Assembly (NCBI GenBank): GCA_964444505.1
Contig: CAYUHF010000003.1
Location: 28,189-92,188 of the forward strand
DNA length: 64,000 bases
Source of the DNA: an uncultured Methanosarcinales archaeon
GTDB taxonomy: Archaea; Nanobdellota; Nanobdellia; Woesearchaeales; JAGVZT01
Direction of reading: 5' to 3'
In this document: positions 1 through 64,000 of the stretch, piece after piece
Numbering within the stretch: position 1 is the stretch's first letter
Layout: each line of letters begins with the position of its first letter
Program-made: the position numbers and the translations under genes
The notes under the pieces: model-generated
What the model was told of the DNA's origin: nothing
Databases searched by the model: none
What the model saw: only the letters and a program-made list of their open reading frames with translations

Positions 1-1383
1 AGGGCAGTTTGTCTCCGACTCAGATGAGCACGGATCCTCTTCAGTGCAGGTTCCCTGTATTTTGAAAGGGTCTGACTGAGCTGCATCAGTGTCAGAACAG
101 CTGTCTGTACACTCTTCATAAACTGAACCCTGCACATTGTCTCCTGAGTCTACGCAAACACCACCACCGCAGGTGTAATCATCAAAAAAAGAGTAGATGT
201 TTCCTGTTGAGATTCCGCATCCGTAATCGTCAAAATGAATGCCGTCCTCGTCATTACAGTCATAAGTTTCCAATACGCAGGTATCTTCAGTAGTTCCGGC
301 ATCTGTATTTGAGCACACATAATACGGGTCAATCTGATCTCCCGAACATGAGTCAGTCCCTGAAGTCTGGGAGGACTGCAACAAGTTTATGTTGCACTCC
401 CAGTTGTAAGCTGTACATGAGGTACCTGCCTTTGTACACAAGTCTCCTCTTTCAGTAAGCATTTGTGTACATGTGTCATCTCCATCAGCATTCCCGTCAT
501 TTTCCTCGCAAACGTAATAATCAACAGTCAGGTCATCATCTCCAGTGCAGACATCGCTTCCTCCTGTTGTTGTTGAATCACACTGGCCCTGGTCACAGAA
601 GTTGTCTGTTGCTGAGCAGGATCCTCCTCCATAATTTGTCCCGGTATCAGAGCAAGTGTCTGCAGGACAATCAGAATCTTCTGTACAACAGAGATTTCCT
701 CCTGGCCCTGGTTCCCCAAGACAGTCCTCGTCTGCACAATCAACATCACCATCACAGTCATTATCAACCCCGTCACCACATGTAACTTCGTTTGGAAGTT
801 CTGCGCCACAGAGTGCAGAACATACAGGATCGGGCTCAGTAATAGAACAGTCAGGAGTGCAGTCGGTGCACTCACAGCTACCCATGTCACAAGTGTTGCT
901 GCATGTATCAGAAACAGTCTCTGAACCCATATCTCCCTGTACACCATAATCCACAAGATAAGCACCATCACAATAATCAACATAAGTCTCGCTGCAGCTT
1001 TCTGTCCCGCAGTCATCATCTGCATCACACTGTGCCTCACACCTTCCAGCATCTGAAGTTGAAGGAGCACCATCATAATAAGGGTCAGTATTATCTGAAC
1101 AAACACTCTGGTAAACGCATGTTGCATCACAGATTCCTTCTGCAGTACATGTTCCCTGTACTAAAGGAGCCCAGTCCCAGGTATTCATGTCTCCATCAAT
1201 ATCACATCTGTCAGGACAGTCATAGGTACAGGTCTCACCAGTACAATCAGAATCAGCACAGTCAATGTCACCATCTCCGTCGTCATCAACAAAGTTTGCA
1301 CAATTTTCCTGGACTTGAGCAAACACAAAACCAGCCGCAAATACAAATACTATTAATAAGAAAACTAACTTACTCCACCTCAT
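1..1383 (-). CDS. Secreted cysteine-rich surface protein, partial (the C-terminus lies beyond the window edge)
   Basis: Own reverse translation from an ATG at 1383 gives MRWSKLVFLLIVFVFAAGFVFAQVQENCANFVDDDGDGDIDCADSDC..., i.e. a signal peptide followed by D-rich Ca-binding-like and Cys-rich sequence. A GAGGTGG SD lies 5 nt upstream. The ORF is open to position 1. It is absent from the ORF track only because there is no stop codon in the window. Confidence 0.7.
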   Translation of the reverse strand, partial: MRWSKLVFLLIVFVFAAGFVFAQVQENCANFVDDDGDGDIDCADSDCTGETCTYDCPDRCDIDGDMNTWDWAPLVQGTCTAEGICDATCVYQSVCSDNTDPYYDGAPSTSDAGRCEAQCDADDDCGTESCSETYVDYCDGAYLVDYGVQGDMGSETVSDTCSNTCDMGSCECTDCTPDCSITEPDPVCSALCGAELPNEVTCGDGVDNDCDGDVDCADEDCLGEPGPGGNLCCTEDSDCPADTCSDTGTNYGGGSCSATDNFCDQGQCDSTTTGGSDVCTGDDDLTVDYYVCEENDGNADGDDTCTQMLTERGDLCTKAGTSCTAYNWECNINLLQSSQTSGTDSCSGDQIDPYYVCSNTDAGTTEDTCVLETYDCNDEDGIHFDDYGCGISTGNIYSFFDDYTCGGGVCVDSGDNVQGSVYEECTDSCSDTDAAQSDPFKIQGTCTEEDPCSSESETNCP

Positions 1384-1523
1384 ATCAGCCACCTCTTTTT
1401 TAAATGGTAATATAACTTGTATGCTGATTTAATAAGTTTACTTATAAATTTTTCTACTCTAAGATAATCCTGACAGTAGATGACTACCAAGTCATTACAA
1501 AAATGGTTGAAGGAAGTAGTAAA

Positions 1524-2597
1524 TCAGCTGTACACTTCCTGGCCATTTGAGGCATATGGTTCTGTTGGCAGGCTTGATGTTTCTGCTCCTGAAAAGTCAT
1601 CAAATCTTGTACAGGTGCATGAGTTTCCCATCCTGCTTGAGACAACACACGGCTTGCTGTTCCAGACAACAACACAGTTTCCATATGGGTCTGTCAGCCT
1701 GCATGAAGGACAAAAGCTTATTGATGTTGTGTATTGTTTATGGTAGCCTTCTAGCTCTCCATCCTGGTCCACGTCCATTGCAAGCCATGAAGAGTACAAT
1801 GGGTAGTTTTCCGATTCCCCGTTTGTCCTGAATACAACTGTTTTTTCCTGGCATTCACCATTACTGCACTTGTAGCTGCATGTCTCAACTAATATTGGTT
1901 GTGTAGTCTGTGTGCACTCTGCATTGAGTGTTCGGGGATTTATGCAGGTGTGGATTGTTTTCTGCCTGTAGATTGAGTTTTGGTCACAGTATGCTTCGCC
2001 CACCCATTCATCTGTCCCGCACTGTGTGTTGTTTGTGCATGCATATTCCTCGCAGGATCCGTCTGTGCAGTAGCCCTCACAGCAGTCAACTGTTTTTTTT
2101 ACTGATTGTTTTTCGCAGTATGATTCTGCTGTTCCCGGATTTCTGCATGTGTAGTTTGAAAAGTCCTGGAATACCTGTTTTTGAACAGCACAGTATGTCT
2201 CATTATTGCATTCACACATGGGTGCTTGTGAACAATAGGAGTCATCTACTTTGTAGAGACCTTCATTAACACAGATTGTGCAGCATTCAGAACTGCATGT
2301 GAAAAACTGCAGTGTCTGTCCTTGTCTTAAGCAGATATATTGATAGTCTCTTTCAGATGCGCAGTAGGGTTGTTGTGGTTCAATACAGTCTGAATCTGTA
2401 CTGCATTCAGGTTGTTTCCATATTTCTATTGCTTCAAGAAGAATTGGCATTGAGACAATATTGTTTTTCCAGTCATCAACACACTCAATAACCTCCTGCA
2501 TAGTAATGGAGTTATCTGAATTGTAATCACACTCATTAGATAGTGCAGAGGGAAGAATAACTAGAAACATTGCAATAAAAAAAACTCTCTTTTTCAA
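1524..2597 (-). CDS. Secreted cysteine-rich protein (357 aa) with the conserved ~105-aa C-terminal NGQEVY domain
   Basis: Signal peptide MKKRVFFIAMFLVILPSALS. A probable TTG start is preceded by a GGGGGT SD. The protein has ~40 Cys and shares its C-terminal block VFRTNGESENYPLYSSWLAMDVDQDGELEGY...PTEPYASNGQEVYS with the genes at 2830 and 5965. It carries a WK motif (DDWKNNIVSMPILLEAIEIWK) just after the signal peptide. Confidence 0.75.
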   Translation of the reverse strand: MKKRVFFIAMFLVILPSALSNECDYNSDNSITMQEVIECVDDWKNNIVSMPILLEAIEIWKQPECSTDSDCIEPQQPYCASERDYQYICLRQGQTLQFFTCSSECCTICVNEGLYKVDDSYCSQAPMCECNNETYCAVQKQVFQDFSNYTCRNPGTAESYCEKQSVKKTVDCCEGYCTDGSCEEYACTNNTQCGTDEWVGEAYCDQNSIYRQKTIHTCINPRTLNAECTQTTQPILVETCSYKCSNGECQEKTVVFRTNGESENYPLYSSWLAMDVDQDGELEGYHKQYTTSISFCPSCRLTDPYGNCVVVWNSKPCVVSSRMGNSCTCTRFDDFSGAETSSLPTEPYASNGQEVYS

Positions 2598-2717
2598 TAT
2601 ATGACCCCCAAATTAGAACTGATTTACTATGTTATATATTTTTTGGGTTTAGAATATTTATATTTGGGTCTTTTGTGCAGTTTACAATAAATGAGATATG
2701 ATTTTTACCTCCTCCAT

Positions 2718-2777
2718 GGCACAGACGGCCATTTGCGCATAGCCTATTCCATTGCTTCGCAACTCCATCTGGCCAGG
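2718..2777 (+). repeat. 60-nt dispersed repeat (copy A), a relic of an HTH-MNT gene 5' end
   Basis: The sequence ggcacagacggccatttgcgcatagcctattccattgcttcgcaactccatctggccagg is about 90% identical to the reverse complement of 13341-13401. It lies in a spacer between two minus-strand genes. The spurious ORF 2691..3140 runs through it. Confidence 0.6.
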
Positions 2778-2829
2778 AGGCAAAAATCTCTGAATAATGA
2801 TAATTTTGTAGTAATATCAAAAAAAAAAT

Positions 2830-4482
2830 TTAGCCATAGACTTCCTGGCCGTTGGATGCGTATGGTTCTGTTGGACTTGTACTTGTTTCTGCTCCCCCAT
2901 ATGAATCAAACCTCTGGCAAGTGCATCCATATCCAAATCTGCTTGTCACCACACAAGGATCTCTATTCCAGACAACCACACAATTCCCGTAAGGGTCTGT
3001 TAATTTGCATGAAGGGCAGAAGCTTATTGAAGTGCTGTACTTCTTCTCATAACCCTCCAAATCTCCATCATCATCAACATCCATGGCAAGCCAAGAGCTT
3101 GAGTATAGTGGGTAATTCTTGCTCTGACCGTTTGTCCTGAAGATTACTTCATCCGGAGGATGTCCTACACACGCTCCATCAACACATTCAAAGTCACATG
3201 TTTCAACTTCTTCCACAGTTTCAGTATATTGACATGAGGCTTCAACTGTGTCTGGTTTATCACAATAATAGTCTCTATAATTATTGTTAACAGCATTTCC
3301 CACACAATACCTGCCTGTATAGGTGTCCTTAGGGCAGTCTGAATCTGAAGTACAATCCACAGGGAGGCATAGGCCATCGCTACATTTGGTATCTGTTGGA
3401 CAGTCATATTCTATTATGTCATAATAACCATCACCCTGAATCTCACAATTCCATCTTGTACTGGGATTAGTACAACCTTTATCCCCAGCATTACACTCGT
3501 CTTCAATAACACACTCCCCATTAACACATTCCTTCCCTGGGGGACAGGGTACAACTGTACTCCATTCAAGACATGTGTCATCGTCATAATCACCACAAGT
3601 GATATATCCATCACCAGAACATTCTCTCTCACCTACAGGAAAACACCCGTCTATGCAAGGCGGTGTATCTTCTTCACATTCAGATTGTATTGAATCACAA
3701 ATGTCATCATGTTGCCAAAAGAAAAGCCATTGTTTTAGTGCATTTATCTCTGTAACTAGACCAGTAACTGAAGATTCCATATCTGATCTCCAACCTTCCA
3801 ATGATGATATGCTATCCTCAATGTCATTTACTATCTCCTGGATATCTGATTTCCACGTTTGAAGAGAGGCTAGCTGGTTCCCCTGGGCTGTGTTCTCCGT
3901 TTCAACATCGGTAATCCTTCTAGATATGTCAGTGATATCAGTTTCTGAATATTGTCCCTTTCCTTCGATATATGATGCTGGACCATCCAAGTCGTATATT
4001 GCATGACCAGATACATAGTCAAGATATAACTTGATATTTAGTATCATATCTAAGTATTTATCATCAACACAATTCGTACAATGCATATAGGAACTACCAG
4101 TCAAATATACTTTTTTATCTGAAGAAAATGCGATGTTGTCGACGTGAAGTGTACCTGTAAAATAACCTTCGTATACGAACCCACTTTGTTCTGGAGTAAA
4201 ACTAACTGCTCCTGCAAAGGCATCTTCTTTTTCATTAAAATAGGATGTAGATAAACAGACCTCTGCATTTTGCATACTTGCAGTCTCTGAATCGTAATAT
4301 TCTGTTGAAAAACAAGTACTCATATAGTCTCCCGTAAAAAAAACATCTTGCTCCGTCGAAATATCGCTCCAGTCATACATTTCTATACTCTCATCACTCA
4401 TAGGAGAGGCCATAATTGTAGATGGAAAGAAACAGAACACACTAAGAAACATAATTACCAAAGAAAAAACTCTTTTGTTCAT
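2830..4482 (-). CDS. Secreted protein (550 aa) with an N-terminal non-Cys domain, a W-rich helical segment, Cys-rich repeats and the conserved C-terminal NGQEVYG domain
   Basis: The start was trimmed to the ATG at 4482 (MNKRVFSLVIMFLSVFCFFPSTIMA signal peptide, GGGGGTG SD 7 nt upstream). The C-terminal 105 aa are near-identical to the 5965 gene. The last ~50 nt are nearly identical at DNA level to 5965-6015. Confidence 0.8.
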   Translation of the reverse strand: MNKRVFSLVIMFLSVFCFFPSTIMASPMSDESIEMYDWSDISTEQDVFFTGDYMSTCFSTEYYDSETASMQNAEVCLSTSYFNEKEDAFAGAVSFTPEQSGFVYEGYFTGTLHVDNIAFSSDKKVYLTGSSYMHCTNCVDDKYLDMILNIKLYLDYVSGHAIYDLDGPASYIEGKGQYSETDITDISRRITDVETENTAQGNQLASLQTWKSDIQEIVNDIEDSISSLEGWRSDMESSVTGLVTEINALKQWLFFWQHDDICDSIQSECEEDTPPCIDGCFPVGERECSGDGYITCGDYDDDTCLEWSTVVPCPPGKECVNGECVIEDECNAGDKGCTNPSTRWNCEIQGDGYYDIIEYDCPTDTKCSDGLCLPVDCTSDSDCPKDTYTGRYCVGNAVNNNYRDYYCDKPDTVEASCQYTETVEEVETCDFECVDGACVGHPPDEVIFRTNGQSKNYPLYSSSWLAMDVDDDGDLEGYEKKYSTSISFCPSCKLTDPYGNCVVVWNRDPCVVTSRFGYGCTCQRFDSYGGAETSTSPTEPYASNGQEVYG

Positions 4483-4604
4483 AATCAACACCCCCAAAAT
4501 CTTTAATGATAAAAAAATATATATCTTTTTCCCTGTCACAATCTGATTAGGGACAACACAGATATTCAAGAAATTTTAAATACTCTTGTTTGTGGATTCA
4601 AGAT

Positions 4605-5795
4605 ATGACACACTATCTGATTGAGTTCAGATTCCAAGGAAAAGCTAAACATGAAATCAGAGAATTAGTCTATGATATAAGGAATAGATTCAATCTTCGT
4701 GGTAAGAGAGCAGTTCCCCATATAACCTTGGCAGGACCTTTAAGTACTAATGATGAAAAAAGATTAATTGGTGAATTAAATAGGCTATGCGGCAAATCTC
4801 CCCTTATGAGTTTCCAGGTTGAAGGTTTCAGTGTTTTCAAGGAAACTGGTGTTGTATTCCTTGATATTAAGCCAAGTGAAGAATTAAAGGAGTTTCGCTG
4901 GAAACTATCAAGAAAATTACAGTCATATTGTGAGTTGAGCAAATACGATTACGATAAAAATTTTGATTTCCATGCTACAATTGCTATGAAACTGCCAGAT
5001 AGAAAGCTTGAACAAATATCCAAATATCTAGAAGAAAAACACAAAGTTGGTTTTCGTCATATCCTGATCAGGGCAACAATAATTAAAAACAAGAAGATAT
5101 TGAGAGAATACGATTTTTTCCTTAGAAGGCCTCTTACGAGAAAGCTCGCATTAAACAGAAGAGTAAAGGCAAAAACCTTTTCTCTATTGGAAGCATATTT
5201 CATTGGCAGATTTAACCCAGATGAGTTTTTTGGTAGATTTAGCTTTAGGATAAAGAAGAAAAAAGCAATAGATAAGTTAATTGATATGTTCAGAAAACCC
5301 AAGATATTTATTACATCAGATCTGCATATGGATCACAAGAACATTATGAAATACTGTGTTAGACCTTTCTTAGCCGTGGAGGATATGAATCGTACTCTTG
5401 TAAACAACTGGAACAACACAGTAAGCAAAAAAGACACAGTGTACTTTCTGGGGGACTTAGCGTTCGGCAGAGGTAGCCGATCAACAGACTATTGGATGAA
5501 AAAGTTGAATGGTAAGATTGTTTTCCTTAAAGGCAACCATGATAAATCATCTAAGATAAAGTTTCATGACAATTACACTCTTGAATATCGTGGGTACAAA
5601 TTCTTTCTTACTCATGAACCCGAAAGCATTCCTGAAGAGTGGGATGGATGGGCTATCTGTGGGCATCATCACAATAACAAAATGGATGAATATCCTTTTT
5701 TTGATAGGGAAAATAGAAGATTCAATGTTTCAACAGAGTTGACTAAATTCTGTCCCATTGAGATGGATGATCTAATAAGACAGATTCAAGAGTGA
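4605..5795 (+). CDS. Two-domain phosphoesterase: N-terminal 2H (LigT-like, two HxTx motifs) fused to a C-terminal calcineurin-like metallophosphoesterase
   Basis: The 2H motifs are PHITLAG and FHATIAM. The MPP motifs are DLHMDH, GDLAFGRG, GNHD, THEPE and GHHH. The ATG at 4605 is preferred over the TTG at 4590. It is the only plus-strand gene inside the minus-strand island. Confidence 0.7.
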   Translation: MTHYLIEFRFQGKAKHEIRELVYDIRNRFNLRGKRAVPHITLAGPLSTNDEKRLIGELNRLCGKSPLMSFQVEGFSVFKETGVVFLDIKPSEELKEFRWKLSRKLQSYCELSKYDYDKNFDFHATIAMKLPDRKLEQISKYLEEKHKVGFRHILIRATIIKNKKILREYDFFLRRPLTRKLALNRRVKAKTFSLLEAYFIGRFNPDEFFGRFSFRIKKKKAIDKLIDMFRKPKIFITSDLHMDHKNIMKYCVRPFLAVEDMNRTLVNNWNNTVSKKDTVYFLGDLAFGRGSRSTDYWMKKLNGKIVFLKGNHDKSSKIKFHDNYTLEYRGYKFFLTHEPESIPEEWDGWAICGHHHNNKMDEYPFFDRENRRFNVSTELTKFCPIEMDDLIRQIQE

Positions 5796-5964
5796 TTTAG
5801 TTAATTAGAAAATAGACTTTTTTTATAAATCAAGTCCTTACAAGGCACTAAATTTACTGATAATAAAAGAAATCTCTGATTGCGTATTCTCATCAACAAA
5901 TTTGAATAAGAAAAGAAAAATATCTCAGCATACCAATCAGCCGACTCTTCAAATGATGAAAAGT

Positions 5965-7464
5965 CTAGCCATAGACTTCCTGGCCGTTGGAAGCGTATGG
6001 TTCTGTTGGACTGCTGGATGTTTCTGCTCCCCAATAATCTGTGAATCTTGAGCATGAGCATGAATATCCCATCCTGCTTGTTACAACACATGGGTCTCCG
6101 TTCCACACAATCACACAGTTTCCGTACGGGTCTGTCAGCCTGCATGATGGACAGAAGCTTATTGAAGTGCTGTATTTTTTCTGGTAGCCTTCCAATTCTC
6201 CGTTTCCATCTACGTCCATTGCCAGCCATGTTCCTGAATACAATGGATAATTTGCTGACTGGCCGTTTGTCCTGAAGATGACTGACTGTGATGTGTCGCA
6301 TTGTCCGTCAACACAATCTCCAGCGCATGTCTCTACCAGGACAGGATCTACACTGTCTGAACATGATGAATCCAGTGTTCCTGGATTTGAACATGTGTAT
6401 GTTCTCTGGTCTCTGTAGACGGCATTCCCGTCACAGTAATTTTCTGTGACCCATTCATCTGTTCCGCAGTCTGAGTCCTGTGTGCAGGTGAATGACTGGC
6501 ACTCACCGTCAACACATGCATCATTGCAGGTCATTATTGTTTCATCTGTGTCTGTGTATTCACATGCAGCAGATGGTGTTCCTGCGTTCTCGCAGGAATA
6601 ATCCCTGTAAGTGTCATGCACTTCAGCCCCGTCACAGTATCTTCCAAGATACCTGTCTGAAGGACAGTCTGAGTCTGAGTTGCAGCTCACTGCAACACAT
6701 TCTCCATCAAGGCATGCTTCTGCACAGTCTTCGACTAGTTCGTCTGTGTCTGTGTACTCGCATGATGACTGGAGTGTTCCTGGATTTGAACAATAATAAT
6801 CTCTTTGTGTATTGTAGACATCATTGTTCTGGCAGAACTCGCCAAGATAGGTGTCTGACAAACAATCTGAATCTGATTCACAGGCAACTCCTGAGCATGA
6901 GCCTGCTGCATCACACAAGTTTGAGTGTGATGAGAAACCAAGCCAGTCTTTTATTGCCTGGATTGTGTTATCAACAGTGGTCTTCCACTGCATCAGTAAA
7001 GATAAGTCCTGTTCTGCTGTTGTTTTCCAGTCTTCGAGTGCTGCAAGTCTTTCTTCAACATCTCCTGTCGGCTGGCAGTCAGCAACTGTTACATCTGTCA
7101 ATCCTCCAACATCTGTCTCACTCCCTCCTGAAAAACCATAGGTTCCTGAAAAAGAGGATGTGCCTGTTGACATTGGTGCCTGGACTGTATAAGTATGAGT
7201 TGTGTCCTCTGCTCCTGAGAGGATTGTCCAGAATATGTGTGGTGGATTTGTGGTTGAATCTCCGCCCCCGCTGTTCGTGACAGTAAATCCTGCCGGAACA
7301 ACTTCATCTATTAAATATGAAGATTCTGTATTGACATCCACATTCAAAGTCACGTCAAACTCTTCTCCCATGCAGGGTGTCTGCGTGGAAAAAGTTCTTG
7401 ACACTGTTCCTGCAAAAACTGCAGGTATCATCATCAAAAACATCAGATAATAAATTTTTTTCAT
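5965..7464 (-). CDS. Secreted protein (499 aa) with an Ig/CARDB-like N-terminal domain, a WK helical motif, 4 DSDC...NPGT Cys repeats and the C-terminal NGQEVYG domain
   Basis: The start was trimmed to the ATG at 7464 (MKKIYYLMFLMMIPAVFA, GGGGGAT SD). The unit DSDC(x)YLG.YC.GN.VY..RDY.C.NPGT is repeated four times. The C-terminal block ends EPYASNGQEVYG. Confidence 0.8.
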   Translation of the reverse strand: MKKIYYLMFLMMIPAVFAGTVSRTFSTQTPCMGEEFDVTLNVDVNTESSYLIDEVVPAGFTVTNSGGGDSTTNPPHIFWTILSGAEDTTHTYTVQAPMSTGTSSFSGTYGFSGGSETDVGGLTDVTVADCQPTGDVEERLAALEDWKTTAEQDLSLLMQWKTTVDNTIQAIKDWLGFSSHSNLCDAAGSCSGVACESDSDCLSDTYLGEFCQNNDVYNTQRDYYCSNPGTLQSSCEYTDTDELVEDCAEACLDGECVAVSCNSDSDCPSDRYLGRYCDGAEVHDTYRDYSCENAGTPSAACEYTDTDETIMTCNDACVDGECQSFTCTQDSDCGTDEWVTENYCDGNAVYRDQRTYTCSNPGTLDSSCSDSVDPVLVETCAGDCVDGQCDTSQSVIFRTNGQSANYPLYSGTWLAMDVDGNGELEGYQKKYSTSISFCPSCRLTDPYGNCVIVWNGDPCVVTSRMGYSCSCSRFTDYWGAETSSSPTEPYASNGQEVYG

Positions 7465-8051
7465 ACTGATCCCCCTTTCCATAATGTTATTGCGTCAAGC
7501 AAATTATTCATGTCTGCCTGGCCTGACTTCCAGACATTGATATAATCAAGAACTTCATCCATCTCAACTGAACTGCTGCAGTCTGTGTCTGAAAAGTGTG
7601 CTTTTGTCTCGTCTACCTGGCCGTTGCAGTTGTTGTCTTTGCCGTCGCAAAGCTCTGGTGCGCCTGGATAGACTTCTGGGTCGTAATTGTCGCAGTCTGT
7701 TTCTGTGTAGCCGTCTGCATCATAATCTGTTTCGCATGCATCTCCTACACCGTTGTTGTTTGAGTCCTGCTGGTCACGGTTCCATGTGTTCGGGCAGTTG
7801 TCCTGGTAATCAGGAAAACCGTCCAGGTCTTCATCATGTTCTGTGCAGCTGCAGCCATAAGCATCATTGCAGTACTGTGGAAGAGTCCACATTCCATTGT
7901 CCTTGACACACATGTAGCAGCACTCGCTCTCACAGACATAATAGCCTGAAAGAATCTGGCCCTGATCCATGCATACCCAGTAGTTAGCTGATACACTTGC
8001 AGCTAACACCAAGAAAGCAATTAATCCTATCAACATTCTTTTTGTTTTCAT
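7461..8051 (-). CDS. Secreted Ca-binding-like protein with thrombospondin type-3-like repeats and a CxGxDNxCxG motif
   Basis: The start was trimmed to 8051 (MKTKRMLIGLIAFLVLAASVSA). DGFPDYQDNCPNTWNRDQQDSNNNGVGDACETDYDADG fits the TSP3 DxDxDG...DNCP...N.DQ.D consensus. ELCDGKDNNCNGQVDE resembles the MopE-type putative metal-binding motif. A C-terminal WK motif (LDYINVWKSGQADMNNLLDAITLWKGG) is present. There is a 4-nt overlap with the upstream gene. Confidence 0.7.
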   Translation of the reverse strand: MKTKRMLIGLIAFLVLAASVSANYWVCMDQGQILSGYYVCESECCYMCVKDNGMWTLPQYCNDAYGCSCTEHDEDLDGFPDYQDNCPNTWNRDQQDSNNNGVGDACETDYDADGYTETDCDNYDPEVYPGAPELCDGKDNNCNGQVDETKAHFSDTDCSSSVEMDEVLDYINVWKSGQADMNNLLDAITLWKGGSV

Positions 8052-8201
8052 TTTGAAGCATGATGTCACAGGCCCCCCGTATTGGTTTGGGGTGGAGAAC
8101 GATAATCATGTTAGTTCTCACATGGAGAGCCTGTGACTTTAATAATCGTGATGTTATTTAAGTGTTTTTAAAAAAGAAAAAAAAAATTAAAAAAGTTGTC
8201 C

Positions 8202-9386
8202 TTAAACAGCCTCTCCCCAGAAGAAAATACTTCCTTGTGAAAAGTCGCCGTTACATGGCTCTGGCAAGTCAAGCTTGAATGTCAAAGACATCTCTGCGCC
8301 TGGTGCTAACAAGTTAGCCCCGTAGCCCATATCTGCATCTCCTGCAAATGGTCCATCAATTGGATTAGCCTGCAGGATTTCAGCTTCATTGTACATTGCT
8401 CTTGCAAAGTGATCGCCGTACTGGATGTTGACATAATTCTCTTGATCCAAAGTTCTTGTTGTTGCTGGATCGTAAGTGTTGTCATCATCTGTTGCATCAT
8501 CAGCACTTGAATAAGCGCCGTTTGTTGCAAAGTAAGCAAAGTTGTGCAAGTCAAGCTTGTTTGTTGTAGGACACTTAGCACCTGAGTGTGCTGGGTCATA
8601 AAAGTCTGTTCCTGATATAAACATATCAAGTAGTACTCCTGAACCATCCTCTGCGCCGTTACCTACTGTCAGAGTGTTTGAGTAAACCTGTGTTCCAGGT
8701 CTTACGCCATTCTCTCCGCCAAATGTAAGCTGAGATCCGTCAAGTGTCAATGAGATTGCTGGATTGAAGAACCAGTATTCGTTCTCGTCCATTGATCCCA
8801 TTAAACCATCAAGGTCAACAACATTTGCTGTTACCCAGTACTCACCATGGAAGATGTCGTCTCCTCCTTCTACCATCTGTGGACCTTCAACAGTTAGAGT
8901 ACATCTGTAGTAGTCCATTGTGTTTGCGTCAAAGTCTACTAACTGCTCTTCGTCAATTCTTGCATTACAAGAATCACAAATTTGTCCATTTGAATCATCA
9001 CATGGAGCACTTGTCTTGTCACAGTTCACTTCAATCTCGTTTCCGCTTCCCTGTACTTTGCCAACTGATACATAAACATCCTCGATCTTCTCGATTCCGT
9101 TCTTGTCCATGACAAGTACTGTCCAGGCAATCTGTTCTCCTTCAAAAGCGTAGTTGTTATTTCTCTCAAGAAGCTCTGCGCCTACCTCAGCGTCACCTAC
9201 TGCGCCTGCGGTAATTCTTCCCCACTCAACATTGTCATCTGACACAAATCTACTGTCACACATCCAAATTCGTGGTTCAAAGTCCTCTGTTGGTATGTCA
9301 ATGCCTACACTGCCGCCAATGCTATTTGCAAAAACAGCTGGTAGCAACATTGCCACAGCCATCAAAACTGCTATTAGTTTTTTCAT
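8202..9386 (-). CDS. Secreted acidic protein (394 aa), possibly a cell-surface or S-layer-like component
   Basis: The start was trimmed to the ATG at 9386 (MKKLIAVLMAVAMLLPAVFA). A strong GGAGGT SD lies 7 nt upstream. The protein is D/E/G/N-rich with few Cys. There is no recognisable catalytic motif. Confidence 0.6.
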   Translation of the reverse strand: MKKLIAVLMAVAMLLPAVFANSIGGSVGIDIPTEDFEPRIWMCDSRFVSDDNVEWGRITAGAVGDAEVGAELLERNNNYAFEGEQIAWTVLVMDKNGIEKIEDVYVSVGKVQGSGNEIEVNCDKTSAPCDDSNGQICDSCNARIDEEQLVDFDANTMDYYRCTLTVEGPQMVEGGDDIFHGEYWVTANVVDLDGLMGSMDENEYWFFNPAISLTLDGSQLTFGGENGVRPGTQVYSNTLTVGNGAEDGSGVLLDMFISGTDFYDPAHSGAKCPTTNKLDLHNFAYFATNGAYSSADDATDDDNTYDPATTRTLDQENYVNIQYGDHFARAMYNEAEILQANPIDGPFAGDADMGYGANLLAPGAEMSLTFKLDLPEPCNGDFSQGSIFFWGEAV

Positions 9387-9912
9387 GTTTTTTAACCTCC
9401 TTCCTATTCTATTCAAATCATTATCCAGCTTGCGCCGGATATTGTGGCCGATCATAAACCAACCACACCCCTATTAGATAGGGCCCTCTCCAACAAATCG
9501 GGTGAAATGTTGGGTCATGAAACTCATGACAATAATTTTGAGACTAGCTAAACGTAGAATCTTGTTTGGCTCCCCTCAAACCTTTGTACACCCCCTACCA
9601 ACACTAACATTTTTTTATCATCATAGAATGATGATTGTTTGTGATATCTATCGTAGAGTAGTATTCCATATAAATATATTGTTGTAAGACAATTTATATT
9701 CTAAAACACCGAAAAAATCGTTTATCACAAGTTGGATACGAACTGTTCTAAGACTAAAAAACAAGCTTTTAAGCACTTTTTGGTATTTTCAACACAAAAG
9801 TGTGACAACTCAGTTGATTTATAAAACTATTTGAAAATGACAACAAAAATCTATTACCACTAGAAAAAATAACAGAGTGTTTTATCCATGTAGATACGAG
9901 AGGGGGGAAATA

Positions 9913-10403
9913 TCAGCTGGTGAGCTTTGTGAACTGTTTTCTTAGTGATTTGACCACTTCATTTGTAAGGTTAGCTTTAATCAATTTTATATTAACAACA
10001 AACCCTTCTGCCATCTCCATTAGTTCTTCTGCTTTTTTTCTGACCTCACCTTCAGAAACATAGTACTGTTTTTCGATTCTTTCTTCCTTCACCAGTGTGC
10101 TAGCCAGTTCCTTGTCAACCCCCTAAGAATCAGAATCGAACCCAGATGATTTTCTGATTTAATACCTACCTTGTACAGAAGAGAGATTAAAATATTGTAC
10201 ATTGTATAATATGACATAGCCACAGAGTTCTCATAAAGAGAATTTTCATACAACAATCTGGCAGATTTCATGCAATTTGCCGATTTCTCAGCATAAGAAT
10301 TTGAAATATTCTCTGAAGGATCAATAAGACTTAACTTTTCCTCCTGTCTTAATCTCGCCAAAAATCTTGTCATAGTACTCTTCAAAACCCTTAACAATGA
10401 CAT
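9913..10403 (-). pseudogene. HEPN-domain toxin paralogue 1, disrupted by a frameshift in a C5/G5 homopolymer
   Basis: ORF 10089..10403 ends ...ILILRGLTRNWLAHW*. A second frame continues GVDKELASTLVKEERIEKQYYVSEGEVRKKAEELMEMAEGFVVNIKLIKANLTNEVVKSLRKQFTKLTS*, which aligns with the C-terminal half of HEPN paralogue 2 (GLSKEDL...). A +1 shift at the ccccc run (10110-10114) restores a ~160-aa protein. Confidence 0.55.
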
Positions 10404-10974
10404 GGTTTTTTATGATCTCCTGAATAAGAGCCGAATTCTTATCGAATCTTCCGGATTTTACATTAATCCCAGAAAGTGTTTTTTCGATTTTTTCTTCAAC
10501 ATAAAGGTCGATATCACTATTCTTTCGTGCAGTACCTTTTGCATAAGAGCCGAAAAGAATTACCATGCTGTCTGTCTTGATATCAGCAAATATCACCCTT
10601 AGATGTGGATACTTGGTGAGTGTTTTTTCCAATACGTAGAGCTCTGAAGTCAGCATGTAGACCTTTGAAAACATATTTTTCTTTACAAAATAGACTTTGT
10701 TTCTGCCCTTTTTTTCAAAATCAACCACCTGCTTACAATAAAGAGAATTCAGTCTTCTGGATACAGTGGAATGTGGCTCATCTAAAATCCTTGCCAACTC
10801 CCTGACATGCATCTCCTTCTTAACCAAGTAATGCACAATCTCCAGCTCAATATTGTTTCTATTTTGAACCATATGTACCAATAATGAACCAATAGTATTT
10901 AATGTTTTTGCTTTATAGCCAAACTGCCCTTCTTTGCCGTAGCTGTAAGAAAAGTGATCAATTAGAATTATCAA
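10321..10974 (-). CDS. wHTH + minimal nucleotidyltransferase (MNT) antitoxin-type protein, copy 1
   Basis: The NTase motif is LFGSYAKGTARKNSDIDLYV (GS...DxD). An N-terminal winged HTH (HVRELARILDEPHSTVSRRLNSL) is present. There is an apparent TTG start. The gene overlaps both flanking HEPN genes. Confidence 0.7.
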   Translation of the reverse strand: MIILIDHFSYSYGKEGQFGYKAKTLNTIGSLLVHMVQNRNNIELEIVHYLVKKEMHVRELARILDEPHSTVSRRLNSLYCKQVVDFEKKGRNKVYFVKKNMFSKVYMLTSELYVLEKTLTKYPHLRVIFADIKTDSMVILFGSYAKGTARKNSDIDLYVEEKIEKTLSGINVKSGRFDKNSALIQEIIKNHVIVKGFEEYYDKIFGEIKTGGKVKSY

Positions 10975-11521
10975 CCATATCCCTTAGCTTATTCACAAAC
11001 AAAACAGCTTTTATCCTAAGATTCTCAACTTCCATACTATCAAAAAGCGTCTTAGTTGAATATGTGGCATTCTCTCTTTTATTCTTTGACTCAACATAAA
11101 ACAGAACATCCTCATAGTCCAAAAAACCTGAGACAATTATCAGATCTTCTTTGGACAGACCCTTCTTATAGAACTTTTCTATCAGAACCAATAGTGTAGC
11201 TTCATGGTTTTTGGAGGAATAACCTTTTGTCTGTATCAATGCCAGTGCTGCATGATAGCAGGCATAATAGCATCCAGTAATTGCCCAATCATAGAATTTA
11301 TTTTCAGAAGCCAGTTTGATAAACCTAAGGTTGTTCTCTGCTTTTGAAATATGCCCTTCTATTTCTGCATGGTCAATCTCCTGTTTATTCAGCAGCCCCT
11401 CATTTCTATACTTTTTGATCCTCCCACTCACAATTTCAGGGTTGTCCAATAGTCTAAGAAGCTCATATTCTCTCATCAAGGACCTCATAATATGAGATGT
11501 GATTGACGATCGGATAACCAC
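10958..11521 (-). CDS. HEPN-domain protein (toxin partner of MNT), copy 2
   Basis: The size and all-helical sequence fit, and it overlaps the MNT genes on both sides. It is paralogous to 9913..10403. A KNH variant replaces the canonical Rx4-6H motif (YSSKNHEATLLVL). The true start is probably at an internal Met (MRSLMREYELL). Confidence 0.55.
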   Translation of the reverse strand: MVIRSSITSHIMRSLMREYELLRLLDNPEIVSGRIKKYRNEGLLNKQEIDHAEIEGHISKAENNLRFIKLASENKFYDWAITGCYYACYHAALALIQTKGYSSKNHEATLLVLIEKFYKKGLSKEDLIIVSGFLDYEDVLFYVESKNKRENATYSTKTLFDSMEVENLRIKAVLFVNKLRDMVDNSN

Positions 11522-12131
11522 TGTTTATTGCAGACTGTATTACCTTATCCTCTTTAAGTTTAAGTTCAATAACAAAATCATTGTATTCAATCTGGAAAGT
11601 ATTAATCTTAACTGCAGCAAGAGCATCTGCTTCATTTTCTGCATCTTTTGTTGAAATCTTTTTGTTTGTGACAAGCAGTATATCCATATCAGACTCTTTC
11701 TTTTGCGTGCCTTTGGCAGTTGAACCAAAAAGAACCGCAAAGACAGGTACTTGGTCAAGCTTTTCCATGTATGCCTTTATCGCTTTTTTTCTTATTCTGG
11801 GCAGTTTCTGATACCTTTCAACATCAAAAGAAGTAAACACAAGATACGCTTGTCTTGTCTTCTTAACTCTAAAGAGTTTTAGATTCCCTTTCCTGTCTGA
11901 CTTTAGTATTTGGTCCTCTTCCAGTCTTTCAAGAAATCTGGTTACGCTTGGTAGATGCATATCTGCCCTTCTTGCAATTTCTCTTAGATGCAATTCCCTG
12001 CCCATATCATCATAGAATAACTGCATTATTTCCATATAGCCGTTTTTTAATATTGTTACCATTATTATATCAATCGTTATAATATCTTTATCATATATAA
12101 ACCTTTCTAACTGTTTCATATGATTAATCAA
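11463..12131 (-). CDS. wHTH + minimal nucleotidyltransferase (MNT), copy 2
   Basis: LFGSTAKGTQKKESDMDILLV matches the NTase motif. An N-terminal HTH (LHLREIARRADMHLPSVTRFLERL) is present. The protein is paralogous to 10321..10974. Confidence 0.7.
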   Translation of the reverse strand: MINHMKQLERFIYDKDIITIDIIMVTILKNGYMEIMQLFYDDMGRELHLREIARRADMHLPSVTRFLERLEEDQILKSDRKGNLKLFRVKKTRQAYLVFTSFDVERYQKLPRIRKKAIKAYMEKLDQVPVFAVLFGSTAKGTQKKESDMDILLVTNKKISTKDAENEADALAAVKINTFQIEYNDFVIELKLKEDKVIQSAINSGYPIVNHISYYEVLDERI

Positions 12132-12214
12132 TCCATAGCTCTTTTTATGACATAACCAAGAAAAATCGGAATAAAGTCGGATTAAACAAAAAATCTCCAG
12201 TAAGTGAAATCCAC

Positions 12215-12850
12215 CTATATTTTGGCCTTTATGTTTCCAATAAGCTTCTGGGAGAACATATTCCAGAATAATGCCTCTCTAATATATGGTGCCTCTGGTA
12301 TTGCATCACTTGCAGAATATTTGTTAATAAGGCTCCTATACACTCTCTGAGACTTATCATAAGCCTGTTTTACTGTTTTTCCCTTTAGAATTGATCTTGG
12401 AATAATATTACTTGGTGTCATAAAAATTGAGCCAATTTCATCTTTCTCAGGTGTACATTCTTTGTTTTTATCAGTCAGGAAAACAAAAGGTGCTTTGTAA
12501 CCAATGAATGCCTTGCATTTCTTATTAACAGCAGATACACCTAAACTCTTTGCTGAGTTGCATGAGAGAGAATAGCATATCTTACCAGAGAGCAGTTTGT
12601 CATTCACATTTTCCTCAATCAGCTTCATATTATCATATCCGCATATGACAGAGTTACTCCCGTGCCCATTAAACCAGACAAAATCAATGTTCCTCTTTTT
12701 CAGAAAGCTTTCAACAGTAGTCCTATCCGACCTTTCTCCATCTAAAAGATAAATTGACGGTTCAAATTCACAAATAACCTCTGAAGCCCAGCATGCAAGG
12801 TATTGAGTAGTCAGGTCTGAATTAGGCAAGGTTACTAAGGTTTTGTTCAT
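12215..12850 (-). CDS. Stand-alone caspase-like (clan CD, C14-like) cysteine peptidase domain protein, 211 aa, cytoplasmic
   Basis: FVWFNGHGSNSVICGYDN...LSGKICYSLSCNSA matches the caspase His-Gly...Gly-Lys-(hydrophobic)5-x-C-x-G/S-A dyad pattern. Compare caspase-3 SHGEEGIIFGTNG...GKPKLFIIQACRG. There is no signal peptide. A 4-nt ATGA overlap joins it to the upstream small gene. Confidence 0.55.
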   Translation of the reverse strand: MNKTLVTLPNSDLTTQYLACWASEVICEFEPSIYLLDGERSDRTTVESFLKKRNIDFVWFNGHGSNSVICGYDNMKLIEENVNDKLLSGKICYSLSCNSAKSLGVSAVNKKCKAFIGYKAPFVFLTDKNKECTPEKDEIGSIFMTPSNIIPRSILKGKTVKQAYDKSQRVYRSLINKYSASDAIPEAPYIREALFWNMFSQKLIGNIKAKI

Positions 12851-13050
12851 TCTATCCCTTTCTTAAAAGATCTCAAATAGTTCAGCTGCATCTCAATCAC
12901 AAGCTTTCCAAACTCATCCTTTCTCTTGACAGCAGCTATAAGCTCATCTCTGTCAAAACTGCCGTAATTGCCAAGATGAGTCTTGATATTATTAGGCATT
13001 GACTCTAGTCTTTTTACAACAAGCTGTACAATATCTTCTGAATAATCCAT
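12847..13050 (-). CDS. Small hypothetical protein (67 aa), middle gene of the 3-gene cassette
   Basis: Its ATG directly abuts the TAA of the upstream ORF (TAAATG), suggesting translational coupling. No motif was recognised. Confidence 0.45.
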   Translation of the reverse strand: MDYSEDIVQLVVKRLESMPNNIKTHLGNYGSFDRDELIAAVKRKDEFGKLVIEMQLNYLRSFKKGIE

Positions 13051-13386
13051 TTAGATCAAATCCATCCCCTTGAGTTTTTCAAGTATTCTCCTCCCAAGTT
13101 CAGTCCCATTATCAACTTCTATGTAAGCTGCATTCCATGAATACGGCTTGTCATCAACAACTACTATTATCTCATTTCTTACATCTTCAGGAAGATTTGA
13201 ATAAACCCTCAAAAACCTGTCTTTTGACATCTGAAGCATATTACATTTCTCATCTATATAAAGATTATTAAAACATAACATAAAATATCCAAAAAACTTT
13301 CGAGAAAAAGTGTGGTTCCACCAATTAAAATCACATACAGCCTCGGCCAGATGAAGTTGCGAAGCAATGGAATAAGCCATGAGCAA
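13051..13386 (-). CDS. Small hypothetical protein (111 aa, or 62 aa from the internal ATG at 13239)
   Basis: The first ~17 codons (MLMAYSIASQLHLAEAV) come from the 60-nt MNT-derived repeat and are probably not native. A likelier start is MLQMSKDRFLRVYSNLPEDVRNEIIVVVDDKPYSWNAAYIEV. It is in the same frame as the 67-aa ORF, separated by a single TAA. Confidence 0.4.
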   Translation of the reverse strand: MLMAYSIASQLHLAEAVCDFNWWNHTFSRKFFGYFMLCFNNLYIDEKCNMLQMSKDRFLRVYSNLPEDVRNEIIVVVDDKPYSWNAAYIEVDNGTELGRRILEKLKGMDLI

Positions 13387-13401
13387 ATGGCCTTCTGTGC
13401 C
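13341..13401 (-). repeat. 60-nt dispersed repeat (copy B), continuous with ~27 nt homologous to the 5' end of MNT copy 1
   Basis: The reverse complement is ~90% identical to 2718-2777. Positions 13391-13417 (ccttctgtgccgtagctgtaagaaaaa) match 10926-10953 at the start of the MNT gene at 26 of 27 positions. Confidence 0.6.
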
Positions 13402-13419
13402 GTAGCTGTAAGAAAAAAA

Positions 13420-16400
13420 TTAAACAACAATGATTGGCCTGTGCCTTACCCTTCTCAAGCCTTCATTGTATAATTCAAGCTTGACCATGTAAAACCCTGG
13501 CCTTGCATCATCAGGTATTTCCAGCAACAAGTCTCTTGTCAACTCACCGTCAGCATTCACACTCATTGGACCGAGTCTTCTGCTCTTGATTCCAAGTCCC
13601 TGGACAAATGCCTCTATTTCTAGATTCTTCATCTCACAATAACCCATGTTCCTGAAGTTTACTGTTATCTGGAGCTCTTCTCCCGGCTCTACAACCTCAT
13701 CATACACAAACCCGATTCTGTCGATTCTTATCTTTGCCTTTGGCTCGTTTATGTAGTTGTAGTCGCACTCTGTTTTTTCATACTCGCACATGCAGTCGCT
13801 GCAGATATCTATTGTTGTCGGGTTGTCATCAAAGCAGTCTGCATCTGTTGCACACTCTGCTCCGCATCTTCCAGCTACACACTGTGTTTTTGTCTCAAAT
13901 TCACCAAAAACACACATACACTGTGAACTGCAGTCACCATAGCCCTGTGCTACTGACAGCTTGTTTCCAACACACTCTTCTTCTTTTGCAAAGCAGTTTT
14001 CATTCCCGGAAGTTCCAGGTAGTTCACATTCCTCTCCTGCATCAATGTTTCCATCACCGCAGTAAGGAACATACTCGTGCTCACACATACAACCGCTGCA
14101 TGTGTCTATTGTGTGCTCGTTCAGGTCATTGCAGTCATCATCTGAGTCACACTCAGCACCGCATGATCCCTGCACACATTCTGCTACTGGCCATACATCC
14201 TGCAGACAGCCGCAGTTTGGATCACAGTAACCAAATTCATCCCTGGTTGCTGTTTTCTTGCCTTCGCACTTTTCTGTGCTTTGTTCACAATATGAGTTGT
14301 CCTGTGTATCAGGCAGCTCACATTCTTCACTTGATGAATCAACCATCCCGTCACCACAATATCCATTGTGGGTGTATTCACATACACAGCTGTCTGTACA
14401 GACATCATCTGTTAATGGGTCTGAATCATCACAGTCTGAATCTGTCTCGCACTCTGCATTACATCTTGACATGTCACATGTATGAGTAAGTGTATCATCT
14501 TCTGTTGTACATTCACCTGGCTCTACACATTCTGATTCAAAACCTTCTCTTTTGTCCCATGTGTATGGGTTGCTATCAGGTATATTGTTACATGTCATTA
14601 TCTCTTCTATATCATATTCTGAGCAGTCTATTGGCTCTCCTGGTACACAGAATGCTGAATCATTATCTTCTTCACATGACTCCTGGCCATTGCAGCCAAG
14701 TCCGTCATCACAGTCCTGTTTTAGTGTATCTGAAAAAACACACTCTGCATTAGAACATGTCCCATCTCTTCCCCAGTGTTCTGTTCCTACACAGTAGCCG
14801 CTGTCAAGCTCATTGCAATCCTCTGTGGTTGTTTCTGTTTCACATTGGTTTTCTATACATACTCCTTGGTCATGTTTTACAAAGTCTCCATCACAGTAAT
14901 CATCATCTAAATAATCACAGTCTGAGTCTTCCATACATTCATATGGCTGGCACATCTCATCACAGCCATTTGTTCCTGGTGCAAACTCATCACATTCTGG
15001 TGCTGAAAGACATCCTGCATAGTCATCTTCACAGTGGTTGTCCTGCAGTTTGCAGTTTGCATCACAGTAGTCCTGCAGATATGGTGAACCATGCTCATCA
15101 CATGAAGCCAAAACTGTATTTGGCAGCTCACACTCCTCTCCAGCATCAGGATCAACTATTCCGTCACCACAGTAGCCATTATGGGTGTATTCACATGTAC
15201 AGCTGTCTGTACAAATATCATCTGTTAAAGGATTTGAATCATCACAATCAGAGTTTCTCTCGCACTCTGCATTACATCTTGAGATGTCACAGCTGTGCGT
15301 TATCATTTCGTCTCCAGTTGTACATTCTCCTGGTTCTACACATTCTGATTCAAAACCTTCTCTTTTGTCCCACGTGTATGGGTTGCTGTCAGGCATATTG
15401 TTACATGTCATTATCTCTTCTATATCATATTCTGAGCAGTCTATTGGCTCTCCTAAAACACACTCTGCCTGGTGATCAGCTCCTGGTGTTTCTTCACATG
15501 TCTCCTGGCCGTTGCAAGCAAGCCCGTCATCACAACTATAACTGTCTGAATCTATTATTACACACTTTGCAGAGTCACATGAATACAATTCTGTTACAAT
15601 GGAATTTCCTGAACAGTATTCTGTGTCAAGCTCACTGCAGTCCTCTGTTGTGGTCTCAACTTCACATTTATTTTCTATACATACTCCTTGGTCGTGCCTG
15701 ATCAAATCTCCAGCACAGTAATCATCATCCAGATAATCACAGTCTGAATCATCCATACACTCGTATGGCTGGCATGTCAAGTCACAGCCTTCTGTTCCAG
15801 GGATCACTTCATCACACTCTGGGTGAGCTGAACATCCTGGATAATCATCTTCACAGTGCTCATCCTGAAGCTGGCAGTTCGCATCACAATAGTCTCCAAG
15901 ATAGCTGCTTCCATAATCACATGATGCCAAAGCTGTATTTGGCCTCTCACATTCTTCGCCTGCATCAGGATCAACTATGCCGTCTCCACAGTAGCCTTGC
16001 TTAATATGCTCACATTCGCATTCTACACATATATCATCAGTAAGAGGATTTGAATCGTCACAATCAGAGTTTTTCTCGCATTCTGCATTACACCTTGATA
16101 TATCGCATGCGTGTGTAATTATTCCTCCCCATGTTGTACATTGGCCTGGCTCTATACATTCTGATTCAAAGCTTTCTCTATAGTCCCATGAAAATGGATT
16201 ATCATCTGGTATATTGTTGCAGGTTGAAATCTCTTCTTTATCATTATATGAACAGTCGATTGGTTCTCCTGGTACACAGAATGCTGTATCAAGGTCTTCT
16301 TCACATGACTCCTGGCCATTGCATGCAAGGCCATCATCACATTGTTCAACTAAACTTGTTGAAACTGAACACTGTGCATTACTGCATGTTCCATCATCTT

Positions 16401-17676
16401 CCCAGACTTTTGAATTTGAGCAATATTCCTGATCATACTGGTTGCAGTCCTCAGTTGTTGTTTCAACTTCACATTCAAAATTAATACATACTCCTTCATC
16501 ATGTTTTACAAAGTCACCAGTACAGTAATCATCATCTAAATAATTACAGTCTGAATCATACTGGCATTCTGTGCATCTTGGGTCGTTGTAGCTTACTGTT
16601 GGGTTTGAACAACTGTTCTCCTCGCACATACAGTTTCTGCAGTCATTAACTTTGTCTGAATAATCATAATAATCATTTCCAACACACCCGTCAAGATGGT
16701 CGCATTCTGTATTGTCACAGTCATAGTTTGAGTCACAATCAGCACCACATCTGCCCTCAACACACTGGAAATTAAAACTGTCAAATATACATCCGCAGTA
16801 GTGGCCGCAGTCTCCATAATAGTCTCTTGTTCCCAGTTTGTTTCCTTCACACCTTTCTGTGCTCTGGACACAATAGTGGTTGTTGTAGGTATCTGGATAT
16901 TCACAACTCTCTGTATAGTCTACATGTCCGTCACCACAGTAAGACTGCTGTTCTATTGTAAAGCTGCTGTCTGCACATGGAATGTTGTGGTCTTTGTAGA
17001 ACATTGCATAATATATTCCTGTCTGGGTTGGTGTGTATTCCCAGTCCCAGTAGCCTTTCTGGCCTGCTTTGTGATGGTTACCCATCCTATCTGGTCCTCC
17101 AAGACTCACTATAGTGCCTGAAGGATTTCTTACTTTAACAATTACATTTGTATAAGGAACATATGATCTTATTCTTATGTAGAATTTCTGGTCTAAAGAA
17201 GGTGTTACCTGGTTTCCATACTGGTCAACAAAGAGCATCTCTTCGTGTGCATCTGGGTCGCAACTCTGCACTTCACCGCCGTCTCCCACCCACACAATAA
17301 AGTCATTAACTGTGTTGTCATATCCAGGAGCATTGAATATATCTATCTGCTGTGTCTGGTCTCCATTTGCATTTATACAAAAAGACCCTGATGTCTTGAC
17401 TTCAGGTGTTGAATCCCTGCACTCTATGCCTGTATCTCCCTGGCAGGTGTGTCTTTCTACTCTCCAGCCGCTGTAAGGTACTGTACAGCACATTGTGTCT
17501 TCATTACATCCAATACAGTTTGGATCATTTTCATATGCACCGCAGATATTTACTATCTCTCCCCATGCACCGCTCTGGCTCTGGTGAGGTATTGGCGGGT
17601 TCGGGTATCCTATTACTGCCTGTAAGGCTATTAGAAATAATACTGAGTAAATTACAAATCTTGTTTTTTTATCCAT
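13420..17676 (-). CDS. Giant secreted cysteine-rich modular surface protein 1 (1418 aa), with 3 copies of a ~270-aa module and a C-terminal CARDB-like beta-sandwich
   Basis: The start was trimmed to the ATG at 17676 (MDKKTRFVIYSVLFLIALQAV signal peptide). Repeated motifs are CMDDSDCDYLDDDYC, CDDGLACNGQETCEE and CGDGIVDPDAGEECE (Myxococcus-type Cys-rich repeat-like). The C-terminus GEELQITVNFRNMGYCEMKNLEIEAF...GFYMVKLELYNEG is CARDB-like. Confidence 0.85.
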   Translation of the reverse strand: MDKKTRFVIYSVLFLIALQAVIGYPNPPIPHQSQSGAWGEIVNICGAYENDPNCIGCNEDTMCCTVPYSGWRVERHTCQGDTGIECRDSTPEVKTSGSFCINANGDQTQQIDIFNAPGYDNTVNDFIVWVGDGGEVQSCDPDAHEEMLFVDQYGNQVTPSLDQKFYIRIRSYVPYTNVIVKVRNPSGTIVSLGGPDRMGNHHKAGQKGYWDWEYTPTQTGIYYAMFYKDHNIPCADSSFTIEQQSYCGDGHVDYTESCEYPDTYNNHYCVQSTERCEGNKLGTRDYYGDCGHYCGCIFDSFNFQCVEGRCGADCDSNYDCDNTECDHLDGCVGNDYYDYSDKVNDCRNCMCEENSCSNPTVSYNDPRCTECQYDSDCNYLDDDYCTGDFVKHDEGVCINFECEVETTTEDCNQYDQEYCSNSKVWEDDGTCSNAQCSVSTSLVEQCDDGLACNGQESCEEDLDTAFCVPGEPIDCSYNDKEEISTCNNIPDDNPFSWDYRESFESECIEPGQCTTWGGIITHACDISRCNAECEKNSDCDDSNPLTDDICVECECEHIKQGYCGDGIVDPDAGEECERPNTALASCDYGSSYLGDYCDANCQLQDEHCEDDYPGCSAHPECDEVIPGTEGCDLTCQPYECMDDSDCDYLDDDYCAGDLIRHDQGVCIENKCEVETTTEDCSELDTEYCSGNSIVTELYSCDSAKCVIIDSDSYSCDDGLACNGQETCEETPGADHQAECVLGEPIDCSEYDIEEIMTCNNMPDSNPYTWDKREGFESECVEPGECTTGDEMITHSCDISRCNAECERNSDCDDSNPLTDDICTDSCTCEYTHNGYCGDGIVDPDAGEECELPNTVLASCDEHGSPYLQDYCDANCKLQDNHCEDDYAGCLSAPECDEFAPGTNGCDEMCQPYECMEDSDCDYLDDDYCDGDFVKHDQGVCIENQCETETTTEDCNELDSGYCVGTEHWGRDGTCSNAECVFSDTLKQDCDDGLGCNGQESCEEDNDSAFCVPGEPIDCSEYDIEEIMTCNNIPDSNPYTWDKREGFESECVEPGECTTEDDTLTHTCDMSRCNAECETDSDCDDSDPLTDDVCTDSCVCEYTHNGYCGDGMVDSSSEECELPDTQDNSYCEQSTEKCEGKKTATRDEFGYCDPNCGCLQDVWPVAECVQGSCGAECDSDDDCNDLNEHTIDTCSGCMCEHEYVPYCGDGNIDAGEECELPGTSGNENCFAKEEECVGNKLSVAQGYGDCSSQCMCVFGEFETKTQCVAGRCGAECATDADCFDDNPTTIDICSDCMCEYEKTECDYNYINEPKAKIRIDRIGFVYDEVVEPGEELQITVNFRNMGYCEMKNLEIEAFVQGLGIKSRRLGPMSVNADGELTRDLLLEIPDDARPGFYMVKLELYNEGLRRVRHRPIIVV
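14361..16572 (-). repeat. Array of three ~810-nt coding tandem modules inside giant gene 1
   Basis: The module boundaries are derived from the repeated YECM(D/E)DSDCDYLDDDYC anchors at aa ~375, 646 and 919. Long stretches are identical in DNA to modules of giant gene 2. For example, 14907-15155 and 19080-19358 give identical alternate-frame peptides. Confidence 0.75.
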
Positions 17677-17723
17677 TTTTATTGTCCACCTCAAATGTTA
17701 TAACCATTAAGTGACTACTATCA

Positions 17724-17753
17724 TTACTACGTAGTAACAACCAATATTTAAAT
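17724..17753 (-). promoter_or_regulatory. Putative promoter of giant gene 1: TATA-like box (17744-17753) plus a perfect 14-nt palindrome TTACTACGTAGTAA (17724-17737) just downstream of it
   Basis: In gene orientation the order is TTTAAATAT, 7 nt, TTACTACGTAGTAA, ~48 nt, ATG. That is the classical archaeal operator position, overlapping the TSS. A related motif occurs at 63338-63356. Confidence 0.4.
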
Positions 17754-17916
17754 CTTTTGGTAAAAGAAGAGAAATACAGATCAAATTAGCAAATTCTCTG
17801 TTGCCAGATAGAGTTTTGAGTTTAGAAACGAAATAGGGCGGGGAGCTACAGTCTGTACCCTGGAAGTGTGATTCCAACATAGTTGTTAAAGAAAATATTC
17901 CAAGAAGTAAAAAGAA

Positions 17917-20900
17917 TCAAATTACAATGATTGGCCTGTGCCTTACTCTTCTCAAGCCTTCATTGTATAATTCAAGCTTGACCATGTAAAACCCTGGCCT
18001 TGCATCATCAGGTATTTCCAGCAACAAGTCTCTTGTCAACTCACCGTCAGCATTCACACTCATTGGACCGAGTCTTCTGCTCTTGATTCCAAGTCCCTGG
18101 ACAAATGCCTCTATCTCAAGGCTCTTCATCTCGCAGTAGCCCATGTTTTTGAAATTGACAACTATCTGGAGCTCTTCGCCGGGTCTTACTATCTCATCAT
18201 GCACAAAGCCGATTCTGTCAATTTTTATCTTGGCTTTTGGGTCTTTTATATAGTTGTAGTCGCACTCTGTTTTTTCATACTCACACATGCAGTCGCTGCA
18301 GATATCTATTGTTGTTGGGTTGTCATCAAAGCAGTCTGCATCTGTTGCACACTCTGCCCCGCATCTTCCAGCTACACACTGTAGTTCTGATTCAAACTCG
18401 CCAAAGGTACACTTGCACTGATAACTGCAGTCACCGTAGCCCTGTGCTACTGACAACTTGTTTCCAACACACTCTTCTTCTCTTGCAAAGCAGTTTTTGT
18501 TGTCTGATGTTCCAGGTAGTTCACACTCTTCACCTGATGCTGTATCAACTATCCCATCACCACAGTATCCAATGTGGGTGTATTCACATACACAGTCTTT
18601 ACAGACCTCATCTGTTAATGGGTCTGAATCATCGCAGTCTGAGTTTGTTTCGCACTCTGCATCACACTCTGAAATATCACATGTGTGCTCTATTGTTTCA
18701 TCTTCTGTTGTACATTCTCCTGGCTCCACACATTCTGACTCAAAGCTTTCTCTATAGTCAAATGTGTATGGGTTATCATCAGGTATATTATTACAGGTTG
18801 AAATTCCTTCTATATCATATTCTGAGCAGTCTATTGGCTCTCCAGATACACAGAATGCTGAATCATTATCTTCTTCACATGACTCCTGGCCATTGCAGCC
18901 AAGTCCGTCATCACACTCTTCCTGCATATAATCGTTAACAATACACTGGGCATCTGAACAGGTTCCTTCTGATACCCAAATCTCTGTGCCCTGGCATGAT
19001 TCTTCGTCATACTGGCTGCAATCTTCTGCTGTGGTCTCGACTTCACATTGGTTTTCTATACATACTCCATTATCATGTTTTACAAAGTCTCCATCACAGT
19101 AATCATCATCCAGATAGTCACAGTCTGAGTCTTCCATACACTCATATGGCTGGCACATCTCATCACAGCCATTTGTTCCTGGTGCAAACTCATCACATTC
19201 TGGTGCTGAAAGACATCCTGCATAGTCATCTTCACAGTGGTTGTCCTGCAGTTTGCAGTTTGCATCACAGTAGTCCTGCAGATATGGTGAACCATGCTCA
19301 TCACATGAAGCCAAAACTGTATTTGGCAGCTCACACTCCTCTCCAGCATCAGGGTCAACTATTCCGTCACCACAATATCCATTGTGGGTGTATTCACATA
19401 TACAACTGTCTGTACAAATATCATCTGTCAATGGGTCTGAATTATCGCAGTCTGAATCTGTTTCGCACTCTGCATTACATCTTGATATGTCACATGTGTG
19501 AGTAAGTGTATCATCTTCTGTTGTACACTCCCCTGGCTCTACACATTCTGATTCAAAACCTTCTCTTTTGTCCCATGTGTATGGGTTGCCATCAGGTATA
19601 TTATTACAAGTTAATATTTCTTCTATATCATATTCTGAGCAGTCGATTGGCTCTCCTGATACACACTCTGCCTGGTGATCAGCTCCTGGTGTTTCTTCAC
19701 ACGTTTCCTGGCCATTACATGCAAGGCCATCATCACAATTATAACTGCCTGAACCTGCTATTACACATTCTGCATTGCTGCATGTATGGTCCTCTGTTAT
19801 AATGGAAGTTCCTGAACAGTATTCTGTGTCAAGCTCATTACAATCCTCTGTGGTTGTTTCTGTTTCACATTTGTTTTCTATACATACCCCATGGTCATGT
19901 TTGACCAAGTCACCTTCACAATAATCATCATCCAGATAATCACAGTCTGAATCATCCATACACTCGTATGGCTGGCAGGTCAAATCACAGCCAGCTGTCC
20001 CTGGGATCACTTCATCACAATCTGGATGTGCTGTACACCCTGGATAGTCATCTTCACAGTGGTCATCCTGGAGCTTACAGTTTGAATCGCAGTAGTCCTG
20101 CAGATAATCTTCCCCATAATCACATGATGCCAGGACTGTGTTTGGAAGCTCACACTCTTCACCTGCATCTGGATCAACTATGCCGTCACCACAGTAGCCT
20201 TGCTTAATATGCTCACATTCGCATTCTACACATATATCATCAGTAAGAGGATTTGAATCGTCACAATCAGAGTTTTTCTCGCATTCTGCATTACATCTTG
20301 AGATATCGCATGCGTGTGTAATTATTCCTCCCCATGTTGTACATTCTCCTGGTTCAATACATTCTGATTCAAAGCTTTCTCTATAGTCCCATGTGTATGG
20401 ATTATCATCTGGTATATTGTTACAGGTTGAAATCTCTTCTTTATCATTATCTGAACAGTCTATTGGTTCTCCTGGTAAACAGAATGCTGTAGCAAGGTCT
20501 TCTTCACATGACTCCTGGCCATTGCATGCAAGGCCATCATCACAGTCCTGTTTTAATGTATCTGAAACAACACACTCTGCATTAGAACATGTCCCGTCTC
20601 TTCCCCAGTGTTCTGTTCCTACACAGTAGCCGCTGTCAAGTTCATTACAATCATTTGTGGTTGTTTCTGTTTCACATTTGTTTTCTATACATACCCCTTG
20701 GTCATGTTTGACCAAGTCACCTTCACAATAATCATCATCTAAATAATCACAGTCTGAGTCATCCATGCACTCGTATGGCTGGCATGTCAAGTCACAGCCA
20801 GCTGTCCCAGGAATTAATTCATCACATTGAGAATCAGCTGTACATCCTGGATAATCATCTTCACAGTGGTTGTCCTGCAGTTTGCAGTTTGCATCACAGT

Positions 20901-23115
20901 AATCCTGCAGATAATCTTCCCCATAATCACATGATGCCAGGACTGTGTTTGGAAGCTCACACTCTTCACCTGCATCTGGATCAACTATGCCGTCACCACA
21001 GTAGCCTTGCTTAATATGCTCACATTCGCATTCTACACATATATCATCAGTAAGAGGATTTGAATCGTCACAATCAGAGTTTTTCTCGCATTCTGCATTA
21101 CATCTTGAGATATCGCATGCGTGTGTAATTATTCCTCCCCATGTTGTACATTCTCCTGGTTCAATACATTCTGATTCAAAGCTTTCTCTATAGTCCCATG
21201 TGTATGGATTATCATCCGGTATATTGTTACAGGTTGAAATCTCTTCTTTATCATTATCTGAGCAGTCTATTGGTTCCCCTGGTACACAGAATGCTGTATC
21301 AAGGTCTTCTTCACACGTTTCCTGGCCATTGCATGCAAGGCCATCATCACATTGTTCAACTAAACTTGTCGCTACTGAACATTCTGCATTATCACAAATG
21401 CCGTCATCTTCCCAAACCTGGGTTCCTGAACAATATTCCTGATCATACTGGTTGCAATCCTCTGTTGTTGTTTGCACCTGACATGCATAATCAACACACA
21501 CTCCTTGGTCATGCTTAACTAAATCACCCACACAGTAATCATTATCTAAATAATTACAATCTGAATCATCCTGGCATTCTGTACATCTTGGGTCATCTTC
21601 ATAAATAGTTGGATTTGAACAGCTGTTATCCTCGCACATACAATTTCCCATGCAGTCATTAACCTTGTCTGAATAGTCATAATAATCTTTTCCAATACAC
21701 CCATCAAGATGGTCGCATTCTGTTGCAAAACAGTCATCATCCGAATCACACTGTGCTCCGCAAACATTCTGGACACAGTACTCGTTCTGCGGCTCTGCAA
21801 AGCAGTCAACAGAACAGTTTTCACAAGTGCAGTCTGAAAAACAGCTGTTGTCGCATGACTCTCTTACAACTGTTGAGTCCAGTACTTTATCAGAATCATA
21901 TTCAACCAGTTTGTTTCCATTACAATAATCTTCATAGGTTTCTTCACATGAGTTTTCAGGACAATCACCATCTGAATCACACTGTGCTTCGCAGCTGTCC
22001 TCTACACACAGGGCAGTGTTCCAGTTGTCATCTACACATCCGCATGATGAATCACAATATCCAAACTCATCTCTTGTTGCTGTTTTTAGGCCAACACATT
22101 TTTTTGTGGATTGGTCGCAATAAGTATTATCTTCTGTTTCCGGAAGCTCACATTCTTCATCTGGATCAACAAAACCGTCTCCACAGTAAGCAAGTGGCTG
22201 GCACTCTTGGTCACAACCTCCTGTTCCAGGGATTAATTCATCGCAATCAGGATGAGAGCTGCATCCAGGATAGTCATCCTCACAATGTTCATCCTGCAGC
22301 TGGCAGTTGGAATCACAGTAGTCTCCAAGATAACTGTTTCCATGATCACATGTTGAGAGTGCATGGTTTGGAGGGTCGCACTCTTCTCCTTCTTCTATAA
22401 TTCCGTTTCCGCATACTGGCTCTGTTATTTCAAAATGCAGGTATTTGTCCTGCCATATTGTGGACTCACACTGGCATTCATTAGGCAGCCATGTATGAAC
22501 AGAGAAGTTATGTTCTCCTGGTTCTGTGATTGTATAAGTATAAGTGAATTCTTTTTTGACTCCGAATGGAATCTGGGCCATCCCGCTTTCCTGAAGTTCA
22601 TCGTCTGCATAGAAATGCACATCTACTGTTGATGCAAAATGAGGATAAACAAGATCTGATGGTACTGACTGCGGACCTGTTTCAGCAGGAAAGTCATGTG
22701 ATGCTTCAACTTTTGCTGTTATTGTGACTGTGTCACCAATTTCAGGGTTTTGCGGCTCCATTGTAATTTCTCTTACAGGAGCTGCACAGTCCGTTGCTTT
22801 TTCAAAATCAACATTATATGACCATGGACCTTCTCCTGTCTGGTCATCTGTGCTAACAATATATGTCTGGGGCATGTAGCAATCTTTGTAGTTGTACTCT
22901 CCAAAGTACTGTTGTCCAGAACCATCCAGAACATACTCGTTTGAACTGCCGTAGTAATTACCCAGCTCTTCTGTCAGATAATAACAGTCATCACCCCAGC
23001 ATTTCCACACATTTGTGTGAAAGTCTGAATCAGATTCTACAATTATTCTCACTGGATAAGCTGAAACTGATGCAACCAGAATCAGCATCCAAAATAAGTA
23101 AACAAGTTTTTTCAT
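17917..23115 (-). CDS. Giant secreted cysteine-rich modular surface protein 2 (1733 aa), with 4 module copies, an N-terminal Ig-like region and the same C-terminal CARDB-like domain
   Basis: The start was trimmed to the ATG at 23115 (MKKLVYLFWMLILVASVSAYP). GAGGTC lies 10 nt after the stop of the upstream gene. The last ~320 nt are nearly identical to 13420-13740. Confidence 0.85.
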   Translation of the reverse strand: MKKLVYLFWMLILVASVSAYPVRIIVESDSDFHTNVWKCWGDDCYYLTEELGNYYGSSNEYVLDGSGQQYFGEYNYKDCYMPQTYIVSTDDQTGEGPWSYNVDFEKATDCAAPVREITMEPQNPEIGDTVTITAKVEASHDFPAETGPQSVPSDLVYPHFASTVDVHFYADDELQESGMAQIPFGVKKEFTYTYTITEPGEHNFSVHTWLPNECQCESTIWQDKYLHFEITEPVCGNGIIEEGEECDPPNHALSTCDHGNSYLGDYCDSNCQLQDEHCEDDYPGCSSHPDCDELIPGTGGCDQECQPLAYCGDGFVDPDEECELPETEDNTYCDQSTKKCVGLKTATRDEFGYCDSSCGCVDDNWNTALCVEDSCEAQCDSDGDCPENSCEETYEDYCNGNKLVEYDSDKVLDSTVVRESCDNSCFSDCTCENCSVDCFAEPQNEYCVQNVCGAQCDSDDDCFATECDHLDGCIGKDYYDYSDKVNDCMGNCMCEDNSCSNPTIYEDDPRCTECQDDSDCNYLDNDYCVGDLVKHDQGVCVDYACQVQTTTEDCNQYDQEYCSGTQVWEDDGICDNAECSVATSLVEQCDDGLACNGQETCEEDLDTAFCVPGEPIDCSDNDKEEISTCNNIPDDNPYTWDYRESFESECIEPGECTTWGGIITHACDISRCNAECEKNSDCDDSNPLTDDICVECECEHIKQGYCGDGIVDPDAGEECELPNTVLASCDYGEDYLQDYCDANCKLQDNHCEDDYPGCTADSQCDELIPGTAGCDLTCQPYECMDDSDCDYLDDDYCEGDLVKHDQGVCIENKCETETTTNDCNELDSGYCVGTEHWGRDGTCSNAECVVSDTLKQDCDDGLACNGQESCEEDLATAFCLPGEPIDCSDNDKEEISTCNNIPDDNPYTWDYRESFESECIEPGECTTWGGIITHACDISRCNAECEKNSDCDDSNPLTDDICVECECEHIKQGYCGDGIVDPDAGEECELPNTVLASCDYGEDYLQDYCDSNCKLQDDHCEDDYPGCTAHPDCDEVIPGTAGCDLTCQPYECMDDSDCDYLDDDYCEGDLVKHDHGVCIENKCETETTTEDCNELDTEYCSGTSIITEDHTCSNAECVIAGSGSYNCDDGLACNGQETCEETPGADHQAECVSGEPIDCSEYDIEEILTCNNIPDGNPYTWDKREGFESECVEPGECTTEDDTLTHTCDISRCNAECETDSDCDNSDPLTDDICTDSCICEYTHNGYCGDGIVDPDAGEECELPNTVLASCDEHGSPYLQDYCDANCKLQDNHCEDDYAGCLSAPECDEFAPGTNGCDEMCQPYECMEDSDCDYLDDDYCDGDFVKHDNGVCIENQCEVETTAEDCSQYDEESCQGTEIWVSEGTCSDAQCIVNDYMQEECDDGLGCNGQESCEEDNDSAFCVSGEPIDCSEYDIEGISTCNNIPDDNPYTFDYRESFESECVEPGECTTEDETIEHTCDISECDAECETNSDCDDSDPLTDEVCKDCVCEYTHIGYCGDGIVDTASGEECELPGTSDNKNCFAREEECVGNKLSVAQGYGDCSYQCKCTFGEFESELQCVAGRCGAECATDADCFDDNPTTIDICSDCMCEYEKTECDYNYIKDPKAKIKIDRIGFVHDEIVRPGEELQIVVNFKNMGYCEMKSLEIEAFVQGLGIKSRRLGPMSVNADGELTRDLLLEIPDDARPGFYMVKLELYNEGLRRVRHRPIIVI
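18423..21576 (-). repeat. Array of four ~810-nt coding tandem modules inside giant gene 2
   Basis: Anchors lie at aa ~569, 838, 1107 and 1381 of the ORF. ORF-track alternate-frame peptides recur at 19968, 20775 and 15765. Confidence 0.75.
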
Positions 23116-23125
23116 ATTAAGACCT

Positions 23126-24280
23126 CTATTGTCCTTCCCTGCCAGGAGTTCTTGTTGGTCCTGGAGCTGGTTCACTATCATCAGGTGTATTCTCTGGCGG
23201 CACAGGGGTATCAGGGATATCACCCATATCACCTGTTGGTGTTGGTCCTGGTTGTGGTGCCGGTTTTGTCTGTATTGCACCCTCTGTGGGTTCAGGTACT
23301 ACAGTTGGTATAGGTGTTCCTTCTCTGCTTGGATCCCTTTCTTTTTGCTCTCTTGTTTTTTGAGGTGTGATTGTCGGGAATACATAAGTTGGAGATGTTG
23401 GTGTTGGGAGCACATAGACTGGAGTATTTGTAGCCCTTGGACTTTGACCTCTTGGGATAGACACCATAAATTGTTCATATACACTCTGGCAGCCTTCCTG
23501 GTTTTCAAACATCCCTATGAAATCAGCAAATTCATACAATCCACAAGTAAGACCCTGCATTCTGAGTCTATCAAGCATTCCTCCTTCAAAAACATACATT
23601 CTAATACCATTAATATCCTTGACATCAACTGGTTCTGCTTCTTCACATTCCTTGTACTTGAAGGTTTGGCTGTCAATTGGTGTTTTTGTGTATCCGCAAA
23701 TCTTAAAGTCTACCCAGTCATCTTTGTCTGTTATCAAATAAAGACTTAGTTTCTGATCCAGACCAGCACACGAGTTTATTATTCTTGATGCATCTCCAAG
23801 CTCTCTGAAAATACTCTCTCTGGCTTCACTTGGACTGCCGCTTTTTCCAATTATTGCCTCTAATTTCTCCTCTCTCCCCATAATATTTGAACCAAAAAGA
23901 ACAGTCATTGCATTGTTTCCAGAACAACAATAATCTGAAGAAACTGTATCTGATACTGCCTGTGTTGGCTCGTATGTTGCTGATGGCTCTGGTGTTAGGC
24001 TCTGCCAGGCTCTTGTTGCCTCCTCTGCTATTGAAGCCTCAGCTGTTCCCCAAACAGCAGTCTCTAAATTTGAAGTACTCATATCAGAAGCATCAGCCTG
24101 GTGAGATGACTCATCTTCCACCTCATACTTTGTAGGAGTTACACTCATTCCAAGACATCCAAAAGTACCAAAAGAGGCTCCAGCCAAAGCAAGTAATATC
24201 GCGTTTTTAGGATTTTCTCTAATATTATTGATAACTCTACCTGCCCTATAACCAAAATTAGCCAAACCATACTGTTCCAT
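23126..24280 (-). CDS. N-terminally membrane-anchored protein with a Cys-containing globular domain and a C-terminal Pro/Thr-rich tail. It is co-operonic with giant gene 2.
   Basis: The start was trimmed to the ATG at 24280 (MEQYG..., GGAGGT SD 7 nt upstream). The TM segment is AILLALAGASFGTFGCLG. The tail is PTPTSPTYVFPTITP...PAPQPGPTPTG. The stop lies 10 nt before the giant gene start. Confidence 0.7.
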   Translation of the reverse strand: MEQYGLANFGYRAGRVINNIRENPKNAILLALAGASFGTFGCLGMSVTPTKYEVEDESSHQADASDMSTSNLETAVWGTAEASIAEEATRAWQSLTPEPSATYEPTQAVSDTVSSDYCCSGNNAMTVLFGSNIMGREEKLEAIIGKSGSPSEARESIFRELGDASRIINSCAGLDQKLSLYLITDKDDWVDFKICGYTKTPIDSQTFKYKECEEAEPVDVKDINGIRMYVFEGGMLDRLRMQGLTCGLYEFADFIGMFENQEGCQSVYEQFMVSIPRGQSPRATNTPVYVLPTPTSPTYVFPTITPQKTREQKERDPSREGTPIPTVVPEPTEGAIQTKPAPQPGPTPTGDMGDIPDTPVPPENTPDDSEPAPGPTRTPGREGQ

Positions 24281-24613
24281 TTTACATACCTCCATTGAAC
24301 ATGTTCTAAAAGTCAAAACAACTTGTTTCTTTATTACTTTAGAGTACTAAACCACTTATATAAATGTTTCGGTTACTTGGAAACCCGAGCTAATAGTCAT
24401 TTGATGCACGACAGTAATTATGCCACCTGTGGATAATTCAGAAATGCTTTTCTTAATTCCTGAACATAGTGACGGGACAGCCCGGGCTTCACCTCGGATT
24501 TTCAAGTCAGCAAATCCGCTTTCTAAAACCAAGAAGTACCCTGCAATTCAGTGTGGGAGCATCAGAAGCATATTTACGTTATTTATTTATACCAAGACAA
24601 TTATACTTTTTTT

Positions 24614-25654
24614 ATGATCGCAATAATTGGAGCAGGGCCTGTTGGGTGCTATACTGGCTATCTTCTGGCGAAAATGGGCTATGATATTGAAATCTTTGAG
24701 CAGGCATCAGTTATTGGAAAACCTGTTCAGTGCACAGGAATTGTCTCCACAAGGTTAAGAAAAATTGTTGAGGGGGATTTCGTGATAAACACAACAACAA
24801 AGGCAAAAATCTCCTGCGGCAAAGAACTTTTTCTTGATACCAAAAATCTTGTTATTGACAGGACACTTTTTGATATGCATCTTGCTGAGATGGCAGAAAG
24901 TGAAGGTGCACAAATACACCTCAAACACAAACTCACAAAAATCAATAAAGAGCTTTATTTTGGAAAAAACAAGAAAAAAGCAGATATCATTATTGGTGCT
25001 GATGGTCCAAACAGTGTTGTTGCAAAGCATATCGGTGTCAAACATGATTATTTTTTAGGGATGCAAGTTAGAGCAAGATATCCTAATGAGAACATTGTTG
25101 AGTTTTATCCTGGTGCTGGTGATTTTGGCTGGGTTGTTCCTGAATCAAAAAAGACTGCAAGAATTGGTATTGTATCAAGAAATCCGAAAAGAGAATTTGA
25201 TAAATTCCTAGAACTCATTAAGCCTGGAAAGATTCTTGAGCACAACGCAGGGTTAATACCAATATACAATCCAAAAATCCAGACAAAAAAAGACAATATA
25301 TACATTGTTGGTGATGCTGCAGGAATGGTCAAGCCGACAACTGCGGGAGGAATTGTGCAGGGACTTTTAGGGGCAGAAGCGCTTGCAGAATCAATTGATA
25401 AAAACACAGATTACGAGAGAGAATGGAGAAAACGCATTGGAAAAGACCAATATATTTCTTTGATGATGAGAAAAATAATGGACAAGTTCTCAAAAAGAGA
25501 TTATGAAATCCTGATTGATATTTTTGATAGTCCTTCAGGCAGAAGAATACTTGAGACAAAAAACAGGGATAATATTTCCTCTTTTATCCCCGAGTTAATT
25601 CTATTATCAATCAAGGACCCGAGAATGTTTGGTTACTTGAGATATTTGTTTTAG
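24614..25654 (+). CDS. FAD-dependent geranylgeranyl reductase family oxidoreductase
   Basis: MIAIIGAGPVGCYTGYLLAKMGYDIEIFE is an FAD Rossmann GxGxxG motif. The start was trimmed to the ATG at 24614. The rest of the sequence is GGR-like. Confidence 0.75.
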   Translation: MIAIIGAGPVGCYTGYLLAKMGYDIEIFEQASVIGKPVQCTGIVSTRLRKIVEGDFVINTTTKAKISCGKELFLDTKNLVIDRTLFDMHLAEMAESEGAQIHLKHKLTKINKELYFGKNKKKADIIIGADGPNSVVAKHIGVKHDYFLGMQVRARYPNENIVEFYPGAGDFGWVVPESKKTARIGIVSRNPKREFDKFLELIKPGKILEHNAGLIPIYNPKIQTKKDNIYIVGDAAGMVKPTTAGGIVQGLLGAEALAESIDKNTDYEREWRKRIGKDQYISLMMRKIMDKFSKRDYEILIDIFDSPSGRRILETKNRDNISSFIPELILLSIKDPRMFGYLRYLF

Positions 25655-26024
25655 GGTCTAAAATCAGCAGTATTTCTTTTGGGTCGCTTGCTCAGTGCTC
25701 TTCACTGATAGGAGCAAGCTCCGCAATAGTGCACCATCACAAAACTGAATTGACCACAAATCCTTCCGTGGCCAGACGTAATTGCGATGTTTTGAGCAAT
25801 GAAGTAGGACACTCGCAAGTGGCCGTCTGTGCCATGGGACGGAAGGATTTCTAAAGCATTAACATCTGTGCATTGGGTGCGGATGTCAAGAGTTCAAAGG
25901 TGATTCCAGAAATAAAGTAAATCTTGGATCCTCACCCTGCCTGTGGGGTATTGACGCCTCCATTTCTGCGAGGGAGATTTTTAAATAGCTTTTTTTCGCA
26001 ATATTTATAAATTATCTAAAGTTC
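25655..26024. ncRNA. Candidate structured non-coding RNA of unassigned class
   Basis: This spacer has no ORF and is visibly GC-enriched relative to its flanks. It has multiple long complementary segments: gcttgctc/gagcaagc (8 bp), ccttccgt...acggaagg (8 bp), gacg/cgtc and cactcgca/tgcgag. RNase P P4 (GGAAAGUCC) and SRP helix-8 (GGAAGCAGC) signatures were not found. Confidence 0.35.
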
Positions 26025-26045
26025 ATGCAAACAAGGGGGTATATC

Positions 26046-28721
26046 ATGGCTGACGATGAGATTGCTATTGATTTGAGTAAGATAAAGGACTTTTTTAAAG
26101 GGAAAAAAGATAAAAAACCTAAAGATGATGAGATAGCAATTGATCTCGGACAGATTGGAGATTTCTTCAGCAATCTGAAATTCCAAAAATATCACATACT
26201 TCTTCTAATATTAATTCCAATGCTTGCAGGTGTTTTTTTAAGAGCACAGCCTGCATATCTTCCTATAACTGATGAATGGGCAGAGAGCAGTGTGCATGGT
26301 TTTTACAGAAACAACATACTCCAGGAGATAAACAGGAACTATCCCAACCTGCCGGATTCCAGAAAGCAGGCAATGGTTGAAGAAAACTTCCAAGAACTTC
26401 TGAAGCAGCAGGGAGGACAGATAGAACAGCAAGTCCAGCAGACATCAAACCAGTTCAAAGAGAGAATGCAGGATGACAATGGACAGACTTATCTTCTTGC
26501 ACTTGATCCTTATTTCTGGCTAAGATATGCAGAAAATATTGATGAGAATGGCCATCCTGGTGATACTCTTGTTGATGGAAGACCCTACAGTACATTATTT
26601 TTGGCACCTGTCGGAAGATTTGTTGGACAGGATATTTTCCACCCTTATTTTGAATATTATTTCTATAAGTTGTTGAGTATTTTTGATGGTGATATGTATC
26701 TTATGAAGGCAGCTTTTTATGTGCCCATTATTCTCGCGGCACTGTGTGTTATTCCTGCTTTTTTTATTGCCAAGAAAATTAGCGGCAATATTGGTGGGTT
26801 TTTTGCGGCTATGCTTGTTGCAATCCACCCATCATTTTTGACCAGGACTGCAGGCGGTTTTGCAGATACTGATGCATATAATGTCTTGTTCCCTCTGATG
26901 ATTGCCTGGCTATTTATGGAAGCTTTTGATGCAAGGAAAAAGAAATTCACCATGCTCTTAAGTGCTGGAGCTGGCCTCTTGGTTGGCATATACAGCTTTA
27001 CATGGGGCGGCTGGTGGTATATACTTGACTTTTTGCTTGCTGTTGCTGGACTTTATACTGTATATTATCTTGTGATTCATAGAAATGACCTGAAAAACAG
27101 AAATACTCTTACAAAAATAAAAGATGTCCTCATATTGATTGCTGTGTTTTTTGTTTCTTCAGCCATCTTTACAACAGCATTTAGCAGTTTTGGAAATTTC
27201 AAAAGTATTGTTAGGTCTCCAATTAGTTTCACCCAGATAAAGGATGTTGGTACAAAGAGTATCTGGCCCAATGTGTATACAACTGTTGCTGAACAGAATG
27301 AGATATCAATAAGAGGGGCAATTAACCAGATTGGCGGAACTCTGATGTTTCTCTTGTCTGTTATCGGTATTGGACTTACGCTCAGGAAAAAAGACAAGCA
27401 CGGGAATATTGACCCTAAATACTCAATCCTGCTTGCGGTTTGGTTTGGTGCAACTTTGTACGCAAGCACAAAAGGAGTAAGATGGGTTCTTCTGCTTGTT
27501 CCTGCGTATGCAATTGCATTTGGTGTTTTTGCAGGAATTGCTGTAAAGTATATTGGCAAACAGATGTCAAAAGAACTTAAGATTAGTGAGATGATATCAA
27601 GAGCATCACTGGTACTGATAATTGGGCTTTTACTCATCTCGCCATTTAATGGGGCTCTAAACACTGCAAAAAGAGAGATTCCAAGTATGAATGATGCATG
27701 GGTTAATACACTTACAAAAATCAAAGACAACTCCACAGAAGATGCAATTATTAGCAGCTGGTGGGACTTTGGACACTGGTTCAAGTACTGGGCTGACAGG
27801 GGTGTTACTTTTGATGGAACATCACAGACTGGAGACAGGGCGCATTTTATTGGACTTACTCTTTTAACTGATGATGAAGAGCAGGCAGTTTCTCTTCTAA
27901 GAATGCTTAACTGCGGCGGTAACAATGCATTTGAAACTCTTGATGAGGAAAACCAGGATCCACTTGAATCAGTACAGGTGATAAAACACATAATCATGCT
28001 TGAACAAGATGATGCCAGGGATTATCTTACCGACTATGTAAGCGAAGAGACTGCTGATGAGGTCATACAATACACTCACTGTGATGCACCAAGAGACTAC
28101 TTTATTGCAAGCGAGGATATGGTCGGGAAATCAGGTGTGTGGGCGCACTTTGGTAGCTGGAACTTCACAAGAGCATCAATGGTCTTTGATGTTAGGCAGA
28201 AATCCAGAACAGAAGGAGTACAGATTCTTCAGGAGAAATATGGACTATCTGCCCAGGATGCTGAAACATATTATTATGAGATACGAACACAGGATCCAAA
28301 CAACTGGATTGCACCATGGCCAAGTTATTTTTCACAGACTGCTGCATGCTCAAGAACAAATGAAACAGTGAGATGCAACAATGGACTAATACTAAACCTG
28401 ACCAGTGAAGAAGCTTATGTTGAGACACCACAGGGCAGACAGTATCCAAAAGAGATTTCTTTTGTAAAAAATGATACATTCAGGCACAAGGTTTTTGAAG
28501 AAAACATATGGGTTGGGCAGAACAACCAGGAGATTGGTGCTGCATTCTTCCCGGCAGGAGACTCTTACCAGAGTATAATTATGGCACCGGAGCTTACTGC
28601 AAGTATGTTTACAAGACAGTTCTTTTTCAAAGGAGAGCATCTTGAGTATTTTGAGCCATTCCATCATGAAACTGATCTTACTGGTCTTGATATTTATGTC
28701 TACAAGGTTGACTGGGAATGA
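26046..28721 (+). CDS. aglB: Archaeal oligosaccharyltransferase AglB (STT3 family)
   Basis: The protein has a 13-TM N-terminal half and a WWDFGHW (WWDYG) motif. The start was chosen at the ATG at 26046 after a GGGGGT SD. The N-terminus carries a duplicated DDEIAIDL(x)I(x)DFF motif. Confidence 0.85.
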   Translation: MADDEIAIDLSKIKDFFKGKKDKKPKDDEIAIDLGQIGDFFSNLKFQKYHILLLILIPMLAGVFLRAQPAYLPITDEWAESSVHGFYRNNILQEINRNYPNLPDSRKQAMVEENFQELLKQQGGQIEQQVQQTSNQFKERMQDDNGQTYLLALDPYFWLRYAENIDENGHPGDTLVDGRPYSTLFLAPVGRFVGQDIFHPYFEYYFYKLLSIFDGDMYLMKAAFYVPIILAALCVIPAFFIAKKISGNIGGFFAAMLVAIHPSFLTRTAGGFADTDAYNVLFPLMIAWLFMEAFDARKKKFTMLLSAGAGLLVGIYSFTWGGWWYILDFLLAVAGLYTVYYLVIHRNDLKNRNTLTKIKDVLILIAVFFVSSAIFTTAFSSFGNFKSIVRSPISFTQIKDVGTKSIWPNVYTTVAEQNEISIRGAINQIGGTLMFLLSVIGIGLTLRKKDKHGNIDPKYSILLAVWFGATLYASTKGVRWVLLLVPAYAIAFGVFAGIAVKYIGKQMSKELKISEMISRASLVLIIGLLLISPFNGALNTAKREIPSMNDAWVNTLTKIKDNSTEDAIISSWWDFGHWFKYWADRGVTFDGTSQTGDRAHFIGLTLLTDDEEQAVSLLRMLNCGGNNAFETLDEENQDPLESVQVIKHIIMLEQDDARDYLTDYVSEETADEVIQYTHCDAPRDYFIASEDMVGKSGVWAHFGSWNFTRASMVFDVRQKSRTEGVQILQEKYGLSAQDAETYYYEIRTQDPNNWIAPWPSYFSQTAACSRTNETVRCNNGLILNLTSEEAYVETPQGRQYPKEISFVKNDTFRHKVFEENIWVGQNNQEIGAAFFPAGDSYQSIIMAPELTASMFTRQFFFKGEHLEYFEPFHHETDLTGLDIYVYKVDWE

Positions 28722-29389
28722 AAGTTTTTATTGTTATTCCTGCCTACAATGAAGGCGGGATGATAAAAAATGTTCTAGATGATCTGCATAAACACGGCTA
28801 TGACAATATTGTTGTTGTAGATGACGGGAGTTCTGATGACACTTTCAAGACTGCTTCAAAACATGCAGACACATTAAGACATGTTATTAACAGGGGGCAG
28901 GGCGCAGCTTTACAGACAGGTATTACTTATTCTCTTCAAAAAAGTGCAGACATTATTGTAACGTTTGATGCTGACGGCCAGCACAGGACATCTGAGATTG
29001 AGAAAATGATAAAACCAATAAAAAACGGCGAGGTTGATGTTACTTTTGGTTCAAGGTTTTTGACAAAGTCAGATATTCCTTTCTTAAGAAAAGTCTATCT
29101 AAAGATAGGTGTTGTAGTGATGTTTGTTATGTACGGTGTTGCAATGACAGATTCTCATAACGGTTTTCGTGCTTTTTCAAGAAAAGCTGCACAACAGATT
29201 GATATCAGGTCAGACGGCATGGAGCATGCATCAGAGATTCCAGAGCAGGTCAAAAACAAGAACATTTCATTTAAAGAGGTTCCTGTGCACATAGATTACA
29301 CTGATTATTCACAAAAGCACGGCCAGAATTTCAAGTTAAACGCTTTCAGGATTTTTTTCAGGATGCTATTAAAAAAGCTTATGAGGTGA
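28718..29389 (+). CDS. GT2 polyprenol/dolichyl-phosphate glycosyltransferase (DPM/DPG synthase-like)
   Basis: The motifs are VIPAYNEGGMI, VVVDDGSSDDT and DADGQH. An ATGA overlap joins it to aglB. Confidence 0.8.
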   Translation: MKVFIVIPAYNEGGMIKNVLDDLHKHGYDNIVVVDDGSSDDTFKTASKHADTLRHVINRGQGAALQTGITYSLQKSADIIVTFDADGQHRTSEIEKMIKPIKNGEVDVTFGSRFLTKSDIPFLRKVYLKIGVVVMFVMYGVAMTDSHNGFRAFSRKAAQQIDIRSDGMEHASEIPEQVKNKNISFKEVPVHIDYTDYSQKHGQNFKLNAFRIFFRMLLKKLMR

Positions 29390-29393
29390 CAAT

Positions 29394-29720
29394 ATGGATC
29401 TTATACACATCATTATTTTGGTTGTTGGTTTGTTTGCAGTGAGCAGGGCTTATCTTAGGATGAGAGAATCAAAAATTTCTCTTGGAGAGTTTATTTTCTG
29501 GTTTTTTCTATGGCTTGGGGCAGCAATAATATCTTTTTTCCCCGATATTTTATCATATCTGTCTGACAGGACTGGTTTTGGGAGAGGTATGGATTTTTTG
29601 CTAGCAGTAAGCATCATTGTACTCTTCTATCTGCTCTTCAGACTGTATGTCAAGGTTGATGAGACAAACAAGGAGGTTACAAAGCTTGTCAGGGAAATTG
29701 CAATAATGAAGAAAAAATGA
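29394..29720 (+). CDS. Small 3-TM membrane protein (DUF2304/GtrA-like partner of GT2)
   Basis: The sequence is hydrophobic with 3 predicted helices. It is wedged between GT2 and GT4 with overlaps. Confidence 0.55.
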   Translation: MDLIHIIILVVGLFAVSRAYLRMRESKISLGEFIFWFFLWLGAAIISFFPDILSYLSDRTGFGRGMDFLLAVSIIVLFYLLFRLYVKVDETNKEVTKLVREIAIMKKK

Positions 29721-30802
29721 ATATCCTCTTTATAACAGAATATTTTCCTGAAGATCCTGGAGATATAACAGGGGGTGTTGAGGCGAGAGCTTTTTTTGTT
29801 GCAAAAGAACTTGCCAAAAAACACAGTGTTACTGTTCTTACATCATGCAGAAAAAAACCAAAAAAGTACACTATTGAAAATATAAGAGTTGTGCAGATTG
29901 GGCCTGCATATCCTTATACCCAGAAAGGTCATCTTTTCAAAAGAATGTTGTTTGGTCTTAATTCTGTGTTTTTTTCAAGAAAAATCAAAGCAGATGTTGT
30001 TGAGGGTTGCAGTTTTTTCACTTACCTTTCTTCAATACTTCACCCTGCAGAGTCGTTTATCACTTATCATGAAGTGTGGCTGGGTGAATGGGTGAAAAAC
30101 ACAAACAAGCTTGGTTTTATTGGGGAGATTGCGGAAAGAGCTGTTCTTTTGGGAGCAAAACTTTTCAGGACAAATATAATTGCAGTCTCAAACTTTACCA
30201 AAGATAAGCTTGTGGATGCGGGTGTTTCTGAAAAACAGGTAAGAGTGATTCATAATGGTGTTGATCTTTCAAAATACAATGTCAGGGTAAAAAAGTTTGA
30301 TAAGAAAACAGTGTGCTATGTAGGAAGATTAACAAAGCACAAAAGAGTTCAGGACTTAATAAAAGCGGTTGATGGTCTTGATGTGGAGTGCAAGATTGTT
30401 GGCAAAGGTCAGGAGAAAGAATATCTTGAAAGTATTGCTGGTAGTAATGTAGAGTTTCTTGGATTTCTGCCTTCATATATGGATGTGATTAAGACATTGA
30501 AAAAATCCCATGTTTTCTGTTCTCCAAGTGTTGTAGAGGGTTTTGGGATAACTCTTCTTGAGGCAATGGCCTGCAATGTTCCTTTTGTGTGTTCAGACAT
30601 TGCTCCATTCAGGGAGGTTAGTGATGGAAGGGGCGGGCTTTTTTTCAAGCCAAAAGACCATAAAGAGCTAAGACAAAATATTAAAAGGCTTCTGGAGCAT
30701 GAAAAGTTTTACAAGACATGTGTAGAAGAAGAAAAATTAAGGGTTTCTGAGTTTGACTGGAATATTATTGCAAAGAAAGTTGAGGAGTATTACAAGGATT
30801 AG
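29717..30802 (+). CDS. GT4 family glycosyltransferase
   Basis: The C-terminal EGFGITLLEAMACNVP is an E-x7-E motif. Confidence 0.8.
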   Translation: MNILFITEYFPEDPGDITGGVEARAFFVAKELAKKHSVTVLTSCRKKPKKYTIENIRVVQIGPAYPYTQKGHLFKRMLFGLNSVFFSRKIKADVVEGCSFFTYLSSILHPAESFITYHEVWLGEWVKNTNKLGFIGEIAERAVLLGAKLFRTNIIAVSNFTKDKLVDAGVSEKQVRVIHNGVDLSKYNVRVKKFDKKTVCYVGRLTKHKRVQDLIKAVDGLDVECKIVGKGQEKEYLESIAGSNVEFLGFLPSYMDVIKTLKKSHVFCSPSVVEGFGITLLEAMACNVPFVCSDIAPFREVSDGRGGLFFKPKDHKELRQNIKRLLEHEKFYKTCVEEEKLRVSEFDWNIIAKKVEEYYKD

Positions 30803-31554
30803 TTTTTCTCTGGGAAATGCCTGTGTTTTGTTGGTATTATGTAGCCGTTTATTTCTCCTTTTTTTGCAATAGCCGGGAAAAATTGTCTTTCAAGTGAAGA
30901 GTTGTCAATTTCTGAAAAAACAATTGGCCTCATTATGTATATTCCTGCATTTACTATGTGGGATCCTTTTTCTGCCTTTTCATCAAATTCAATTATCTTG
31001 TCACCTTCCATTACAACAGAGCCATAAAGAGATAATTCACTTGATGTGTTTAGTCCCATTGTCACCCATGCCTCTGACTGCATATGCATCTTTCTCATTT
31101 TTGAAAAATCAAAATGGTTAAATGTATCACCGTTTATCACAACAAATGAAGAGAATATCTTATCCTTCAGAAGTCTTAATGCCTGTGCATTACCTCTGCT
31201 TTCTTTCTCAAATACCCATTCAATATCTAATCCATACTGTTCCAGAAGCTCGCTGACTTTTTTTATTGCTGGTGTTTTTTTGGTGACAACATATATTCTA
31301 CCCACACCGTAATTCTCAAGAAATTCAATCTGTGATACTATAAGTGGTTTCTCTTTAAAATCACTTATCATCAGTTCCTGGTCATTTTCATGTACCAAAA
31401 TCACTGCTGTAGTGAGAGGCTGTTTTTTAAGTCCTTTTGATATGAGCTCTTCAATTGCCTGCGACCTGCTTCTTATAGAAGAACCGTCAATCATCATATC
31501 AACCATTGCCAGAAGAGAAGGATCAACTGAGATTGCAATCTTTTTTTTGTTCAT
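30799..31554 (-). CDS. Ribbon-helix-helix (CopG/NikR-like) domain fused to a degenerate sugar-nucleotidyltransferase-like domain
   Basis: The N-terminus MNKKKIAISVDPSLLAMVDMMIDGSSIRSRSQAIEELI is RHH-like. The C-terminus ...VVINGDTFNHFDFSKMRKMH... resembles NTP_transferase but lacks the GxGTRL motif. Confidence 0.5.
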   Translation of the reverse strand: MNKKKIAISVDPSLLAMVDMMIDGSSIRSRSQAIEELISKGLKKQPLTTAVILVHENDQELMISDFKEKPLIVSQIEFLENYGVGRIYVVTKKTPAIKKVSELLEQYGLDIEWVFEKESRGNAQALRLLKDKIFSSFVVINGDTFNHFDFSKMRKMHMQSEAWVTMGLNTSSELSLYGSVVMEGDKIIEFDEKAEKGSHIVNAGIYIMRPIVFSEIDNSSLERQFFPAIAKKGEINGYIIPTKHRHFPEKN

Positions 31555-31680
31555 GAGTATAATGTGAGAGAGGTATATTATAAGTTTTTTGATATGGTAT
31601 TAACAATGCATACTTTAGAAAATTTTATATATCAGTTTGGTTTGAGTATGAACACTTCATACTGGAGGAGATGATGCATT

Positions 31681-32691
31681 ATGATAATAAAGAGCAGAGC
31701 ACCTGTTAGAATTAGTTATGGTGGTGGAGGTACAGATGTTTCACCGTATACAGAGGATCACGGCGGTGTTGCACTGAATGTAACAATCAACAAATATGTT
31801 TCTGGTTCTCTGGAGCTCTCTCCAGACAACAGGATTATTCTACATTCTTATGACTACAATAAGACTATTTGTCTTGATAATGGTGATGAGCTCAAATATA
31901 ACAATGAACTTGACCTTCTCAAGGCTGTTGTCAAACACAGCCATAAGAGCAAGAAAGGGCTTAAGATGAAGCTTGCAAGTGATGTTCCTCCCAGAAGCGG
32001 TCTTGGCGGGAGTGCGACAGCTTTTGTTGCTGCACTTGGATTGTTTAATCATCTTAAGGATTCAAACAAGTTCACACCTTATGAACTGGCAGAGTTTGCC
32101 TACAAACTGGAGAGAAGAGAACTGAGAATTCCTGGTGGTAGACAAGACCAGTATGCTGCTTCTTTTGGCGGACTTAATTTTATTGAATTCAAAGGAGATG
32201 ATTTTGTGAGAGTCACTCCACTCAACCTAAAGAGAGATTACATGCTTGAGTTAGAGGAGAACACTCTTTTGTTCAGGGTGCCTCCAAGAAAAAAAACAGA
32301 TGACATACTTGCAGACCAGAAGAAAAACCTGAAGACAGGAAAGAGCCTGAGCAGCATGCACAGAAACAAGGAGATTGCATACAAGATGAAAGATGCTCTT
32401 TATGCTGGAGATTTTCAATGTTTTGGAGGGCTTTTACATGAGGCATGGGAGACAAAAAAACAGTTCAGCAGTCTTATATCAAATCCTATGATTGACAAAC
32501 TATACAACACTGCAATAAAGAATGGTGCATTGGGAGGCAAGATAACAGGGGCTGGCGGTGGAGGGCATATGATCTTTTTTTGTGATTCAGACAAGAAAAG
32601 AGATGTTATGAAAAGTCTAACTAAAATGGGTGCAAGACCAGTAAGCTTTAGTTTTAATTTTGAGGGACTTGAAACCTGGGAAGTGAACTAA
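31681..32691 (+). CDS. hddA: GHMP kinase, D-glycero-alpha-D-manno-heptose 7-phosphate kinase-like (HddA)
   Basis: The motifs are PVRISYGGGGTD and PPRSGLGGSATAFVAAL. A GGAGGAG SD is present. The heptose pathway genes are adjacent. Confidence 0.7.
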   Translation: MIIKSRAPVRISYGGGGTDVSPYTEDHGGVALNVTINKYVSGSLELSPDNRIILHSYDYNKTICLDNGDELKYNNELDLLKAVVKHSHKSKKGLKMKLASDVPPRSGLGGSATAFVAALGLFNHLKDSNKFTPYELAEFAYKLERRELRIPGGRQDQYAASFGGLNFIEFKGDDFVRVTPLNLKRDYMLELEENTLLFRVPPRKKTDDILADQKKNLKTGKSLSSMHRNKEIAYKMKDALYAGDFQCFGGLLHEAWETKKQFSSLISNPMIDKLYNTAIKNGALGGKITGAGGGGHMIFFCDSDKKRDVMKSLTKMGARPVSFSFNFEGLETWEVN

Positions 32692-32692
32692 G

Positions 32693-33268
32693 ATGGAAGG
32701 ATATGCCCAGGATATTGCCCAGGAAATAAGAGAAAGCATTCTTGTCAAACAGCAGACCTTAAGACTGTCACCAATTATTGCAAAAGCAGCAGACTCAATA
32801 GTCAAATCTTACAAAAAAGGTGGAAAACTTGTTGTTTTTGGAAATGGCGGGAGTGCTGCAGATGCACAGCACATTGTTGGAGAGCTTGTGAACAAACTTC
32901 ATATGGACAGGGATATGCTAAATGCTCTCGCGCTCAATGTAAACACATCTGTTATTACTGCTATTGGGAATGATTCAAGTTATGATAATATTTTTTCCAG
33001 GCAGATTGAGTTTCTTGTTGATGAAAGAGATGTTGTCATGGGGATAAGCACAAGCGGAAATTCCGAAAATGTAATAAGAGGTCTAAAAAAAGCAAAAGAG
33101 AGGGGTGCACTCACAATTGGTCTTACCGGCAAAACTGGCGGCAGGATGAAAGGACTGCCTGATATAATAGTTAATATTCCTTCTGACAAGGTTACAAGAA
33201 TACAGGAAGCACATATTACTATCGGGCATATTATTTGCGGCCTGGTCGAGAGGGAGCTTTTCCAATGA
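32693..33268 (+). CDS. gmhA: SIS-domain sedoheptulose-7-phosphate isomerase (GmhA)
   Basis: The motifs are VVFGNGGSAADAQH and GISTSGNSENV. Confidence 0.8.
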   Translation: MEGYAQDIAQEIRESILVKQQTLRLSPIIAKAADSIVKSYKKGGKLVVFGNGGSAADAQHIVGELVNKLHMDRDMLNALALNVNTSVITAIGNDSSYDNIFSRQIEFLVDERDVVMGISTSGNSENVIRGLKKAKERGALTIGLTGKTGGRMKGLPDIIVNIPSDKVTRIQEAHITIGHIICGLVERELFQ

Positions 33269-33822
33269 AGGCAGTTTTTCTTGACAGGGATGGTGTGATA
33301 AATTTGCACAAATCAAGGATTGATTCACCTGGAAAGCTTGAGATTTTTGATTTTTCTGCTGATGCCATAAAAAAACTAAGTGATGCAGGCTTTGGTGTGT
33401 ATGTTGTCACTAACCAGCCTGAAGTTGCAAAGGGTTTTTTTAGTCTTGAGGATCTGGAAAAAGTTCACAATTATTTGAAAAAAAAGATTCCTGAGATTGA
33501 TGAGATTTATTTTTGCCCGCACCATCCGGAAAAGGGGTGGCCGGGTGAGGTTCCTGAACTCAAGAAAGAGTGCGAGTGCAGAAAACCAAATCCAGGTCTC
33601 TTGCTGAGAGCTGCAGAAGAGCATGGTATTGACCTTGGTGATTCATGGATGGTAGGAGATTCAATAAGCGATATTGTTGCAGGTAACAGGGCAGGGGTCA
33701 GAACAATCTATGTTACAGAAGGGGGCGGATCTGGAGCAAAACAAGAAGCTAATCTGGAACTTAAACCAGATTACACCTGCAAAAACCTTAAAGATGCTTC
33801 CGAAATAATTAGGAGGGAGTAA
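33265..33822 (+). CDS. gmhB: HAD-family D,D-heptose 1,7-bisphosphate phosphatase (GmhB)
   Basis: The motifs are FLDRDGVIN, VVTNQ and GDSISD, with a Zn-binding CPHHP...CECRKPNPG. The start was trimmed to the ATG at 33265 (ATGA overlap). Confidence 0.8.
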   Translation: MKAVFLDRDGVINLHKSRIDSPGKLEIFDFSADAIKKLSDAGFGVYVVTNQPEVAKGFFSLEDLEKVHNYLKKKIPEIDEIYFCPHHPEKGWPGEVPELKKECECRKPNPGLLLRAAEEHGIDLGDSWMVGDSISDIVAGNRAGVRTIYVTEGGGSGAKQEANLELKPDYTCKNLKDASEIIRRE

Positions 33823-33823
33823 T

Positions 33824-34810
33824 ATGGATTTAATTAATTATGAAAAAGCACTAGAAGAACACAGCAAAGGAACAACTTACTTTATGTGCCAGGCTGCAAG
33901 AATAGAGGCAAAAAAAGATTGGTGGGGCTCCAGGTATCAAGTTGTACTTGCTCATCCATATGAGAATTGCTTTGCTGTCGACAAGGAAGGCAGACAGTAT
34001 ATTGAAAGCCAGAGAAATGATCTTGATTTGATTGACACAAGTAATCATGTTTCATTAGGTTTCCAGAGTATGAAATGCTGGGGAGCTGGAACAGTGATAC
34101 TGCCTAGTTTTCCAGAAAACAGTGTTCTTGTGCAGCTCAAGGTTTATGGTGATGATGCTTATATGTCTCCTTTCACAGGCATAACCGAGAATCCTGAAGA
34201 ACTCTTAAACCCTGAACTTTGTGCTGTAAGGGAGGCAGCAGAAGAACTTGGGGTATGCACTCCAGAGGGGGAGATACTTACACCTGGATTTCACAGACTG
34301 CCATTTTCAAGTATAAATAAAAGATATGACCAAAAAGAGCTTCAGGATATTGTTCAGGAGAGCATGCAGGCAAGTGGTCTTGGATTTGAGAATATGGGCG
34401 GTTATTTGAGTACTTCATTCTACCAAGGTGAAGCCGGAGTAAAAGACCAGCTGGAAATAGTATTTCCTGAGATTGGAGAAAATACTCTTGAAGGAGTTGC
34501 TCTTGCTACAAGCAACCCATCAAATTCAGGAGATGTTCTTATTCCAGTGAATATGGAGCTGCCGCAAGATGCACTTGTCTGGGCAACAGAAGGGAGAAAG
34601 TGGGGAGGTTTTCCTATTATTTTGGGATTTGATCAATTACACAGTCTGCAGAATAGCAAGTGGGGACACGATATTGAGGTTATTGGTTTTGATTCAAGTA
34701 CAGGAAAAAGAACAAAGATGTTGATTCCAGGGTATTGTGATATCTTGCTTCAGAAATGGTTTGGGTGGACAGAGATTAGGACTGATTACAAAGACCATGC
34801 ATCAATCTGA
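33824..34810 (+). CDS. Nudix-box-containing protein (328 aa) embedded in the heptose operon
   Basis: PELCAVREAAEELGV matches the Nudix box REx2EExGU. The remainder of the protein is unassigned. A GGAGGGAG SD is present. Confidence 0.5.
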   Translation: MDLINYEKALEEHSKGTTYFMCQAARIEAKKDWWGSRYQVVLAHPYENCFAVDKEGRQYIESQRNDLDLIDTSNHVSLGFQSMKCWGAGTVILPSFPENSVLVQLKVYGDDAYMSPFTGITENPEELLNPELCAVREAAEELGVCTPEGEILTPGFHRLPFSSINKRYDQKELQDIVQESMQASGLGFENMGGYLSTSFYQGEAGVKDQLEIVFPEIGENTLEGVALATSNPSNSGDVLIPVNMELPQDALVWATEGRKWGGFPIILGFDQLHSLQNSKWGHDIEVIGFDSSTGKRTKMLIPGYCDILLQKWFGWTEIRTDYKDHASI

Positions 34811-34849
34811 TGCAAAACATATAAATAACCTACAGAATGCACTCTTGAT

Positions 34850-35542
34850 ATGAAATCACTGATTATTGCTGGGGGAAAAGGAACACGGATGAAAGATGTT
34901 TCCAAAGAAATCCCAAAGGCACTTCTGCCTGTAAACGGAAAACCTGTTTGTGTGCACCAGATAGATTTCTTAAGAGAGCACGGGATCAAAGATATTGTTT
35001 TTTGCATTGGTCATCTCGGGGACCAGATTGTGGAGTTTATTGGTGATGGGTCTCTTTTTGGTGTAAATGTTTCCTATGCAGAGGAGAAAGAACCTCTTGG
35101 TACTGGTGGGGCAATAAGAAACGGCTATGAATTTGTCAAAGATGAAGAGGATTTTGTTGTCTTGTTTGGAGACATTATGATTGATATGGACCTTTCAGAA
35201 TTTATCGAATTTCACAAACAAAACAAAGCTGTAATCACTTTTGCTGTCCACAAGTCTGATCATCCTGAAGACAGCTCCAATGTCAAGCTTGATAATGGCA
35301 GGATTGTTAGTATTGGAAGACCAAAACACGGCCATCCTATCACTGGTATTACAAGAACCTCAATACAGATCATGAACAAGAGGTGTTTTGATTATATACC
35401 TGAAAGAAAGATTTCATTAGAGGACGAGGTAATACCCAACATGCTTGAGTCAGGCGAGAGGGTTTTTGGTTATTATACCGATGAATTTATCAAGGACATG
35501 GGTACTCCTGAAAGATACAAAAAAGTTGGTGGTGACATATGA
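34850..35542 (+). CDS. hddC: D-glycero-alpha-D-manno-heptose 1-phosphate guanylyltransferase-like nucleotidyltransferase (HddC)
   Basis: The motifs are MKSLIIAGGKGTRM (GxGTRM) and GDIMID. Confidence 0.75.
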   Translation: MKSLIIAGGKGTRMKDVSKEIPKALLPVNGKPVCVHQIDFLREHGIKDIVFCIGHLGDQIVEFIGDGSLFGVNVSYAEEKEPLGTGGAIRNGYEFVKDEEDFVVLFGDIMIDMDLSEFIEFHKQNKAVITFAVHKSDHPEDSSNVKLDNGRIVSIGRPKHGHPITGITRTSIQIMNKRCFDYIPERKISLEDEVIPNMLESGERVFGYYTDEFIKDMGTPERYKKVGGDI

Positions 35543-36624
35543 GAGTAGCAATTCTTCATGATTATTTCAATAAAATGGGCGGCGGGGAAAGGGTTGTTCT
35601 TGGGATGGCTAAAGCGTTTGATGCTGATATATATACTGGGTTTGTCAACCATGAGAATACTTATGAAAGTATAAAAGATTACAATGTAAAAGAGATAGCC
35701 AGGGATATTGGGATTGGAGGGATTAGAAATATCCATCTTATGAACAGGTTTTCCAAGCTTGAGCTTGATTATGATTTTTTTATTTTTTCAGGAAACATGT
35801 GCATTTCTGCTGTTGAGAAAAACAAGCCAAGTCTGCTTTACTGCCACACACCTCCAAGATTCATGTATGACTTACGTGAATGGTTTATGAAAAACTCCAA
35901 CTTTTTCCAGAGGGTTTTTCTGGAGCTTTTGACAATGTATATGAAGCCAAAAGACCAGCATTACATGAGACAGTTTGACAGGATTGTGGTCAATTCCAAA
36001 AATGTCCAGCAGAGACTCTTAAAATACTATGGAAAAGATGTTTATGACAAAGATGAAGTTGTATACTCAATGATTGACCAGAGCAAGTTCACTTACAAGA
36101 AAACAGGAGATTTTTTCCTCTCTTTTGGCAGGTTAGACAAACTCAAAAGAGTTGATGTTATTGTCAGGGCTTTCCAGAAAATGCCTGAGAAAAAACTGGT
36201 TGTTGTTTCTGGGGGGCCAGAACTTGAAAACATAAAAGAGATGGCAAAAGATTATGCTAATATTGAGGTTTTGGGTTATGTTAGTGACCAAAAGCTGTTT
36301 AATCTTGTCGGCACGTGTCTTGCAACAATATACATCCCAGTTAATGAGGATATGGGTCTTACTCCGCTTGAGAGCAACTCAGCAGGAAAACCATGCATAG
36401 GTGCAAATGAGGGTGGTCCTACAGAGCTCATAAAGCACAATAAGACTGGCTGGTTGATTGAGCCTGATGAAAAGAGTTTGATTGAGACTGTCCAAAAAAT
36501 AACACCTGAAAAAGTAAATAACATGCGAAAGGATTGTGAAGAGTGGGCTGACAATTTTAGTGAGGACAAGTTTATTGCAAGGATAAGAAAAGTCATGGAC
36601 AGCATGGGCATTGACAACTCATAA
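35539..36624 (+). CDS. GT4 family glycosyltransferase
   Basis: EDMGLTPLESNSAGKPCI is an E-x7-E motif. An ATGA overlap joins it to hddC. Confidence 0.75.
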   Translation: MRVAILHDYFNKMGGGERVVLGMAKAFDADIYTGFVNHENTYESIKDYNVKEIARDIGIGGIRNIHLMNRFSKLELDYDFFIFSGNMCISAVEKNKPSLLYCHTPPRFMYDLREWFMKNSNFFQRVFLELLTMYMKPKDQHYMRQFDRIVVNSKNVQQRLLKYYGKDVYDKDEVVYSMIDQSKFTYKKTGDFFLSFGRLDKLKRVDVIVRAFQKMPEKKLVVVSGGPELENIKEMAKDYANIEVLGYVSDQKLFNLVGTCLATIYIPVNEDMGLTPLESNSAGKPCIGANEGGPTELIKHNKTGWLIEPDEKSLIETVQKITPEKVNNMRKDCEEWADNFSEDKFIARIRKVMDSMGIDNS

Positions 36625-36850
36625 AAACGGGTTAATTTTTTGACTATGGCCTTTTTCAATATTGTCTCTACTTTGTTACTTTAAGAGTTAAGCAGACCAA
36701 TTCTTCATCGCCCCTCCCCATACAAATACCATCTCAATTTGGAGAAAAATATCACCAGAACCAAGTCTCTTACCACTTAGAGATTCATCATAGCATTATC
36801 GAAGTTGGAGAATCAAAAGATTATTTAACAAATATGATTAACCTGATCCC

Positions 36851-38296
36851 ATGAAAGTATACCGGAGGATTGCAAACCAAATCAGCATAACATTTTTCTT
36901 TCAAGTTTTAACTTTCTTTACAGGGCCCTTACTTTTATTTATTTTGACACGAAATCTCTCCACAGAATCTTATGGAGCTTATTCAATTTTCTCTTCTACA
37001 ACACATTTTCTCTCCGTATTTCTATCTCTTGGCTTGTATAGTTACATAATCACTAAGTTTTCAGGTTTCTCTTATAAAGAGAGAGCTGAAGAGACTGGAA
37101 GTATTTCACTATTCTTAGTTTTCTACTTCATTGTATTATTTGTTGTTTTTCTACTCATAAAACATAAGTTTCTATCAATATTTAATCTGATAAATTATGG
37201 ATCAGAATACAACATCATAATAGTTTTGATAATAGTGGGGATCTTGAGACGTATATTAATCGGCCGCCTAACATCAAAAAAACTACTGGAATTGACTTCG
37301 ATACTTCAATTCTTGAGAAATTCTGGATGGGTTTACGGCCTTTTTTTAGTTATGATTTTCACTACAATTAATTTGAAGATAGTTTTAGGAATGTGGCTAC
37401 TAATGGTTATACTGACAACAATTATTGCTTTGCCAAAAATAAATATCAGATTTTGCAAGCGATTTCCGAAAAAAGCTCTGCTTTTCGGTTCTCCACTTAT
37501 GTTATACCACATCGGTTATTGGCTTATAAGAGTGGCTGACAGATATGTTCTCTCTTATTACCTGACCCTAGAGAGAGTTGGCATTTATAGCCTGGGTGAC
37601 TCGCTAGTAACGGCTCTGGTCATGTTTTCCGATGTAATAAGTGGTGTAATATATCCTTACTATTCTGAGAGCTTTAACAAAAAGAAGAAACACAAAGTTT
37701 TCAGTAATGTAGCAATCAAATACACACTTTTGATACTCCTTCCCGCAATTGCAGGTTTAACTGTGATGGGAAAGGCCATCATCACAATGGTTTCCGGTCC
37801 GCGATATCTGGAGTCTGCTTCTGTGATTCCCTGGCTGGCACTCTACCCACTTTTAGTCGGTCTTTCAAAAGTATTCTATCAGAATTTGATGGTGAGAGAC
37901 AAGACCAAACAGGCAGGAATGATTTTCTTCTCTGCAGGGATATTAAATATTCTCCTCAACATGTTGATGGTTCCCAAAATAGGCATAATAGGTGCCGCCA
38001 TTTCCATCAATGTTTCCTATCTTCTCATATTTTGTTCAACCTTCTATCTTTCAAAGGGCTGGAAAGTTGACTGGAGGTTTGTTAGACCATTGCGTATCAT
38101 GGGTGCAACTGCTATAATGAGTATTGTTGTGTACCTTATCCAACCACAAAGACTACTAACCAAAATATCGACTGTAATAGTAGGTGGTTTACTTTACTTT
38201 GTAGCTCTTCTGATTCTAGATGCAATAAGCAAAGAGGAACTAAAGTTTTTTAAGGAGCTCCTCACTACAATAGGTAAGAAATATAAAATAGTGTAG
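36851..38296 (+). CDS. Wzx-like polysaccharide/oligosaccharide flippase (MOP superfamily)
   Basis: A 481-aa protein with ~12-14 hydrophobic helices, sitting in a glycan cluster. Confidence 0.65.
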   Translation: MKVYRRIANQISITFFFQVLTFFTGPLLLFILTRNLSTESYGAYSIFSSTTHFLSVFLSLGLYSYIITKFSGFSYKERAEETGSISLFLVFYFIVLFVVFLLIKHKFLSIFNLINYGSEYNIIIVLIIVGILRRILIGRLTSKKLLELTSILQFLRNSGWVYGLFLVMIFTTINLKIVLGMWLLMVILTTIIALPKINIRFCKRFPKKALLFGSPLMLYHIGYWLIRVADRYVLSYYLTLERVGIYSLGDSLVTALVMFSDVISGVIYPYYSESFNKKKKHKVFSNVAIKYTLLILLPAIAGLTVMGKAIITMVSGPRYLESASVIPWLALYPLLVGLSKVFYQNLMVRDKTKQAGMIFFSAGILNILLNMLMVPKIGIIGAAISINVSYLLIFCSTFYLSKGWKVDWRFVRPLRIMGATAIMSIVVYLIQPQRLLTKISTVIVGGLLYFVALLILDAISKEELKFFKELLTTIGKKYKIV

Positions 38297-38320
38297 GGTA
38301 AAGCAAGAGATGGTTTTAAT

Positions 38321-39277
38321 ATGAGGACATTGGTAACTGGAGGTGCAGGGTTTATTGGTTTTCATGTGTCAAAAGGGCTTCTAAAAAGAGGTGAGGAAGT
38401 AACAATTATTGATAATTTTAATCAATATTATGATCAAAAACTAAAGATAGACAGGATTAAGCAATTGAAAACTAATAAACTGGAAGTAATCAAAGAAGAC
38501 ATAAGTGATTTTGACGCATTATTTCGAAAGATAAAAGATAAGAGAATAGACAAAATCTGCCACTTAGCAGCCCAAGCTGGAGTAAGATACTCCATAGAGA
38601 ACCCTTTTATATATGAAAAGACAAATGTTAGGGGAACTCTAAATATTTTTGAATGTGCCAGAAGACTAGACATAAATAAGGTAGTTTTTGCTTCAAGTAG
38701 TTCTGTTTACGGTAACCACTCACAAACCCCGTATAATGAAGAACAAAAGGTTAACCAGCCTGAGTCAATATATGCAGCTACAAAAATAAGTAACGAAACA
38801 ATGGCTTACACATATCACAGAATACACGATATTCAAGTGGTTGGGCTCCGTCTTTTCACTGTATATGGACCGTGGGGAAGACCAGACATGGCAATGCATT
38901 TATTTACGGACAAAATCATGAATGGCCATCCCATAGATCTTTTTAATCATGGAGATCTAAAGAGAGATTTCACATTTGTATCAGATATAAGAGAAGGACT
39001 TTTGTCAGCCTTGGATAAAAACTTAGGTTTCGAGATAATTAACCTGGGATGTGGAGAACCGGTCGAACTTAGATATTTTGTGAAATGCATCGAAAAGAGT
39101 ACCAATAAGAAAGCCAAGATAAGATTACTACCAATGCAGAAAGGAGACGTATATGAAACTTTTGCAGATATAAAGAAAGCAAAAAGTCTTCTGAATTATG
39201 AACCCCAAGTAAGCATTGAGGAAGGTGTATCCTATTTTGTGGAGTGGTTCAAAAAATATTATGAAATCAAAAAATGA
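38321..39277 (+). CDS. NAD-dependent nucleotide-sugar epimerase/dehydratase (SDR; UDP-glucuronate/UDP-GlcNAc 4-epimerase-like)
   Basis: The motifs are TGGAGFIGFH and YAATK (YxxxK). Confidence 0.8.
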   Translation: MRTLVTGGAGFIGFHVSKGLLKRGEEVTIIDNFNQYYDQKLKIDRIKQLKTNKLEVIKEDISDFDALFRKIKDKRIDKICHLAAQAGVRYSIENPFIYEKTNVRGTLNIFECARRLDINKVVFASSSSVYGNHSQTPYNEEQKVNQPESIYAATKISNETMAYTYHRIHDIQVVGLRLFTVYGPWGRPDMAMHLFTDKIMNGHPIDLFNHGDLKRDFTFVSDIREGLLSALDKNLGFEIINLGCGEPVELRYFVKCIEKSTNKKAKIRLLPMQKGDVYETFADIKKAKSLLNYEPQVSIEEGVSYFVEWFKKYYEIKK

Positions 39278-40503
39278 AAATTGCGATAACATCTACTTTT
39301 TTGGGACAAAAAACTTCGGGAGCAGAGATTAGTACTTATCATCTTTGCAAAAATCTAAGCCAAAAAAACCAAGTCTTTGCAATAACAACTAAAATGGATA
39401 AAAAGCTTCCCTTTAAATGTTTTAGTCTGAAACTTGGTTTTGTTCCCAATATAGTATTGATGATTGGAATTTGGCCAACAGATTACCTAATGTATAAAAA
39501 AATACTGAAAATTTTTAGACGAGAAAAACCAGACTTAGTGCATATACAAGATTTTTCAATACTGGAACCAAGCTTAAGAGCAGCCAAAGAGCTCGAGATA
39601 CCAACGGTATTGACTGTCCGGGACTACAGATTCCATTGCAACTTATCTATTGATCTAGAACAGAACCGAATAGAAAGAGAGTATTCCAACAAAACCTATT
39701 ATAAATGGCTTTACAAAACCCTAAAAGAAACTAAAGGTCTGGGTTTTATGACTCCAGTATTCTATCCAATATTTAAAATTTCAAATGAAAAAAACATCAA
39801 GAATGTAAAACTAGTCGATAAAATAATAACTGTATCAGACTTTGTGAAAAAAGAACTGATTAAAAGTGGGATTTGCAGGGAAAAAATACAAACAATAAAT
39901 GTTCCAAAGCCAGACTGGAATTATAAAAAACCAATTAATAAGAATAAAATGACATTTTTCGCAGCTGGAGTCTTTACAAAGTCTAAAGGATTTGGTTACC
40001 TGATTGAATCCTTCATCAAAGCTTTGGAGGATAATGACGAAATCGAATTAAGAATAGCTGGAGATGGATCCCACAGAAAATCAGTAAAGAAAAAAATCAC
40101 AAAAAACCAAAAAAACATCAAATTGATAGGCCGAATAAGGCCTGAAGACATGAGAGGAGAATACGAAAAGGCAGATGTTGTGGTAGTTCCTTCTCTTTGG
40201 CCAGAACCATTAAGTAGAATAATATTTGAAAGCTTTTCTGTAGGTAGACCTGTGATAGCAACAAAAACTGGAGGAAGCCCAGAACTAGTCAAAGACAATG
40301 AAACAGGATTTTTGGTTGGACCCCAAAATATTAATGAAATGAGAGATGCAATAGAGAAATTTATCCACACTCCAGACCTTGCTGAAAAACTAGGATTAAA
40401 AGCAAATAATATTATAAATAACAGAGCAAACCCAGGAAGAGTAATTAAAGAACACATGAAGGTATATAAAAGGATGCAAAATGAAAAGTCTAGACAAGGA
40501 TAA
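39274..40503 (+). CDS. GT4 family glycosyltransferase
   Basis: EPLSRIIFESFSVGRPVIAT is an E-x7-E motif. Confidence 0.75.
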   Translation: MKIAITSTFLGQKTSGAEISTYHLCKNLSQKNQVFAITTKMDKKLPFKCFSLKLGFVPNIVLMIGIWPTDYLMYKKILKIFRREKPDLVHIQDFSILEPSLRAAKELEIPTVLTVRDYRFHCNLSIDLEQNRIEREYSNKTYYKWLYKTLKETKGLGFMTPVFYPIFKISNEKNIKNVKLVDKIITVSDFVKKELIKSGICREKIQTINVPKPDWNYKKPINKNKMTFFAAGVFTKSKGFGYLIESFIKALEDNDEIELRIAGDGSHRKSVKKKITKNQKNIKLIGRIRPEDMRGEYEKADVVVVPSLWPEPLSRIIFESFSVGRPVIATKTGGSPELVKDNETGFLVGPQNINEMRDAIEKFIHTPDLAEKLGLKANNIINNRANPGRVIKEHMKVYKRMQNEKSRQG

Positions 40504-41113
40504 AAAGATATTAACCCTGTGTGCAAACAAGAAAGTTCTACATTTGGGAGCTACAGATAGTCCCCACCATATAGAGAAAGCGGAAAACAGAGAGTTACTT
40601 CATCAAAAACTCCAGAGAGTAGCAGAAAAGCTGATAGGCATAGACTTGGATCAGAGATCAATTAGAGAATTACAGAGATATGGAATCACAAATATATATA
40701 AGCATGACATTACAAAAAAATTCCCAGATGAGTTTTCTAATTTTGACATTATTATTATGGGGGATGTATTTGAGCATTTATCCAACCCAGGTCTTGCCAT
40801 CGAGAATGTTAAGAAAATTATGACCGATAAAACAAAACTAATCATAACAGTTCCAAATATTTATTGCTACTTTAATATTTTTAACATTTTTACCAAAAAA
40901 GAAGATGTGCATTCAGATCACATGTTCTGGACATCAAAACAGACTATGACGCAGTTTTTAAATAGACACAAATTGGAGATAGTAAATTTTGAGTATCTAA
41001 ATTTTGGATCGTATGATGATATAAAAACAATAAAGGGAAAAATATTCTATAATGTATTTCTTAAATCTATTGCTAAGATAAGAAGTGTTTTATTCTTCGA
41101 ATTAAAAAAATAA
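40481..41113 (+). CDS. Class I SAM-dependent methyltransferase
   Basis: The motifs are VLHLGATDS and DIIIMGDVFEHL. Confidence 0.6.
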   Translation: MKSLDKDKKILTLCANKKVLHLGATDSPHHIEKAENRELLHQKLQRVAEKLIGIDLDQRSIRELQRYGITNIYKHDITKKFPDEFSNFDIIIMGDVFEHLSNPGLAIENVKKIMTDKTKLIITVPNIYCYFNIFNIFTKKEDVHSDHMFWTSKQTMTQFLNRHKLEIVNFEYLNFGSYDDIKTIKGKIFYNVFLKSIAKIRSVLFFELKK

Positions 41114-41242
41114 TTCTCAAATAAGCTAAATATACTGGAAATCAGAAGTATCTACAATTACAGAATGAAAAAACACATTTTTCAAAATCAAAAGAGAAAC
41201 CTTTCAAAAACTTTAAAAGATGTCATCTATTTAATTATTTAA

Positions 41243-42316
41243 ATGAAAATAAGTTACATAGGCAATTTAAAGGAGAAAAAGTCTGAAGGTTCGATAACCA
41301 TACTGAATATACTTAAGGATCACTTCAGGAAGTATGAGCTAAAGATAAATAAAATAGACAAAGATACTCAGATTGTTAACTTGCATTCAAACGGTTTTTT
41401 TGAATCAATAATATATGGCCGGATAAAAAACAATAAAATATACTCTCTACACTCAAATGTTAATAACGATTTCTTTAAAACCCTTAAATGCTATTTTCAA
41501 TTCCTAAGTTATTTTTATTCCTCCAAAAAAGATTTTATAGATAGAAAGGAAAGAGTAAAAAAAATAGCTATGATAATATTAAGCAATCTAACACCCATAT
41601 TTTTAAAAAGGTATTTCTTGAGCAAGATGGACTATGTAATAGTTCCAAACAAAATCACTTACGATAGATTAAAATTGGAAAACAGCCAAATAATCAGACA
41701 TGGGATAAATATTGAAAAATTCAGATTGAAAAAGCCTCGAAAGAATATATTACTGAAAATAAGATTTTTCGGACACATGAGTCCTACAAAGGGGCTGATT
41801 GAAGTTATCAAAGCATTCGGAGAGCTAGAAAAAAAGTATCAAACAGAATTATTTTTAACCATTACGAGTCCACAGCTAATGCAATTTGTAAAAAAACATT
41901 CACCAAAAACAAAAATTCATGGAGAAATAGACAACATGCCTGAAGAATACAACAATTCAGACATAGTTGTTCTTCCTTACAGGCATAGTGGTGGTGCTAT
42001 TGCAAATCCCTTAGTATTACTGGAAGCAATGGCATGTGAGTGTGCAGTTATTACTACAGATCTCCCCCATTTAAAAGAAATCTGTGGAGATAGTGTCTTG
42101 TATGTCAAACCGTATAGTGTAAAAGAAATAGTTGAAAAGGTAAACCTACTAGCAAACAAGCCTGAATTAAGAAAAAAACTTGGGAAAAAGGCAAGGCAAA
42201 GGATAATCAAGTATTACAGTGAAGAGAAAATGATAGATAAATATGAAAAATTATACAGAAAAGAATCATTTTTTATTTATAACAACAAAGAAAATGGTTC
42301 TAAACCTCACAGGTAA
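41243..42316 (+). CDS. GT4 family glycosyltransferase
   Basis: The C-terminus reads GGAIANPLVLLEAMACECAVITT. Confidence 0.7.
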   Translation: MKISYIGNLKEKKSEGSITILNILKDHFRKYELKINKIDKDTQIVNLHSNGFFESIIYGRIKNNKIYSLHSNVNNDFFKTLKCYFQFLSYFYSSKKDFIDRKERVKKIAMIILSNLTPIFLKRYFLSKMDYVIVPNKITYDRLKLENSQIIRHGINIEKFRLKKPRKNILLKIRFFGHMSPTKGLIEVIKAFGELEKKYQTELFLTITSPQLMQFVKKHSPKTKIHGEIDNMPEEYNNSDIVVLPYRHSGGAIANPLVLLEAMACECAVITTDLPHLKEICGDSVLYVKPYSVKEIVEKVNLLANKPELRKKLGKKARQRIIKYYSEEKMIDKYEKLYRKESFFIYNNKENGSKPHR

Positions 42317-42985
42317 TTTTAGATTGTCTTCCAGAAAACTGATGAAATGCTTTATTATTGGTATTTTGTATAATGTTCTCGGATAAGAAAGTATACCTGT
42401 TATTCTATATTCGTAACCTTTCAGAAAAGTCTTCAGCTCGGATAAAGAGTAGAGCTTTGTCCTCTTTCTTTTTGGGTTTAAAAGTATCGATAAACGAGTC
42501 CATAAACAATTCTTATTAGGAACATCAAATACCAAAACCCCATTCTCTTCAGTAACTCTATATAGTTCTTTGAAAGCCTTTTTAATGTCGGGAAGGTGCA
42601 TCAACACAGTTACTGAATAAACAAAATCGAAACTATTTTTCTCATAGGGAATGTTTTCAATATCTCCCACCTTTGTCTTGACGGAGGCATCTTTTTTCTT
42701 TAATTGGGCCAGCATATTTTTGGACAAATCAAACCCCTGAATATCATAACCTTTCTTTGATAGGGGTATCAAAATTCTGCCTGTACCACAACCAGCTTCC
42801 AGAATTTTTTTAGGTTTATACTTACTTAATAAATGTGAAAGTGTCCTTATTTGCTCTGATAATATCTTTCTGTGTTCGAAAGTACTTAACCTATTAAAAT
42901 CGTAATCTGGAGCTTCCTTTTCGTAAGTATCCAGGAATTCTTCCTTTGTTTTAAATCTTAGTTCGACCATCAAAATAAAGTTCAC
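42266..42985 (-). CDS. Class I SAM-dependent methyltransferase
   Basis: ILEAGCGTGRILIPL is SAM motif I. Confidence 0.7.
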   Translation of the reverse strand: MNFILMVELRFKTKEEFLDTYEKEAPDYDFNRLSTFEHRKILSEQIRTLSHLLSKYKPKKILEAGCGTGRILIPLSKKGYDIQGFDLSKNMLAQLKKKDASVKTKVGDIENIPYEKNSFDFVYSVTVLMHLPDIKKAFKELYRVTEENGVLVFDVPNKNCLWTRLSILLNPKRKRTKLYSLSELKTFLKGYEYRITGILSYPRTLYKIPIIKHFISFLEDNLKLPVRFRTIFFVVINKK

Positions 42986-43117
42986 AAGGTTTCATTTATA
43001 AAGATTGTTAATTTCTTTTCCTCGGCTCATTTCAATTCAAAATAATGTAAAGAGCACTTGTGGAAAGGAATACAAAAAACTCTAAAGTCCGAAAAATCGG
43101 CTGGTTCTATGAGACTG

Positions 43118-44791
43118 TTAGTTGCATTCAAAGATGTATCCCAGTTTATATCCCTTGTCTTCAAAAGTTAATGTTTCTCTACAGTTTTTTGTGATTGTTA
43201 TCCATAGAGGACTTTGTTTGTTTATTTGTGGGAAGTCCAAAATAATAATTGTGGAATCTAGTACAATTGAATTTGCAAGTGTGGTATTGAATTCGTCTTC
43301 AAAATCAAGAATTTCTGTCTGTGTATAATTCCCAGTATCTATAAGGTAATAATCCATAGCCTTATTCCTGAAAATATAAACTGGCTCCTGCAGTTTATTT
43401 TCTTTGGCATAATCAATCATATCAAAAGTTACCTTATTAATATCCTGCCCAGCAAAGGAGAAAAGATACTCTTCCATCATAAAAAGACTATATCCTGATG
43501 AAACTGCCAAGAATAGCGTTAGTGATAAAACTGCAAGCTTTCTTTGCTTTTTAAATTTCATAATTAAGTGTGTTGAGAGAGAAAGAAGTGAAATCAAAAA
43601 ACAAAAGAGAATCACAATGAAATTCACATAAAATCCCTGTGGACCTGAGCTCATTTGGATGGGTATAAGAAAAGAAAAATCCAGACCAAAAAGCTTATTT
43701 ATGAAATTTGACTTTGGATAGAAATCAACTGTTTCTGAACTCTGTCTGGTGAGAAACATGAAAGAAACAACCAGGACAACTGCTATGAATATCCCAACAA
43801 AAATATGTTTTTTTCTAAGATTCTGTTTAGATAAATAATGTGCAGAAAGTATTGACAAAGGTGGTGCTATTGCAAGAAGATATCTTTCTATTGGCCTGTA
43901 CGGATCAGAGTTGACAAATAGAAAAAAGAAAATGACAACAGCTGTCCAGATAAAAAAATAATTTGTGAATTTTGCTTTATATGCAGAATCGATTTTTTTC
44001 TCCATCAAATACAACAAGAATGTACCAGATAGTAAAGGTCCTATCCAAACAATAGCATTCAATAACTGTATCAACAGAGGAAATAGATTTGAGGTATAAG
44101 AAACAGTTAGCTTCCTACTATGAGTTAATGACGTAAAAAAGTTATCAGAGTTTGCAAAATGTGCAGCCAAAGGAAACAGAGAAAAAACAAGCAGAGCAAC
44201 TAATGTAATGACAAAACCAATTTTAACAGTTGAAATTAAATCCTTATTTCTTACTAGATTATGAAGTATTATAATTGGAATTATTAACACACAAGTATAT
44301 TTTGAAAGTATCCCCAATCCAGTAAAAAGACCTGTGAGGTATATATTTTTTGATTTATTATTATCCAGATATCTTGAGTAGAACAAAGTTGAAAGAAGAA
44401 AGAAGAGGGATACAAAAAAAGCATCGTTATCAAGTTGCAAAGTGCCTGCAAGCAACCAGCTACTTGTTGCAAGAATTAACACTGAAATATTTGCAACTTT
44501 CCAATTAAAATGCTTGTTTGCCAAATAATATACCAAAAAGAGATTAACCAATCCAATTATTGCCACAGAAATTCTCAAAGACAAAGCGCTCCTGCCCAGG
44601 GCAAGATAAGAAAGATTCTGAAAAATGAAAGCCAATGGCGGATGGGGTGAGTGGTAAGATAAATATCTCTGATCAATCGCTGAATGCACCCAGACATATT
44701 CGTCAGCATAAAGTGGTTGGCAAAAGCCAAGAATATGTGTGACCACATATACAATAACTGCCATCCAAAGAAAAATTCTTTTCCTATTCAT
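43118..44791 (-). CDS. GT-C fold polytopic membrane glycosyltransferase (ArnT/PMT, GT39/83-like)
   Basis: There are ~12 TM helices. An N-terminal loop DEYVWVH is present. Confidence 0.6.
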   Translation of the reverse strand: MNRKRIFLWMAVIVYVVTHILGFCQPLYADEYVWVHSAIDQRYLSYHSPHPPLAFIFQNLSYLALGRSALSLRISVAIIGLVNLFLVYYLANKHFNWKVANISVLILATSSWLLAGTLQLDNDAFFVSLFFLLSTLFYSRYLDNNKSKNIYLTGLFTGLGILSKYTCVLIIPIIILHNLVRNKDLISTVKIGFVITLVALLVFSLFPLAAHFANSDNFFTSLTHSRKLTVSYTSNLFPLLIQLLNAIVWIGPLLSGTFLLYLMEKKIDSAYKAKFTNYFFIWTAVVIFFFLFVNSDPYRPIERYLLAIAPPLSILSAHYLSKQNLRKKHIFVGIFIAVVLVVSFMFLTRQSSETVDFYPKSNFINKLFGLDFSFLIPIQMSSGPQGFYVNFIVILFCFLISLLSLSTHLIMKFKKQRKLAVLSLTLFLAVSSGYSLFMMEEYLFSFAGQDINKVTFDMIDYAKENKLQEPVYIFRNKAMDYYLIDTGNYTQTEILDFEDEFNTTLANSIVLDSTIIILDFPQINKQSPLWITITKNCRETLTFEDKGYKLGYIFECN

Positions 44792-45540
44792 ATTCTTCTA
44801 AAAACTAGTAAGTTCTCTGGCAGATACCAAACTACCTTTTTTTCTGACATCATACTTTTAAGCTTTTTTGTGGTATCTGAGTCATATTTGTAGTTCCCAT
44901 GCTCAAACAAATCTATCCAAAACCTTGGCGGTTTTTCATTTATGTGGTCTTTACCCCCCTGTCCTGGAGGTGCGGCAGTAAAAACAATTTGATCACTATA
45001 AGAAGTTAGGATTTCAACCAAGTTTTCAGAATATTTTTCAGGGATGTGCTCTGCAACTTCAAAACACATGCAGATATCATATTTGGAGTTAGAATCGTGC
45101 TGATTTCTCAAATCAAAAAGCATAAACTCTGATTCTGATATTTTTAGGTTATCTTTAGCAGATTTACTTCCATCTATCCCAAAAACACTAGCTCCATTCT
45201 TCTTGAAAATCGACAGATATACTCCTATACCACACCCAACATCAACAACACTTTCGGGTTTAAACTCTGACATAAGTATTGAAACAACAGCTTCTGCAGA
45301 TGGAGCTGTCTGCATTTCAATATCTTCAAAAAAATCATCGTTGTAAACAGCTTCAATGTCTGAACGGGACTGCAGTCTAAAAATTGCTTTTTTTACTGAC
45401 AAGAATAATGCATATGTTTTATTTACAAGATTCATTATCCCAAGACGCCTGGCAAGCCGAATCAGTTTTCTTCTCATTTTCACTTCAAAATCTGGTGAAA
45501 CAAAGTATAATATAAGTCTTTTCAATTTTCCGAGAGGCAA
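44788..45540 (-). CDS. Class I SAM-dependent methyltransferase
   Basis: The motif is VVDVGCGIGVYLSIF. Confidence 0.7.
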   Translation of the reverse strand: MPLGKLKRLILYFVSPDFEVKMRRKLIRLARRLGIMNLVNKTYALFLSVKKAIFRLQSRSDIEAVYNDDFFEDIEMQTAPSAEAVVSILMSEFKPESVVDVGCGIGVYLSIFKKNGASVFGIDGSKSAKDNLKISESEFMLFDLRNQHDSNSKYDICMCFEVAEHIPEKYSENLVEILTSYSDQIVFTAAPPGQGGKDHINEKPPRFWIDLFEHGNYKYDSDTTKKLKSMMSEKKVVWYLPENLLVFRRI

Positions 45541-45618
45541 TAAAATTCATAAGTCTTTTTGGCATATTATGTGATGCAGTAAAAAGATATTTAAACCAAT
45601 ATGCATTGGAAATTCAAA

Positions 45619-46566
45619 ATGAAAATTCTAGTCACGGGCGGGGCAGGTTATATTGGAAGTGCAGCTGCAAAGGCATTAGTTGATGAAGGTCATAAGATTG
45701 TTGTTGTTGATAATCTTTCAAATGGAGTTAGAGATCTGGTTCCAGAACAAGCTGTTTTCTATGAAATGGATCTTACCCAAAAAGAAAAGCTCAAGAAGGT
45801 CTTTGAGGATCATAAATTTGATGCCATACTGCATTTTGCTGCTTACAAGGCAGTCGGAGAATCAATGAGAAACCCAGTAAAATACAATGACAATATTGTT
45901 GGGACTTGTAATCTTGCAGAATTTGCAGAGGAATTTAAAGTAAAAAAAGTTGTATACTCTTCAAGTGCTGCTGTTTATGGCATCCCTGAGAAAATGCCTG
46001 TAACAGAGGATACTCCAACAGACCCAATAAACTACTATGGGTACACCAAGCTGACTGGAGAAAAGATTCTGATGTGGTTTGCGCAGATACATGATTTTTC
46101 GTGTGTTTCTTTAAGATACTTCAATGTTGCTGGAGATGCTGGTCTTAATTATATTGACCCAAATGCAAAAAATATTCTTCCAATACTAATGGAAGTTATT
46201 TTTGGACAAAGAGAAAAATTAGTGATTTTTGGTGATGACTATCCTACAAGAGATGGGACTTGCATCAGAGACTACATTGACTTAAAAGATCTGGTAAGAG
46301 CACATGTTCTTGCCCTTGATTCAGATGAAAACCACATTGTGAACCTTGGTACTTCAAAAGGTGTGAGTGTAAAAGAACTTGTTGAGCTCACAGAAGAGGT
46401 AACAGGAGAGAAAATCCCAAGAGAGATGGGTCCCAGAAGGCCTGGGGATCCTGCTGTTCTCGTTGCATCAAAACAAAAGGCAAAAAAAGTTCTTGGATGG
46501 GAGCCTGAAGTTGACATAAGAGATACAATCAGGGGGATTTTTAAGGCATACAAAGAATCAACATAA
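45619..46566 (+). CDS. galE: UDP-glucose 4-epimerase (GalE family)
   Basis: The motifs are MKILVTGGAGYIGS and YGYTK. The start was trimmed to the ATG at 45619. Confidence 0.8.
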   Translation: MKILVTGGAGYIGSAAAKALVDEGHKIVVVDNLSNGVRDLVPEQAVFYEMDLTQKEKLKKVFEDHKFDAILHFAAYKAVGESMRNPVKYNDNIVGTCNLAEFAEEFKVKKVVYSSSAAVYGIPEKMPVTEDTPTDPINYYGYTKLTGEKILMWFAQIHDFSCVSLRYFNVAGDAGLNYIDPNAKNILPILMEVIFGQREKLVIFGDDYPTRDGTCIRDYIDLKDLVRAHVLALDSDENHIVNLGTSKGVSVKELVELTEEVTGEKIPREMGPRRPGDPAVLVASKQKAKKVLGWEPEVDIRDTIRGIFKAYKEST

Positions 46567-46598
46567 ACTATTTATACTATTGTTAATCTAACTCTGAT

Positions 46599-47492
46599 AT
46601 GGCTGTTTCAATTATTGTTCCTGCTTACAATGAAGAAGAGAACATTTCTCTTATTTACAAAAAGATAAGGGAAGTTACAAAAGATGAGATTATCTTTGTT
46701 GATGATGGTTCTACTGACAAAACACTGGAAGAGATAAAAAAACTCTCAGACAGAAAAGTAAGATACATCAGCTTCCAGAGAAACTATGGAAAGGCTGCTG
46801 CACTTGATGCTGGTTTCAAGGAAGCTTCAAATGATATAATTATTACAATGGATGCTGATCTCCAGGATGACCCAAAAGAAATTCCACGGTTTGTTGAAGC
46901 CTTAGAAAATTATGACCTGGTTTCTGGATGGAAAAAGAACAGAAAAGACCCTATAACAAAGACACTACCTTCAAAAATCTTTAACTTTTTGACTTCAAGA
47001 CTTGTAGGTCTAAAATTACATGACTACAACTGTGGTTTCAAGGGTTATAGAAAAAAAGTTGTTGAAAATATTGAACTTTATGGGAGTCTTCATAGGTATA
47101 TTCCTGCTCTAGCTTACTGGAAGGGATTTAGTGTTGCTGAAATCCCGGTAAAACACCACAAGAGAAAACATGGCAAGAGCAAGTATGGTATGGCAAGATT
47201 ACTCAAAGGTTTTTTTGATCTTATGAGTGTTAAATACTTATCAGTTTACAACAAGAGACCCCTTCATTTTTTTGGTCTTCTTGGATTTATGAGTTTTGGA
47301 CTTGGTTTTATTGCAGGTCTCTACATTGTTTACCTTAAGCTAATCGGGTTGAATGTTGGTGACAGGCCAATATTAATGTTAAGTGTTCTTCTGATCGTTA
47401 TTGGTGTTCAGTTTTTTTCACTTGGGCTGTTGGGAGAAATGTTTGCAAGGCAAAACAATAAAAGAGAATATATTGTAAGGGAGGAAAAATGA
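46599..47492 (+). CDS. GT2 polyprenol-phosphate glycosyltransferase with C-terminal TM helices (ArnC/GtrB/AglD-like)
   Basis: The motifs are IIVPAYNEEENI, DDGSTDKT and DADLQDDP, followed by 2 C-terminal TM helices. Confidence 0.8.
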   Translation: MAVSIIVPAYNEEENISLIYKKIREVTKDEIIFVDDGSTDKTLEEIKKLSDRKVRYISFQRNYGKAAALDAGFKEASNDIIITMDADLQDDPKEIPRFVEALENYDLVSGWKKNRKDPITKTLPSKIFNFLTSRLVGLKLHDYNCGFKGYRKKVVENIELYGSLHRYIPALAYWKGFSVAEIPVKHHKRKHGKSKYGMARLLKGFFDLMSVKYLSVYNKRPLHFFGLLGFMSFGLGFIAGLYIVYLKLIGLNVGDRPILMLSVLLIVIGVQFFSLGLLGEMFARQNNKREYIVREEK

Positions 47493-48913
47493 GAGTTCTG
47501 GTTATTAATCCGTTTACTGAAGAAACAAAAAACATAACAAGAGATTTGATCTACGGCAGTTGGTGCAAGGGAAAGAGAATTGGAGGCACATCTACTCCTC
47601 CGCTGAATCTATTATATGTTGCAACTGTCTTGAAAGATGGTGGCATTGATGTTGATTTCTATGATGCAATGGCTGAGCAGAAACACCCTGAAACAAAAAG
47701 ATATGACGCTGTTGTTATCTCAACTTCAACAATGAGTTTTAAGAGTGATGTACGTTTTCTGCAAAAACTCAAAAAAGAGAACCCATGTATAAAAACAGTC
47801 GTTTTTGGTTCTCATCCTACTTTTATGCCTAAATTCTGTCTCTCAGAGGAGGCGGTTGATTTCATTGCCTTAAGAGAACCTGAATATGTAATCAAAGACC
47901 TTATCTTAGCATTAAAGAAAGGAAAAGATGTCTCAAAAGTAAAAGGGATAGGCTACAAAGATGAAAAAATAAAGATAAACAAGCCTCATGAATTCATAAA
48001 AGATCTTGACGATATGCCTTTTCCTGACAGGACAATGCTTCCTGATGATATTGATTACTTTAATCCAATAATAAAGAGACTTCCCTACACAACAACTATG
48101 ACATCCCGAGGATGTCCGAGTGTCTGCACATACTGCAATGTTCCTGATTTCTATGGTAAATGCTTAAGGTTCAGGAGTGCAGAAAATGTTATCAAAGAAA
48201 TCGAATTGATTGTTAAACAGGGATACAGAGAAATTTGGTTTAGGGACGAAACTTTTACTGTTTTCAAGAAAAGAAATGAAAAAATATGTGATTACCTGAT
48301 TGATAACGATGTTGACATCACATGGATATGTAATGCCCGTATTGGGACAGTCACCAAGGAAAGTATGAGAAAGATGAAAAAAGCCGGCTGCCATATGATA
48401 AAGTTTGGTGTTGAATCAGGTGTGCAGAGAATACTTGATAATGTCAAGAAAAACATAAAGATTACAAACACAAGAAAAACTTTTAGGTGGGCCCATGAAG
48501 TTGGTATCGACACTCACGCGCATGTCATGCTTGGAATGCCGGGTGAAAACAAGAAAACAGTAAACCAGACAATTAATTTCATAAAAGAGATTGATCCTAC
48601 AACAGCTACTTTTGGAATCTGTACGCCGTATGCAGGAACTCCACTATTCGAAGAGGTCAAGAAGAAAGACCCTTCCATAAAAGACGGAAGCTCAATTGAT
48701 TTAAGCAAACTTCATACAACTGGTCTTTTCAACAAGTATTTCACTGACCTTTCTCCTGAAGAGCTTGAAAGATATGAGAGGATGGCTTACAGGAAATTCT
48801 ATCTCAGGCCGTCATATATTTTGAAGTGGCTCGGTAGAATCAAAAGTGTTGATGAGTTTAAAAGAGTCACTCTTGCAGCAACTAATGTTTTTAGCTTTGG
48901 GATGGGAAATTGA
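47489..48913 (+). CDS. B12-binding radical SAM enzyme
   Basis: A Rossmann-like B12-binding N-terminal domain is present. CPSVCTYCNV is a CxxxCxxC motif. Confidence 0.75.
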   Translation: MRVLVINPFTEETKNITRDLIYGSWCKGKRIGGTSTPPLNLLYVATVLKDGGIDVDFYDAMAEQKHPETKRYDAVVISTSTMSFKSDVRFLQKLKKENPCIKTVVFGSHPTFMPKFCLSEEAVDFIALREPEYVIKDLILALKKGKDVSKVKGIGYKDEKIKINKPHEFIKDLDDMPFPDRTMLPDDIDYFNPIIKRLPYTTTMTSRGCPSVCTYCNVPDFYGKCLRFRSAENVIKEIELIVKQGYREIWFRDETFTVFKKRNEKICDYLIDNDVDITWICNARIGTVTKESMRKMKKAGCHMIKFGVESGVQRILDNVKKNIKITNTRKTFRWAHEVGIDTHAHVMLGMPGENKKTVNQTINFIKEIDPTTATFGICTPYAGTPLFEEVKKKDPSIKDGSSIDLSKLHTTGLFNKYFTDLSPEELERYERMAYRKFYLRPSYILKWLGRIKSVDEFKRVTLAATNVFSFGMGN

Positions 48914-50546
48914 AATAATAAACAGGGTATTTTCCCGTAGTCATCTCATAGTTCTTTTGCAGTGTCTGTTTTCCCTGGATTCTCTGACTTATATTATCAA
49001 AAGAGAAGCTTCCTCCTTTCTCAAGTACAATATGCAGAATATTTGTATTTTGTCCCTGCTGCTGGAAAGCAACCTGTCTTAATGCATAGTTCTCTTCAAA
49101 GTACTGCCATACATCAGGATGCTCCTGTATTGTGCTAAATCCCCACTGGTAAATATGCACCCATCTTACATTTTTGTTTTCAAGAAATTTTACTTTAGAG
49201 AGATTATCATGACCTCCATATCCTTTTCTTGAAGCATGCCATAAAATACCATACGACTGGTGACCTGAAAAAATTATTCTTTCGTCAGATGATGAGTGCT
49301 CCCTTATGTATTCTCCGGCAATATCCAGTCCAGGAAACTGTGTGTTAAATTGTCTTTTCCAAGCTTTTGCACTTGGACTGTAGAGCAAGACCACAAAAAG
49401 TACTCCTATGACAAGATGACTGTATTTGAAATCCACAAGTCCCTGAATTATCTTGCCTGCATTCTTTGAAACCACATAGATAAAATAAGACATGAACAGA
49501 ATAATTAATGGTGCAATCGGATACTGGTGATAATTATGACCTCTTAGTTTGTGGCTCACAACAAAAGTGAAAACCACTATTCCTGCAATAGAACCAACAA
49601 GAAACTTGTTCTTAATGCTCTTTTTGTGTGTGAAGAAATAAACAGAAGCAATCATTCCCGGAACTGCAAGCCAGAATCCAAACATTGTGTAATTATCTCT
49701 TATATATGCTTTAACAGGTGTCCAAAAACTTTTCCTGAAAACAAGACCAAAATCAAATTTCAAACCTTCCTGAAATGAAGAGAAAGTAGTGTTTTCAAGG
49801 TTGCTCCTGTAATTTTCTGTGTATAAAACATAGATTGGAGCAAGCAGCAGTATGAGTACACATGCTCCGAAATACTTCCAGTACTTTTTCTGTGTTACCT
49901 TCTTGTAGGGAAATGTCAATAGTATTGGGAATGCTGCTGAAAAAAATGAGTATTTTGTAAGAAATGATATTACAAAGGAAACTGTGCTGAAAATAAGCAA
50001 ATATGATTTGTTTGTCTTGAGCCACTTTACGTAAAGATAAAGACAAAGCATCATGAAGAACACTCCTGGATTGATAAGCTGTGTGTTATGGCTAAAAAAC
50101 ACAAATAGAGGATTGATTGAAGTAAGTGCTGCAGCCAGAAGTGAAATGTATTCGTTTTCAAAGAGTTCTTTTACCACAAGATACATGAGTGGTACAACCA
50201 TTATATTGAAAAATATGTTTGCCAGACGTGCTAAAAAGAGTTTCTCTCCAAACAGTTTAAAAAGGATTGCCACAACAACAGATATTGTGGGAAAAGTATC
50301 TGTGTGAACTCCATCAAGGTTATCAGTCCTCTCATAATGAAATTCATAATCATATTCAGGCATGAAGAAACCATGCTTGAAAAAACCATCTTCTGCAAAG
50401 TTTCTTGCTTCTGTCAGATAATGGGTTTCTTTCCAGTTGTGATACCCTATGACAGGATAGTCTAAGTGATACCAGCGTAAATTAAGTCCAAATAAAGTAA
50501 TAATTAACATCATTCCCAAAAAAACCCATTTTGTCTTAAACTTCAT
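48891..50546 (-). CDS. GT-C fold polytopic membrane glycosyltransferase (ArnT/PMT-like)
   Basis: A 551-aa protein with ~12 TM helices, sitting in a glycan cluster. Confidence 0.55.
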   Translation of the reverse strand: MKFKTKWVFLGMMLIITLFGLNLRWYHLDYPVIGYHNWKETHYLTEARNFAEDGFFKHGFFMPEYDYEFHYERTDNLDGVHTDTFPTISVVVAILFKLFGEKLFLARLANIFFNIMVVPLMYLVVKELFENEYISLLAAALTSINPLFVFFSHNTQLINPGVFFMMLCLYLYVKWLKTNKSYLLIFSTVSFVISFLTKYSFFSAAFPILLTFPYKKVTQKKYWKYFGACVLILLLAPIYVLYTENYRSNLENTTFSSFQEGLKFDFGLVFRKSFWTPVKAYIRDNYTMFGFWLAVPGMIASVYFFTHKKSIKNKFLVGSIAGIVVFTFVVSHKLRGHNYHQYPIAPLIILFMSYFIYVVSKNAGKIIQGLVDFKYSHLVIGVLFVVLLYSPSAKAWKRQFNTQFPGLDIAGEYIREHSSSDERIIFSGHQSYGILWHASRKGYGGHDNLSKVKFLENKNVRWVHIYQWGFSTIQEHPDVWQYFEENYALRQVAFQQQGQNTNILHIVLEKGGSFSFDNISQRIQGKQTLQKNYEMTTGKYPVYYFNFPSQS

Positions 50547-52876
50547 TTTTCCACCCTGTCTTTTAAAGGAGTAAATATCATCAAAATCATTATTAAAGGA
50601 AGCACAGCCAAGACCTTTTGAAATCCATATCTCTCGTGCTTTAATGTTATTGTGTTTCCAGATTCTGATTTAATCAAAAGGATTCCGAGATTTGATTCTT
50701 GTATCTCAAGCTCTTTTCCATCCTGATAAGCGTGCCATGTCGGAAAATAGTGGTCTTTTACAAGCACCCATTCTCCTTTAAATAACCCATATATCTCCAT
50801 ATGGCCCGGCTCAACAATGGTGTACTCAAGTGGTTGTGGTTTTGGCACTTCACTTACCTGTTCAATACTTTCAAGGATATAATCAGATGAGTTTAAAACA
50901 TGAACCTTCCAGCCGCCAGGGGCAGAATAAATCTCTTTTCGTGTAAGTTGTGTAGAGACAGGAACAACTTTTTCAATATAATTGGAATCAGGAATAACAA
51001 ATACTGCTGCCTGCTCATTGTCAATTACAAGAGAGTCGTTTGACAAATACTGTTTAAAACTCTGGTATGTTTGTGGTCCTTTTCTTCTGGGGTCTTTTAT
51101 TACCATCACATATCTTGTAAAGGTTGTTCTCATCCTGTTTACTATATAGGTCATGTTGTAGTCAGTGTTGAGAGCTGACTCTGATCCGTCTTTTAGCTCA
51201 TACTGTGGTATTGTTCTGGCCCCTATTGCTGTAGTGTGAGATATCATCCATAGCTTTTCTGACAGCACAGGAATAATTGGTTCAGTTGCATAACAAAATA
51301 TTCCATAATTGATCAGTCTGCCCGGACCAAGCTGGTCAAGTGCAAGGTAGTATTCCTGAAACATGCCATTCTGTGCCTGTTCATTTACCCATGCATCTGT
51401 CTGCTTTAGTGTTGTAGGTGTGTATATTACAAATAGAAATACAAACAACAATGGAACAGCGTATTTGAGTTTGCCCTTGACTAAATCAAATATCCTTGCA
51501 ATAAACATAGAGAAAATCATAAGTGTGATGAATATGAGTCTGTGTGATGTCACTTTGTTCATGGGGTAGTTTAAAACAGGGACAAGATACAACAATAGCA
51601 TTCCCCAGAAACCAAGAAGGAGATAATTTTCTTTTGACCAGAATTTTCTAAGACTAAGAACCATTCCCAAAACTGCTGCTATTCCAAACCAAAGCCCCAT
51701 GTTGTGGGTGTAAGTCATAGGTTTAGGCTGTGAGAACATTGGCTTTATTATCTGCTGGAAAAAGTTGCTTCTGTAGTCAAAGCTCCATCTTCCGGAAGTA
51801 GTATATTCCAGAGATAATGCCATCGGGATCAGCCTGAAAGACACAAAAAAGAGTACAACAAAAACCAGCACCCCGTAAGAAATTAACTCTTTTTTGAATA
51901 GTTTTTTCTCTTTTATCTTATAGAGTAAAAAGAATATAACCATCATCACACCATGTGCTATCAGTGGTACAAAATTGGTCATGTAATACGCTGAAACAAC
52001 CACTCCTAAGAGTATGGCGTATTTTAGTTTTCTTTCCTTTAAGAGAAGCAGGAAAACTATCAAGAGAGGCATCAATAGCGCAAAAGATGACTGTTCTTTC
52101 ATATCACCAGAATAGCCGCACTTTGATGCCAGAACAGGATTTATCATAAAAAGCGTAATTGTGACCAATGCTGCAATCTTGCTCCATCCCAGTCTTCTAA
52201 CCAGTGCGTACAAACCAATTAATAGTATAAAAAAACAGAAGAAATTGTAATAGTTCATGTGAAGAGTTGCATTTCCAGGAAGAAGCATCCAGTTGAGAAC
52301 AACACGTTCATAATAAACAGGAGAGTCAAACATTTTCAGGGGAAATCCCTGGGAGTATTCTGATGTCCAGTAAGGATACCTGTTGTAATTTTCTATTGTT
52401 TCTTTGTATGTTCTGATATATGACTGGTGCACGACCTGGTCTGTTAACGGAAGTTTGTTTCCCTGAAGCAGTGTTCCCCATGTAAACCAGGAAATAAAAA
52501 GAGCAAAGCCAACAACAAATAATGCATAACAAACTTCTGAGCTCTTAAGAGACAAAATTTCTTTTTTGAATTTGCTGAAGTTAAAGAAACTAAGTATTAA
52601 TGGAAGAACTATTGAACTTGCAACAATGATTGTCTTGTTTATTGGTATGCCAATCACAGAAAAGGAGTTTGGTATTAATAGAAAGATGGTTGAAATCGGA
52701 AGGCTTAGTGCAGCCCTCTCAAAAAAAGTGAACTTGTTGAAAAATGCTAATAAAAAACCAGGAACAAACATTAACAAGATAGGAAAAAAGATAGGATTCT
52801 TGAACAGAAAATACAAGATAAAAGCCCCTCCAACTGCACCTAGTGCTTTGTGCAGACCCCCCACACTAATCTTCAT
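50543..52876 (-). CDS. Large polytopic membrane protein (777 aa) with a C-terminal extracytoplasmic domain, possibly GT-C or OST-like
   Basis: The N-terminal ~480 aa are multi-TM. The C-terminal ~280 aa are soluble. No WWDYG motif was found. Confidence 0.5.
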   Translation of the reverse strand: MKISVGGLHKALGAVGGAFILYFLFKNPIFFPILLMFVPGFLLAFFNKFTFFERAALSLPISTIFLLIPNSFSVIGIPINKTIIVASSIVLPLILSFFNFSKFKKEILSLKSSEVCYALFVVGFALFISWFTWGTLLQGNKLPLTDQVVHQSYIRTYKETIENYNRYPYWTSEYSQGFPLKMFDSPVYYERVVLNWMLLPGNATLHMNYYNFFCFFILLIGLYALVRRLGWSKIAALVTITLFMINPVLASKCGYSGDMKEQSSFALLMPLLIVFLLLLKERKLKYAILLGVVVSAYYMTNFVPLIAHGVMMVIFFLLYKIKEKKLFKKELISYGVLVFVVLFFVSFRLIPMALSLEYTTSGRWSFDYRSNFFQQIIKPMFSQPKPMTYTHNMGLWFGIAAVLGMVLSLRKFWSKENYLLLGFWGMLLLYLVPVLNYPMNKVTSHRLIFITLMIFSMFIARIFDLVKGKLKYAVPLLFVFLFVIYTPTTLKQTDAWVNEQAQNGMFQEYYLALDQLGPGRLINYGIFCYATEPIIPVLSEKLWMISHTTAIGARTIPQYELKDGSESALNTDYNMTYIVNRMRTTFTRYVMVIKDPRRKGPQTYQSFKQYLSNDSLVIDNEQAAVFVIPDSNYIEKVVPVSTQLTRKEIYSAPGGWKVHVLNSSDYILESIEQVSEVPKPQPLEYTIVEPGHMEIYGLFKGEWVLVKDHYFPTWHAYQDGKELEIQESNLGILLIKSESGNTITLKHERYGFQKVLAVLPLIMILMIFTPLKDRVEK

Positions 52877-52959
52877 GAATCTGTAAAAACAGGCTCGGTT
52901 ATATAAACCTTATGTGTATTTCCGATTGATTTATTAATACCAGTAAAACAAACTTAAAT

Positions 52960-53685
52960 ATGGAGCCGTTCTACAAGGATAAGTACCATGAAATTGAAAA
53001 AGATTTCTGGATCTTTAATTCAAGACGTGACTTTATCAAGAGGCTTCTAAAAAAGTATCCAAAAACTTCCAATATTCTTGACATCGGCTGTTCAGGTGGG
53101 GTGCTCATAGAGGAACTAAATAAGATGGGTTTTAGAAAAACATACGGTATAGATATTAGTGAGAAAAGTGTAAAGGTTGCAAAGAACAAAGGCATTAAGA
53201 ATGTAAGTTTAATGGATGCTGCAGAAACCAGTTTCTCAGAAAATGAATTTGATATTATTGTCTCCTCTGATGTTCTTGAACACATAGAAGATGATATTTC
53301 TGCATTAAAGGAGTGGAGAAGAATACTTAAGCCGAATGGTAGGCTATTCTGTTTTGTCCCGGCTTTTCAGTGGCTGTGGAGCCACCATGATGAAATAAAC
53401 GGGCATTACAGAAGATACAAAAGAGGAGAACTAGAACAAAAAATAAAAAGATCCGGATTTAAAATCAAAAGAAACTCTTACTGGAATATCATGATTCTTT
53501 TCCCAGCATATATTTATATCAAAGGTCAGAAAGTCCTGGGAATCCAATCTAAAAAAGATAACTTGATCGGGAGGTCACTCATAATAAACAATATCGCAAA
53601 AACCTATTTGAGGATTGAAAACTTTGTTCTTAAAAGAGTTGATTCTCCAATTGGAGTAACGTCATTTGTGATTGCTACTGCTTGA
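52960..53685 (+). CDS. Class I SAM-dependent methyltransferase
   Basis: The motifs are ILDIGCSGGVLIEEL and DIIVSSDVLEHI. Confidence 0.7.
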   Translation: MEPFYKDKYHEIEKDFWIFNSRRDFIKRLLKKYPKTSNILDIGCSGGVLIEELNKMGFRKTYGIDISEKSVKVAKNKGIKNVSLMDAAETSFSENEFDIIVSSDVLEHIEDDISALKEWRRILKPNGRLFCFVPAFQWLWSHHDEINGHYRRYKRGELEQKIKRSGFKIKRNSYWNIMILFPAYIYIKGQKVLGIQSKKDNLIGRSLIINNIAKTYLRIENFVLKRVDSPIGVTSFVIATA

Positions 53686-54396
53686 TTTTGAGATTTTGAA
53701 CGGGAATCTGAAAAACACATAAGGAAGCATTCTCATCTCACGCAGCACACTAAATGTACTGGTTTCTCCTTCTTCCCATGAAACAGGTATCTCACCGATC
53801 CTGTATCCGAGTTTTTGGGCTATGACCATGACCTCAACATCCCAAAACCATCCCCTTGTAAATGAGCTGTCATATCCTGCAATTCTTCCGATTCTTTTGA
53901 AAGCTTCTGTTTTAAAACCCTTGAAACCGCACTGGTGATCTTTAAGTCTTGAACCAAAAAATAGTCTGATAAAAGAGTTATAACATTTACTGATAATAAG
54001 TCTCTGTGCTGTTCGTTTTGTATCTGAATCTTTGTGGTACCGACTGCCGATTACAATTGGATATGTTTTCAGCTTGGAAACTAGTTTTCCAAAAGCTTGC
54101 ATATCTGTTGCTAAATCAACATCCATCAGGATAACAAATTCCTCTTCTGCATCCATCATGGCACGAGAAAGGTTTTCTCTTCTTGAAGGTCCGTTCTTGT
54201 ATGTTTTGTACCCAAAGTTTTTGATATCTTTTTCGAGTTTTTTTAGAATTTTAGGTGTATTATCAGTTGAGTTGTCATTTACTGCCCAGATATTGGCACT
54301 AATATCAAGATCTTTTACCTCACTCTGAATTTTTCTTATATTTTTCTCGACCATGTCTTCTGCATTGTAGACAGGCACATATAAACCGTATTTCAT
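53662..54396 (-). CDS. GT2 family glycosyltransferase
   Basis: The start was trimmed to the ATG at 54396 (AGGGGAA SD). The motifs are VNDNSTDNT and MDVDLATD. Confidence 0.7.
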   Translation of the reverse strand: MKYGLYVPVYNAEDMVEKNIRKIQSEVKDLDISANIWAVNDNSTDNTPKILKKLEKDIKNFGYKTYKNGPSRRENLSRAMMDAEEEFVILMDVDLATDMQAFGKLVSKLKTYPIVIGSRYHKDSDTKRTAQRLIISKCYNSFIRLFFGSRLKDHQCGFKGFKTEAFKRIGRIAGYDSSFTRGWFWDVEVMVIAQKLGYRIGEIPVSWEEGETSTFSVLREMRMLPYVFFRFPFKISKSSSSNHK

Positions 54397-54482
54397 TTCC
54401 CCTAACAACCTGCAATTGCCACAGAATATATATTTGTTTTGTTTCAAAAATATTAAATATTACCACCTACCTACCCAACAAT

Positions 54483-56141
54483 ATGCCAAAAAATATACCA
54501 GAAACTCTGAAAAAATTTGGGCCACTAATTCTAATAATATTGCTAACAGCTGTAATCAATAACAGGTACTTTTTTAGCGGCACATCTAATCAGGGATATC
54601 CCAGAAGTTTTCTTGCCCAGGACACTTATTGGGATCTTTGGCGAATAAATCAAATTGAAGACACAGGATCAATAAATATACAAGCAAAGGTTTTAACTGC
54701 ATTTCATCCAGAAAAATTTGTTACTGCAGACGGACCAATACTACATTATGCTGTGTTCTGGTTCGGTGAATTGTTGGGGGTTGAGAACTATGTTTCTGTA
54801 CATGTCCTACTTGTCTTTGCCTATATTGCAATAATCTCCATTCTCTATGTACTAATACACAGAGTAAGTCAAACTTGGGCATGGCTTAGTCTACCCTTCA
54901 TGCTTGCATGCTTCCAATTTCCCTTCGTTTCAACCATAACATGGGGATTTTGGAGATCTTTTTTTGCAATGTTCATTTTCTTCACTCTGTTAATTTTTTA
55001 CCCCTTTAGATTTGGATGGAGACATGTTATACTTTTCAGCTTTCTTCTGGGAACATTCCTGATAGCTCACCCCTTCATTGCTCCTTATATCATAATGCTT
55101 CTGGCCTTTAGTATATTTTCAAAACATAAATTAAAGGAAGGAATAATCAAATTTGTGTCAATTGGTATCGGGTCTGCCGTATTGTTTTTTGACTATCTTA
55201 TGAACTTTATTGCCTATAGACATGGACGTCCAAAAGGGGACATTTTAAGCAATCTTGGATTTTTTAAATATACATTGTACGGTGCTGATGCAAAGTTTAG
55301 TACATTAGGTATTTGGTGGTGGGTGGCTCTTCTAGGTTTTATGGCTTCGACAATAATCCTAATGCAGAAGAAAAAGATGGACATATACAAGAAACAACTG
55401 ATTGTGATCATGAGCATTGTATTTTTAATCTACCCTCTGCAGGAGATTATTCCAAGACTAATGCAGTTCAGACTTTCGTGGCCACTAATCCTTGGAGTTT
55501 TTATAGGATTTTTATTATTCCAGGTTTTCTCGTTAATCAGAGTACCAAAAGATCTGAGTGGTCTAGCCGGGTTTTTCTGTTTATTAATCATACTAAGTCT
55601 TAGCTTCTTTAGTTTCCCAAAAATGAACACTTCCATTATTTCAAGAGACTTGTACGGAGTTTTCAATTACGTGAAACAAAATACAAATAGTGATTCTACT
55701 GTTCTTCTAATTGACCCCACCCTTACCCAAGGAGTAGCCACATTAGGTACATATAGACACACCAGATATATTCCCGCTGGCGAATTCACAAAACTTCCAG
55801 AGTTAAATTACAACCTATCAAATATCACAACAAATAGAGCATGTCAATTTTCTAAGTCGCTTAGAAAACCAACAAATCTTAAAAAGAGTGGTCTTGGTTA
55901 TGGGTTTATTCCCCAGAACTTAAGTGATAACCTTTGCAAAAAAAAGCAAGTTAGATTATGTGAAAATGATTACCTAATTTTGAATTTCCAGTATTACGAT
56001 CAAAGACAGGTGGATATTATGAAGAATATTGTTGAGAATCTTGAGAATTCAAGCTTTACCGAAGTATTGTCAAGAGGAAATGCTCTTCTTTTGAAAAACA
56101 ATGATCCCTGTGGCACCTGGATGCCGGAGTATATAACATGA
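54483..56141 (+). CDS. Polytopic membrane protein (552 aa), GT-C or polymerase-like
   Basis: More than 12 hydrophobic helices. No catalytic motif could be assigned. Confidence 0.5.
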   Translation: MPKNIPETLKKFGPLILIILLTAVINNRYFFSGTSNQGYPRSFLAQDTYWDLWRINQIEDTGSINIQAKVLTAFHPEKFVTADGPILHYAVFWFGELLGVENYVSVHVLLVFAYIAIISILYVLIHRVSQTWAWLSLPFMLACFQFPFVSTITWGFWRSFFAMFIFFTLLIFYPFRFGWRHVILFSFLLGTFLIAHPFIAPYIIMLLAFSIFSKHKLKEGIIKFVSIGIGSAVLFFDYLMNFIAYRHGRPKGDILSNLGFFKYTLYGADAKFSTLGIWWWVALLGFMASTIILMQKKKMDIYKKQLIVIMSIVFLIYPLQEIIPRLMQFRLSWPLILGVFIGFLLFQVFSLIRVPKDLSGLAGFFCLLIILSLSFFSFPKMNTSIISRDLYGVFNYVKQNTNSDSTVLLIDPTLTQGVATLGTYRHTRYIPAGEFTKLPELNYNLSNITTNRACQFSKSLRKPTNLKKSGLGYGFIPQNLSDNLCKKKQVRLCENDYLILNFQYYDQRQVDIMKNIVENLENSSFTEVLSRGNALLLKNNDPCGTWMPEYIT

Positions 56142-56470
56142 AAGAGTGGAGAGATGAGGCAATCGGAACACTTGCTGTACTGTTTGTCATATTTGAAATC
56201 TTTTTTTACAAAGATGGCTTAAAGCCACTTATCATGACACTTAGCACATTTGCATTTGTTGTTCTCCCTGGAACACTTGTTGCTCTTTATGTTTTCAAGA
56301 ACAGATTTAAAAAAGTTGAGACAATAATAATTGGTTTTGCTTTGGGAATTATTATTATTCCTTCATTAATCTACTTTGTCAATATTTTTGAAGTAATGCA
56401 TGCAAGGTATCTTGGTTTTGTAATACCAATAATCTTAAATATTGTATTTGGATGGCTGAATTTCAAATGA
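56138..56470 (+). CDS. Small 4-TM membrane protein (GtrA-like)
   Basis: A 110-aa protein with 4 hydrophobic segments, overlapping the downstream GT2. Confidence 0.5.
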   Translation: MKEWRDEAIGTLAVLFVIFEIFFYKDGLKPLIMTLSTFAFVVLPGTLVALYVFKNRFKKVETIIIGFALGIIIIPSLIYFVNIFEVMHARYLGFVIPIILNIVFGWLNFK

Positions 56471-57147
56471 TTTCAATTGTTGTTCCAGCTTACAATGAAG
56501 AAGATAGAATAGAGCCTTTTCTGGACGATTTGTTTGAATCATGCAAGGATCTTAATAGAGAGATTATTTTTGTTAATGACGGAAGCACAGACAACACACT
56601 AAAGATTATAAAAGATGTCTCAAAGGGAAAAAAGAAAACAGAGATAATAAGTTATAAGAAAAACAAAGGGAAGGGCGCTGCTGTAAGGAAGGGTGTACTT
56701 GCATCAAATGGAGATAAGATAGTTTTTATTGATGCGGATGGCTCAATTCACCCAAGACAGATAAAAAAGATGGGTGAGTTACTTGACAATTATGAAGTTG
56801 TTGTAGGAAGCAGAGCCCATAAAAAATCTGATGTGACCCAGCCAGGACTTAGAAAACTGACAGGTATTTGTTTTAATACCTATGCAAATATCTTATTTAA
56901 CATACGAGTTGATGACACACTTTGTGGTTTCAAGGGATTCAAGGCAGATGTTGGGAAAAATCTTTTTGGAAAATTGAAATCAAGTGGCTGGACTTTTGAT
57001 GTTGAGCTGTTTTATCTTATCAGAAAAAAAGGTTACTCAATGTATGAGATGCCAATAAAGTGGGTCCACAAAGAAAAGTCAAAAATGAATATTCTTGACC
57101 CTGTGAAAATGGCTTATGAACTCTTGAGTCTAAGACTCAAGATTTAG
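56467..57147 (+). CDS. GT2 polyprenol-phosphate glycosyltransferase
   Basis: The motifs are MISIVVPAYNEEDRI, VNDGSTDNT and DADGS. The ATG at 56467 overlaps the previous stop (ATGA). Confidence 0.8.
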   Translation: MISIVVPAYNEEDRIEPFLDDLFESCKDLNREIIFVNDGSTDNTLKIIKDVSKGKKKTEIISYKKNKGKGAAVRKGVLASNGDKIVFIDADGSIHPRQIKKMGELLDNYEVVVGSRAHKKSDVTQPGLRKLTGICFNTYANILFNIRVDDTLCGFKGFKADVGKNLFGKLKSSGWTFDVELFYLIRKKGYSMYEMPIKWVHKEKSKMNILDPVKMAYELLSLRLKI

Positions 57148-58445
57148 AGAAACTTCATGACTTTTGCTAACTTTGTTACTGCTTTTCCTATTGGTCCTGA
57201 CTCTAGTTTTATTGCATCATACCTGCATATCTCATGGCAGCAGTAGCAGCTTACGCATTTTTCTTTTGTTAACTCTGGTTTTTGTTTCATTTGTATTGCA
57301 TCAACTGGGCAGATATTTGCACACTCTCCACAGCTAACACATTTGCTCTTGAATTTTGGTTTTTTTGTGACCTGTGCAAAGAAAAATCCTATTAATGGTT
57401 CCGGGATAAACTTCTGCAGACTTGTGAATGCTTCTGCTTTTTTGAAGTTGAGGTTTTCAATTTCTCCGTCAATTTCGATTTCAGGGAGCAGTTTTCTCTT
57501 GATTGCCTGCTGGGTTACTGCTGTGTGTCCAAAGCCCATGACTTTTTCTGCTACATAATCTAGTGCATACCCGTCTTTTGATGCAATGATGTAGCTGCTT
57601 TTTATTGGTTTTCCTCCTGTTCCCGGACCGTTTCCTTCAAGTCCAATAACACCATCCATTATTGAGACAGACGATTTATTGGCCTCATAGATATCTATCA
57701 GAAGATCTGCAAAATCATCTACTTTTGAATAATGATGGTATTTTTGTTTCTGGCCTCCTGAAATGCAGCCGAACATGTTCTTGACTGCTCCCGTCATTCC
57801 AACCAGAGAGTGTGTTTTTAGTTTTGGAAGATTTATTATGTAATCCACTTCATCCAGGATTTTTGGCCGCATTATTGTGTGAAGTATTTCTCCCTTGATT
57901 TGTGTGGTTTCCTGTTCTTTGTGCTCAAAAGGAAAGATTTCTACATCTTCCTGCCTGCAGACTTCTGCTATGCCTGACTTTTCAAACGCAAGCTGTGTTG
58001 CTCCTTTGATAGTATGGCCTGAAGAATCTGCAACAACAATCTCACATTTCTTTTGCTTAAAGTATTTGATTACTCCCCTTAAAAACTCTGGGTGTGTTGT
58101 TACTGCTTTTTCCGGGACCACTCCTGTAAGTACATTTGGCTTCAAAAGAATCTTTGAATCAGAAATATCAAAGTCAATCTTTTTTAATAGTTTTGAAACT
58201 GTCTTTTTTGTTTTGCTGTAATCCTTACATCTCTCTAGTGCAACTTTGATAATATCACCTGATAAAAACACTGTGCTTGGGTTTATAACTTTTTCTAGAT
58301 ACCTTTGTTTTTCATCCTGCCAGATGGAGGTTCGGTGTTTAAGGGATGGCAGCCTGTTTTCATGGCTGACAGTCTGTGCAGGGAGGAAAAAGTAGAGTTG
58401 TAATCTGTTACATTCTTTATATCCAAAATTCGCTTTTTCCAACAT
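57144..58445 (-). CDS. DUF362-like domain protein with two C-terminal 4Fe-4S ferredoxin motifs
   Basis: The motifs are CVSCGECANICP and CVSCYCCHEICR. The N-terminal start is uncertain. Confidence 0.6.
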   Translation of the reverse strand: MLEKANFGYKECNRLQLYFFLPAQTVSHENRLPSLKHRTSIWQDEKQRYLEKVINPSTVFLSGDIIKVALERCKDYSKTKKTVSKLLKKIDFDISDSKILLKPNVLTGVVPEKAVTTHPEFLRGVIKYFKQKKCEIVVADSSGHTIKGATQLAFEKSGIAEVCRQEDVEIFPFEHKEQETTQIKGEILHTIMRPKILDEVDYIINLPKLKTHSLVGMTGAVKNMFGCISGGQKQKYHHYSKVDDFADLLIDIYEANKSSVSIMDGVIGLEGNGPGTGGKPIKSSYIIASKDGYALDYVAEKVMGFGHTAVTQQAIKRKLLPEIEIDGEIENLNFKKAEAFTSLQKFIPEPLIGFFFAQVTKKPKFKSKCVSCGECANICPVDAIQMKQKPELTKEKCVSCYCCHEICRYDAIKLESGPIGKAVTKLAKVMKFL

Positions 58446-58475
58446 TATTTAAATTTTGATTGATTTACATTCTTC

Positions 58476-60119
58476 ATGCAAGGCTTTTACAAAGAGATAA
58501 TCAAGAGAATCAAGAAAGAAAAACCCACAAAGAGTGAGCTCTCTAAAATAAAGCTTAAGCTCTGCAAAAAGTACAACATGCAAAAAATCCCCAATGATTA
58601 TGACATCTTTATTCATGCAGATGAAGAGGATTACCAGAAGGTCAGGTATCTTCACACAAAGCCAGGAAGAACTTCTTCCGGGGTTGCTGTTGTTGCTCTT
58701 ATGACAAAGCCTTCAAAATGCCCGCACGGCAAATGCACTTACTGTCCTGGTGGTCCTGATTCAGAGTTTGGAGATGTACCCCAGAGTTATACTGGAAAAG
58801 AGCCTGCTTCAATGAGAGGAGAGAGAAACAATTTTGATCCTTATCTTCAGGTTTTTAACCGGCTTGAGCAGTACACTGTTCTCGGGCATAATTATGACAA
58901 GGCAGAAGTTATTGTTATGGGCGGGACATTTCCTTCGCTTTCCGATGACTACAAGAGAAACTTTGTTGGCTATACTTTCAAGGCTTTTAATGATTTTTCT
59001 GATTATTTTTTCAACACCTCTATAAATTTCTCAAAATTCAAGGAGTTTTTTGAACTTCCTGGAGAAATTGGCTCTAAAAAAAGAGTGGAGAGCATACAAA
59101 AAAAAGCTCTTGCAATGAAAGGTGAAACAGACTTGAAAAAAGAGCAGGAAAAAAATGAAAGTTCAAAAATAAGGTGTGTTGCTCTGTGTATTGAAACAAG
59201 ACCTGATTACTGCAAAAAGCCTGAGATAAATGACATGCTTGACTACGGCTGTACAAGGGTTGAGCTTGGTGTACAGAGCCTAAATAACAATGTTTTAGAG
59301 TATGTTGAGCGCGGACACAAAGTTGAAGACAGCATATATGCAACAAAGCTTCTGAAAGATTCTCTTTTCAAGGTTGGTTACCACATGATGCCTGGTCTTC
59401 CGCTGACATCAGAAAAAGAGGATAGTGAAATCCTAAAAAGATTGTTTTCTGATGATGACTTCCGGCCGGATGCTCTCAAGATTTATCCATGCATGGTGAT
59501 GCCTGGAACCAAACTTCATAAAAAATACTTAAACGGTGATTTTGTGCCGATGACAACACAAAAGGCAGAAAGAGTAATATCCGAGTTTAAAGAACATGTT
59601 CCTGAATACTGCAGGATAATGAGAGTGCAGAGAGACATCCCCACAAAGGTTATCTCTGCTGGTGTTGACAGGACAAACCTCCGCCAGAGAATCCACAGGA
59701 AAGATGTGAACTGCAGGTGCATAAGGTGCAGGGAGCCAAGGGGAAAAGAGATTGACTGGAATAATGTAGAAATCAATGAGAAAAAATACAAAGCTTCTGG
59801 TGGTGAAGAGTATTTTATCAGTGCAGAACAGGATGATACACTTATTGGTTTTTGCAGGCTGAGAATACTAAATGAACCGTTCAGAGAAGAACTCCATGGA
59901 GCTGCAGGCATAAGAGAACTTCATGTTTATGGAAAGCTCGCTCCAATACATAAAAAAGGAAAAGTGCAGCACAGAGGAATTGGCAAAAAACTTATGAACA
60001 GGGCTGAACAAATAGGCTATGACAAGGCTGAAAAGATTGCTGTTATCTCTGGTGTGGGAGTCAGGGGATATTACAGAAAGCTTGGCTACAAAAGACAAGG
60101 TCCTTATATGATAAAATGA
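58476..60119 (+). CDS. elp3: Elp3-type radical SAM/GNAT tRNA wobble-uridine modifying enzyme
   Basis: KCPHGKCTYCPGGPDS is the radical SAM motif. The C-terminal GNAT motif is HRGIGKKLM. The length (547 aa) fits. Confidence 0.85.
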   Translation: MQGFYKEIIKRIKKEKPTKSELSKIKLKLCKKYNMQKIPNDYDIFIHADEEDYQKVRYLHTKPGRTSSGVAVVALMTKPSKCPHGKCTYCPGGPDSEFGDVPQSYTGKEPASMRGERNNFDPYLQVFNRLEQYTVLGHNYDKAEVIVMGGTFPSLSDDYKRNFVGYTFKAFNDFSDYFFNTSINFSKFKEFFELPGEIGSKKRVESIQKKALAMKGETDLKKEQEKNESSKIRCVALCIETRPDYCKKPEINDMLDYGCTRVELGVQSLNNNVLEYVERGHKVEDSIYATKLLKDSLFKVGYHMMPGLPLTSEKEDSEILKRLFSDDDFRPDALKIYPCMVMPGTKLHKKYLNGDFVPMTTQKAERVISEFKEHVPEYCRIMRVQRDIPTKVISAGVDRTNLRQRIHRKDVNCRCIRCREPRGKEIDWNNVEINEKKYKASGGEEYFISAEQDDTLIGFCRLRILNEPFREELHGAAGIRELHVYGKLAPIHKKGKVQHRGIGKKLMNRAEQIGYDKAEKIAVISGVGVRGYYRKLGYKRQGPYMIK

Positions 60120-61018
60120 TAAAGCCAGAGTTTGAAAAAAGGTACAGGAAACTTCTTGGAGAGAGGTATGAAGAGTTTATTGAGATCTCAAAAACATATC
60201 TTAGAAAGAGTATAAGGGTAAACACCCTTAAAACAACAGTCAATGATGTTAAAAAAAGGATGAAAGAGTGGAGTTTTGAGCCTGTACCCTGGTGTGAAGA
60301 AGGGTTTTTTGTTGAGCATAAGAATAAGAGAAGGGATATTGGGAACCTTTTAGAGCACACTTTAGGTTATATTTATGTTCAGGAGGCTGCATCTATGATC
60401 CCTCCTGTTGTTCTTGACCCAAAACCAGGGGATATTGCGCTTGATATGTGCGCATCTCCCGGATCAAAATCAACACAGTTAGCCCAGTACATGAAAAACC
60501 AGGGTGTTTTGTTCTGCAATGATGTTAATGCAGGCAGGATGGCTCCCTTGGATATTAATCTTCAGCGTTGTGGTGTGAGAAATTCTGTTATCACATTAAT
60601 GCCGGGAAGAGTTTATTCAGGTACATTTGACAAGGTTCTTGTTGATGCTCCTTGTTCTGGAACAGGGGCAATAAGAAAGTCATTCAAGACTTTTGAGATA
60701 TGGAACCCTGATATGATAAAAAGATTATCTGCAACCCAAAAACAGCTGATCAAGACAGGCTACAGGATTCTATGTAGAGGCGGGACTCTTGTATACAGCA
60801 CCTGCAGTGTCGAGCCAGAAGAAAACGAGGAAGTTGTCCAGTATCTTTTGGATAATACAGATGCTAAGCTTGAGAAAATTAATCTTGATATAAACCCGAG
60901 CCCAAACATCAAAAGTTTTCAGGGCAAAACTTATCCTGATATTGACAGAACTCTTAGAATATGGCCGCAGGATAATAACACAGAGGGATTTTTTGTTGCT
61001 AAAATCAAAAAACCCTAG
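60116..61018 (+). CDS. NOL1/NOP2/Sun family RNA (cytosine-C5) methyltransferase
   Basis: The motifs are DMCASPGSKS, DAPCSGTG and YSTCS. An ATGA overlap joins it to elp3. Confidence 0.8.
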   Translation: MIKPEFEKRYRKLLGERYEEFIEISKTYLRKSIRVNTLKTTVNDVKKRMKEWSFEPVPWCEEGFFVEHKNKRRDIGNLLEHTLGYIYVQEAASMIPPVVLDPKPGDIALDMCASPGSKSTQLAQYMKNQGVLFCNDVNAGRMAPLDINLQRCGVRNSVITLMPGRVYSGTFDKVLVDAPCSGTGAIRKSFKTFEIWNPDMIKRLSATQKQLIKTGYRILCRGGTLVYSTCSVEPEENEEVVQYLLDNTDAKLEKINLDINPSPNIKSFQGKTYPDIDRTLRIWPQDNNTEGFFVAKIKKP

Positions 61019-61731
61019 AGGTTTTCTTCATTTAACTCAAACTTGATTATACTGTTGATCTCTTTTTCTGAGATTGCACAGCCATTTAGCTTAGCTCCCC
61101 ACAGAACTGATTCCAGCAGTGTCTTGTTAAGGTCTGGGACCTGGCATTTTTCTTTTTCTGTGACATAGAACTCAAGAAGACCCATTTCATAAGCTATTGT
61201 CACAAGCTCAACTGAGCGGATTACCTTAAGGTCTTTAAACATTTGTTTTAGCTTATCAAGGTTGTGTTTGTTTACAGAAACTTTTGTGTGGAGTTTTGAT
61301 GCCATGAGCTCCTGCAATTGATCTGGTTTTTCAATCAGGTATCTTGTGGTTCTCTCATCAACAACAATTGCGTTTGAATTCATATGAAGTGCAAGTGCAA
61401 CTGCTCCCACTTCTCCTGAATGCACAATTTTTACATCATGACCTTTTGCCCTGAATGTTGAGTTTGCTACTTCTATTATCTGTTGTGCTTTTTCTCTGAC
61501 TTCCTTTTCATCAACTTCTTTAAGGACTCCTTTGCATATGTATTTTAGGACTTGTAGTGCTTCAAACTTGTATTTTCTTGTTTTTAATGGTTTATCTACA
61601 AGCTCATTTCTGACCTCTGGGCTGATGCAGAACTCACCATTGAATTTTGTCTTAAGCGGCTCTAGAATCCAGAGCAGGTTATTCAGACTCAATGTTATAA
61701 TTGGGCCGGCATCAAAAACAAGACTTTTCAT
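61015..61731 (-). CDS. PIN-like domain protein
   Basis: LVFDAGPIITL is a beta1 Asp motif. IVVDERTTRYL follows later. Confidence 0.45.
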   Translation of the reverse strand: MKSLVFDAGPIITLSLNNLLWILEPLKTKFNGEFCISPEVRNELVDKPLKTRKYKFEALQVLKYICKGVLKEVDEKEVREKAQQIIEVANSTFRAKGHDVKIVHSGEVGAVALALHMNSNAIVVDERTTRYLIEKPDQLQELMASKLHTKVSVNKHNLDKLKQMFKDLKVIRSVELVTIAYEMGLLEFYVTEKEKCQVPDLNKTLLESVLWGAKLNGCAISEKEINSIIKFELNEENL

Positions 61732-62267
61732 TTAAACAACTCCCTTGTGTATTTTACTTTCTCAACTGCATCAGGTCTTTTGTAGTTGTAGTCAATAAAC
61801 TCTGTTTTTCCAACATAATTCATTAGCTCCCACTGTGATATTCCCAGGATATTTGCTGCCTGTCCAAGCGAGATTCCGTGGTCATATATTTTTGTGCTCT
61901 TTTTGATTTCTGCCTGCCTTACAACCTCTTCTATGAAAAGCTTGAGTCTTGAATCAACATCAGCTATGTACTTGAATATCTGCTTTATGATTGCCTTATA
62001 GCTTTCAACATCATCTTTCTGCAAGAACACAACAGCATGGTTCATAAGCTCTTTTATTTTCTCTACTTTTGGTTTTCCTCTTTCTAAGATTTTTGATAAA
62101 GAATAGATAATTACTGCAATAGAGACAGAGTATTCATCCTGGAAAATACTTGCATTGTGGATTGTGTGGTTTGATAGTCTTTTAAGGTAAAAGAAATCCT
62201 GTTTTTCAATTATACCCAATGCCTCTTTTATAATGCGTATGATATCCTGCTTCACTATATCATTCAT
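61728..62267 (-). CDS. Hypothetical protein with a C-terminal HTH-like segment
   Basis: ISLGQAANILGISQWELMNYV is HTH-like. The gene sits in an overlapping operon with the PIN gene. Confidence 0.45.
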   Translation of the reverse strand: MNDIVKQDIIRIIKEALGIIEKQDFFYLKRLSNHTIHNASIFQDEYSVSIAVIIYSLSKILERGKPKVEKIKELMNHAVVFLQKDDVESYKAIIKQIFKYIADVDSRLKLFIEEVVRQAEIKKSTKIYDHGISLGQAANILGISQWELMNYVGKTEFIDYNYKRPDAVEKVKYTRELFK

Positions 62268-62386
62268 AAGAAGAGTTGAACAGCCTTTTCTTATAAATTT
62301 TTTGTAAATTAAATCAGCTGCTTTCAGCCCGACATTCTGGAAAATTAAAAGAATCTAAGGTTGATGCTCTTGAATCTGAATCATTA

Positions 62387-63322
62387 TCAATCAACAAAGT
62401 ATACAGGCGTTAATCTTAAAAAATCATAGAGGATCTCTTCAGGGTTTCTCGGCCTCTCCTCTTCAATAAACTGCACAATCTCAGTTATATCCTCTATTCC
62501 GGCAGTGGAGAAACATTCTGCAAAGTCACGCAATACACTGCTTCTGATCCCCAGATGCGGAGTGGATTCAGATTTATGAAAGTATCCTTGTCTGCCTCTG
62601 AGCCATGTCTTTTCAATAATTATACGATCAGGATCATCTTGTCTTATGACTTGCGGGGATCCTTCAATATCATCTACATACACAGCAAGCTCAAATAGTT
62701 CATCCAGGTAAGATGATGAAACTTCAAATTGTAATATTCTTTCCTGACCTTTCTTGTGACCCCAATTCGATCTCCAAAGCATCCATAAGAGAGATGTTTT
62801 TAGCCAGGACATCCTGTCCAGCCTAAGTTTCTCAGAAAAACTGTTTCCATCCAGGTATTCAGGTGAAAATGCCATGAATAAAGCATAAGTGTCCTGGTCA
62901 GCACGAAGAAATTTAAAGAATTTTCTTGATGAGAACTCTTCTATTGGGTAAGTCTCCAACTCCTCAATCCTCCCATTAAACTCTTCTCTTAAATCACATG
63001 TGATTCCAAACGTATGTGTGGGTCCTTCTTGCTTTACTTTAGTTCCAATATTTTTTTCCAGCCAATCAATAGTGCCTGGTTGAACATAAAAAGCAACTAA
63101 TCTGGCATATGCATCTGGATTTACACCTGAAGGTCGATAATCTCTTGCATAGAGTGGATTTTGTGTTATCCAGGTGTCTGGATGACTCCTAACAGAATGC
63201 CCATTAACTCTATAGCAAAGTCTACCATCAGTCACTCCATTTGCTGCCATAATCTCTTCAGCTTCGATTTCAGAACAGCGTCGGTACAACACCTCAACAG
63301 TTCCATCAAGTGTCTTTAACAT
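62387..63322 (-). CDS. Hypothetical protein (312 aa)
   Basis: The ATG at 63322 is preferred over the GTG at 63331. The promoter carries a TATA box and the ATTACTACGTA palindromic motif. Confidence 0.55.
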   Translation of the reverse strand: MLKTLDGTVEVLYRRCSEIEAEEIMAANGVTDGRLCYRVNGHSVRSHPDTWITQNPLYARDYRPSGVNPDAYARLVAFYVQPGTIDWLEKNIGTKVKQEGPTHTFGITCDLREEFNGRIEELETYPIEEFSSRKFFKFLRADQDTYALFMAFSPEYLDGNSFSEKLRLDRMSWLKTSLLWMLWRSNWGHKKGQERILQFEVSSSYLDELFELAVYVDDIEGSPQVIRQDDPDRIIIEKTWLRGRQGYFHKSESTPHLGIRSSVLRDFAECFSTAGIEDITEIVQFIEEERPRNPEEILYDFLRLTPVYFVD

Positions 63323-63337
63323 ATATACCACATAATA

Positions 63338-63377
63338 ATTACTACGTACAAGTAATCATAACCCCTATATAAATATT
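63338..63377 (-). promoter_or_regulatory. TATA box (63366-63377) plus an imperfect palindrome ATTACTACGTACAAGTAAT (63338-63356), the promoter/operator of the 62387 gene
   Basis: The site shares ATTACTACGTA...GTAA with the giant gene 1 promoter site at 17722-17738. It lies ~10 nt downstream of the TATA box. Confidence 0.4.
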
Positions 63378-63657
63378 AAGAAATCATACGCATTAAAATT
63401 AGTGAGCAGGGCAATTGGAAACCGTAAAACATTAAAAAAACTAATCCAACCTCCCCTCCTTTTGGAATATTCTTATCAGGCTAAGTGTATTGCCCATTAA
63501 CAGTCAAACATGTACAATATCTATTCTGTCATCTTGTTTTTATTTCTTCCAAGCGAAATCTTTTTAAATTTACTCCAAATACAGAAACCTAATGGCAAAT
63601 TGGTTTAAGAACTTTTTTCAAAAACTCTTTGGGAATTTCTTTAAAAAGAGGGGGCAG

Positions 63658-64000
63658 ATGAAATTGGGACTTTATGGTCCTCCTAATGGCGGAAAGACTA
63701 CTCTTGCCAACAGAATCTGCAAAGACTGGCTCGGGGAAGAGATGGGTTCTGTTTCTAATATTGCTCATGAAACCCGAGAGATCCAGATAAAAGAAGAAGT
63801 CCACATCAAGTCTGACGGCAAGGAATTGACTTTTAACATTGTTGACACACCTGGAATTGCCACAAAGATTGATTATGAGGATTTTATCAAAGTTGGTATG
63901 AAAGAAGATTTGGCAAAAGAGCGTGCAAAAGAAGCCACAAAGGGTGTAATTGACGCTATCAAGTGGCTTGATGACATGGACGCTGTCATTATTGTTCTTG
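63658..64000 (+). CDS. P-loop GTPase, partial (runs off the window)
   Basis: G1 is GPPNGGKTT and G3 is DTPG. The ATG at 63658 follows AGAGGGGG, and is preferred over the in-frame ATG at 63592. Confidence 0.65.
   Translation, partial: MKLGLYGPPNGGKTTLANRICKDWLGEEMGSVSNIAHETREIQIKEEVHIKSDGKELTFNIVDTPGIATKIDYEDFIKVGMKEDLAKERAKEATKGVIDAIKWLDDMDAVIIVL

Follow-up and report, generated by a model that had tools for sequence, protein, structure and literature searches.

A conserved, predicted all-beta domain on diverse secreted proteins of Woesearchaeota-type archaea

The window analyzed here, a stretch of 64,000 nucleotides from an archaeal contig (CAYUHF010000003.1), contains three ORFs (P1, P2 and P3), all on the minus strand, which share a C-terminal block. 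The start codons chosen in the initial annotation of this DNA coincided with independent gene calls, giving proteins of 357, 550 and 499 aa, respectively. The genes and their parts are as follows.

1524..2597, minus strand: P1, 357 aa; ORF list; identical to representative P0003
1527..1841, minus strand: C-terminal FRTN...PTEPY domain, P1 aa 253-357; tblastn and HMM; stop codon 1524-1526
1842..2231, minus strand: two ~66-aa 8-Cys spacer modules, P1 aa 123-252; HMM E 8.8e-12 and 8.8e-20
2830..4482, minus strand: P2, 550 aa; ORF list and independent gene call; P0001
2833..3150, minus strand: C-terminal FRTN...PTEPY domain, P2 aa 445-550; tblastn and HMM; stop codon 2830-2832
3157..3342, minus strand: 8-Cys spacer module, P2 aa 381-442; HMM E 5.6e-23
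3715..3930 (approximate), minus strand: coiled-coil stalk with terminal KQWLFFW motif, P2 aa ~185-256; weak SMC/coiled-coil family matches at aa 175-258, and motif position
5965..7464, minus strand: P3, 499 aa; ORF list and gene call; P0002
5968..6285, minus strand: C-terminal FRTN...PTEPY domain, P3 aa 394-499; tblastn and HMM; stop codon 5965-5967
6199..6216, minus strand: DVDGNG loop, P3 aa 417-422, putative Ca2+-binding hairpin between strands 2 and 3; motif and predicted secondary structure
3064-3081 (P2) and 1758-1775 (P1): loops equivalent to DVDGNG of P3
6286..6870, minus strand: three tandem ~66-aa 8-Cys spacer modules, P3 aa 199-393; HMM E 4.5e-39, 1.4e-38 and 6.9e-34
6943..7059, minus strand: coiled-coil stalk, P3 aa 136-174, followed by KDWLGF; model helix 136-174 and motif position
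7090..7404, minus strand: variable N-terminal Ig-like (DUF11-like) head, P3 aa 21-125; Pfam DUF11 E 9.3e-4, which is below the Pfam cut-off

Each protein begins with a K/R-rich n-region and a hydrophobic h-region, that is, a putative Sec signal peptide, and ends with the C-terminal domain; the N-terminal parts differ. P1 contains a short motif, a Cys-rich region and two 8-Cys modules. The short motif resembles the C-terminus of ORF 7461-8069 (tblastn, P1 aa 30-61 versus positions 7476-7571). In P2, a variable N-terminal region is followed by a coiled coil ending in WLFFW and by Cys-rich modules, and in P3 the DUF11-like Ig domain is followed by a coiled coil and three 8-Cys modules. Helix 136-174 was the sole confident element in the full-length single-sequence model of P3. 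Its DUF11-like head was also detected in P0041, accompanied there by a divergent copy of the C-terminal domain. The 8-Cys module, searched for with an HMM built from the P3 modules, occurs three times in P3, twice in P1 and once in P2, and similarity among the three proteins reaches upstream of the shared block into it. The truncated gene at 1-1383 may end in the block as well, but no further contigs carrying P1 were found.

A block common to the three gene ends, as first proposed, was confirmed: the last 105-106 residues of P1-P3 align without meaningful gaps at 78-83% identity, with 75 of 106 columns invariant and six Cys residues per copy. Between-copy tblastn comparisons (E = 1e-55 to 1e-59) are far beyond chance, and exactly three copies are present in the window, also when it is searched with the broad family HMM. 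Nothing follows the block, again in agreement with the initial annotation: all three proteins stop one residue past ...QEVY, with neither a TM segment nor another motif after it, and the copies are no longer similar in DNA beyond the stop codon. Synonymous sites of the block are saturated (pS 0.60-0.79) and pN is low (0.11-0.16, versus 0.35-0.49 in the 75 codons upstream), which indicates that the block is kept by protein-level selection and not by recent copying; with dN/dS of ~0.1, this purifying selection is strong. The near-identity reported for the final ~50 nt of P2 and P3 (2830-2880 versus 5965-6015) is real, with 14 of 15 codons identical compared to 55% elsewhere in the block (P = 0.0017). 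These last ~45 nt look like a short conversion tract, limited to that stretch and missing from P1 (7 of 13 codons). The proximity of the three genes (within 6 kb) and the 3′ codons common to P2 and P3 could suggest that the whole block reflects recent duplication or gene conversion of no special functional meaning, but this reading has virtually no remaining likelihood and is refuted by the saturated synonymous sites and by retention of the domain in ~44 other representative proteins from unrelated samples. The absence of the tract from P1 and the end of DNA similarity at the stop codon also speak against it.

By profile comparison, the block is part of a small unannotated domain family, defined here as FRTN...PTEPY. 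Its members, ~105-120 aa long, are characterized by an N-terminal V[IV]FRTN strand, a W-I/L-A-x-D hairpin and a C-terminal PTEPYxSNxQEVY. Among 49 domains, R5 and E103 are invariant, and conservation is 90% or higher at F4, T6, W20, A22, D24, P93, P96, Y97 and Q102; P1-P3 carry every one of these residues. The three window copies match positions 2-111 of the family HMM with i-E of 1e-35 to 2e-35, and the remaining members were recovered by a profile built from the window copies only, with E-values from 2.5e-27 to 1e-3. With ~47 representatives in a set of 1.84 billion proteins, the family is too small to be an anchor used by DPANN archaea in general. Its hosts are Woesearchaeota-type DPANN MAGs and also virus-like contigs, and one relative lies on an archaeal contig with Sec61beta.

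A C-terminal position predominates: of 47 homologs, 33 have no more than 6 residues after the domain and 42 no more than 60. Tails of 26-59 aa follow the domain in nine members, and five have it in an internal or N-terminal position. Multiple copies were observed in six proteins, two each in P0008, P0011, P0019, P0032 and P0067 and three in P0052. A signal-like N-terminus is present in 34 of the 46 members that start with Met. The initial description of an unrecognized C-terminal domain on otherwise divergent secreted proteins held. C-terminal TM helices were found in only three of 52 family proteins (P0015, P0042 and P0056), each with the domain N-terminal and thus at the far end from the membrane anchor; where the domain is C-terminal, the protein has no other anchor. 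The WLFFW coiled coil often precedes the domain (15 family proteins), and the 8-Cys module lies upstream of it in 19 representative proteins. Both stalk and Cys modules are missing from P0010, P0013, P0015, P0056, P0057 and the ~200-aa CARDB-like proteins.

The domain of P3 (aa 394-499) was modeled as an all-beta structure that folds on its own, with very high confidence (pLDDT 97.2, pTM 0.87). The conserved PTEPY...QEVY tail lies inside the fold, residues 103-105 forming the last strand, and so the domain is not a disordered sorting peptide. No structural neighbors were found among solved chains, and neither sequence models nor structure comparison assigned the block to a known domain, in line with the first impression that the fold is unfamiliar. 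The fold gives no functional hint and is a candidate new one. The loop in its strict form, Dx[DN]x[DN]G, is present in 31 of 49 family domains, including P1-P3, and missing from 18. Matches to EF-hand and FG-GAP Pfam models were weak, far below threshold and limited to few members, and those that could be located fall on this loop. The segment W-I-A-x-D-x-D-x-D-G-x-L-E is a strand-loop-strand similar to the Ca2+ hairpin of FG-GAP/integrin-type proteins, which explains partial profile matches to bacterial repeat proteins with DGDFVVVW; however, there is a single hairpin per 105-aa domain and not a beta-propeller repeat. The domain is probably an autonomous extracellular beta domain with a putative Ca2+-binding hairpin, and the six Cys residues of the window subfamily could form up to three disulfides.

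Judged by recognizable domains, the cargo is diverse and extracellular. P0052 combines Ig/fn3/PA14 domains with Amidase_2 (peptidoglycan amidase), followed by its three domain copies. A DsbA-like thioredoxin was identified in P0012, FG-GAP/TcdB/RHS giants (RHS/Tc toxins) in P0065 and P0039, and an HEVGH metalloprotease-like region in L009; other heads include CBM96 and Ig-like domains. Proteins from virus-like contigs carry the domain too, here with no signal peptide; these contigs have genes in common. Their putative viral nature is based on one PHROG match, to terminase large subunit in L002 (E 1.5e-11), and one beta-helix match, in L023, where the domain gene comes directly after a Beta_helix protein (E 5.7e-9) and a weak phage-depolymerase C-terminal match. 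A viral check in IMG/VR, INPHARED and PDB, together with a PHROG scan of L032, found nothing. In the window, P1-P3 adjoin further Cys-rich secreted proteins, a secreted protein conserved throughout DPANN and a large cluster of AglB and glycosyltransferase genes, and AglB/STT3, Elp3 and other archaeal-type genes are encoded there. The conserved neighbor family is found next to domain genes in two places only, the window and L011.

Little is known about the construction of the DPANN cell surface or the attachment of proteins to it, and this surface is the site of any host interaction. Our leading reading, tentative and somewhat short of an even chance, is that the domain may be an autonomous, probably Ca2+-dependent module that tethers its cargo to the archaeon's own envelope. 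The Sec signal peptide would export the protein and then be cleaved off. The C-terminal domain would then bind, non-covalently, a conserved component of the producer's envelope, either a protein or a glycan, and the variable N-terminal head would be held at the cell surface on the tip of a stalk made of coiled coil and 8-Cys modules. Putative viruses of these archaea may carry the domain as well, plausibly to bind the same surface. Of the two alternatives offered in the initial annotation, a variable scaffold with a constant module for partner binding agrees best with the evidence, with a function that we infer. A secreted DsbA would be of use only when it stays with the cell that makes it, an argument for binding to that cell's own envelope. 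The near-invariant surface motif across divergent lineages, compared to the hypervariable heads, suggests a conserved ligand, and the signal-less copies on virus-like contigs are in keeping with a ligand at the surface of the archaeal cell. In addition, tandem copies are typical of avidity-based binding modules, and the neighborhood of P1-P3 in the window and the lack of any other anchor in proteins with a C-terminal domain also speak for a tether.

The most serious alternative, though a rather unlikely one, is that the domain binds the surface of a host, prey or neighboring cell. Proteins with a C-terminal domain would be effectors or adhesins delivered there, and those anchored in the membrane, where the domain is N-terminal, would be adhesins that carry it at the tip. 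Archaea are without murein, and the presence of a peptidoglycan amidase and RHS/TcdB-type toxins among the cargo fits target-cell delivery equally well. Similarly, in all three anchored proteins the domain lies distal to the membrane, as would be expected of a binding head at the tip no less than of a bridge from membrane to envelope, and a catalytic domain followed by C-terminal repeats is reminiscent of lysins with cell-wall-binding domains. DPANN archaea are also widely held to be host-dependent (PMC11606122). However, the DsbA fusion makes poor sense as a delivered effector, and virus copies would need to bind the virus's own host, which is the archaeon. The motif of the putative binding surface hardly varies among lineages from very different habitats, and dN/dS is ~0.1, whereas host-recognition surfaces usually diversify; what is hypervariable in the window is the heads, as expected if these face outward and make contacts.

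A structural role, in which the domain oligomerizes or caps the coiled-coil stalk, or aids folding of the Cys-rich region, and has no external ligand, appears improbable. Its frequent location after the WLFFW coiled coil and the 8-Cys module would be consistent with such a role, but many members have neither element, and a stalk cap would be expected neither in tandem copies nor at the N-terminus.

Even less probable is a role like that of the T9SS CTD, as a signal for secretion or sorting, which would imply dedicated machinery and removal or covalent processing at export or attachment. The initial annotation drew this parallel, and there are points of resemblance: T9SS CTDs of Bacteroidota (Por_Secre_tail, TIGR04183/PF18962) are all-beta, ~70-100 aa long and found at the extreme C-terminus of unrelated secreted proteins with Sec signals, and the predominantly terminal location of our domain, its diverse cargo and its strikingly conserved last 14 residues would all agree with a signal. 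The parallel was nevertheless not supported. Pfam and NCBIfam searches with the block and the 49 family domains gave no match to T9SS-CTD models (Por_Secre_tail or gliding CTD) at E <= 10, no archaeosortase or other sorting-signal model matched, and the modeled domain resembles no solved chain, including the Ig-like beta-sandwich of solved CTDs. The host is not a member of Bacteroidota/FCB with an outer membrane and PorU/PorV; the window genes are archaeal-type and the relatives come from Woesearchaeota MAGs. Single-membrane archaea need no second translocation step, and Sec-type signal peptides are already present. An obligatory single copy at the extreme C-terminus is contradicted by repeated, internal, N-terminal and tailed domains, and the domain is present in signal-less proteins on virus-like contigs. 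Finally, the conserved tail is part of a folded domain, no candidate processing enzyme recurs in the examined neighborhoods of domain genes, and nothing points to cleavage or to secretion machinery of its own. PGF-CTERM/archaeosortase signals are likewise C-terminal elements common to many archaeal surface proteins and serve surface attachment, but they are short and tripartite (motif, TM helix, basic tail) and are removed by archaeosortase, in contrast to a folded 105-aa domain. The early exclusion of PGF-CTERM and PEP-CTERM was correct, because P1-P3 end in ...NGQEVY[GS] with no TM helix or basic tail; NCBIfam sorting-signal models also did not match P1-P3.

For a tether to the producer's own envelope, the closest functional analogy may be with bacterial SLH, CWB2, SH3b and LysM modules. 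These are small, autonomous and terminal, often in two or three tandem copies, and hold enzymes (amidases among them), S-layer proteins and adhesins on a polymer of the envelope by non-covalent binding; they are also used by phages. The domain is not an SLH domain, given no Pfam SLH match and a helical SLH fold versus an all-beta model. A more specific version of the tether, which we consider unlikely, is that the domain is a structurally orphan, Ca2+-dependent "foot" docking enzymes, toxins, adhesins and DsbA on one conserved Woesearchaeota-type envelope receptor, and that viruses captured it for receptor binding. If so, its ligand would identify, for a major group of uncultured archaea, both the key envelope component and the receptor of their viruses. 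Proteins at the surface or secreted, among them a peptidoglycan amidase, RHS-type toxins and Ig-like heads, can be recognized as a set by the domain. It is a candidate new entry for domain databases and a candidate new fold for structural biology, and as a small, easily expressed module, confidently folded in prediction, could serve as a probe for ligand pull-down. In addition, its copies on virus-like contigs could make it easier to assign uncultivated archaeal viruses to hosts.

Type I/II dockerins of the cellulosome are also mostly C-terminal on diverse secreted enzymes, contain DxDxDG-type Ca2+ loops and dock cargo on a surface scaffold. However, a dockerin is a ~70-aa duplicated helical, EF-hand-like module, whereas the FRTN...PTEPY domain is modeled as all-beta and has a single Dx[DN]x[DN]G loop, and no Pfam dockerin match was found. 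Giant repeat ORFs at positions 13420-23280 of the window are candidate cohesin-like scaffold partners.

The open reading frames that the initial annotation had proposed for three secreted proteins are all present:

1524-2597, minus strand: P1, 357 aa
2830-4482, minus strand: P2, 550 aa
5965-7464, minus strand: P3, 499 aa

A second assembly of the organism (Logan SRR15425350), with genes called independently, yields the same 499-aa and 550-aa products. As had been claimed, the three proteins share a near-identical C-terminal block: over the final 105-106 residues they are 78-83% identical, with 75 of 106 columns invariant, and the copies match each other in tblastn with E values of 1e-55 to 1e-59. 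Each protein terminates one residue past ...NGQEVY, and DNA similarity among the three ends at the stop codon. A signal-peptide-like segment was present at the start of each, and their N-terminal regions differ, in agreement with the variable heads first described. The similarity is wider than had been noted, however. Immediately upstream of the block is an eight-Cys module of ~66 aa, in three copies in P3, two in P1 and one in P2, and a coiled coil ending in a W-L-[FG]-F motif is common to P2 and P3. No fourth copy of the block was found in the window by tblastn or with a broad family HMM.

Pairwise comparisons of the block among P1, P2 and P3 gave proportions of synonymous differences of 0.60-0.79, i.e., saturation, and non-synonymous proportions of 0.11-0.16, with dN/dS of about 0.1 where computable. 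This implies that the paralogues are old and that it is the protein sequence of the block that has been conserved; in the 75 codons upstream of it, pN was 0.35-0.49. Recent gene conversion as the source of the shared block was ruled out by the same saturation. The near-identity of the final ~50 nt of P2 and P3 proved correct, with 14 of 15 codons shared, compared to 55% elsewhere (P = 0.0017); P1 falls outside this tract (7 of 13 codons). Judged from the codons, the tract looks like a short, local conversion over an ancient divergence.

The block had been reported as unrecognised, and known-domain models bear this out: it had no match in Pfam, NCBIfam or PDB sequences, and no reproducible Pfam match was obtained for any of 49 domains of the family. 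A match to DUF5884 (E 4.6e-4, one of the 49 domains) disappeared when all domains were rescanned, and Serglycin matches in that rescan were an artefact of added Gly-Ser linkers. The sole recurrent weak signal came from EF-hand and FG-GAP models, whose placeable matches sit on a Dx[DN]x[DN]G loop.

Homologs of the block are rare. A word-indexed search of 5.8 billion clusters with the block alone gave no matches, the same type of search with a 49-sequence profile gave only seven short proteins, and none of 101 pattern matches in a contig scan with window-specific peptides was confirmed. Searching all of 1.84 billion representatives exhaustively with HMMER detected 68 proteins at E <= 1e-3, of which 47 full-domain proteins, including P1-P3, were left once partial, multi-stretch matches to bacterial repeat proteins were removed. 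The latter (P0006, P0016, P0021 and others) matched only profile positions ~37-102; they are long proteins with dozens of 'FQVNSYTT..Q..PAVAMD.DGDFVVVW' repeats and probably have in common with the block a hairpin-like motif rather than the domain.

The domain begins with V[IV]FRTN, followed by a W-I-A-x-D strand, the Dx[DN]x[DN]G loop and L-E-G-[YF]; a central TPEGY...VC segment occurs in most members, and the end reads AE[TL]S..PTEPY[AT]SN[GN]QEVY. R5 and E103 are invariant, and conservation reaches 90% or more at F4, T6, W20, A22, D24, P93, P96, Y97 and Q102. Each domain has between 0 and 6 Cys residues; the six-Cys version is a subfamily that comprises the window proteins and P0004.

AlphaFold2 modelled the P3 domain from the 49-sequence alignment with a mean pLDDT of 97.2 (all residues at least 90) and a pTM of 0.87, whereas full-length P3 predicted from its single sequence was uninformative (pLDDT 39). 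After its seven main beta-strands, the domain model continues with a long ordered coil of AETSSSPTEPYASNGQ and closes with a short strand, EVY. The PTEPY...QEVY motif thus lies within the predicted fold and is not a flexible tag. As modelled, the domain is a structural orphan in comparison with solved structures. The most fitting description of the block is that of a new domain family, which probably fills a known kind of role.

Loci of relatives were sought with a hand-made, back-translated DNA pattern for PTEPYxxNxQEV, which occurred in 15 metagenome contigs and in three species-representative genomes, two of them MAGs of Candidatus Woesearchaeota and the third a MAG labelled Methanosarcinales. 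Recorded sample types of members were marine sediment metagenome and groundwater metagenome. Genes for P0052 and P0012 have ordinary archaeal chromosomal surroundings (Sec61beta, a geranylgeranyl-reductase-like gene); other members sit on contigs composed of co-oriented ORFans. Several domain proteins of these ORFan contigs have no signal peptide. Several genes are common to contigs L002, L003, L022 and L032, and one is common to L004 and L023; each contig of both groups encodes one or two domain proteins. L002 has a terminase large subunit match (PHROG 2666, E 1.5e-11), a call that found no support from PDB or GenBank phages. On L023, a pair of proteins, one with Beta_helix (E 5.7e-9) and one with a weak phage-depolymerase C-terminal match, precedes the domain gene. 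L032 had no PHROG match and its 601-aa protein had no PDB match, and both a motif scan of IMG/VR and a tblastn search of INPHARED for the domain were empty. A viral origin of the ORFan contigs is likely but not proven, and the two groups are possibly undescribed viruses of DPANN archaea.

Within the 47 proteins, the last domain copy ends no more than 6 residues from the C-terminus in 33, is followed by a tail of 26-59 aa in nine, and is internal or near the N-terminus in five; six proteins have two or three copies. Most of the tails consist of a Gly/Ser linker and a short V.VSI.LVPG-like peptide. In seven relatives (P0009, P0012, P0014, P0020, P0030, P0047 and P0054), the Gly/Ser-rich linker after the domain leads to a short conserved terminal peptide (V.VSI.LVPG.. 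or VSGTI..G..), which might serve as a sorting or strand-donating tag in its own right. The three proteins in which the domain is N-terminal and a long region follows it (P0015, P0042 and P0056) all have a C-terminal TM anchor; no protein with the domain at its C-terminus has one. The cargo is varied. P0052 (1,790 aa) combines Ig/fn3/PA14 and Amidase_2 with three domain copies, P0012 carries a DsbA-like oxidoreductase, P0065 and P0039 are FG-GAP/TcdB/RHS giants, and a protein on L009 is HEVGH metalloprotease-like; CBM96 and Ig-like heads also occur.

The block is a real, non-trivial finding and its family is rare; its function is a matter of inference. An autonomous binding module would be compatible with all of these architectures. 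Architecture leads us to favour, tentatively and short of calling it probable, the view that the domain binds the envelope of the producer itself. Proteins that carry it at the C-terminus lack any other anchor, a DsbA fusion would be of use only when kept at the cell, and the motif on the predicted binding surface hardly varies, unlike the hypervariable heads. In addition, a module that binds archaeal surfaces would benefit viruses of these archaea. The Dx[DN]x[DN]G hairpin suggests Ca2+ dependence, although this feature is not universal (P1-P3, and 31 of 49 domains).

The main rival, that the domain binds a foreign host or target cell, appears less likely. It is supported by the amidase and RHS cargo and by the membrane-distal position of the domain in TM-anchored proteins, and it has to contend with the DsbA fusion that favours the producer's own envelope. 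The secretion-signal role that had been suggested by analogy with the T9SS CTD is unlikely, as Sec signals are already present, an archaeon with a single membrane requires no second export step, and the domain may be repeated, internal or on proteins without a signal peptide. The exclusion of PGF-CTERM and PEP-CTERM holds, since the domain has no TM helix, which archaeosortase signals require. Functionally, the domain resembles SLH, CWB2 and SH3b modules and dockerins, and superficially the T9SS CTD, but it does not pass the tests of sequence and fold that define each of them. Its importance would lie in a small, structurally orphan family in an important group of uncultured archaea, with a possible connection between cells and viruses.

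Gene content of the window is archaeal (AglB/STT3, Elp3, GHMP kinase and a geranylgeranyl-reductase-like gene). The following features accompany P1-P3:

1-1383, minus strand: truncated secreted protein, C-terminus beyond the window, with many acidic double-disulfide repeats (NF033662 match at E 3.1e-9, below cut-off)
4590-5795, plus strand: fusion of a 2',5' RNA ligase (LigT-like) and a calcineurin-like metallophosphoesterase, between P2 and P3 and on the opposite strand to them
7461-8069, minus strand: ORF with TSP3 repeats and a MopE motif
8202-9455, minus strand: P0073, secreted protein of ~394 aa
10321-12131, minus strand: tandem nucleotidyltransferase and HEPN gene pairs (MNT/HEPN-type modules, from Pfam annotation of the matching Logan contig L001)
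12215-13386, minus strand: cassette of three small genes (111, 67 and 211 aa), also found on virus-like contig L004 at 7433-8515
13420-17694, minus strand: giant secreted Cys-/Asp-rich protein, 1,424 aa
17917-23280, minus strand: giant secreted Cys-/Asp-rich protein, 1,787 aa
26025-50546: large protein-glycosylation and polysaccharide cluster

P1 was sought on other contigs to extend the truncated gene at 1-1383, with no match. The C-terminal motif '...VLDYINVWKSG...LLDAITLWKGG' of ORF 7461-8069 recurs near the P1 N-terminus (aa 30-61, window ~2415-2510; 41% identity, E 8e-4), and the central Cys region of this ORF resembles P1 aa 87-130.

P0073 belongs to a very large, unannotated and unusually well-conserved family with more than 1,166 matches, the best being 54-62% identical; those members whose source is named, at 54-59% identity, belong to MAGs of Woesearchaeota, Pacearchaeota, Nanoarchaeota and Aenigmarchaeota, which places the source of the window among DPANN archaea. 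P0073 had no match in Pfam or PDB and may be a major envelope protein in DPANN archaea. The domain gene of L011 is flanked by distant copies. A recurrent partner gene was ruled out, as the conserved neighbour family lay beside domain genes in the window and L011 only.

The two giants, which had no Pfam match, are candidate scaffolds or partners for the domain proteins; internal repeats are visible in the one at 13420-17694. The cluster at 26025-50546 encodes AglB/STT3 together with several glycosyltransferases of types GT2 and GT4, three PMT_2 proteins, an epimerase/dehydratase and a Polysacc_synt protein that is flippase-like. Its content is consistent with heavy glycosylation of the surface, and may matter if the ligand of the domain is a glycan.

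Follow-up and report, generated by a model that had tools for sequence, protein, structure and literature searches.

What is the function of a protein that joins a 2H phosphoesterase domain to a calcineurin-like metallophosphoesterase (MPP) domain, and does it serve the HEPN/MNT cassettes encoded in its vicinity? The question is raised by a complete gene (position 4605 to 5795, plus strand) in a 64,000-nucleotide stretch of archaeal DNA, the whole of which is hereafter called the window. According to the ORF list, the gene runs from an ATG at 4605 to a stop codon at 5793-5795 and encodes 396 amino acids (aa). Public data contain an identical protein (P0001). An in-frame TTG at 4590 was considered as an alternative start of this 2H-MPP ORF. 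It is unlikely to be used, because the homologues in the alignment begin with the same M-[TV]-H-Y-L-I-E-F as the ATG version.

RNA ends carrying a 2',3'-cyclic phosphate are the universal product of metal-independent RNases, among them toxins, anticodon nucleases, the splicing endonuclease and RNase T2-type enzymes. To our knowledge, the ways in which archaea clear such ends, besides RtcB ligation, are poorly known.

Two phosphoesterase domains in one polypeptide

The N-terminal half (aa 1-182, position 4605 to 5150; all features of the gene lie on the plus strand) is confirmed as a 2H phosphoesterase domain with intact catalytic residues. It matches the Pfam families 2_5_RNA_ligase2 (PF13563; aa 26-145, E-value = 4e-18, 66 bits against a curated cut-off of 27) and LigT_PEase (29 bits against a cut-off of 23.3). 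The 2H fold exhibits one HxT/S motif per lobe, H39-I-T-L (aa 39-42, position 4719 to 4730) and H123-A-T-I (aa 123-126, position 4971 to 4982). In an alignment of 50 homologues, which are 44-64% identical to the query, H39 and H123 are invariant and T125 is conserved in at least 90% of the sequences. The preliminary description had made its assignment depend on a 2H fold and on the catalytic histidines, and both are there. The alignment also reveals invariant residues that are specific to the family: E168, Y169 and D170 within R-E-Y-D-F (position 5103 to 5117), which lies in the final strands of the domain, and R156 and R179 elsewhere in it. R156 aligns with an arginine of YjcG.

The domain is of the YjcG-like kind. 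Its nearest solved relative, Bacillus subtilis YjcG (PDB: 2D4G), is a 2H phosphoesterase with about 20-23% identity to it, but this bacterial protein consists of one domain (about 170 aa) and lacks a phosphatase fusion. With 32.1 bits, the window protein stays well below the equivalog cut-off of 129 bits in the NCBIfam model for YjcG (NF010223). The RNA 2',3'-cyclic phosphodiesterases Escherichia coli ThpR/LigT, PH0099 and Deinococcus radiodurans CPDase are also related to this half. The ThpR/LigT branch is defined by HxTxxF, in which Phe48 stacks on the base, and by HxTxxR, which contains the essential Arg130 (PMC4201822). The window protein falls outside this branch: it exhibits HITLAG and HATIAM, with no counterparts of Phe48 and Arg130 at the same positions, and scores 27 bits against a cut-off of 65.7 for TIGR02258. 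Unlike 2H-MPP, ThpR has no phosphomonoesterase partner in its own polypeptide. Plant and yeast CPDases (Arabidopsis 1FSI/1JH6), which act on ADP-ribose 1'',2''-cyclic phosphate and 2',3'-cNMPs, are eukaryotic and single-domain, and the phosphatase downstream of the yeast CPDase is a macro-domain protein, not an MPP. By fold comparison, the 2H half is structurally closer to RNA/nucleotide 2',3'-CPDases than to 2',5'-PDEs or Acb1. A literature search found no published activity assay for the 2H-MPP family or for YjcG.

The C-terminal half (aa 232-396, position 5298 to 5792) is a binuclear metallophosphoesterase domain matching Metallophos (PF00149; aa 233-354, 30.2 bits against a cut-off of 21.5) and Metallophos_2 (29.2 bits against a cut-off of 27) in Pfam. 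All five motifs of the calcineurin-like metallophosphoesterase superfamily are present and conserved in the same 50 homologues. Motif I lies in S-D-L-H-M-D-H (position 5316 to 5336), a region conserved in phage relatives too, with D239, H241 and H244 invariant. Motif II, G-D-L-A-F-G-R-G (position 5451 to 5474), is a variant of GDxxDR without the second aspartate, with G283 and D284 invariant. H312 is invariant in motif III, G-N-H-D (aa 310-313, position 5532 to 5543), where G310 is at least 90% conserved, and so is the motif IV histidine H337 within T-H-E-P (position 5610 to 5621). Motif V (GHxH) occurs as G-H-H-H-N-N (position 5661 to 5678; GHHH at aa 353-356), with G353 and H356 invariant and H354 at least 90% conserved. 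The full motif set claimed in the preliminary description is thus present, except that motif II reads GDLAFGRG and not GDxxxRG. Its assignments of the 2H and MPP domains stand, with Pfam matches above curated cut-offs, conserved catalytic residues and confident folds.

A strong profile match and the closest fold place this half in the aq_1665 / COG4186 / phrog_547 clade of small MPPs. Its match to the phage family phrog_547 has an E-value of 2.6e-43, and all motifs are common to both. Members of this clade (Aquifex aeolicus aq_1665, PDB: 1XM7; COG4186; cd07390; PHROG 547) are stand-alone proteins of about 165-195 aa from bacteria and phages, and none has been reported fused to a 2H domain.

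An AlphaFold model of the fusion is confident as a single unit (pLDDT 92.4, pTM 0.84); the structures nearest to it are those of B. subtilis YjcG and Aquifex aq_1665. Between the two domains lies a basic linker (aa 183-231, position 5151 to 5297) where the model confidence is lower (pLDDT 74-85 over aa 200-230) and which varies from 19 to 101 aa across the family.

The fusion had been thought uncommon, which turned out to be wrong. Relatives are encoded in at least 526 GTDB species genomes of DPANN, methanogens, Thaumarchaeota and Dehalococcoidia. Clustering of the family gives 335 groups at 90% identity, and 934 at 50% identity with an E-value<=1e-30. The 2H-MPP family is thus widespread and mainly archaeal, and the retention of the fusion in so many species argues that both activities work together. 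Both halves exist as separate proteins too. The 2H-only relatives P0151 and P0182, on contigs of 1-1.5 kb, have no MPP directly downstream, and the MPP-only relatives at three loci (L074, L045 and L034) have no adjoining 2H gene. Rosetta-stone support therefore comes solely from the fusion itself, and none from split genes. No paper on the fusion or on the function of aq_1665/COG4186 was found in the literature.

Genomic setting and the HEPN/MNT cassettes

As described previously, the 2H-MPP gene is the sole plus-strand gene of its island, which holds for positions 1-24.5 kb of the window (ORF list), and it lies a few kb from two HEPN/MNT cassettes: two wHTH-MNT/HEPN pairs on the minus strand (position 10089 to 12131) begin 4.3 kb away. 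HEPN RNases leave 2',3'>p ends, so that the gene product might be the functional partner of these cassettes, healing the very ends that their RNases produce. We consider this highly improbable. Four ORFs separate the gene from the pairs, the strands are opposite, and the gene appears to have a promoter of its own. A direct reading of the sequence, together with the known spacing of archaeal promoters, points to an archaeal TATA-box-like element, TTTTAAATA (position 4574 to 4582, plus strand), about 27 nt 5' of the ATG. This box suggests that the gene is an independent, near-leaderless transcription unit, although its surroundings are AT-rich and a chance match is thus possible. An Rfam scan of the whole window returned no matches.

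The neighbourhoods of the relatives also fail to exhibit a conserved association. When the ORFs called in 87 loci were clustered all-against-all, no partner crossed clades, and synteny was found within clades only, with an MBL+rhodanese gene, a PNPOx-like gene and a HAD gene in Methanoregulaceae and with LemA in Dehalococcoidia. When 80 non-redundant neighbour proteins, drawn from about 30 loci, were scanned with Pfam, 105 families were identified, none of them in more than two members; HEPN and NTP_transf_2 were not recurrent. A homologue search with the four cassette proteins of the window across the relatives' loci matched only one, the Woesearchaeota locus L010. There, a homologous wHTH-MNT gene (E-value = 1.8e-9) and a HEPN gene lie directly upstream of the 2H-MPP gene on the same strand, and the HEPN ORF, when begun at the first start codon available, shares 19 nt with the 2H-MPP ORF. 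This arrangement favours a partnership. However, archaeal genomes of this kind contain a great many HEPN/MNT cassettes, so that a 2H-MPP gene is expected to adjoin one now and then, and 2H-MPP is also conserved where clades and loci lack these cassettes. Adjacency and co-orientation of the kind expected for an accessory gene of HEPN/MNT are seen in L010 only. The HEPN/MNT link is, as a conserved association, largely refuted, and the functional tie suggested in the preliminary description is not supported. The best explanation is that the 2H-MPP gene, which is found in many archaea, is self-sufficient and transcribed separately, and that it does not belong to the neighbouring cassettes. The HEPN context of the window adds nothing to its significance.

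The Methanosarcina copy of the 2H-MPP gene sits between two type I R-M systems, GmrSD and a transposase, and HEPN, AbiEii and AAA ATPases occur sporadically beside other copies. Together with the abundance of the MPP clade in phages, this would suit an enzyme that degrades signal molecules (cyclic oligoadenylates/A2>p, cGAMP-like dinucleotides or 2',5'-oligoadenylates) and acts as a defence off-switch, or as an anti-defence protein if mobile. Such a role, which takes in the cyclic-nucleotide (signal) degradation named as an alternative in the preliminary description, is weakly supported and improbable. The defence-protein models of PADLOC-DB 2.0 yielded no family matching 2H-MPP at E-value<=1, no CRISPR, CBASS or cyclase neighbour was found in about 45 distinct loci, and the synteny in Methanoregulaceae is of a conserved, housekeeping kind. 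The top 80 viral contigs carry the MPP half only, apart from two partial, low-identity matches (L127 and L135), and the resemblance of the 2H half to 2',3'-CPDases also speaks against it.

Another set of partners consists of AN1 zinc fingers, J-domains and peptidases. P0089, P0112 and P0118 exhibit C-terminal AN1 zinc fingers, with or without a membrane anchor, P0127 a C-terminal J-domain, and P0205 combines AN1, MPP and a transglutaminase-like peptidase. HExxH-peptidase/Rho_N/AN1-like genes adjoin the 2H-MPP gene at two loci (L006 and L013), a strong AN1 protein is encoded 92 nt downstream of it at L017, and a DnaJ-AN1 gene 1.8 kb from it at L007. This set of independent partners hints that 2H-MPP might conceivably be the nucleic-acid-end cleaning arm of an archaeal quality control physically coupled to proteolysis and chaperones, a notion that we regard as rather far-fetched. 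For example, tRNAs or other RNAs that leave stalled translation complexes or RNA-protein adducts with a 2',3'-cyclic phosphate would regain a 3'-OH, an outcome comparable to that of tRNA repair by ANKZF1/ELAC1 in eukaryotes.

Phage relatives of the MPP half

The phage relatives of the MPP half, which are abundant, provide a further view of its possible substrates. Among 13 sampled phage lineages, an RNA ligase adjoins the MPP gene in five. The ligase is of the Rnl1 type in EdH4, PaP1, Vibrio 166E36-1 and Thalassa, and of the Rnl2 type in DSS3_PM1. A PNK-like kinase (AAA_33, about 135 aa) is encoded as well in the four phages with an Rnl1-type ligase. MPP, RNA ligase and kinase together, as in those phages, make up the arrangement of a heal-and-seal module. 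Of the 80 closest IMG/VR loci, 3 contain an Rnl1-like gene and 4 a kinase, so the RNA-repair link is lineage-specific and not general. In other phages, the MPP gene occurs among DNA replication or nucleotide/NAD genes. NUDIX genes are found in 8 of the 80 viral loci and nicotinamidase-like and NAPRTase genes in 8 of 80, and NamPT and PRPP-synthase-like genes neighbour the MPP in PaP1 and Thalassa.

The archaeal protein is not itself a Pnkp-type heal-and-seal enzyme, as neither a 5'-kinase nor an RNA ligase is fused to it or conserved nearby. The archaeal 2H-MPP genes have no fused RNA-binding domain, kinase or ligase, and none of these is conserved beside them. The proposed outcome, an RNA 3' end freed of its 2',3'-cyclic phosphate or phosphomonoester, is nevertheless that of the phosphatases of Clostridium thermocellum Pnkp (an MPP) and T4 Pnkp (a HAD phosphatase). 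CthPnkp uses its MPP domain for 3'-end phosphate removal, and both CthPnkp and lambda phosphatase, another MPP enzyme, hydrolyse 2',3'-cyclic phosphates as well as monoesters (PMC2190708). MPP enzymes can thus perform such chemistry on RNA-repair substrates.

In several phage lineages, the MPP relatives adjoin Mre11/SbcCD, helicases, primases or DNA polymerase A, and the best NCBIfam match of the C-terminal half is PdeM (E-value = 3.8e-8). This would be expected if the MPP half acted on DNA ends in DNA repair or replication, with a 3'-phosphatase or nuclease activity similar to that of PdeM/MPE or Mre11-associated enzymes. We hold this to be very improbable. The PdeM match (TIGR04123) reaches 33 bits, far below the cut-off of 150, and no ATP-dependent ligase or Lhr helicase neighbours were found in the window and about 45 distinct loci, so that an identity with PdeM is rejected. 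Moreover, the mechanism of the fused 2H domain requires ribose 2'-OH chemistry, which has no counterpart in DNA.

RNA ends or small molecules as the substrate

That a cyclic phosphodiesterase step should be followed by a phosphomonoesterase step, as suggested in the preliminary description, remains plausible from the domains and their intact residues. We infer, tentatively and with regard to activities, order and substrate alike, that 2H-MPP may be a stand-alone bifunctional enzyme removing 2',3'-cyclic phosphates in two steps, with RNA 3' ends as its likeliest substrate. In the first step, the metal-independent 2H domain would use its two HxT motifs to hydrolyse the ribose 2',3'-cyclic phosphodiester to a phosphomonoester, probably a 2'-phosphate by analogy with ThpR, CPDase and CNPase. 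In the second, the C-terminal binuclear-metal MPP domain would hydrolyse this monoester to yield a 2',3'-diol. The likeliest substrate would be the 3' end of an RNA cut by metal-independent RNases, and the healed end might then be reused by enzymes that require a 3'-OH, such as the CCA-adding enzyme, tailing enzymes, 3' exonucleases and ATP-dependent ligases. ThpR is known to convert RNA>p to RNA-2'-PO4, and a partner phosphomonoesterase completing the removal has been proposed as speculation only (PMC4201822).

The same two-step chemistry could instead be directed to small molecules, as a clean-up of nucleotides or NAD metabolites and not as RNA repair. In one route, 2',3'-cyclic NMPs from RNA turnover would be converted to 2'-NMP and then to nucleoside and Pi; in another, ADP-ribose 1'',2''-cyclic phosphate, the by-product of Tpt1/KptA, would be converted to ADP-ribose-1''-phosphate and then to ADP-ribose. 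This is the main competing explanation, though we consider it somewhat unlikely. ThpR hydrolyses 2',3'-cAMP as well (PMC4201822), so this fold gives no means of telling an RNA-end substrate from a free nucleotide. For 2H and calcineurin-like enzymes encoded in neighbourhoods of this kind, either the resolution of RNA>p or the processing of ADPr>P has been named as a possible role (PMC9503650). The viral NUDIX, nicotinamidase-like, NAPRTase, NamPT and PRPP-synthase-like neighbours and the lack of an RNA-binding module in 2H-MPP point in the same direction. So do one family member with a C-terminal NUDIX domain (P0213), the locus L007, with a NUDIX gene 103 nt upstream on the same strand and genes for Asp dehydrogenase, QPRTase and NAD kinase, and the locus L017, with an ADP-ribosylglycohydrolase 24 nt upstream. 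However, each of these archaeal NUDIX, ADP-ribose and NAD links comes from a single locus or protein, with no conserved neighbourhood, and in phages, NAD-salvage and RNA-repair genes may simply lie together in one counter-defence region. Tpt1/KptA genes were not observed adjoining the archaeal 2H-MPP genes.

A macromolecular substrate agrees better with strongly basic proteins in acidic proteomes, and with AN1, DnaJ and peptidases as partners. The Methanosarcina protein has a pI of 9.1 against 6.0 in neighbouring genes, and the Dehalococcoidia protein 9.3 against 7.6 in the local proteome. A high pI is only partly useful as evidence for RNA binding, because the proteome of the source organism is itself basic (median pI 9.2) and Methanoregula-type members are near neutral (pI 6.8).

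Counted for the proposed two-step removal of cyclic phosphates from RNA 3' ends were the intact conserved residues, the single-unit model, phrog_547 membership, the ligase/kinase context in phages, the basic pI and the retained fusion. On the other side were counted the lack of fused or adjacent RNA-binding, kinase and ligase modules, the lineage-specific phage link, the existence of separate halves, the phage MPPs among DNA-replication and NAD genes, the non-basic Methanoregula members and the lack of the ThpR auxiliary residues.

The 2H-MPP fusion offers no new principle of biology. It unites in one polypeptide the two predicted activities of which the second has been speculated to complete the action of ThpR, and does so in hundreds of archaeal and Dehalococcoidia species, which makes it a cheap and direct test case. 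The results would bear on three groups of proteins: the 2H-MPP fusion itself, the YjcG-like 2H proteins, and the very common aq_1665/phrog_547 phosphoesterases of phages and bacteria.

A fusion of 2H and metallophosphoesterase domains

The gene at 4605-5795 (+) consists of one 396-codon ORF, the product of which (2H-MPP) carries an N-terminal 2H phosphoesterase domain and a C-terminal calcineurin-like metallophosphoesterase (MPP) domain. The 2H domain (aa 26-145) matches Pfam PF13563 (E-value = 4e-18; 66 bits, cut-off 27), and its PF02834 match likewise exceeds the cut-off. The MPP domain (aa 233-354) matches PF00149 (30.2 bits, cut-off 21.5), and the MPP half also matches PF12850 (29.2 bits, cut-off 27). 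The 2H motifs HITL (aa 39-42) and HATI (aa 123-126) can be read from the sequence, and the MPP motifs are D239-x-H241, G283-D284, GNHD (aa 310-313), H337 and GHHH (aa 353-356). The alignment used to judge conservation comprised 50 homologues with 44-64% identity to the query; in it, H39, H123, D239, H241, G283, D284, H312, H337 and H356 are invariant, and T125, G310 and H354 are conserved in at least 90%. The family profile matches by sequence both of the closest PDB entries, Bacillus subtilis YjcG (2D4G; E-value = 1.4e-14) and Aquifex aq_1665 (1XM7; E-value = 6e-8). With Pfam scores above cut-offs and catalytic residues invariant or at least 90% conserved, the domain assignment of the preliminary description is borne out: the N-terminal half keeps its 2H assignment and the catalytic histidines are retained. 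Its motif list needs a single correction, at MPP motif II, given as GDxxxRG and actually GDLAFGRG.

2H-MPP is a member of both the 2H and the MPP superfamilies, and its MPP half belongs to the aq_1665/COG4186/phrog_547 clade of the latter. Three narrower assignments were rejected. 2H-MPP has neither the HxTxxF nor the HxTxxR extension of the ThpR/LigT branch, and its TIGR02258 score does not reach the cut-off; the YjcG equivalog and PdeM give 32 bits (versus 129) and 33 bits (versus 150), respectively.

We place the start at ATG 4605 rather than at the upstream TTG 4590, since all homologues in the alignment share the N-terminus MTHYLIEF. Some 27 nt ahead of this ATG, in an AT-rich region, a TTTTAAATA box (4574-4582, +) has the spacing usual for archaeal promoters, and suggests that the gene is independently transcribed and near-leaderless. 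With a GC content of 0.35, the gene does not stand out in the window.

Distribution and genomic neighbourhood

The fusion, thought uncommon in the preliminary description, is common. A 2H-MPP profile search against 1.84 billion representatives gave 934 clusters at E-value ≤ 1e-30, the close relatives including 2H-only and MPP-only proteins. The full-length architecture is found in all of the top 120 among 335 clusters at 90% identity, under source names such as "2'-5' RNA ligase family protein" or [quoted passage not shown]. When each GTDB species was represented by one genome, at least 526 genomes were found to encode a relative. Among the matches listed, the archaeal hosts are DPANN lineages, Methanosarcina, many Methanoregulaceae, the cultured Methanosphaerula subterraneus, Thaumarchaeota, Hadarchaeota, Bathyarchaeia and Archaeoglobaceae, and the bacterial hosts are Dehalococcoidia/Chloroflexota. 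2H-MPP is a real, intact and widespread two-domain predicted enzyme; no published characterisation was found in the literature searched.

As previously described, 2H-MPP is a lone plus-strand gene, the only one in the first 24.5 kb of the window. It is flanked on both sides by paralogous genes for secreted cysteine-rich proteins with signal peptides (1524-2597, 2830-4569 and 5965-7482, all minus strand). These share a conserved C-terminal module, about 110 aa long (...FRTNG.S.NYPLYS..WLAMDVD.DG.LEGY.K.Y.TSISFCPSC.LTDPYGNCV.VWN...PTEPYASNGQEVY) and have no Pfam match in the precomputed annotation. Two giant ORFs lie on the minus strand at 13420-17694 (1424 aa) and 17917-23280 (1787 aa). The first of them encodes a protein rich in cysteine and aspartate, with modules repeated inside it, that resembles a secreted or surface protein. 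With the paralogues around 2H-MPP, the two ORFs turn the first 24 kb into a minus-strand block of putative surface-protein genes, the 1787-aa ORF being placed in it by its coordinates. Rfam at gathering thresholds detected no known RNA family, tRNA and rRNA included, across window positions 1-64000.

Two wHTH-MNT/HEPN pairs are confirmed at 10089-12131, and the preliminary description had suggested that 2H-MPP might work with them. They lie on the opposite strand and start 4.3 kb from the gene, with four ORFs between. We surveyed about 85 loci with relatives by calling and clustering ORFs; no neighbour family is common across clades, synteny being confined within clades. No Pfam family recurs in more than two members (105 families in 80 non-redundant neighbour proteins), and PADLOC gave no match. 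Homologues of the cassette proteins occur in one relative's locus only (L010), where wHTH-MNT and HEPN genes are directly upstream on the same strand. Since neighbours are not shared across clades and cassette homologues are limited to this locus, the HEPN association is incidental, or at most occasional, and a dedicated HEPN partnership is very improbable. Sporadic neighbours include AbiEii (L018) and an HD protein (L008); the Methanosarcina copy is surrounded by type I R-M, GmrSD and transposase genes.

In a Methanoregulaceae locus, a 143-aa ORF (L012:7564-7995) overlaps the 2H-MPP gene start by 6 nt; it appears HEPN-like by eye and has no Pfam match. In the window, the short HEPN ORF at 10089-10403 (-), 104 aa from its first possible start codon, overlaps the upstream MNT ORF (10321-10974, -) by 83 nt as called. 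Its true start is probably further downstream, given that public annotation makes this product 94 aa long.

Phage and viral relatives of the MPP half

The MPP half is a member of the phage family phrog_547 (E-value = 2.6e-43), found by tblastn in 1,562 GenBank phage genomes. An RNA ligase adjoins this MPP in 5 of 13 phage lineages inspected. The ligase is Rnl1-type in Escherichia coli phage EdH4 (L088), Pseudomonas PaP1 (L091), Vibrio 166E36-1 (L092) and Vibrio Thalassa (L095), and Rnl2-type in DSS3_PM1 (L100), where the MPP is directly upstream. All four Rnl1-type neighbourhoods also encode an approximately 135-aa P-loop protein that Pfam places in AAA_33. This compact set of MPP, AAA_33 kinase and Rnl1 is arranged as in heal-and-seal RNA repair, and looks like a Pnkp-like module with a different phosphatase. 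In EdH4 the set adjoins a tRNA cluster and a Sir2 gene; in PaP1 and Thalassa its immediate neighbours are PRPP-synthase-like and NamPT-like genes. In the other eight lineages the MPP occurs in DNA-replication or unannotated contexts, and among the 80 closest IMG/VR loci an Rnl1-like gene is present in three and a kinase in four; the link to RNA ligase is lineage-specific.

These viral contigs (L103-L182) carry the MPP half only, leaving aside two partial, low-identity matches (L127, L135). Recurrent neighbours in the 80 loci are DNA polymerase A (15), ThyX (15), a second MPP (9), NUDIX (8), and a nicotinamidase-like (isochorismatase-like) gene and NAPRTase (8 each). Replication genes stand beside some of these MPPs; for 2H-MPP itself we hold DNA-end processing to be highly unlikely.

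In Nanoarchaeota (L074:7968-9890), a stand-alone MPP shares 51% identity with the C-terminal half of 2H-MPP. A convergent gene for an AAA_33 P-loop kinase is 30 bp away, and a larger second MPP (Metallophos_3) follows.

Predicted chemistry and substrate

The two-step chemistry proposed in the preliminary description is plausible. In the best-supported model, one ribose cyclic phosphate would be hydrolysed twice in sequence. First, the 2H domain, which is metal-independent, would convert the 2',3'-cyclic diester into a monoester, as ThpR does on RNA, yielding 2'-PO4 (PMC4201822); the monoester would next be removed by the fused binuclear MPP. The MPP of CthPnkp hydrolyses both 2',3'-cyclic phosphates and monoesters (PMC2190708). 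The role of 2H-MPP would resemble that of the 3'-healing half in Pnkp enzymes; it has neither their kinase nor their ligase partner, and two unrelated catalytic domains would share the work. That both catalytic sets are conserved in hundreds of species argues that the two steps would be needed together.

As substrate we tentatively favour RNA 3' ends, because of the phage MPP-kinase-ligase modules, the basic nature of the protein, and partners pointing to macromolecules. 2H-MPP is basic in lineages whose other proteins are acidic (pI 9.1 versus 6.0 in Methanosarcina); the Dehalococcoidia values are 9.3 versus 7.6. C-terminal AN1 zinc fingers occur in three relatives (P0089, P0112, P0118; the latter two also with a hydrophobic C-terminal tail), a J-domain fusion in P0127, and an AN1-MPP-transglutaminase-like arrangement in P0205. 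HExxH-peptidase/Rho_N/AN1-like genes are adjacent in two loci (L006, 6992-7999; L013, 9211-10101), a strong AN1 protein is encoded 92 nt downstream in L017 (9301-10638), and a DnaJ-AN1 gene is nearby in L007 (5352-6236). These partners suggest that the family may be connected with proteostasis or quality control.

Catabolism of a small molecule (ADP-ribose cyclic phosphate or 2',3'-cNMP) competes seriously with this reading, and is possible if somewhat doubtful. It is favoured by a C-terminal NUDIX domain in one relative (P0213), by a NUDIX gene immediately upstream in L007 (7596-7898) with Asp dehydrogenase, QPRTase and NAD kinase genes nearby, by an ADP-ribosylglycohydrolase gene 24 nt upstream in a locus of another lineage, L017 (6337-7971), and by the NUDIX, nicotinamidase-like, NAPRTase, NamPT and PRPP-synthase-like neighbours of viral MPPs. 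2H and calcineurin-like enzymes in phage neighbourhoods may either resolve RNA>p or process ADPr>P (PMC9503650). Degradation of a signal is improbable. In 2H-MPP it is the architecture that is new, the predicted kind of activity being already known.

Follow-up and report, generated by a model that had tools for sequence, protein, structure and literature searches.

The window analysed here is a stretch of 64,000 nucleotides, and positions 9913-12131 carry four real genes on the minus strand, in the order MNT2, HEPN2, MNT1 and HEPN1. This order had already been proposed in an earlier sequence-only reading and is borne out, with Pfam backing all four genes. The profile searches suggested at the time (HEPN, PF05168, and NTP_transf_2) support both MNTs and both HEPNs. 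We refer to MNT2 and HEPN2 as cassette 2 and to MNT1 and HEPN1 as cassette 1. The features are, in the direction of the minus strand:

12054..12101, minus strand: promoter/operator-like region of cassette 2, with the TATA box TTTATATA at 12094-12101 and two downstream sites of 19 nt each
12075-12093 and 12054-12072, minus strand: operator-like sites of cassette 2, matching the family TGTTA-N9-TAACA dyads; the second spans the ATG
11463..12062, minus strand: MNT2, a 199-aa fusion of a winged HTH (wHTH) and a minimal nucleotidyltransferase (NTase); the maximal ORF reaches 12131
10958..11476, minus strand: HEPN2, an intact 172-aa AF0298-like HEPN-T protein
10873..10957, minus strand: spacer of cassette 1 (85 nt), with its own promoter and a truncated copy of a hairpin element
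10917-10953, minus strand: the truncated hairpin-element copy within this spacer
10896-10902, minus strand: TATA-like box of cassette 1, TTAAATA
10865-10891, minus strand: operator-like repeats of cassette 1, TGGTTCA-N5-TGGTACATA-TGGTTCA, running into the start codon
10321..10872, minus strand: MNT1, an intact 183-aa wHTH-minimal nucleotidyltransferase; the maximal ORF, from a TTG, reaches 10974
10089..10403, minus strand: HEPN1 5' fragment, which ends in a premature TGA and measures 104 aa if the first ATG is used, 94 aa if the ATG at 10373 is
10119..10123, minus strand: frameshift site, a run of five G (G5) where one added G restores the frame
9913..10092, minus strand: HEPN1 3' fragment, an ORF of 59 aa; its GTG start and the TGA of the 5' fragment overlap as GTGA (10089-10092)

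Gene junctions were computed with homologue-supported starts, which are the ATG at 12062 for MNT2 (199 aa) and the ATG at 10872 for MNT1 (183 aa). On this basis, MNT2 and HEPN2 overlap by 14 nt, and MNT1 and HEPN1 by 53 or 83 nt. The initial claim that every junction overlaps is true for maximal ORFs only; with the supported starts, overlaps are confined to the junctions within the cassettes. HEPN2 and MNT1 are separated by the 85-nt spacer, which carries a conserved TATA box and operator-like repeats of its own. Each cassette is under its own promoter. Upstream regions of MNT2-type genes aligned from 30 genomes share a TATA box and two dyads spaced 21 bp apart. The in-register complementarity of the dyads is 72% and 64%, compared to 24-46% with the partner slid, and four of these genomes carry compensatory TGTTT..AAACA variants. 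The left half-sites of the window MNT2 are degenerate (TGATA). The MNT2 wHTH is predicted from these patterns to bind the dyads in its own promoter. The promoter and repeat block upstream of MNT1-type genes is likewise conserved at the nucleotide level, in 7 genomes. Such nucleotide-level conservation of promoter and operator architecture provides a ready-made test of autoregulation.

Both MNTs indeed carry the extra N-terminal wHTH noticed previously. Pfam identifies it as HTH_IclR in MNT2 (7e-6, 26.2 bits against a cutoff of 22) and as HTH_5 in MNT1 (8.9e-5, 22.7 bits against 22). The NTase region matches NTP_transf_2 above the cutoff in both proteins (3e-10 in MNT2, 2.8e-9 in MNT1), and MNT2 also matches Polbeta (6e-11). 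The NTase motif GS-x10-DxD is invariant across related MNTs, and the window MNTs match MntA and MNT-antitoxin structures. MNT2 encodes the motif as G113-S114-x10-D125-x-D127, with all four residues invariant in its family, and MNT1 as GS-x10-DID. The MNT2 alignment and AF2 model offer no clear candidate for a conserved third catalytic carboxylate; the beta-3 strand has an invariant Q157. The model shows a helix-helix-helix-hairpin wHTH (residues 7-66, with a beta-hairpin wing) followed by an alpha/beta NTase. Foldseek searches with this model recover the TrmBL2, MarR and ArsR regulators, AF1382, and the MNT antitoxin 8xeo. Among PDB sequences, MNT1 aligns with MntA (5yep) over the GS..DxD motif. 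Most of the MNT2 homologues listed are 200 aa long and begin with MxT(I/L), and MNT1 homologues begin with MVQN(R/K).

HEPN2 matches PF05168 with an E-value of 5.7e-8 (33.4 bits against a gathering cutoff of 22). The AF2 model (pLDDT 86) shows the four helices of the HEPN fold, the second and third separated by an insert, and Foldseek places 2hsb at the top (E = 1e-5, TMt 0.82). Further structural matches are HepT chains, 1wol, 1ufb, 1o3u and sacsin (3o10). HEPN2 has 419 homologue matches, and those listed are labelled Woesearchaeota or Nanoarchaeota where named. Sampled homologues share 57-68% protein identity with HEPN2. Such identity among the sampled homologues is high for a toxin and counts against a toxin reading. 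HEPN1 is not a single ORF, as a frameshift splits it into ORFs of 104 and 59 aa. The 5' fragment matches PF05168 at 1.1e-4 (22.7 bits against 22) over profile positions 6-57 only. HEPN1 membership in the fold is supported by sequence profile only, with a match to 2hsb of E = 4e-8 over 113 residues. There are 282 matches to HEPN1, with sampled homologues up to 54% identical.

A regular-expression scan found the canonical Rx4-6H motif nowhere in HEPN1 or HEPN2. The motif is also absent from 21/21 HEPN1-family sequences and occurs in other HEPN2-family sequences by chance only, as R84..H91 or near the N-terminus. The sequence-only reading had placed KSENH and SSKNH at the position of the canonical motif. 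Both motifs are present, each with a His that is invariant throughout the respective family, as H86 of K82-S-E-N-H86 in the HEPN1 5' fragment and H91 of S88-K-N-H91 in HEPN2 (each across 21 sequences). They lie, however, ~25-35 residues upstream of the canonical position, within the insert that links core helices 2 and 3, where H91 opens the insert helix (91-102) of the HEPN2 AF2 model. The non-canonical motif is thereby confirmed, though not as a trait special to this locus, since it is a published hallmark of AF0298-like HEPN-T (PMC3710099). These proteins lack the canonical His and have a strongly conserved second His, which precedes the motif in the chain and falls in the helix-2/helix-3 insert (PMC3710099). 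This second His was proposed as a possible alternative active site (Anantharaman 2013, PMC3710099). A literature search on UPF0332 with HEPN returned nothing relevant.

At the canonical position itself, the HEPN1 3' fragment encodes E-E-R109-I-E-K-Q113-Y114-Y115 (RxxxQYY), with R109 aligning with the Arg of AF0298 REESDY and R109, Q113, Y114 and Y115 invariant in the family. In HEPN2 the Arg is lost too, and profile-profile alignment assigns E122/D123 to the canonical Arg column, followed by F126-Y127. Both families conserve a Tyr next to where the canonical motif would be (Y114/Y115 in HEPN1, Y127 in HEPN2), in agreement with HepT, in which the AMPylated tyrosine adjoins the RxxxxH motif (PMC13000451; PMC3710099). 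HEPN2 also has a family-specific loop, K131-N-K-R134-E-N-A-T-Y139, conserved as KNKRE[DN]ATYSTK with an invariant Arg/Tyr pair and low AF2 confidence. The invariant R134, 11 residues downstream, could be a functional stand-in for the canonical Arg. R134-x4-Y139 was considered as a direct counterpart to the canonical motif and rejected, as the profile-profile alignment points to the E122/D123 column and puts R134 in a family-specific insertion. RNase activity of the HEPNs is uncertain because the canonical His is absent in both and HEPN2 also lacks the canonical Arg.

Related loci support the assignment of both cassettes to the HTH-MNT/HEPN toxin-antitoxin type made in the sequence-only reading, on which HMM searches, predicted folds and gene pairing agree. 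An MNT2-type gene lies directly upstream of a HEPN2-type gene in 55/55 genome loci, with a 14-nt overlap in the gene calls examined. MNT1-type and HEPN1-type genes are paired at every locus examined and overlap by 8-32 nt. The genomic neighbours vary between genomes, with some cassettes located beside CARF, restriction-modification or other toxin-antitoxin genes, and broken copies are found in other genomes (L060, L063, L064). Varying neighbours and broken copies are what mobile toxin-antitoxin or defence modules typically show. Each cassette belongs to a separate family with hundreds of homologues (419 for HEPN2, 282 for HEPN1), DPANN-wide and strictly paired. Tandem cassettes had been called unusual, but the same four-gene order exists in another Woesearchaeote (L035), neighbouring cassettes occur at other loci, and clustering of MNT-HEPN genes was already noted in 2013 (PMC3710099). 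We consider it probable that two independent, anciently diverged wHTH-MNT and AF0298-like HEPN-T modules adjoin in this DPANN (Woesearchaeota/Nanoarchaeota-type) genome. A scan of species-representative genomes, among which that of the window is missing, reached 68% identity at best, so the DPANN assignment is drawn from homologue labels.

In sequence as in fold, both window HEPNs match AF0298 best (PDB 2hsb, PF05168 'UPF0332'). Shared with AF0298 are the missing canonical His, the invariant alternative His in the helix 2/3 insert, an upstream MNT partner gene and a Tyr right after the canonical motif position (REESDY in AF0298, RIEKQYY in HEPN1). Unlike AF0298, both window HEPN families are extended by ~35 residues at the N-terminus. 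The D of AF0298 corresponds to Q in HEPN1, and in HEPN2 the Arg is also lost (E122/D123) and the conserved loop gained. The type VII HepT/MntA systems are known from Shewanella (SO_3166/SO_3165, PDB 5yep/7bxo), Aphanizomenon and Legionella. As in the window, they place the MNT gene 5' of a HEPN gene whose ORF overlaps it, their NTase carries GS-x10-DxD and a conserved Tyr adjoins the HEPN active-site region; HepT chains also appear among the structural matches of HEPN2. HepT, however, belongs to the DUF86/HEPN-M clade with a canonical Rx4H, whereas the window HEPNs are HEPN-T proteins without Rx4H that match PF05168 and not DUF86 in Pfam. The solved MntA is 139 aa long without an N-terminal wHTH, in contrast to the wHTH fusions of the window, which do not reach the NCBIfam equivalog cutoff for MntA (~31 bits versus 60).

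The PADLOC candidate PDC-M05 combines a nucleotidyltransferase (M05A) and a HEPN (M05B) in the same two-gene architecture and is archaea-enriched. It is described as toxin-antitoxin-like, a candidate whose antiviral role is unconfirmed (PMC12988326). PDC-M05A matches MNT2 (2.6e-18) and MNT1 (3.2e-13) across both the wHTH and NTase regions, and PDC-M05B gives a weak match to HEPN2 (1.9e-3) and none to HEPN1. PDB entries 9xbd/9xbc hold the closest solved HEPN-MNT complex, formed by a 125-aa HEPN and a 120-aa nucleotidyltransferase, for which our literature search found no paper. Their HEPN shares the alternative-His region AYYAM..(S)xSSH with both window HEPNs, and MNT2 has its best PDB sequence match in their NTase chain. 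Different from the window, this NTase lacks a wHTH, and the HEPN chain aligns over the N-terminal two-thirds only.

For these modules the data show the gene content and pairing, the folds and motifs, the conserved promoters and the frameshift, and from them we infer DNA binding, nucleotidylation, RNase activity and toxicity. The N-terminal winged helix of the MNT would most likely bind the repeat or dyad operators that follow the TATA box and precede the start codon, and so repress its own, probably leaderless, operon. The C-terminal minimal nucleotidyltransferase (GS-x10-DxD) is translationally coupled to the HEPN gene through the overlapping ORFs. By analogy with type VII HepT/MntA, it would most likely neutralise the HEPN by nucleotidylating the conserved Tyr (Y114/Y115 in HEPN1, Y127 in HEPN2). 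If the HEPN is an RNase, it would use the alternative active site proposed for AF0298-like proteins, composed of the invariant SKxH His in the helix-2/helix-3 insert and a basic residue. A type VII-like module with an autorepressing wHTH-MNT that nucleotidylates a conserved HEPN tyrosine is, by this analogy, the most likely arrangement. Against it stand the missing canonical His of both HEPNs and canonical Arg of HEPN2, the weak or absent PDC-M05B matches, the low MntA equivalog scores, the lack of an evident third carboxylate in MNT2, the high identity of sampled HEPN2 homologues and the degenerate MNT2 operator half-sites of the window.

The two cassettes differ in their state and, likely, in their history. 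Cassette 2 is intact. In cassette 1 a frameshift has destroyed the HEPN gene and MNT1 stays intact, which is the usual decay of such modules. HEPN1 could instead be functional if the split were a homopolymer sequencing error, were bypassed by a -1 ribosomal slip, or allowed expression in two pieces through the GTGA overlap. The shift does fall in the G5 run, and with one extra G the frame-repaired HEPN1 aligns over its full length with intact homologues of 160-163 aa and keeps all family-invariant residues; the stop of the first fragment also overlaps the GTG start of the second. An independent Logan assembly (SRR15425350) is nonetheless 100% identical over the frameshift stretch. Between H86 and KEER, beside the shift, HEPN1 is 4 aa shorter than 20/20 aligned homologues, so that one slipped base fails to regain the ancestral length. 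None of the HEPN1 homologues listed is split at the G5 position, the sole other short one being a 127-aa partial (P0208). A functional HEPN1 is thus very unlikely. The sequence-only reading further saw a tandem duplication of one cassette, made or kept by recombination between copies, with MNT-derived scars at 2718 and 13341. Two cassettes of the same architecture do adjoin, and 34 nt of the non-coding spacer that precedes the true MNT1 start recur at 13384-13417, which pairs with 2718-2774 in a 57-nt inverted repeat (91% match). MNT1 and MNT2, as well as HEPN1 and HEPN2, are however only ~32% identical without DNA similarity (best blastn E = 0.5), too low for a recent duplication, and each cassette finds closer homologues in other genomes (up to 54% and 68% identical) than in its neighbour. 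The repeats are real, but they lie outside the homology-supported MNT1 coding region, have no tblastn similarity to any MNT coding sequence and have the 34-nt match as their sole link to MNT1. They are copies of a short hairpin-forming, self-complementary intergenic element. Such a duplication is therefore hardly credible. The hairpin element is neither a known RNA nor a tRNA fragment because Rfam gave no match on the whole window (gathering thresholds) or on 13250-13500 (E ≤ 1) and ARAGORN found no tRNA. Two exact-pattern scans for the element in JGI metagenome contigs had zero matches. An integron attC-like element was rejected as well, with no integrase among ten flanking ORFs scanned against Pfam (1524-9455, 23126-29389), and the ends of the element do not resemble attC core sites.

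In a rival reading as a domesticated, non-toxic system, the HEPN would be a catalytically dead substrate-binding or regulatory subunit of the NTase, and the wHTH would make the pair a nucleotide- or ligand-responsive transcription regulator. This would fit the missing Rx4-6H in both HEPNs, the acidic residues at the canonical Arg column of HEPN2, the high identity of sampled HEPN2 relatives to the window protein and the location of some cassettes among housekeeping genes. The alternative His and nearby basic residues are nevertheless invariant, as the proposed alternative active site predicts. Variable context, recurrent pseudogenes, clustering with other toxin-antitoxin or defence genes and the match to the candidate defence model PDC-M05A also speak against a non-toxic system. 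Furthermore, inactivation in the window hits the HEPN gene and not the MNT, the pattern expected if the HEPN is harmful. We regard domestication as rather doubtful. A rebuilt active site may exist in the HEPN2-type family because the canonical residues were lost, yet identity remains at 57-68% with an invariant alternative His and loop Arg/Tyr. That the family has such a hitherto undescribed site, or else is a non-nucleolytic partner controlled by nucleotidylation that forms a sensor/transcription-factor module with the wHTH-MNT, is an unlikely proposal. The locus is an ordinary one, because it holds two different copies of a common archaeal two-gene module, one of which has a frameshifted HEPN gene, and the odd HEPN motif is a known subfamily trait. 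Archaeal MNT-HEPN modules are very abundant, and two more of them, one in decay, carry little weight by themselves. The alternative His, loop Arg and conserved Tyr are offered as candidate residues for asking whether AF0298-like HEPNs are RNases neutralised by nucleotidylation. Across the DPANN genomes compared, wHTH-MNT/HEPN-T pairs form tight, strictly paired families.

The minus strand of 9913-12131 carries two adjoining, non-identical members of an abundant archaeal class, which pairs a minimal nucleotidyltransferase (MNT) with a HEPN-T protein and corresponds to the PADLOC type PDC-M05. The annotation holds up but is for the most part unremarkable, and its non-canonical HEPN motif was already described in 2013. 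The sequence-only reading had recognized four genes in the order MNT2, HEPN2, MNT1, HEPN1. This order stands, but the strand contains five ORFs rather than four, the last two being halves of one HEPN1 gene.

Open reading frames of the two cassettes, with Pfam matches
11463-12131, minus strand: MNT2, maximal ORF (NTP_transf_2 3e-10, Polbeta 6e-11, HTH_IclR 7e-6)
10958-11521, minus strand: HEPN2, maximal ORF (PF05168 HEPN 5.7e-8)
10321-10974, minus strand: MNT1, maximal ORF (NTP_transf_2 2.8e-9, HTH_5 8.9e-5)
10089-10403, minus strand: HEPN1 5' fragment (PF05168 1.1e-4, covering only the first half of the profile)
9913-10092, minus strand: HEPN1 3' fragment (no match when searched alone)

Profile searches thus bear out the HEPN assignment for HEPN2 and the HEPN1 5' fragment, and the nucleotidyltransferase (NTase) assignment for both MNTs. 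MNT2-type proteins are almost all 200 aa long and begin with M-x-T-(I/L)-L, which assigns MNT2 the start codon ATG at 12062 (199 aa). From the MNT1-type N-terminus MVQN(R/K), MNT1 likewise begins with the ATG at 10872 (183 aa). HEPN2 starts at 11476, and its 172 aa are the same sequence as a database protein (P0001). With these homologue-supported starts, MNT2 and HEPN2 overlap by 14 nt and MNT1 and HEPN1 by 53 or 83 nt, and a spacer of 85 nt lies between HEPN2 and MNT1. The earlier claim that every junction overlaps was based on maximal ORFs and is correct within each cassette but not between HEPN2 and MNT1. Homologue-supported starts and spacer together indicate two transcription units rather than one string of four overlapping genes.

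Both MNTs carry the invariant nucleotidyltransferase signature GS-x10-DxD. The extra N-terminal winged helix-turn-helix (wHTH) proposed for both proteins is confirmed by the HTH_IclR and HTH_5 matches and by the MNT2 model, in which residues 7-66 form a winged helix (three helices and a beta-hairpin) followed by an alpha/beta NTase core. Foldseek matched the N-terminal part of MNT2 to TrmBL2, MarR and ArsR-type regulators, and the C-terminal part to the MNT antitoxin 8xeo (32% identity, 77 columns) and a Sulfolobus NTase. In sequence searches of the PDB, MNT2 hit the NTase chain of 9xbd, a complex of HEPN and NTase, and MNT1 hit MntA of Shewanella (5yep). The PADLOC profiles of PDC-M05 matched MNT2 (M05A, 2.6e-18), MNT1 (3.2e-13) and, weakly, HEPN2 (M05B, 1.9e-3). 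PDC-M05 is an archaea-enriched, toxin-antitoxin-like pair of NTase and HEPN with an unconfirmed antiviral role (PMC12988326).

The two cassettes did not arise by tandem duplication, as had been suggested. Global alignment gives about 32% identity for MNT1 versus MNT2 and for HEPN1 versus HEPN2, tblastn segments give 31-35% and 25%, respectively, and blastn detected no DNA similarity between the cassettes (best E = 0.5). Each cassette has a family of its own. For HEPN2 there are 419 database homologues, the 20 aligned ones being 57-68% identical to it; HEPN1 has 282, with those aligned 44-54% identical, and MNT2 has 338. Named homologue hits belong to the DPANN archaea (Woesearchaeota, Nanoarchaeota, Pacearchaeota or Aenigmarchaeota). 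The HEPN2 family is narrow, since a library of 1.84 billion proteins clustered at 50% contained only 348 matching clusters at E <= 1e-3 and 16 at E <= 1e-30. In 55 of 55 loci from species-representative genomes, the HEPN2-type gene is immediately preceded by an MNT2-type gene, and at every HEPN1-type locus examined an MNT1-type gene lies upstream. Flanking genes vary between genomes. Neighboring cassettes are also less unusual than had been assumed. The order MNT2-HEPN2-MNT1-HEPN1 recurs on contig WJJD01000166.1 (L035), where HEPN1 is intact. Another locus (L026) has a second, different cassette downstream, and in L070 a third-type HTH-NTase/HEPN pair (814-1739), whose HEPN has LSH and RNSINYY motifs, lies 0.7 kb upstream of an MNT1-type cassette in divergent orientation. 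[quoted passage not shown] In three HEPN2-type loci (L060, L063, L064), the cassette genes are in two or three pieces. In a groundwater Nanoarchaeote (L005/L006, 4675-11915), the HEPN2-type cassette sits in a defence-island context, directly between a Csa3/CARF-like gene and genes for type I restriction-modification (HsdM, HsdS).

The cassette families have distinct conserved promoters. In 30 genomes (L013-L061, L002, L004; window 12054-12101), the roughly 60 nt preceding MNT2-type genes are conserved in register. A TATA box (TTTATAWA), together with an A-rich stretch, is located some 33 nt ahead of the ATG. Downstream of the TATA box come two TGTTA-N9-TAACA dyads spaced 21 bp apart, the second of which spans the start codon. 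Their complementarity is 72% and 64% in register versus 24-46% with the partner half slid by 1-3 nt, and in four genomes both dyads show the compensatory change to TGTTT..AAACA. In the window, the left half of each site (12075-12093 and 12054-12072) reads TGATA, and symmetry is lower. MNT1-type genes are preceded by a TATA box and then by TGGTTCA-N5-TGGTACATA-TGGTTCA, whose final repeat makes up codons 1-3 of the gene (ATGGTTCAA). This block is nearly identical in seven genomes, including the 85-nt spacer of the window (10865-10902; L007, L009, L011, L068, L069, L070). Archaeal TATA boxes lie about 25-30 nt upstream of the transcription start site, leaderless mRNAs are common in archaea, and the DNA directly behind the TATA box is a frequent site of repressor binding. 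Given this general layout and the positions of the repeats relative to the TATA boxes, the operons are probably leaderless and autorepressed, with the wHTH as the putative repressor.

The HEPN active site is indeed non-canonical, but the canonical position had been misplaced and lies downstream of the KSENH and SSKNH motifs. The closest solved relative of HEPN1 and HEPN2 by sequence is AF0298 (2hsb, 'UPF0332'), which is also closest in fold to the HEPN2 AF2 model (pLDDT 86; Foldseek E = 1e-5, TMt 0.82); next in rank are other PF05168 structures and HepT chains. AF0298-like HEPNs typically lack the His of Rx4-6H but have a basic residue, and a second, strongly conserved His, N-terminal to the motif in the insert between helices 2 and 3, was described as a possible alternative active site (Anantharaman et al. 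2013, PMC3710099). KSENH (H86, HEPN1) and SSKNH (H91, HEPN2) correspond to this alternative His and align with DSKTH of AF0298. Both residues are invariant in their families, and H91 starts an insert helix (91-102) in the HEPN2 model. At the canonical position, F-D-L-R-E-E-S-D-Y of AF0298 aligns with K-E-E-R109-I-E-K-Q113-Y114 of HEPN1, which therefore keeps the Arg and the next Tyr and has Gln for the AF0298 Asp. The HEPN1 and HEPN2 families align with an hhalign probability of 99.7%. Both hhalign and an alignment of 21 HEPN2 family sequences against 2hsb identify L-D-Y-E122-D123-V-L-F126-Y127-V as the canonical columns of HEPN2, so that an acidic residue occupies the Arg column and only the Tyr is kept. 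Further downstream is a highly conserved loop specific to the HEPN2 type, K-N-K-R134-E-[DN]-A-T-Y139-S-T-K (pLDDT < 50). A motif scan for Rx4-6H, including outside the expected site, found none anywhere in HEPN1 or HEPN2. The non-canonical motif is thus a published trait of the clade and not a peculiarity of the locus. At HEPN2 residues 84-91, K or R almost always precedes the alternative His by seven residues ([KR]G[YF][ST]SK[ND]H), and this basic residue creates a formal Rx6H in 5 of the 21 aligned sequences; AF0298 has RDSKTH at this site.

The HEPN1 reading frame shifts at a run of five Gs (10119-10123). Adding one G restores a 163-aa protein aligning over 95-99% of its length with homologues of 160-163 aa at about 50% identity. 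A sequencing error, or some expression across the shift, would leave HEPN1 functional, and every family-invariant residue is still present. We consider a functional HEPN1 very unlikely. Right beside the shift, HEPN1 is four residues shorter than 20 of 20 aligned homologues, and an independent Logan assembly of run SRR15425350, 100% identical to the window over 2118-12252, has the same split. Among the matches listed, no other HEPN1 homologue is split at this point, and only one further short sequence occurs, a partial of 127 aa. On these grounds, we treat HEPN1 as a putative, recently inactivated gene. Retention of MNT1 and its promoter with loss of HEPN1 is the usual route, in which the toxin is disarmed first.

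The cassettes probably represent a type VII-like module, a reading we hold with moderate confidence. It fits the overlapping ORFs with the MNT preceding the HEPN, the intact NTase site, the conserved Tyr by the HEPN active-site region, the operator-like promoter, the mobile context and the recurrent decay. The MNT of HepT/MntA transfers AMP units to a tyrosine next to the RxxxxH motif (PMC13000451), and HEPNs associated with an MNT have been predicted to be modified in the same way at their conserved C-terminal Tyr (Anantharaman et al., PMC3710099). The MNT would accordingly modify the conserved Tyr of its HEPN as MntA does that of HepT. A domesticated, non-toxic NTase-regulator pair appears rather unlikely; what weight it has comes chiefly from the loss of the canonical catalytic residues from the HEPNs and the unusual conservation of HEPN2.

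The neighboring genes are compatible with the proposed location within a surface-protein island. They encode very large Cys-rich, TSP_3/MopE and DUF11-type proteins, with AglB/STT3 and glycosyltransferases further on.

Giant Cys-rich proteins and smaller paralogues around the cassettes
13420-17694 and 17917-23280, minus strand: two giant paralogous Cys-rich proteins with units of about 813 nt repeated at 60-93% identity; last 300 nt 91% identical
1524-2597, 2830-4569 and 5965-7482, minus strand: three smaller paralogues with a 264-nt 3' block in common

A functional tie between cassettes and island is not indicated, as the cassette families occur elsewhere in many unrelated contexts. An ORF at 4590-5795 (plus strand), 4 kb from the HEPN genes, fuses a 2H/LigT-type phosphoesterase of the 2'-5' RNA ligase superfamily (4e-18) to a calcineurin-like metallophosphoesterase. 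2H/LigT-type enzymes act on 2',3'-cyclic phosphate RNA ends, as left by metal-independent RNases; a link to the cassettes is speculative.

The supposed MNT-derived scars at 2718 and 13341 are copies of a small self-complementary intergenic element and not MNT gene remnants.

Copies of the hairpin element (about 75-90 nt, intergenic)
13335-13425, minus strand: full copy (-29.7 kcal/mol; z = -4.8 for the minus strand, -4.6 for the plus strand)
2694-2784, plus strand: full copy (-28.6 kcal/mol, z = -2.8)
10917-10953, minus strand: truncated copy

A repeat finder identified a 57-nt inverted repeat (2718-2774 versus 13345-13401, 91% match). With tblastn, neither MNT1 nor MNT2 matched at 2718, and at 13384-13434 the only match covered 17 residues of the maximal ORF upstream of the true MNT1 start. 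Part of the spacer (34 nt within 10917-10953) matches 13384-13417 except at three positions. The outer stems of both full copies differ in sequence and keep their pairing. The element had no Rfam match (whole window at gathering thresholds; 13250-13500 at E <= 1) and no exact match in pattern scans of JGI metagenome contigs. The full copies are mutually inverted, and the 10.6 kb that they enclose (2718..13401) includes both cassettes along with surface-protein genes. Three small co-oriented ORFs (111, 67 and 211 aa; 12215-13386, minus strand) without Pfam, NCBIfam or PADLOC matches lie between a large surface-protein gene and MNT2, and the 5' end of the first overlaps the hairpin element.
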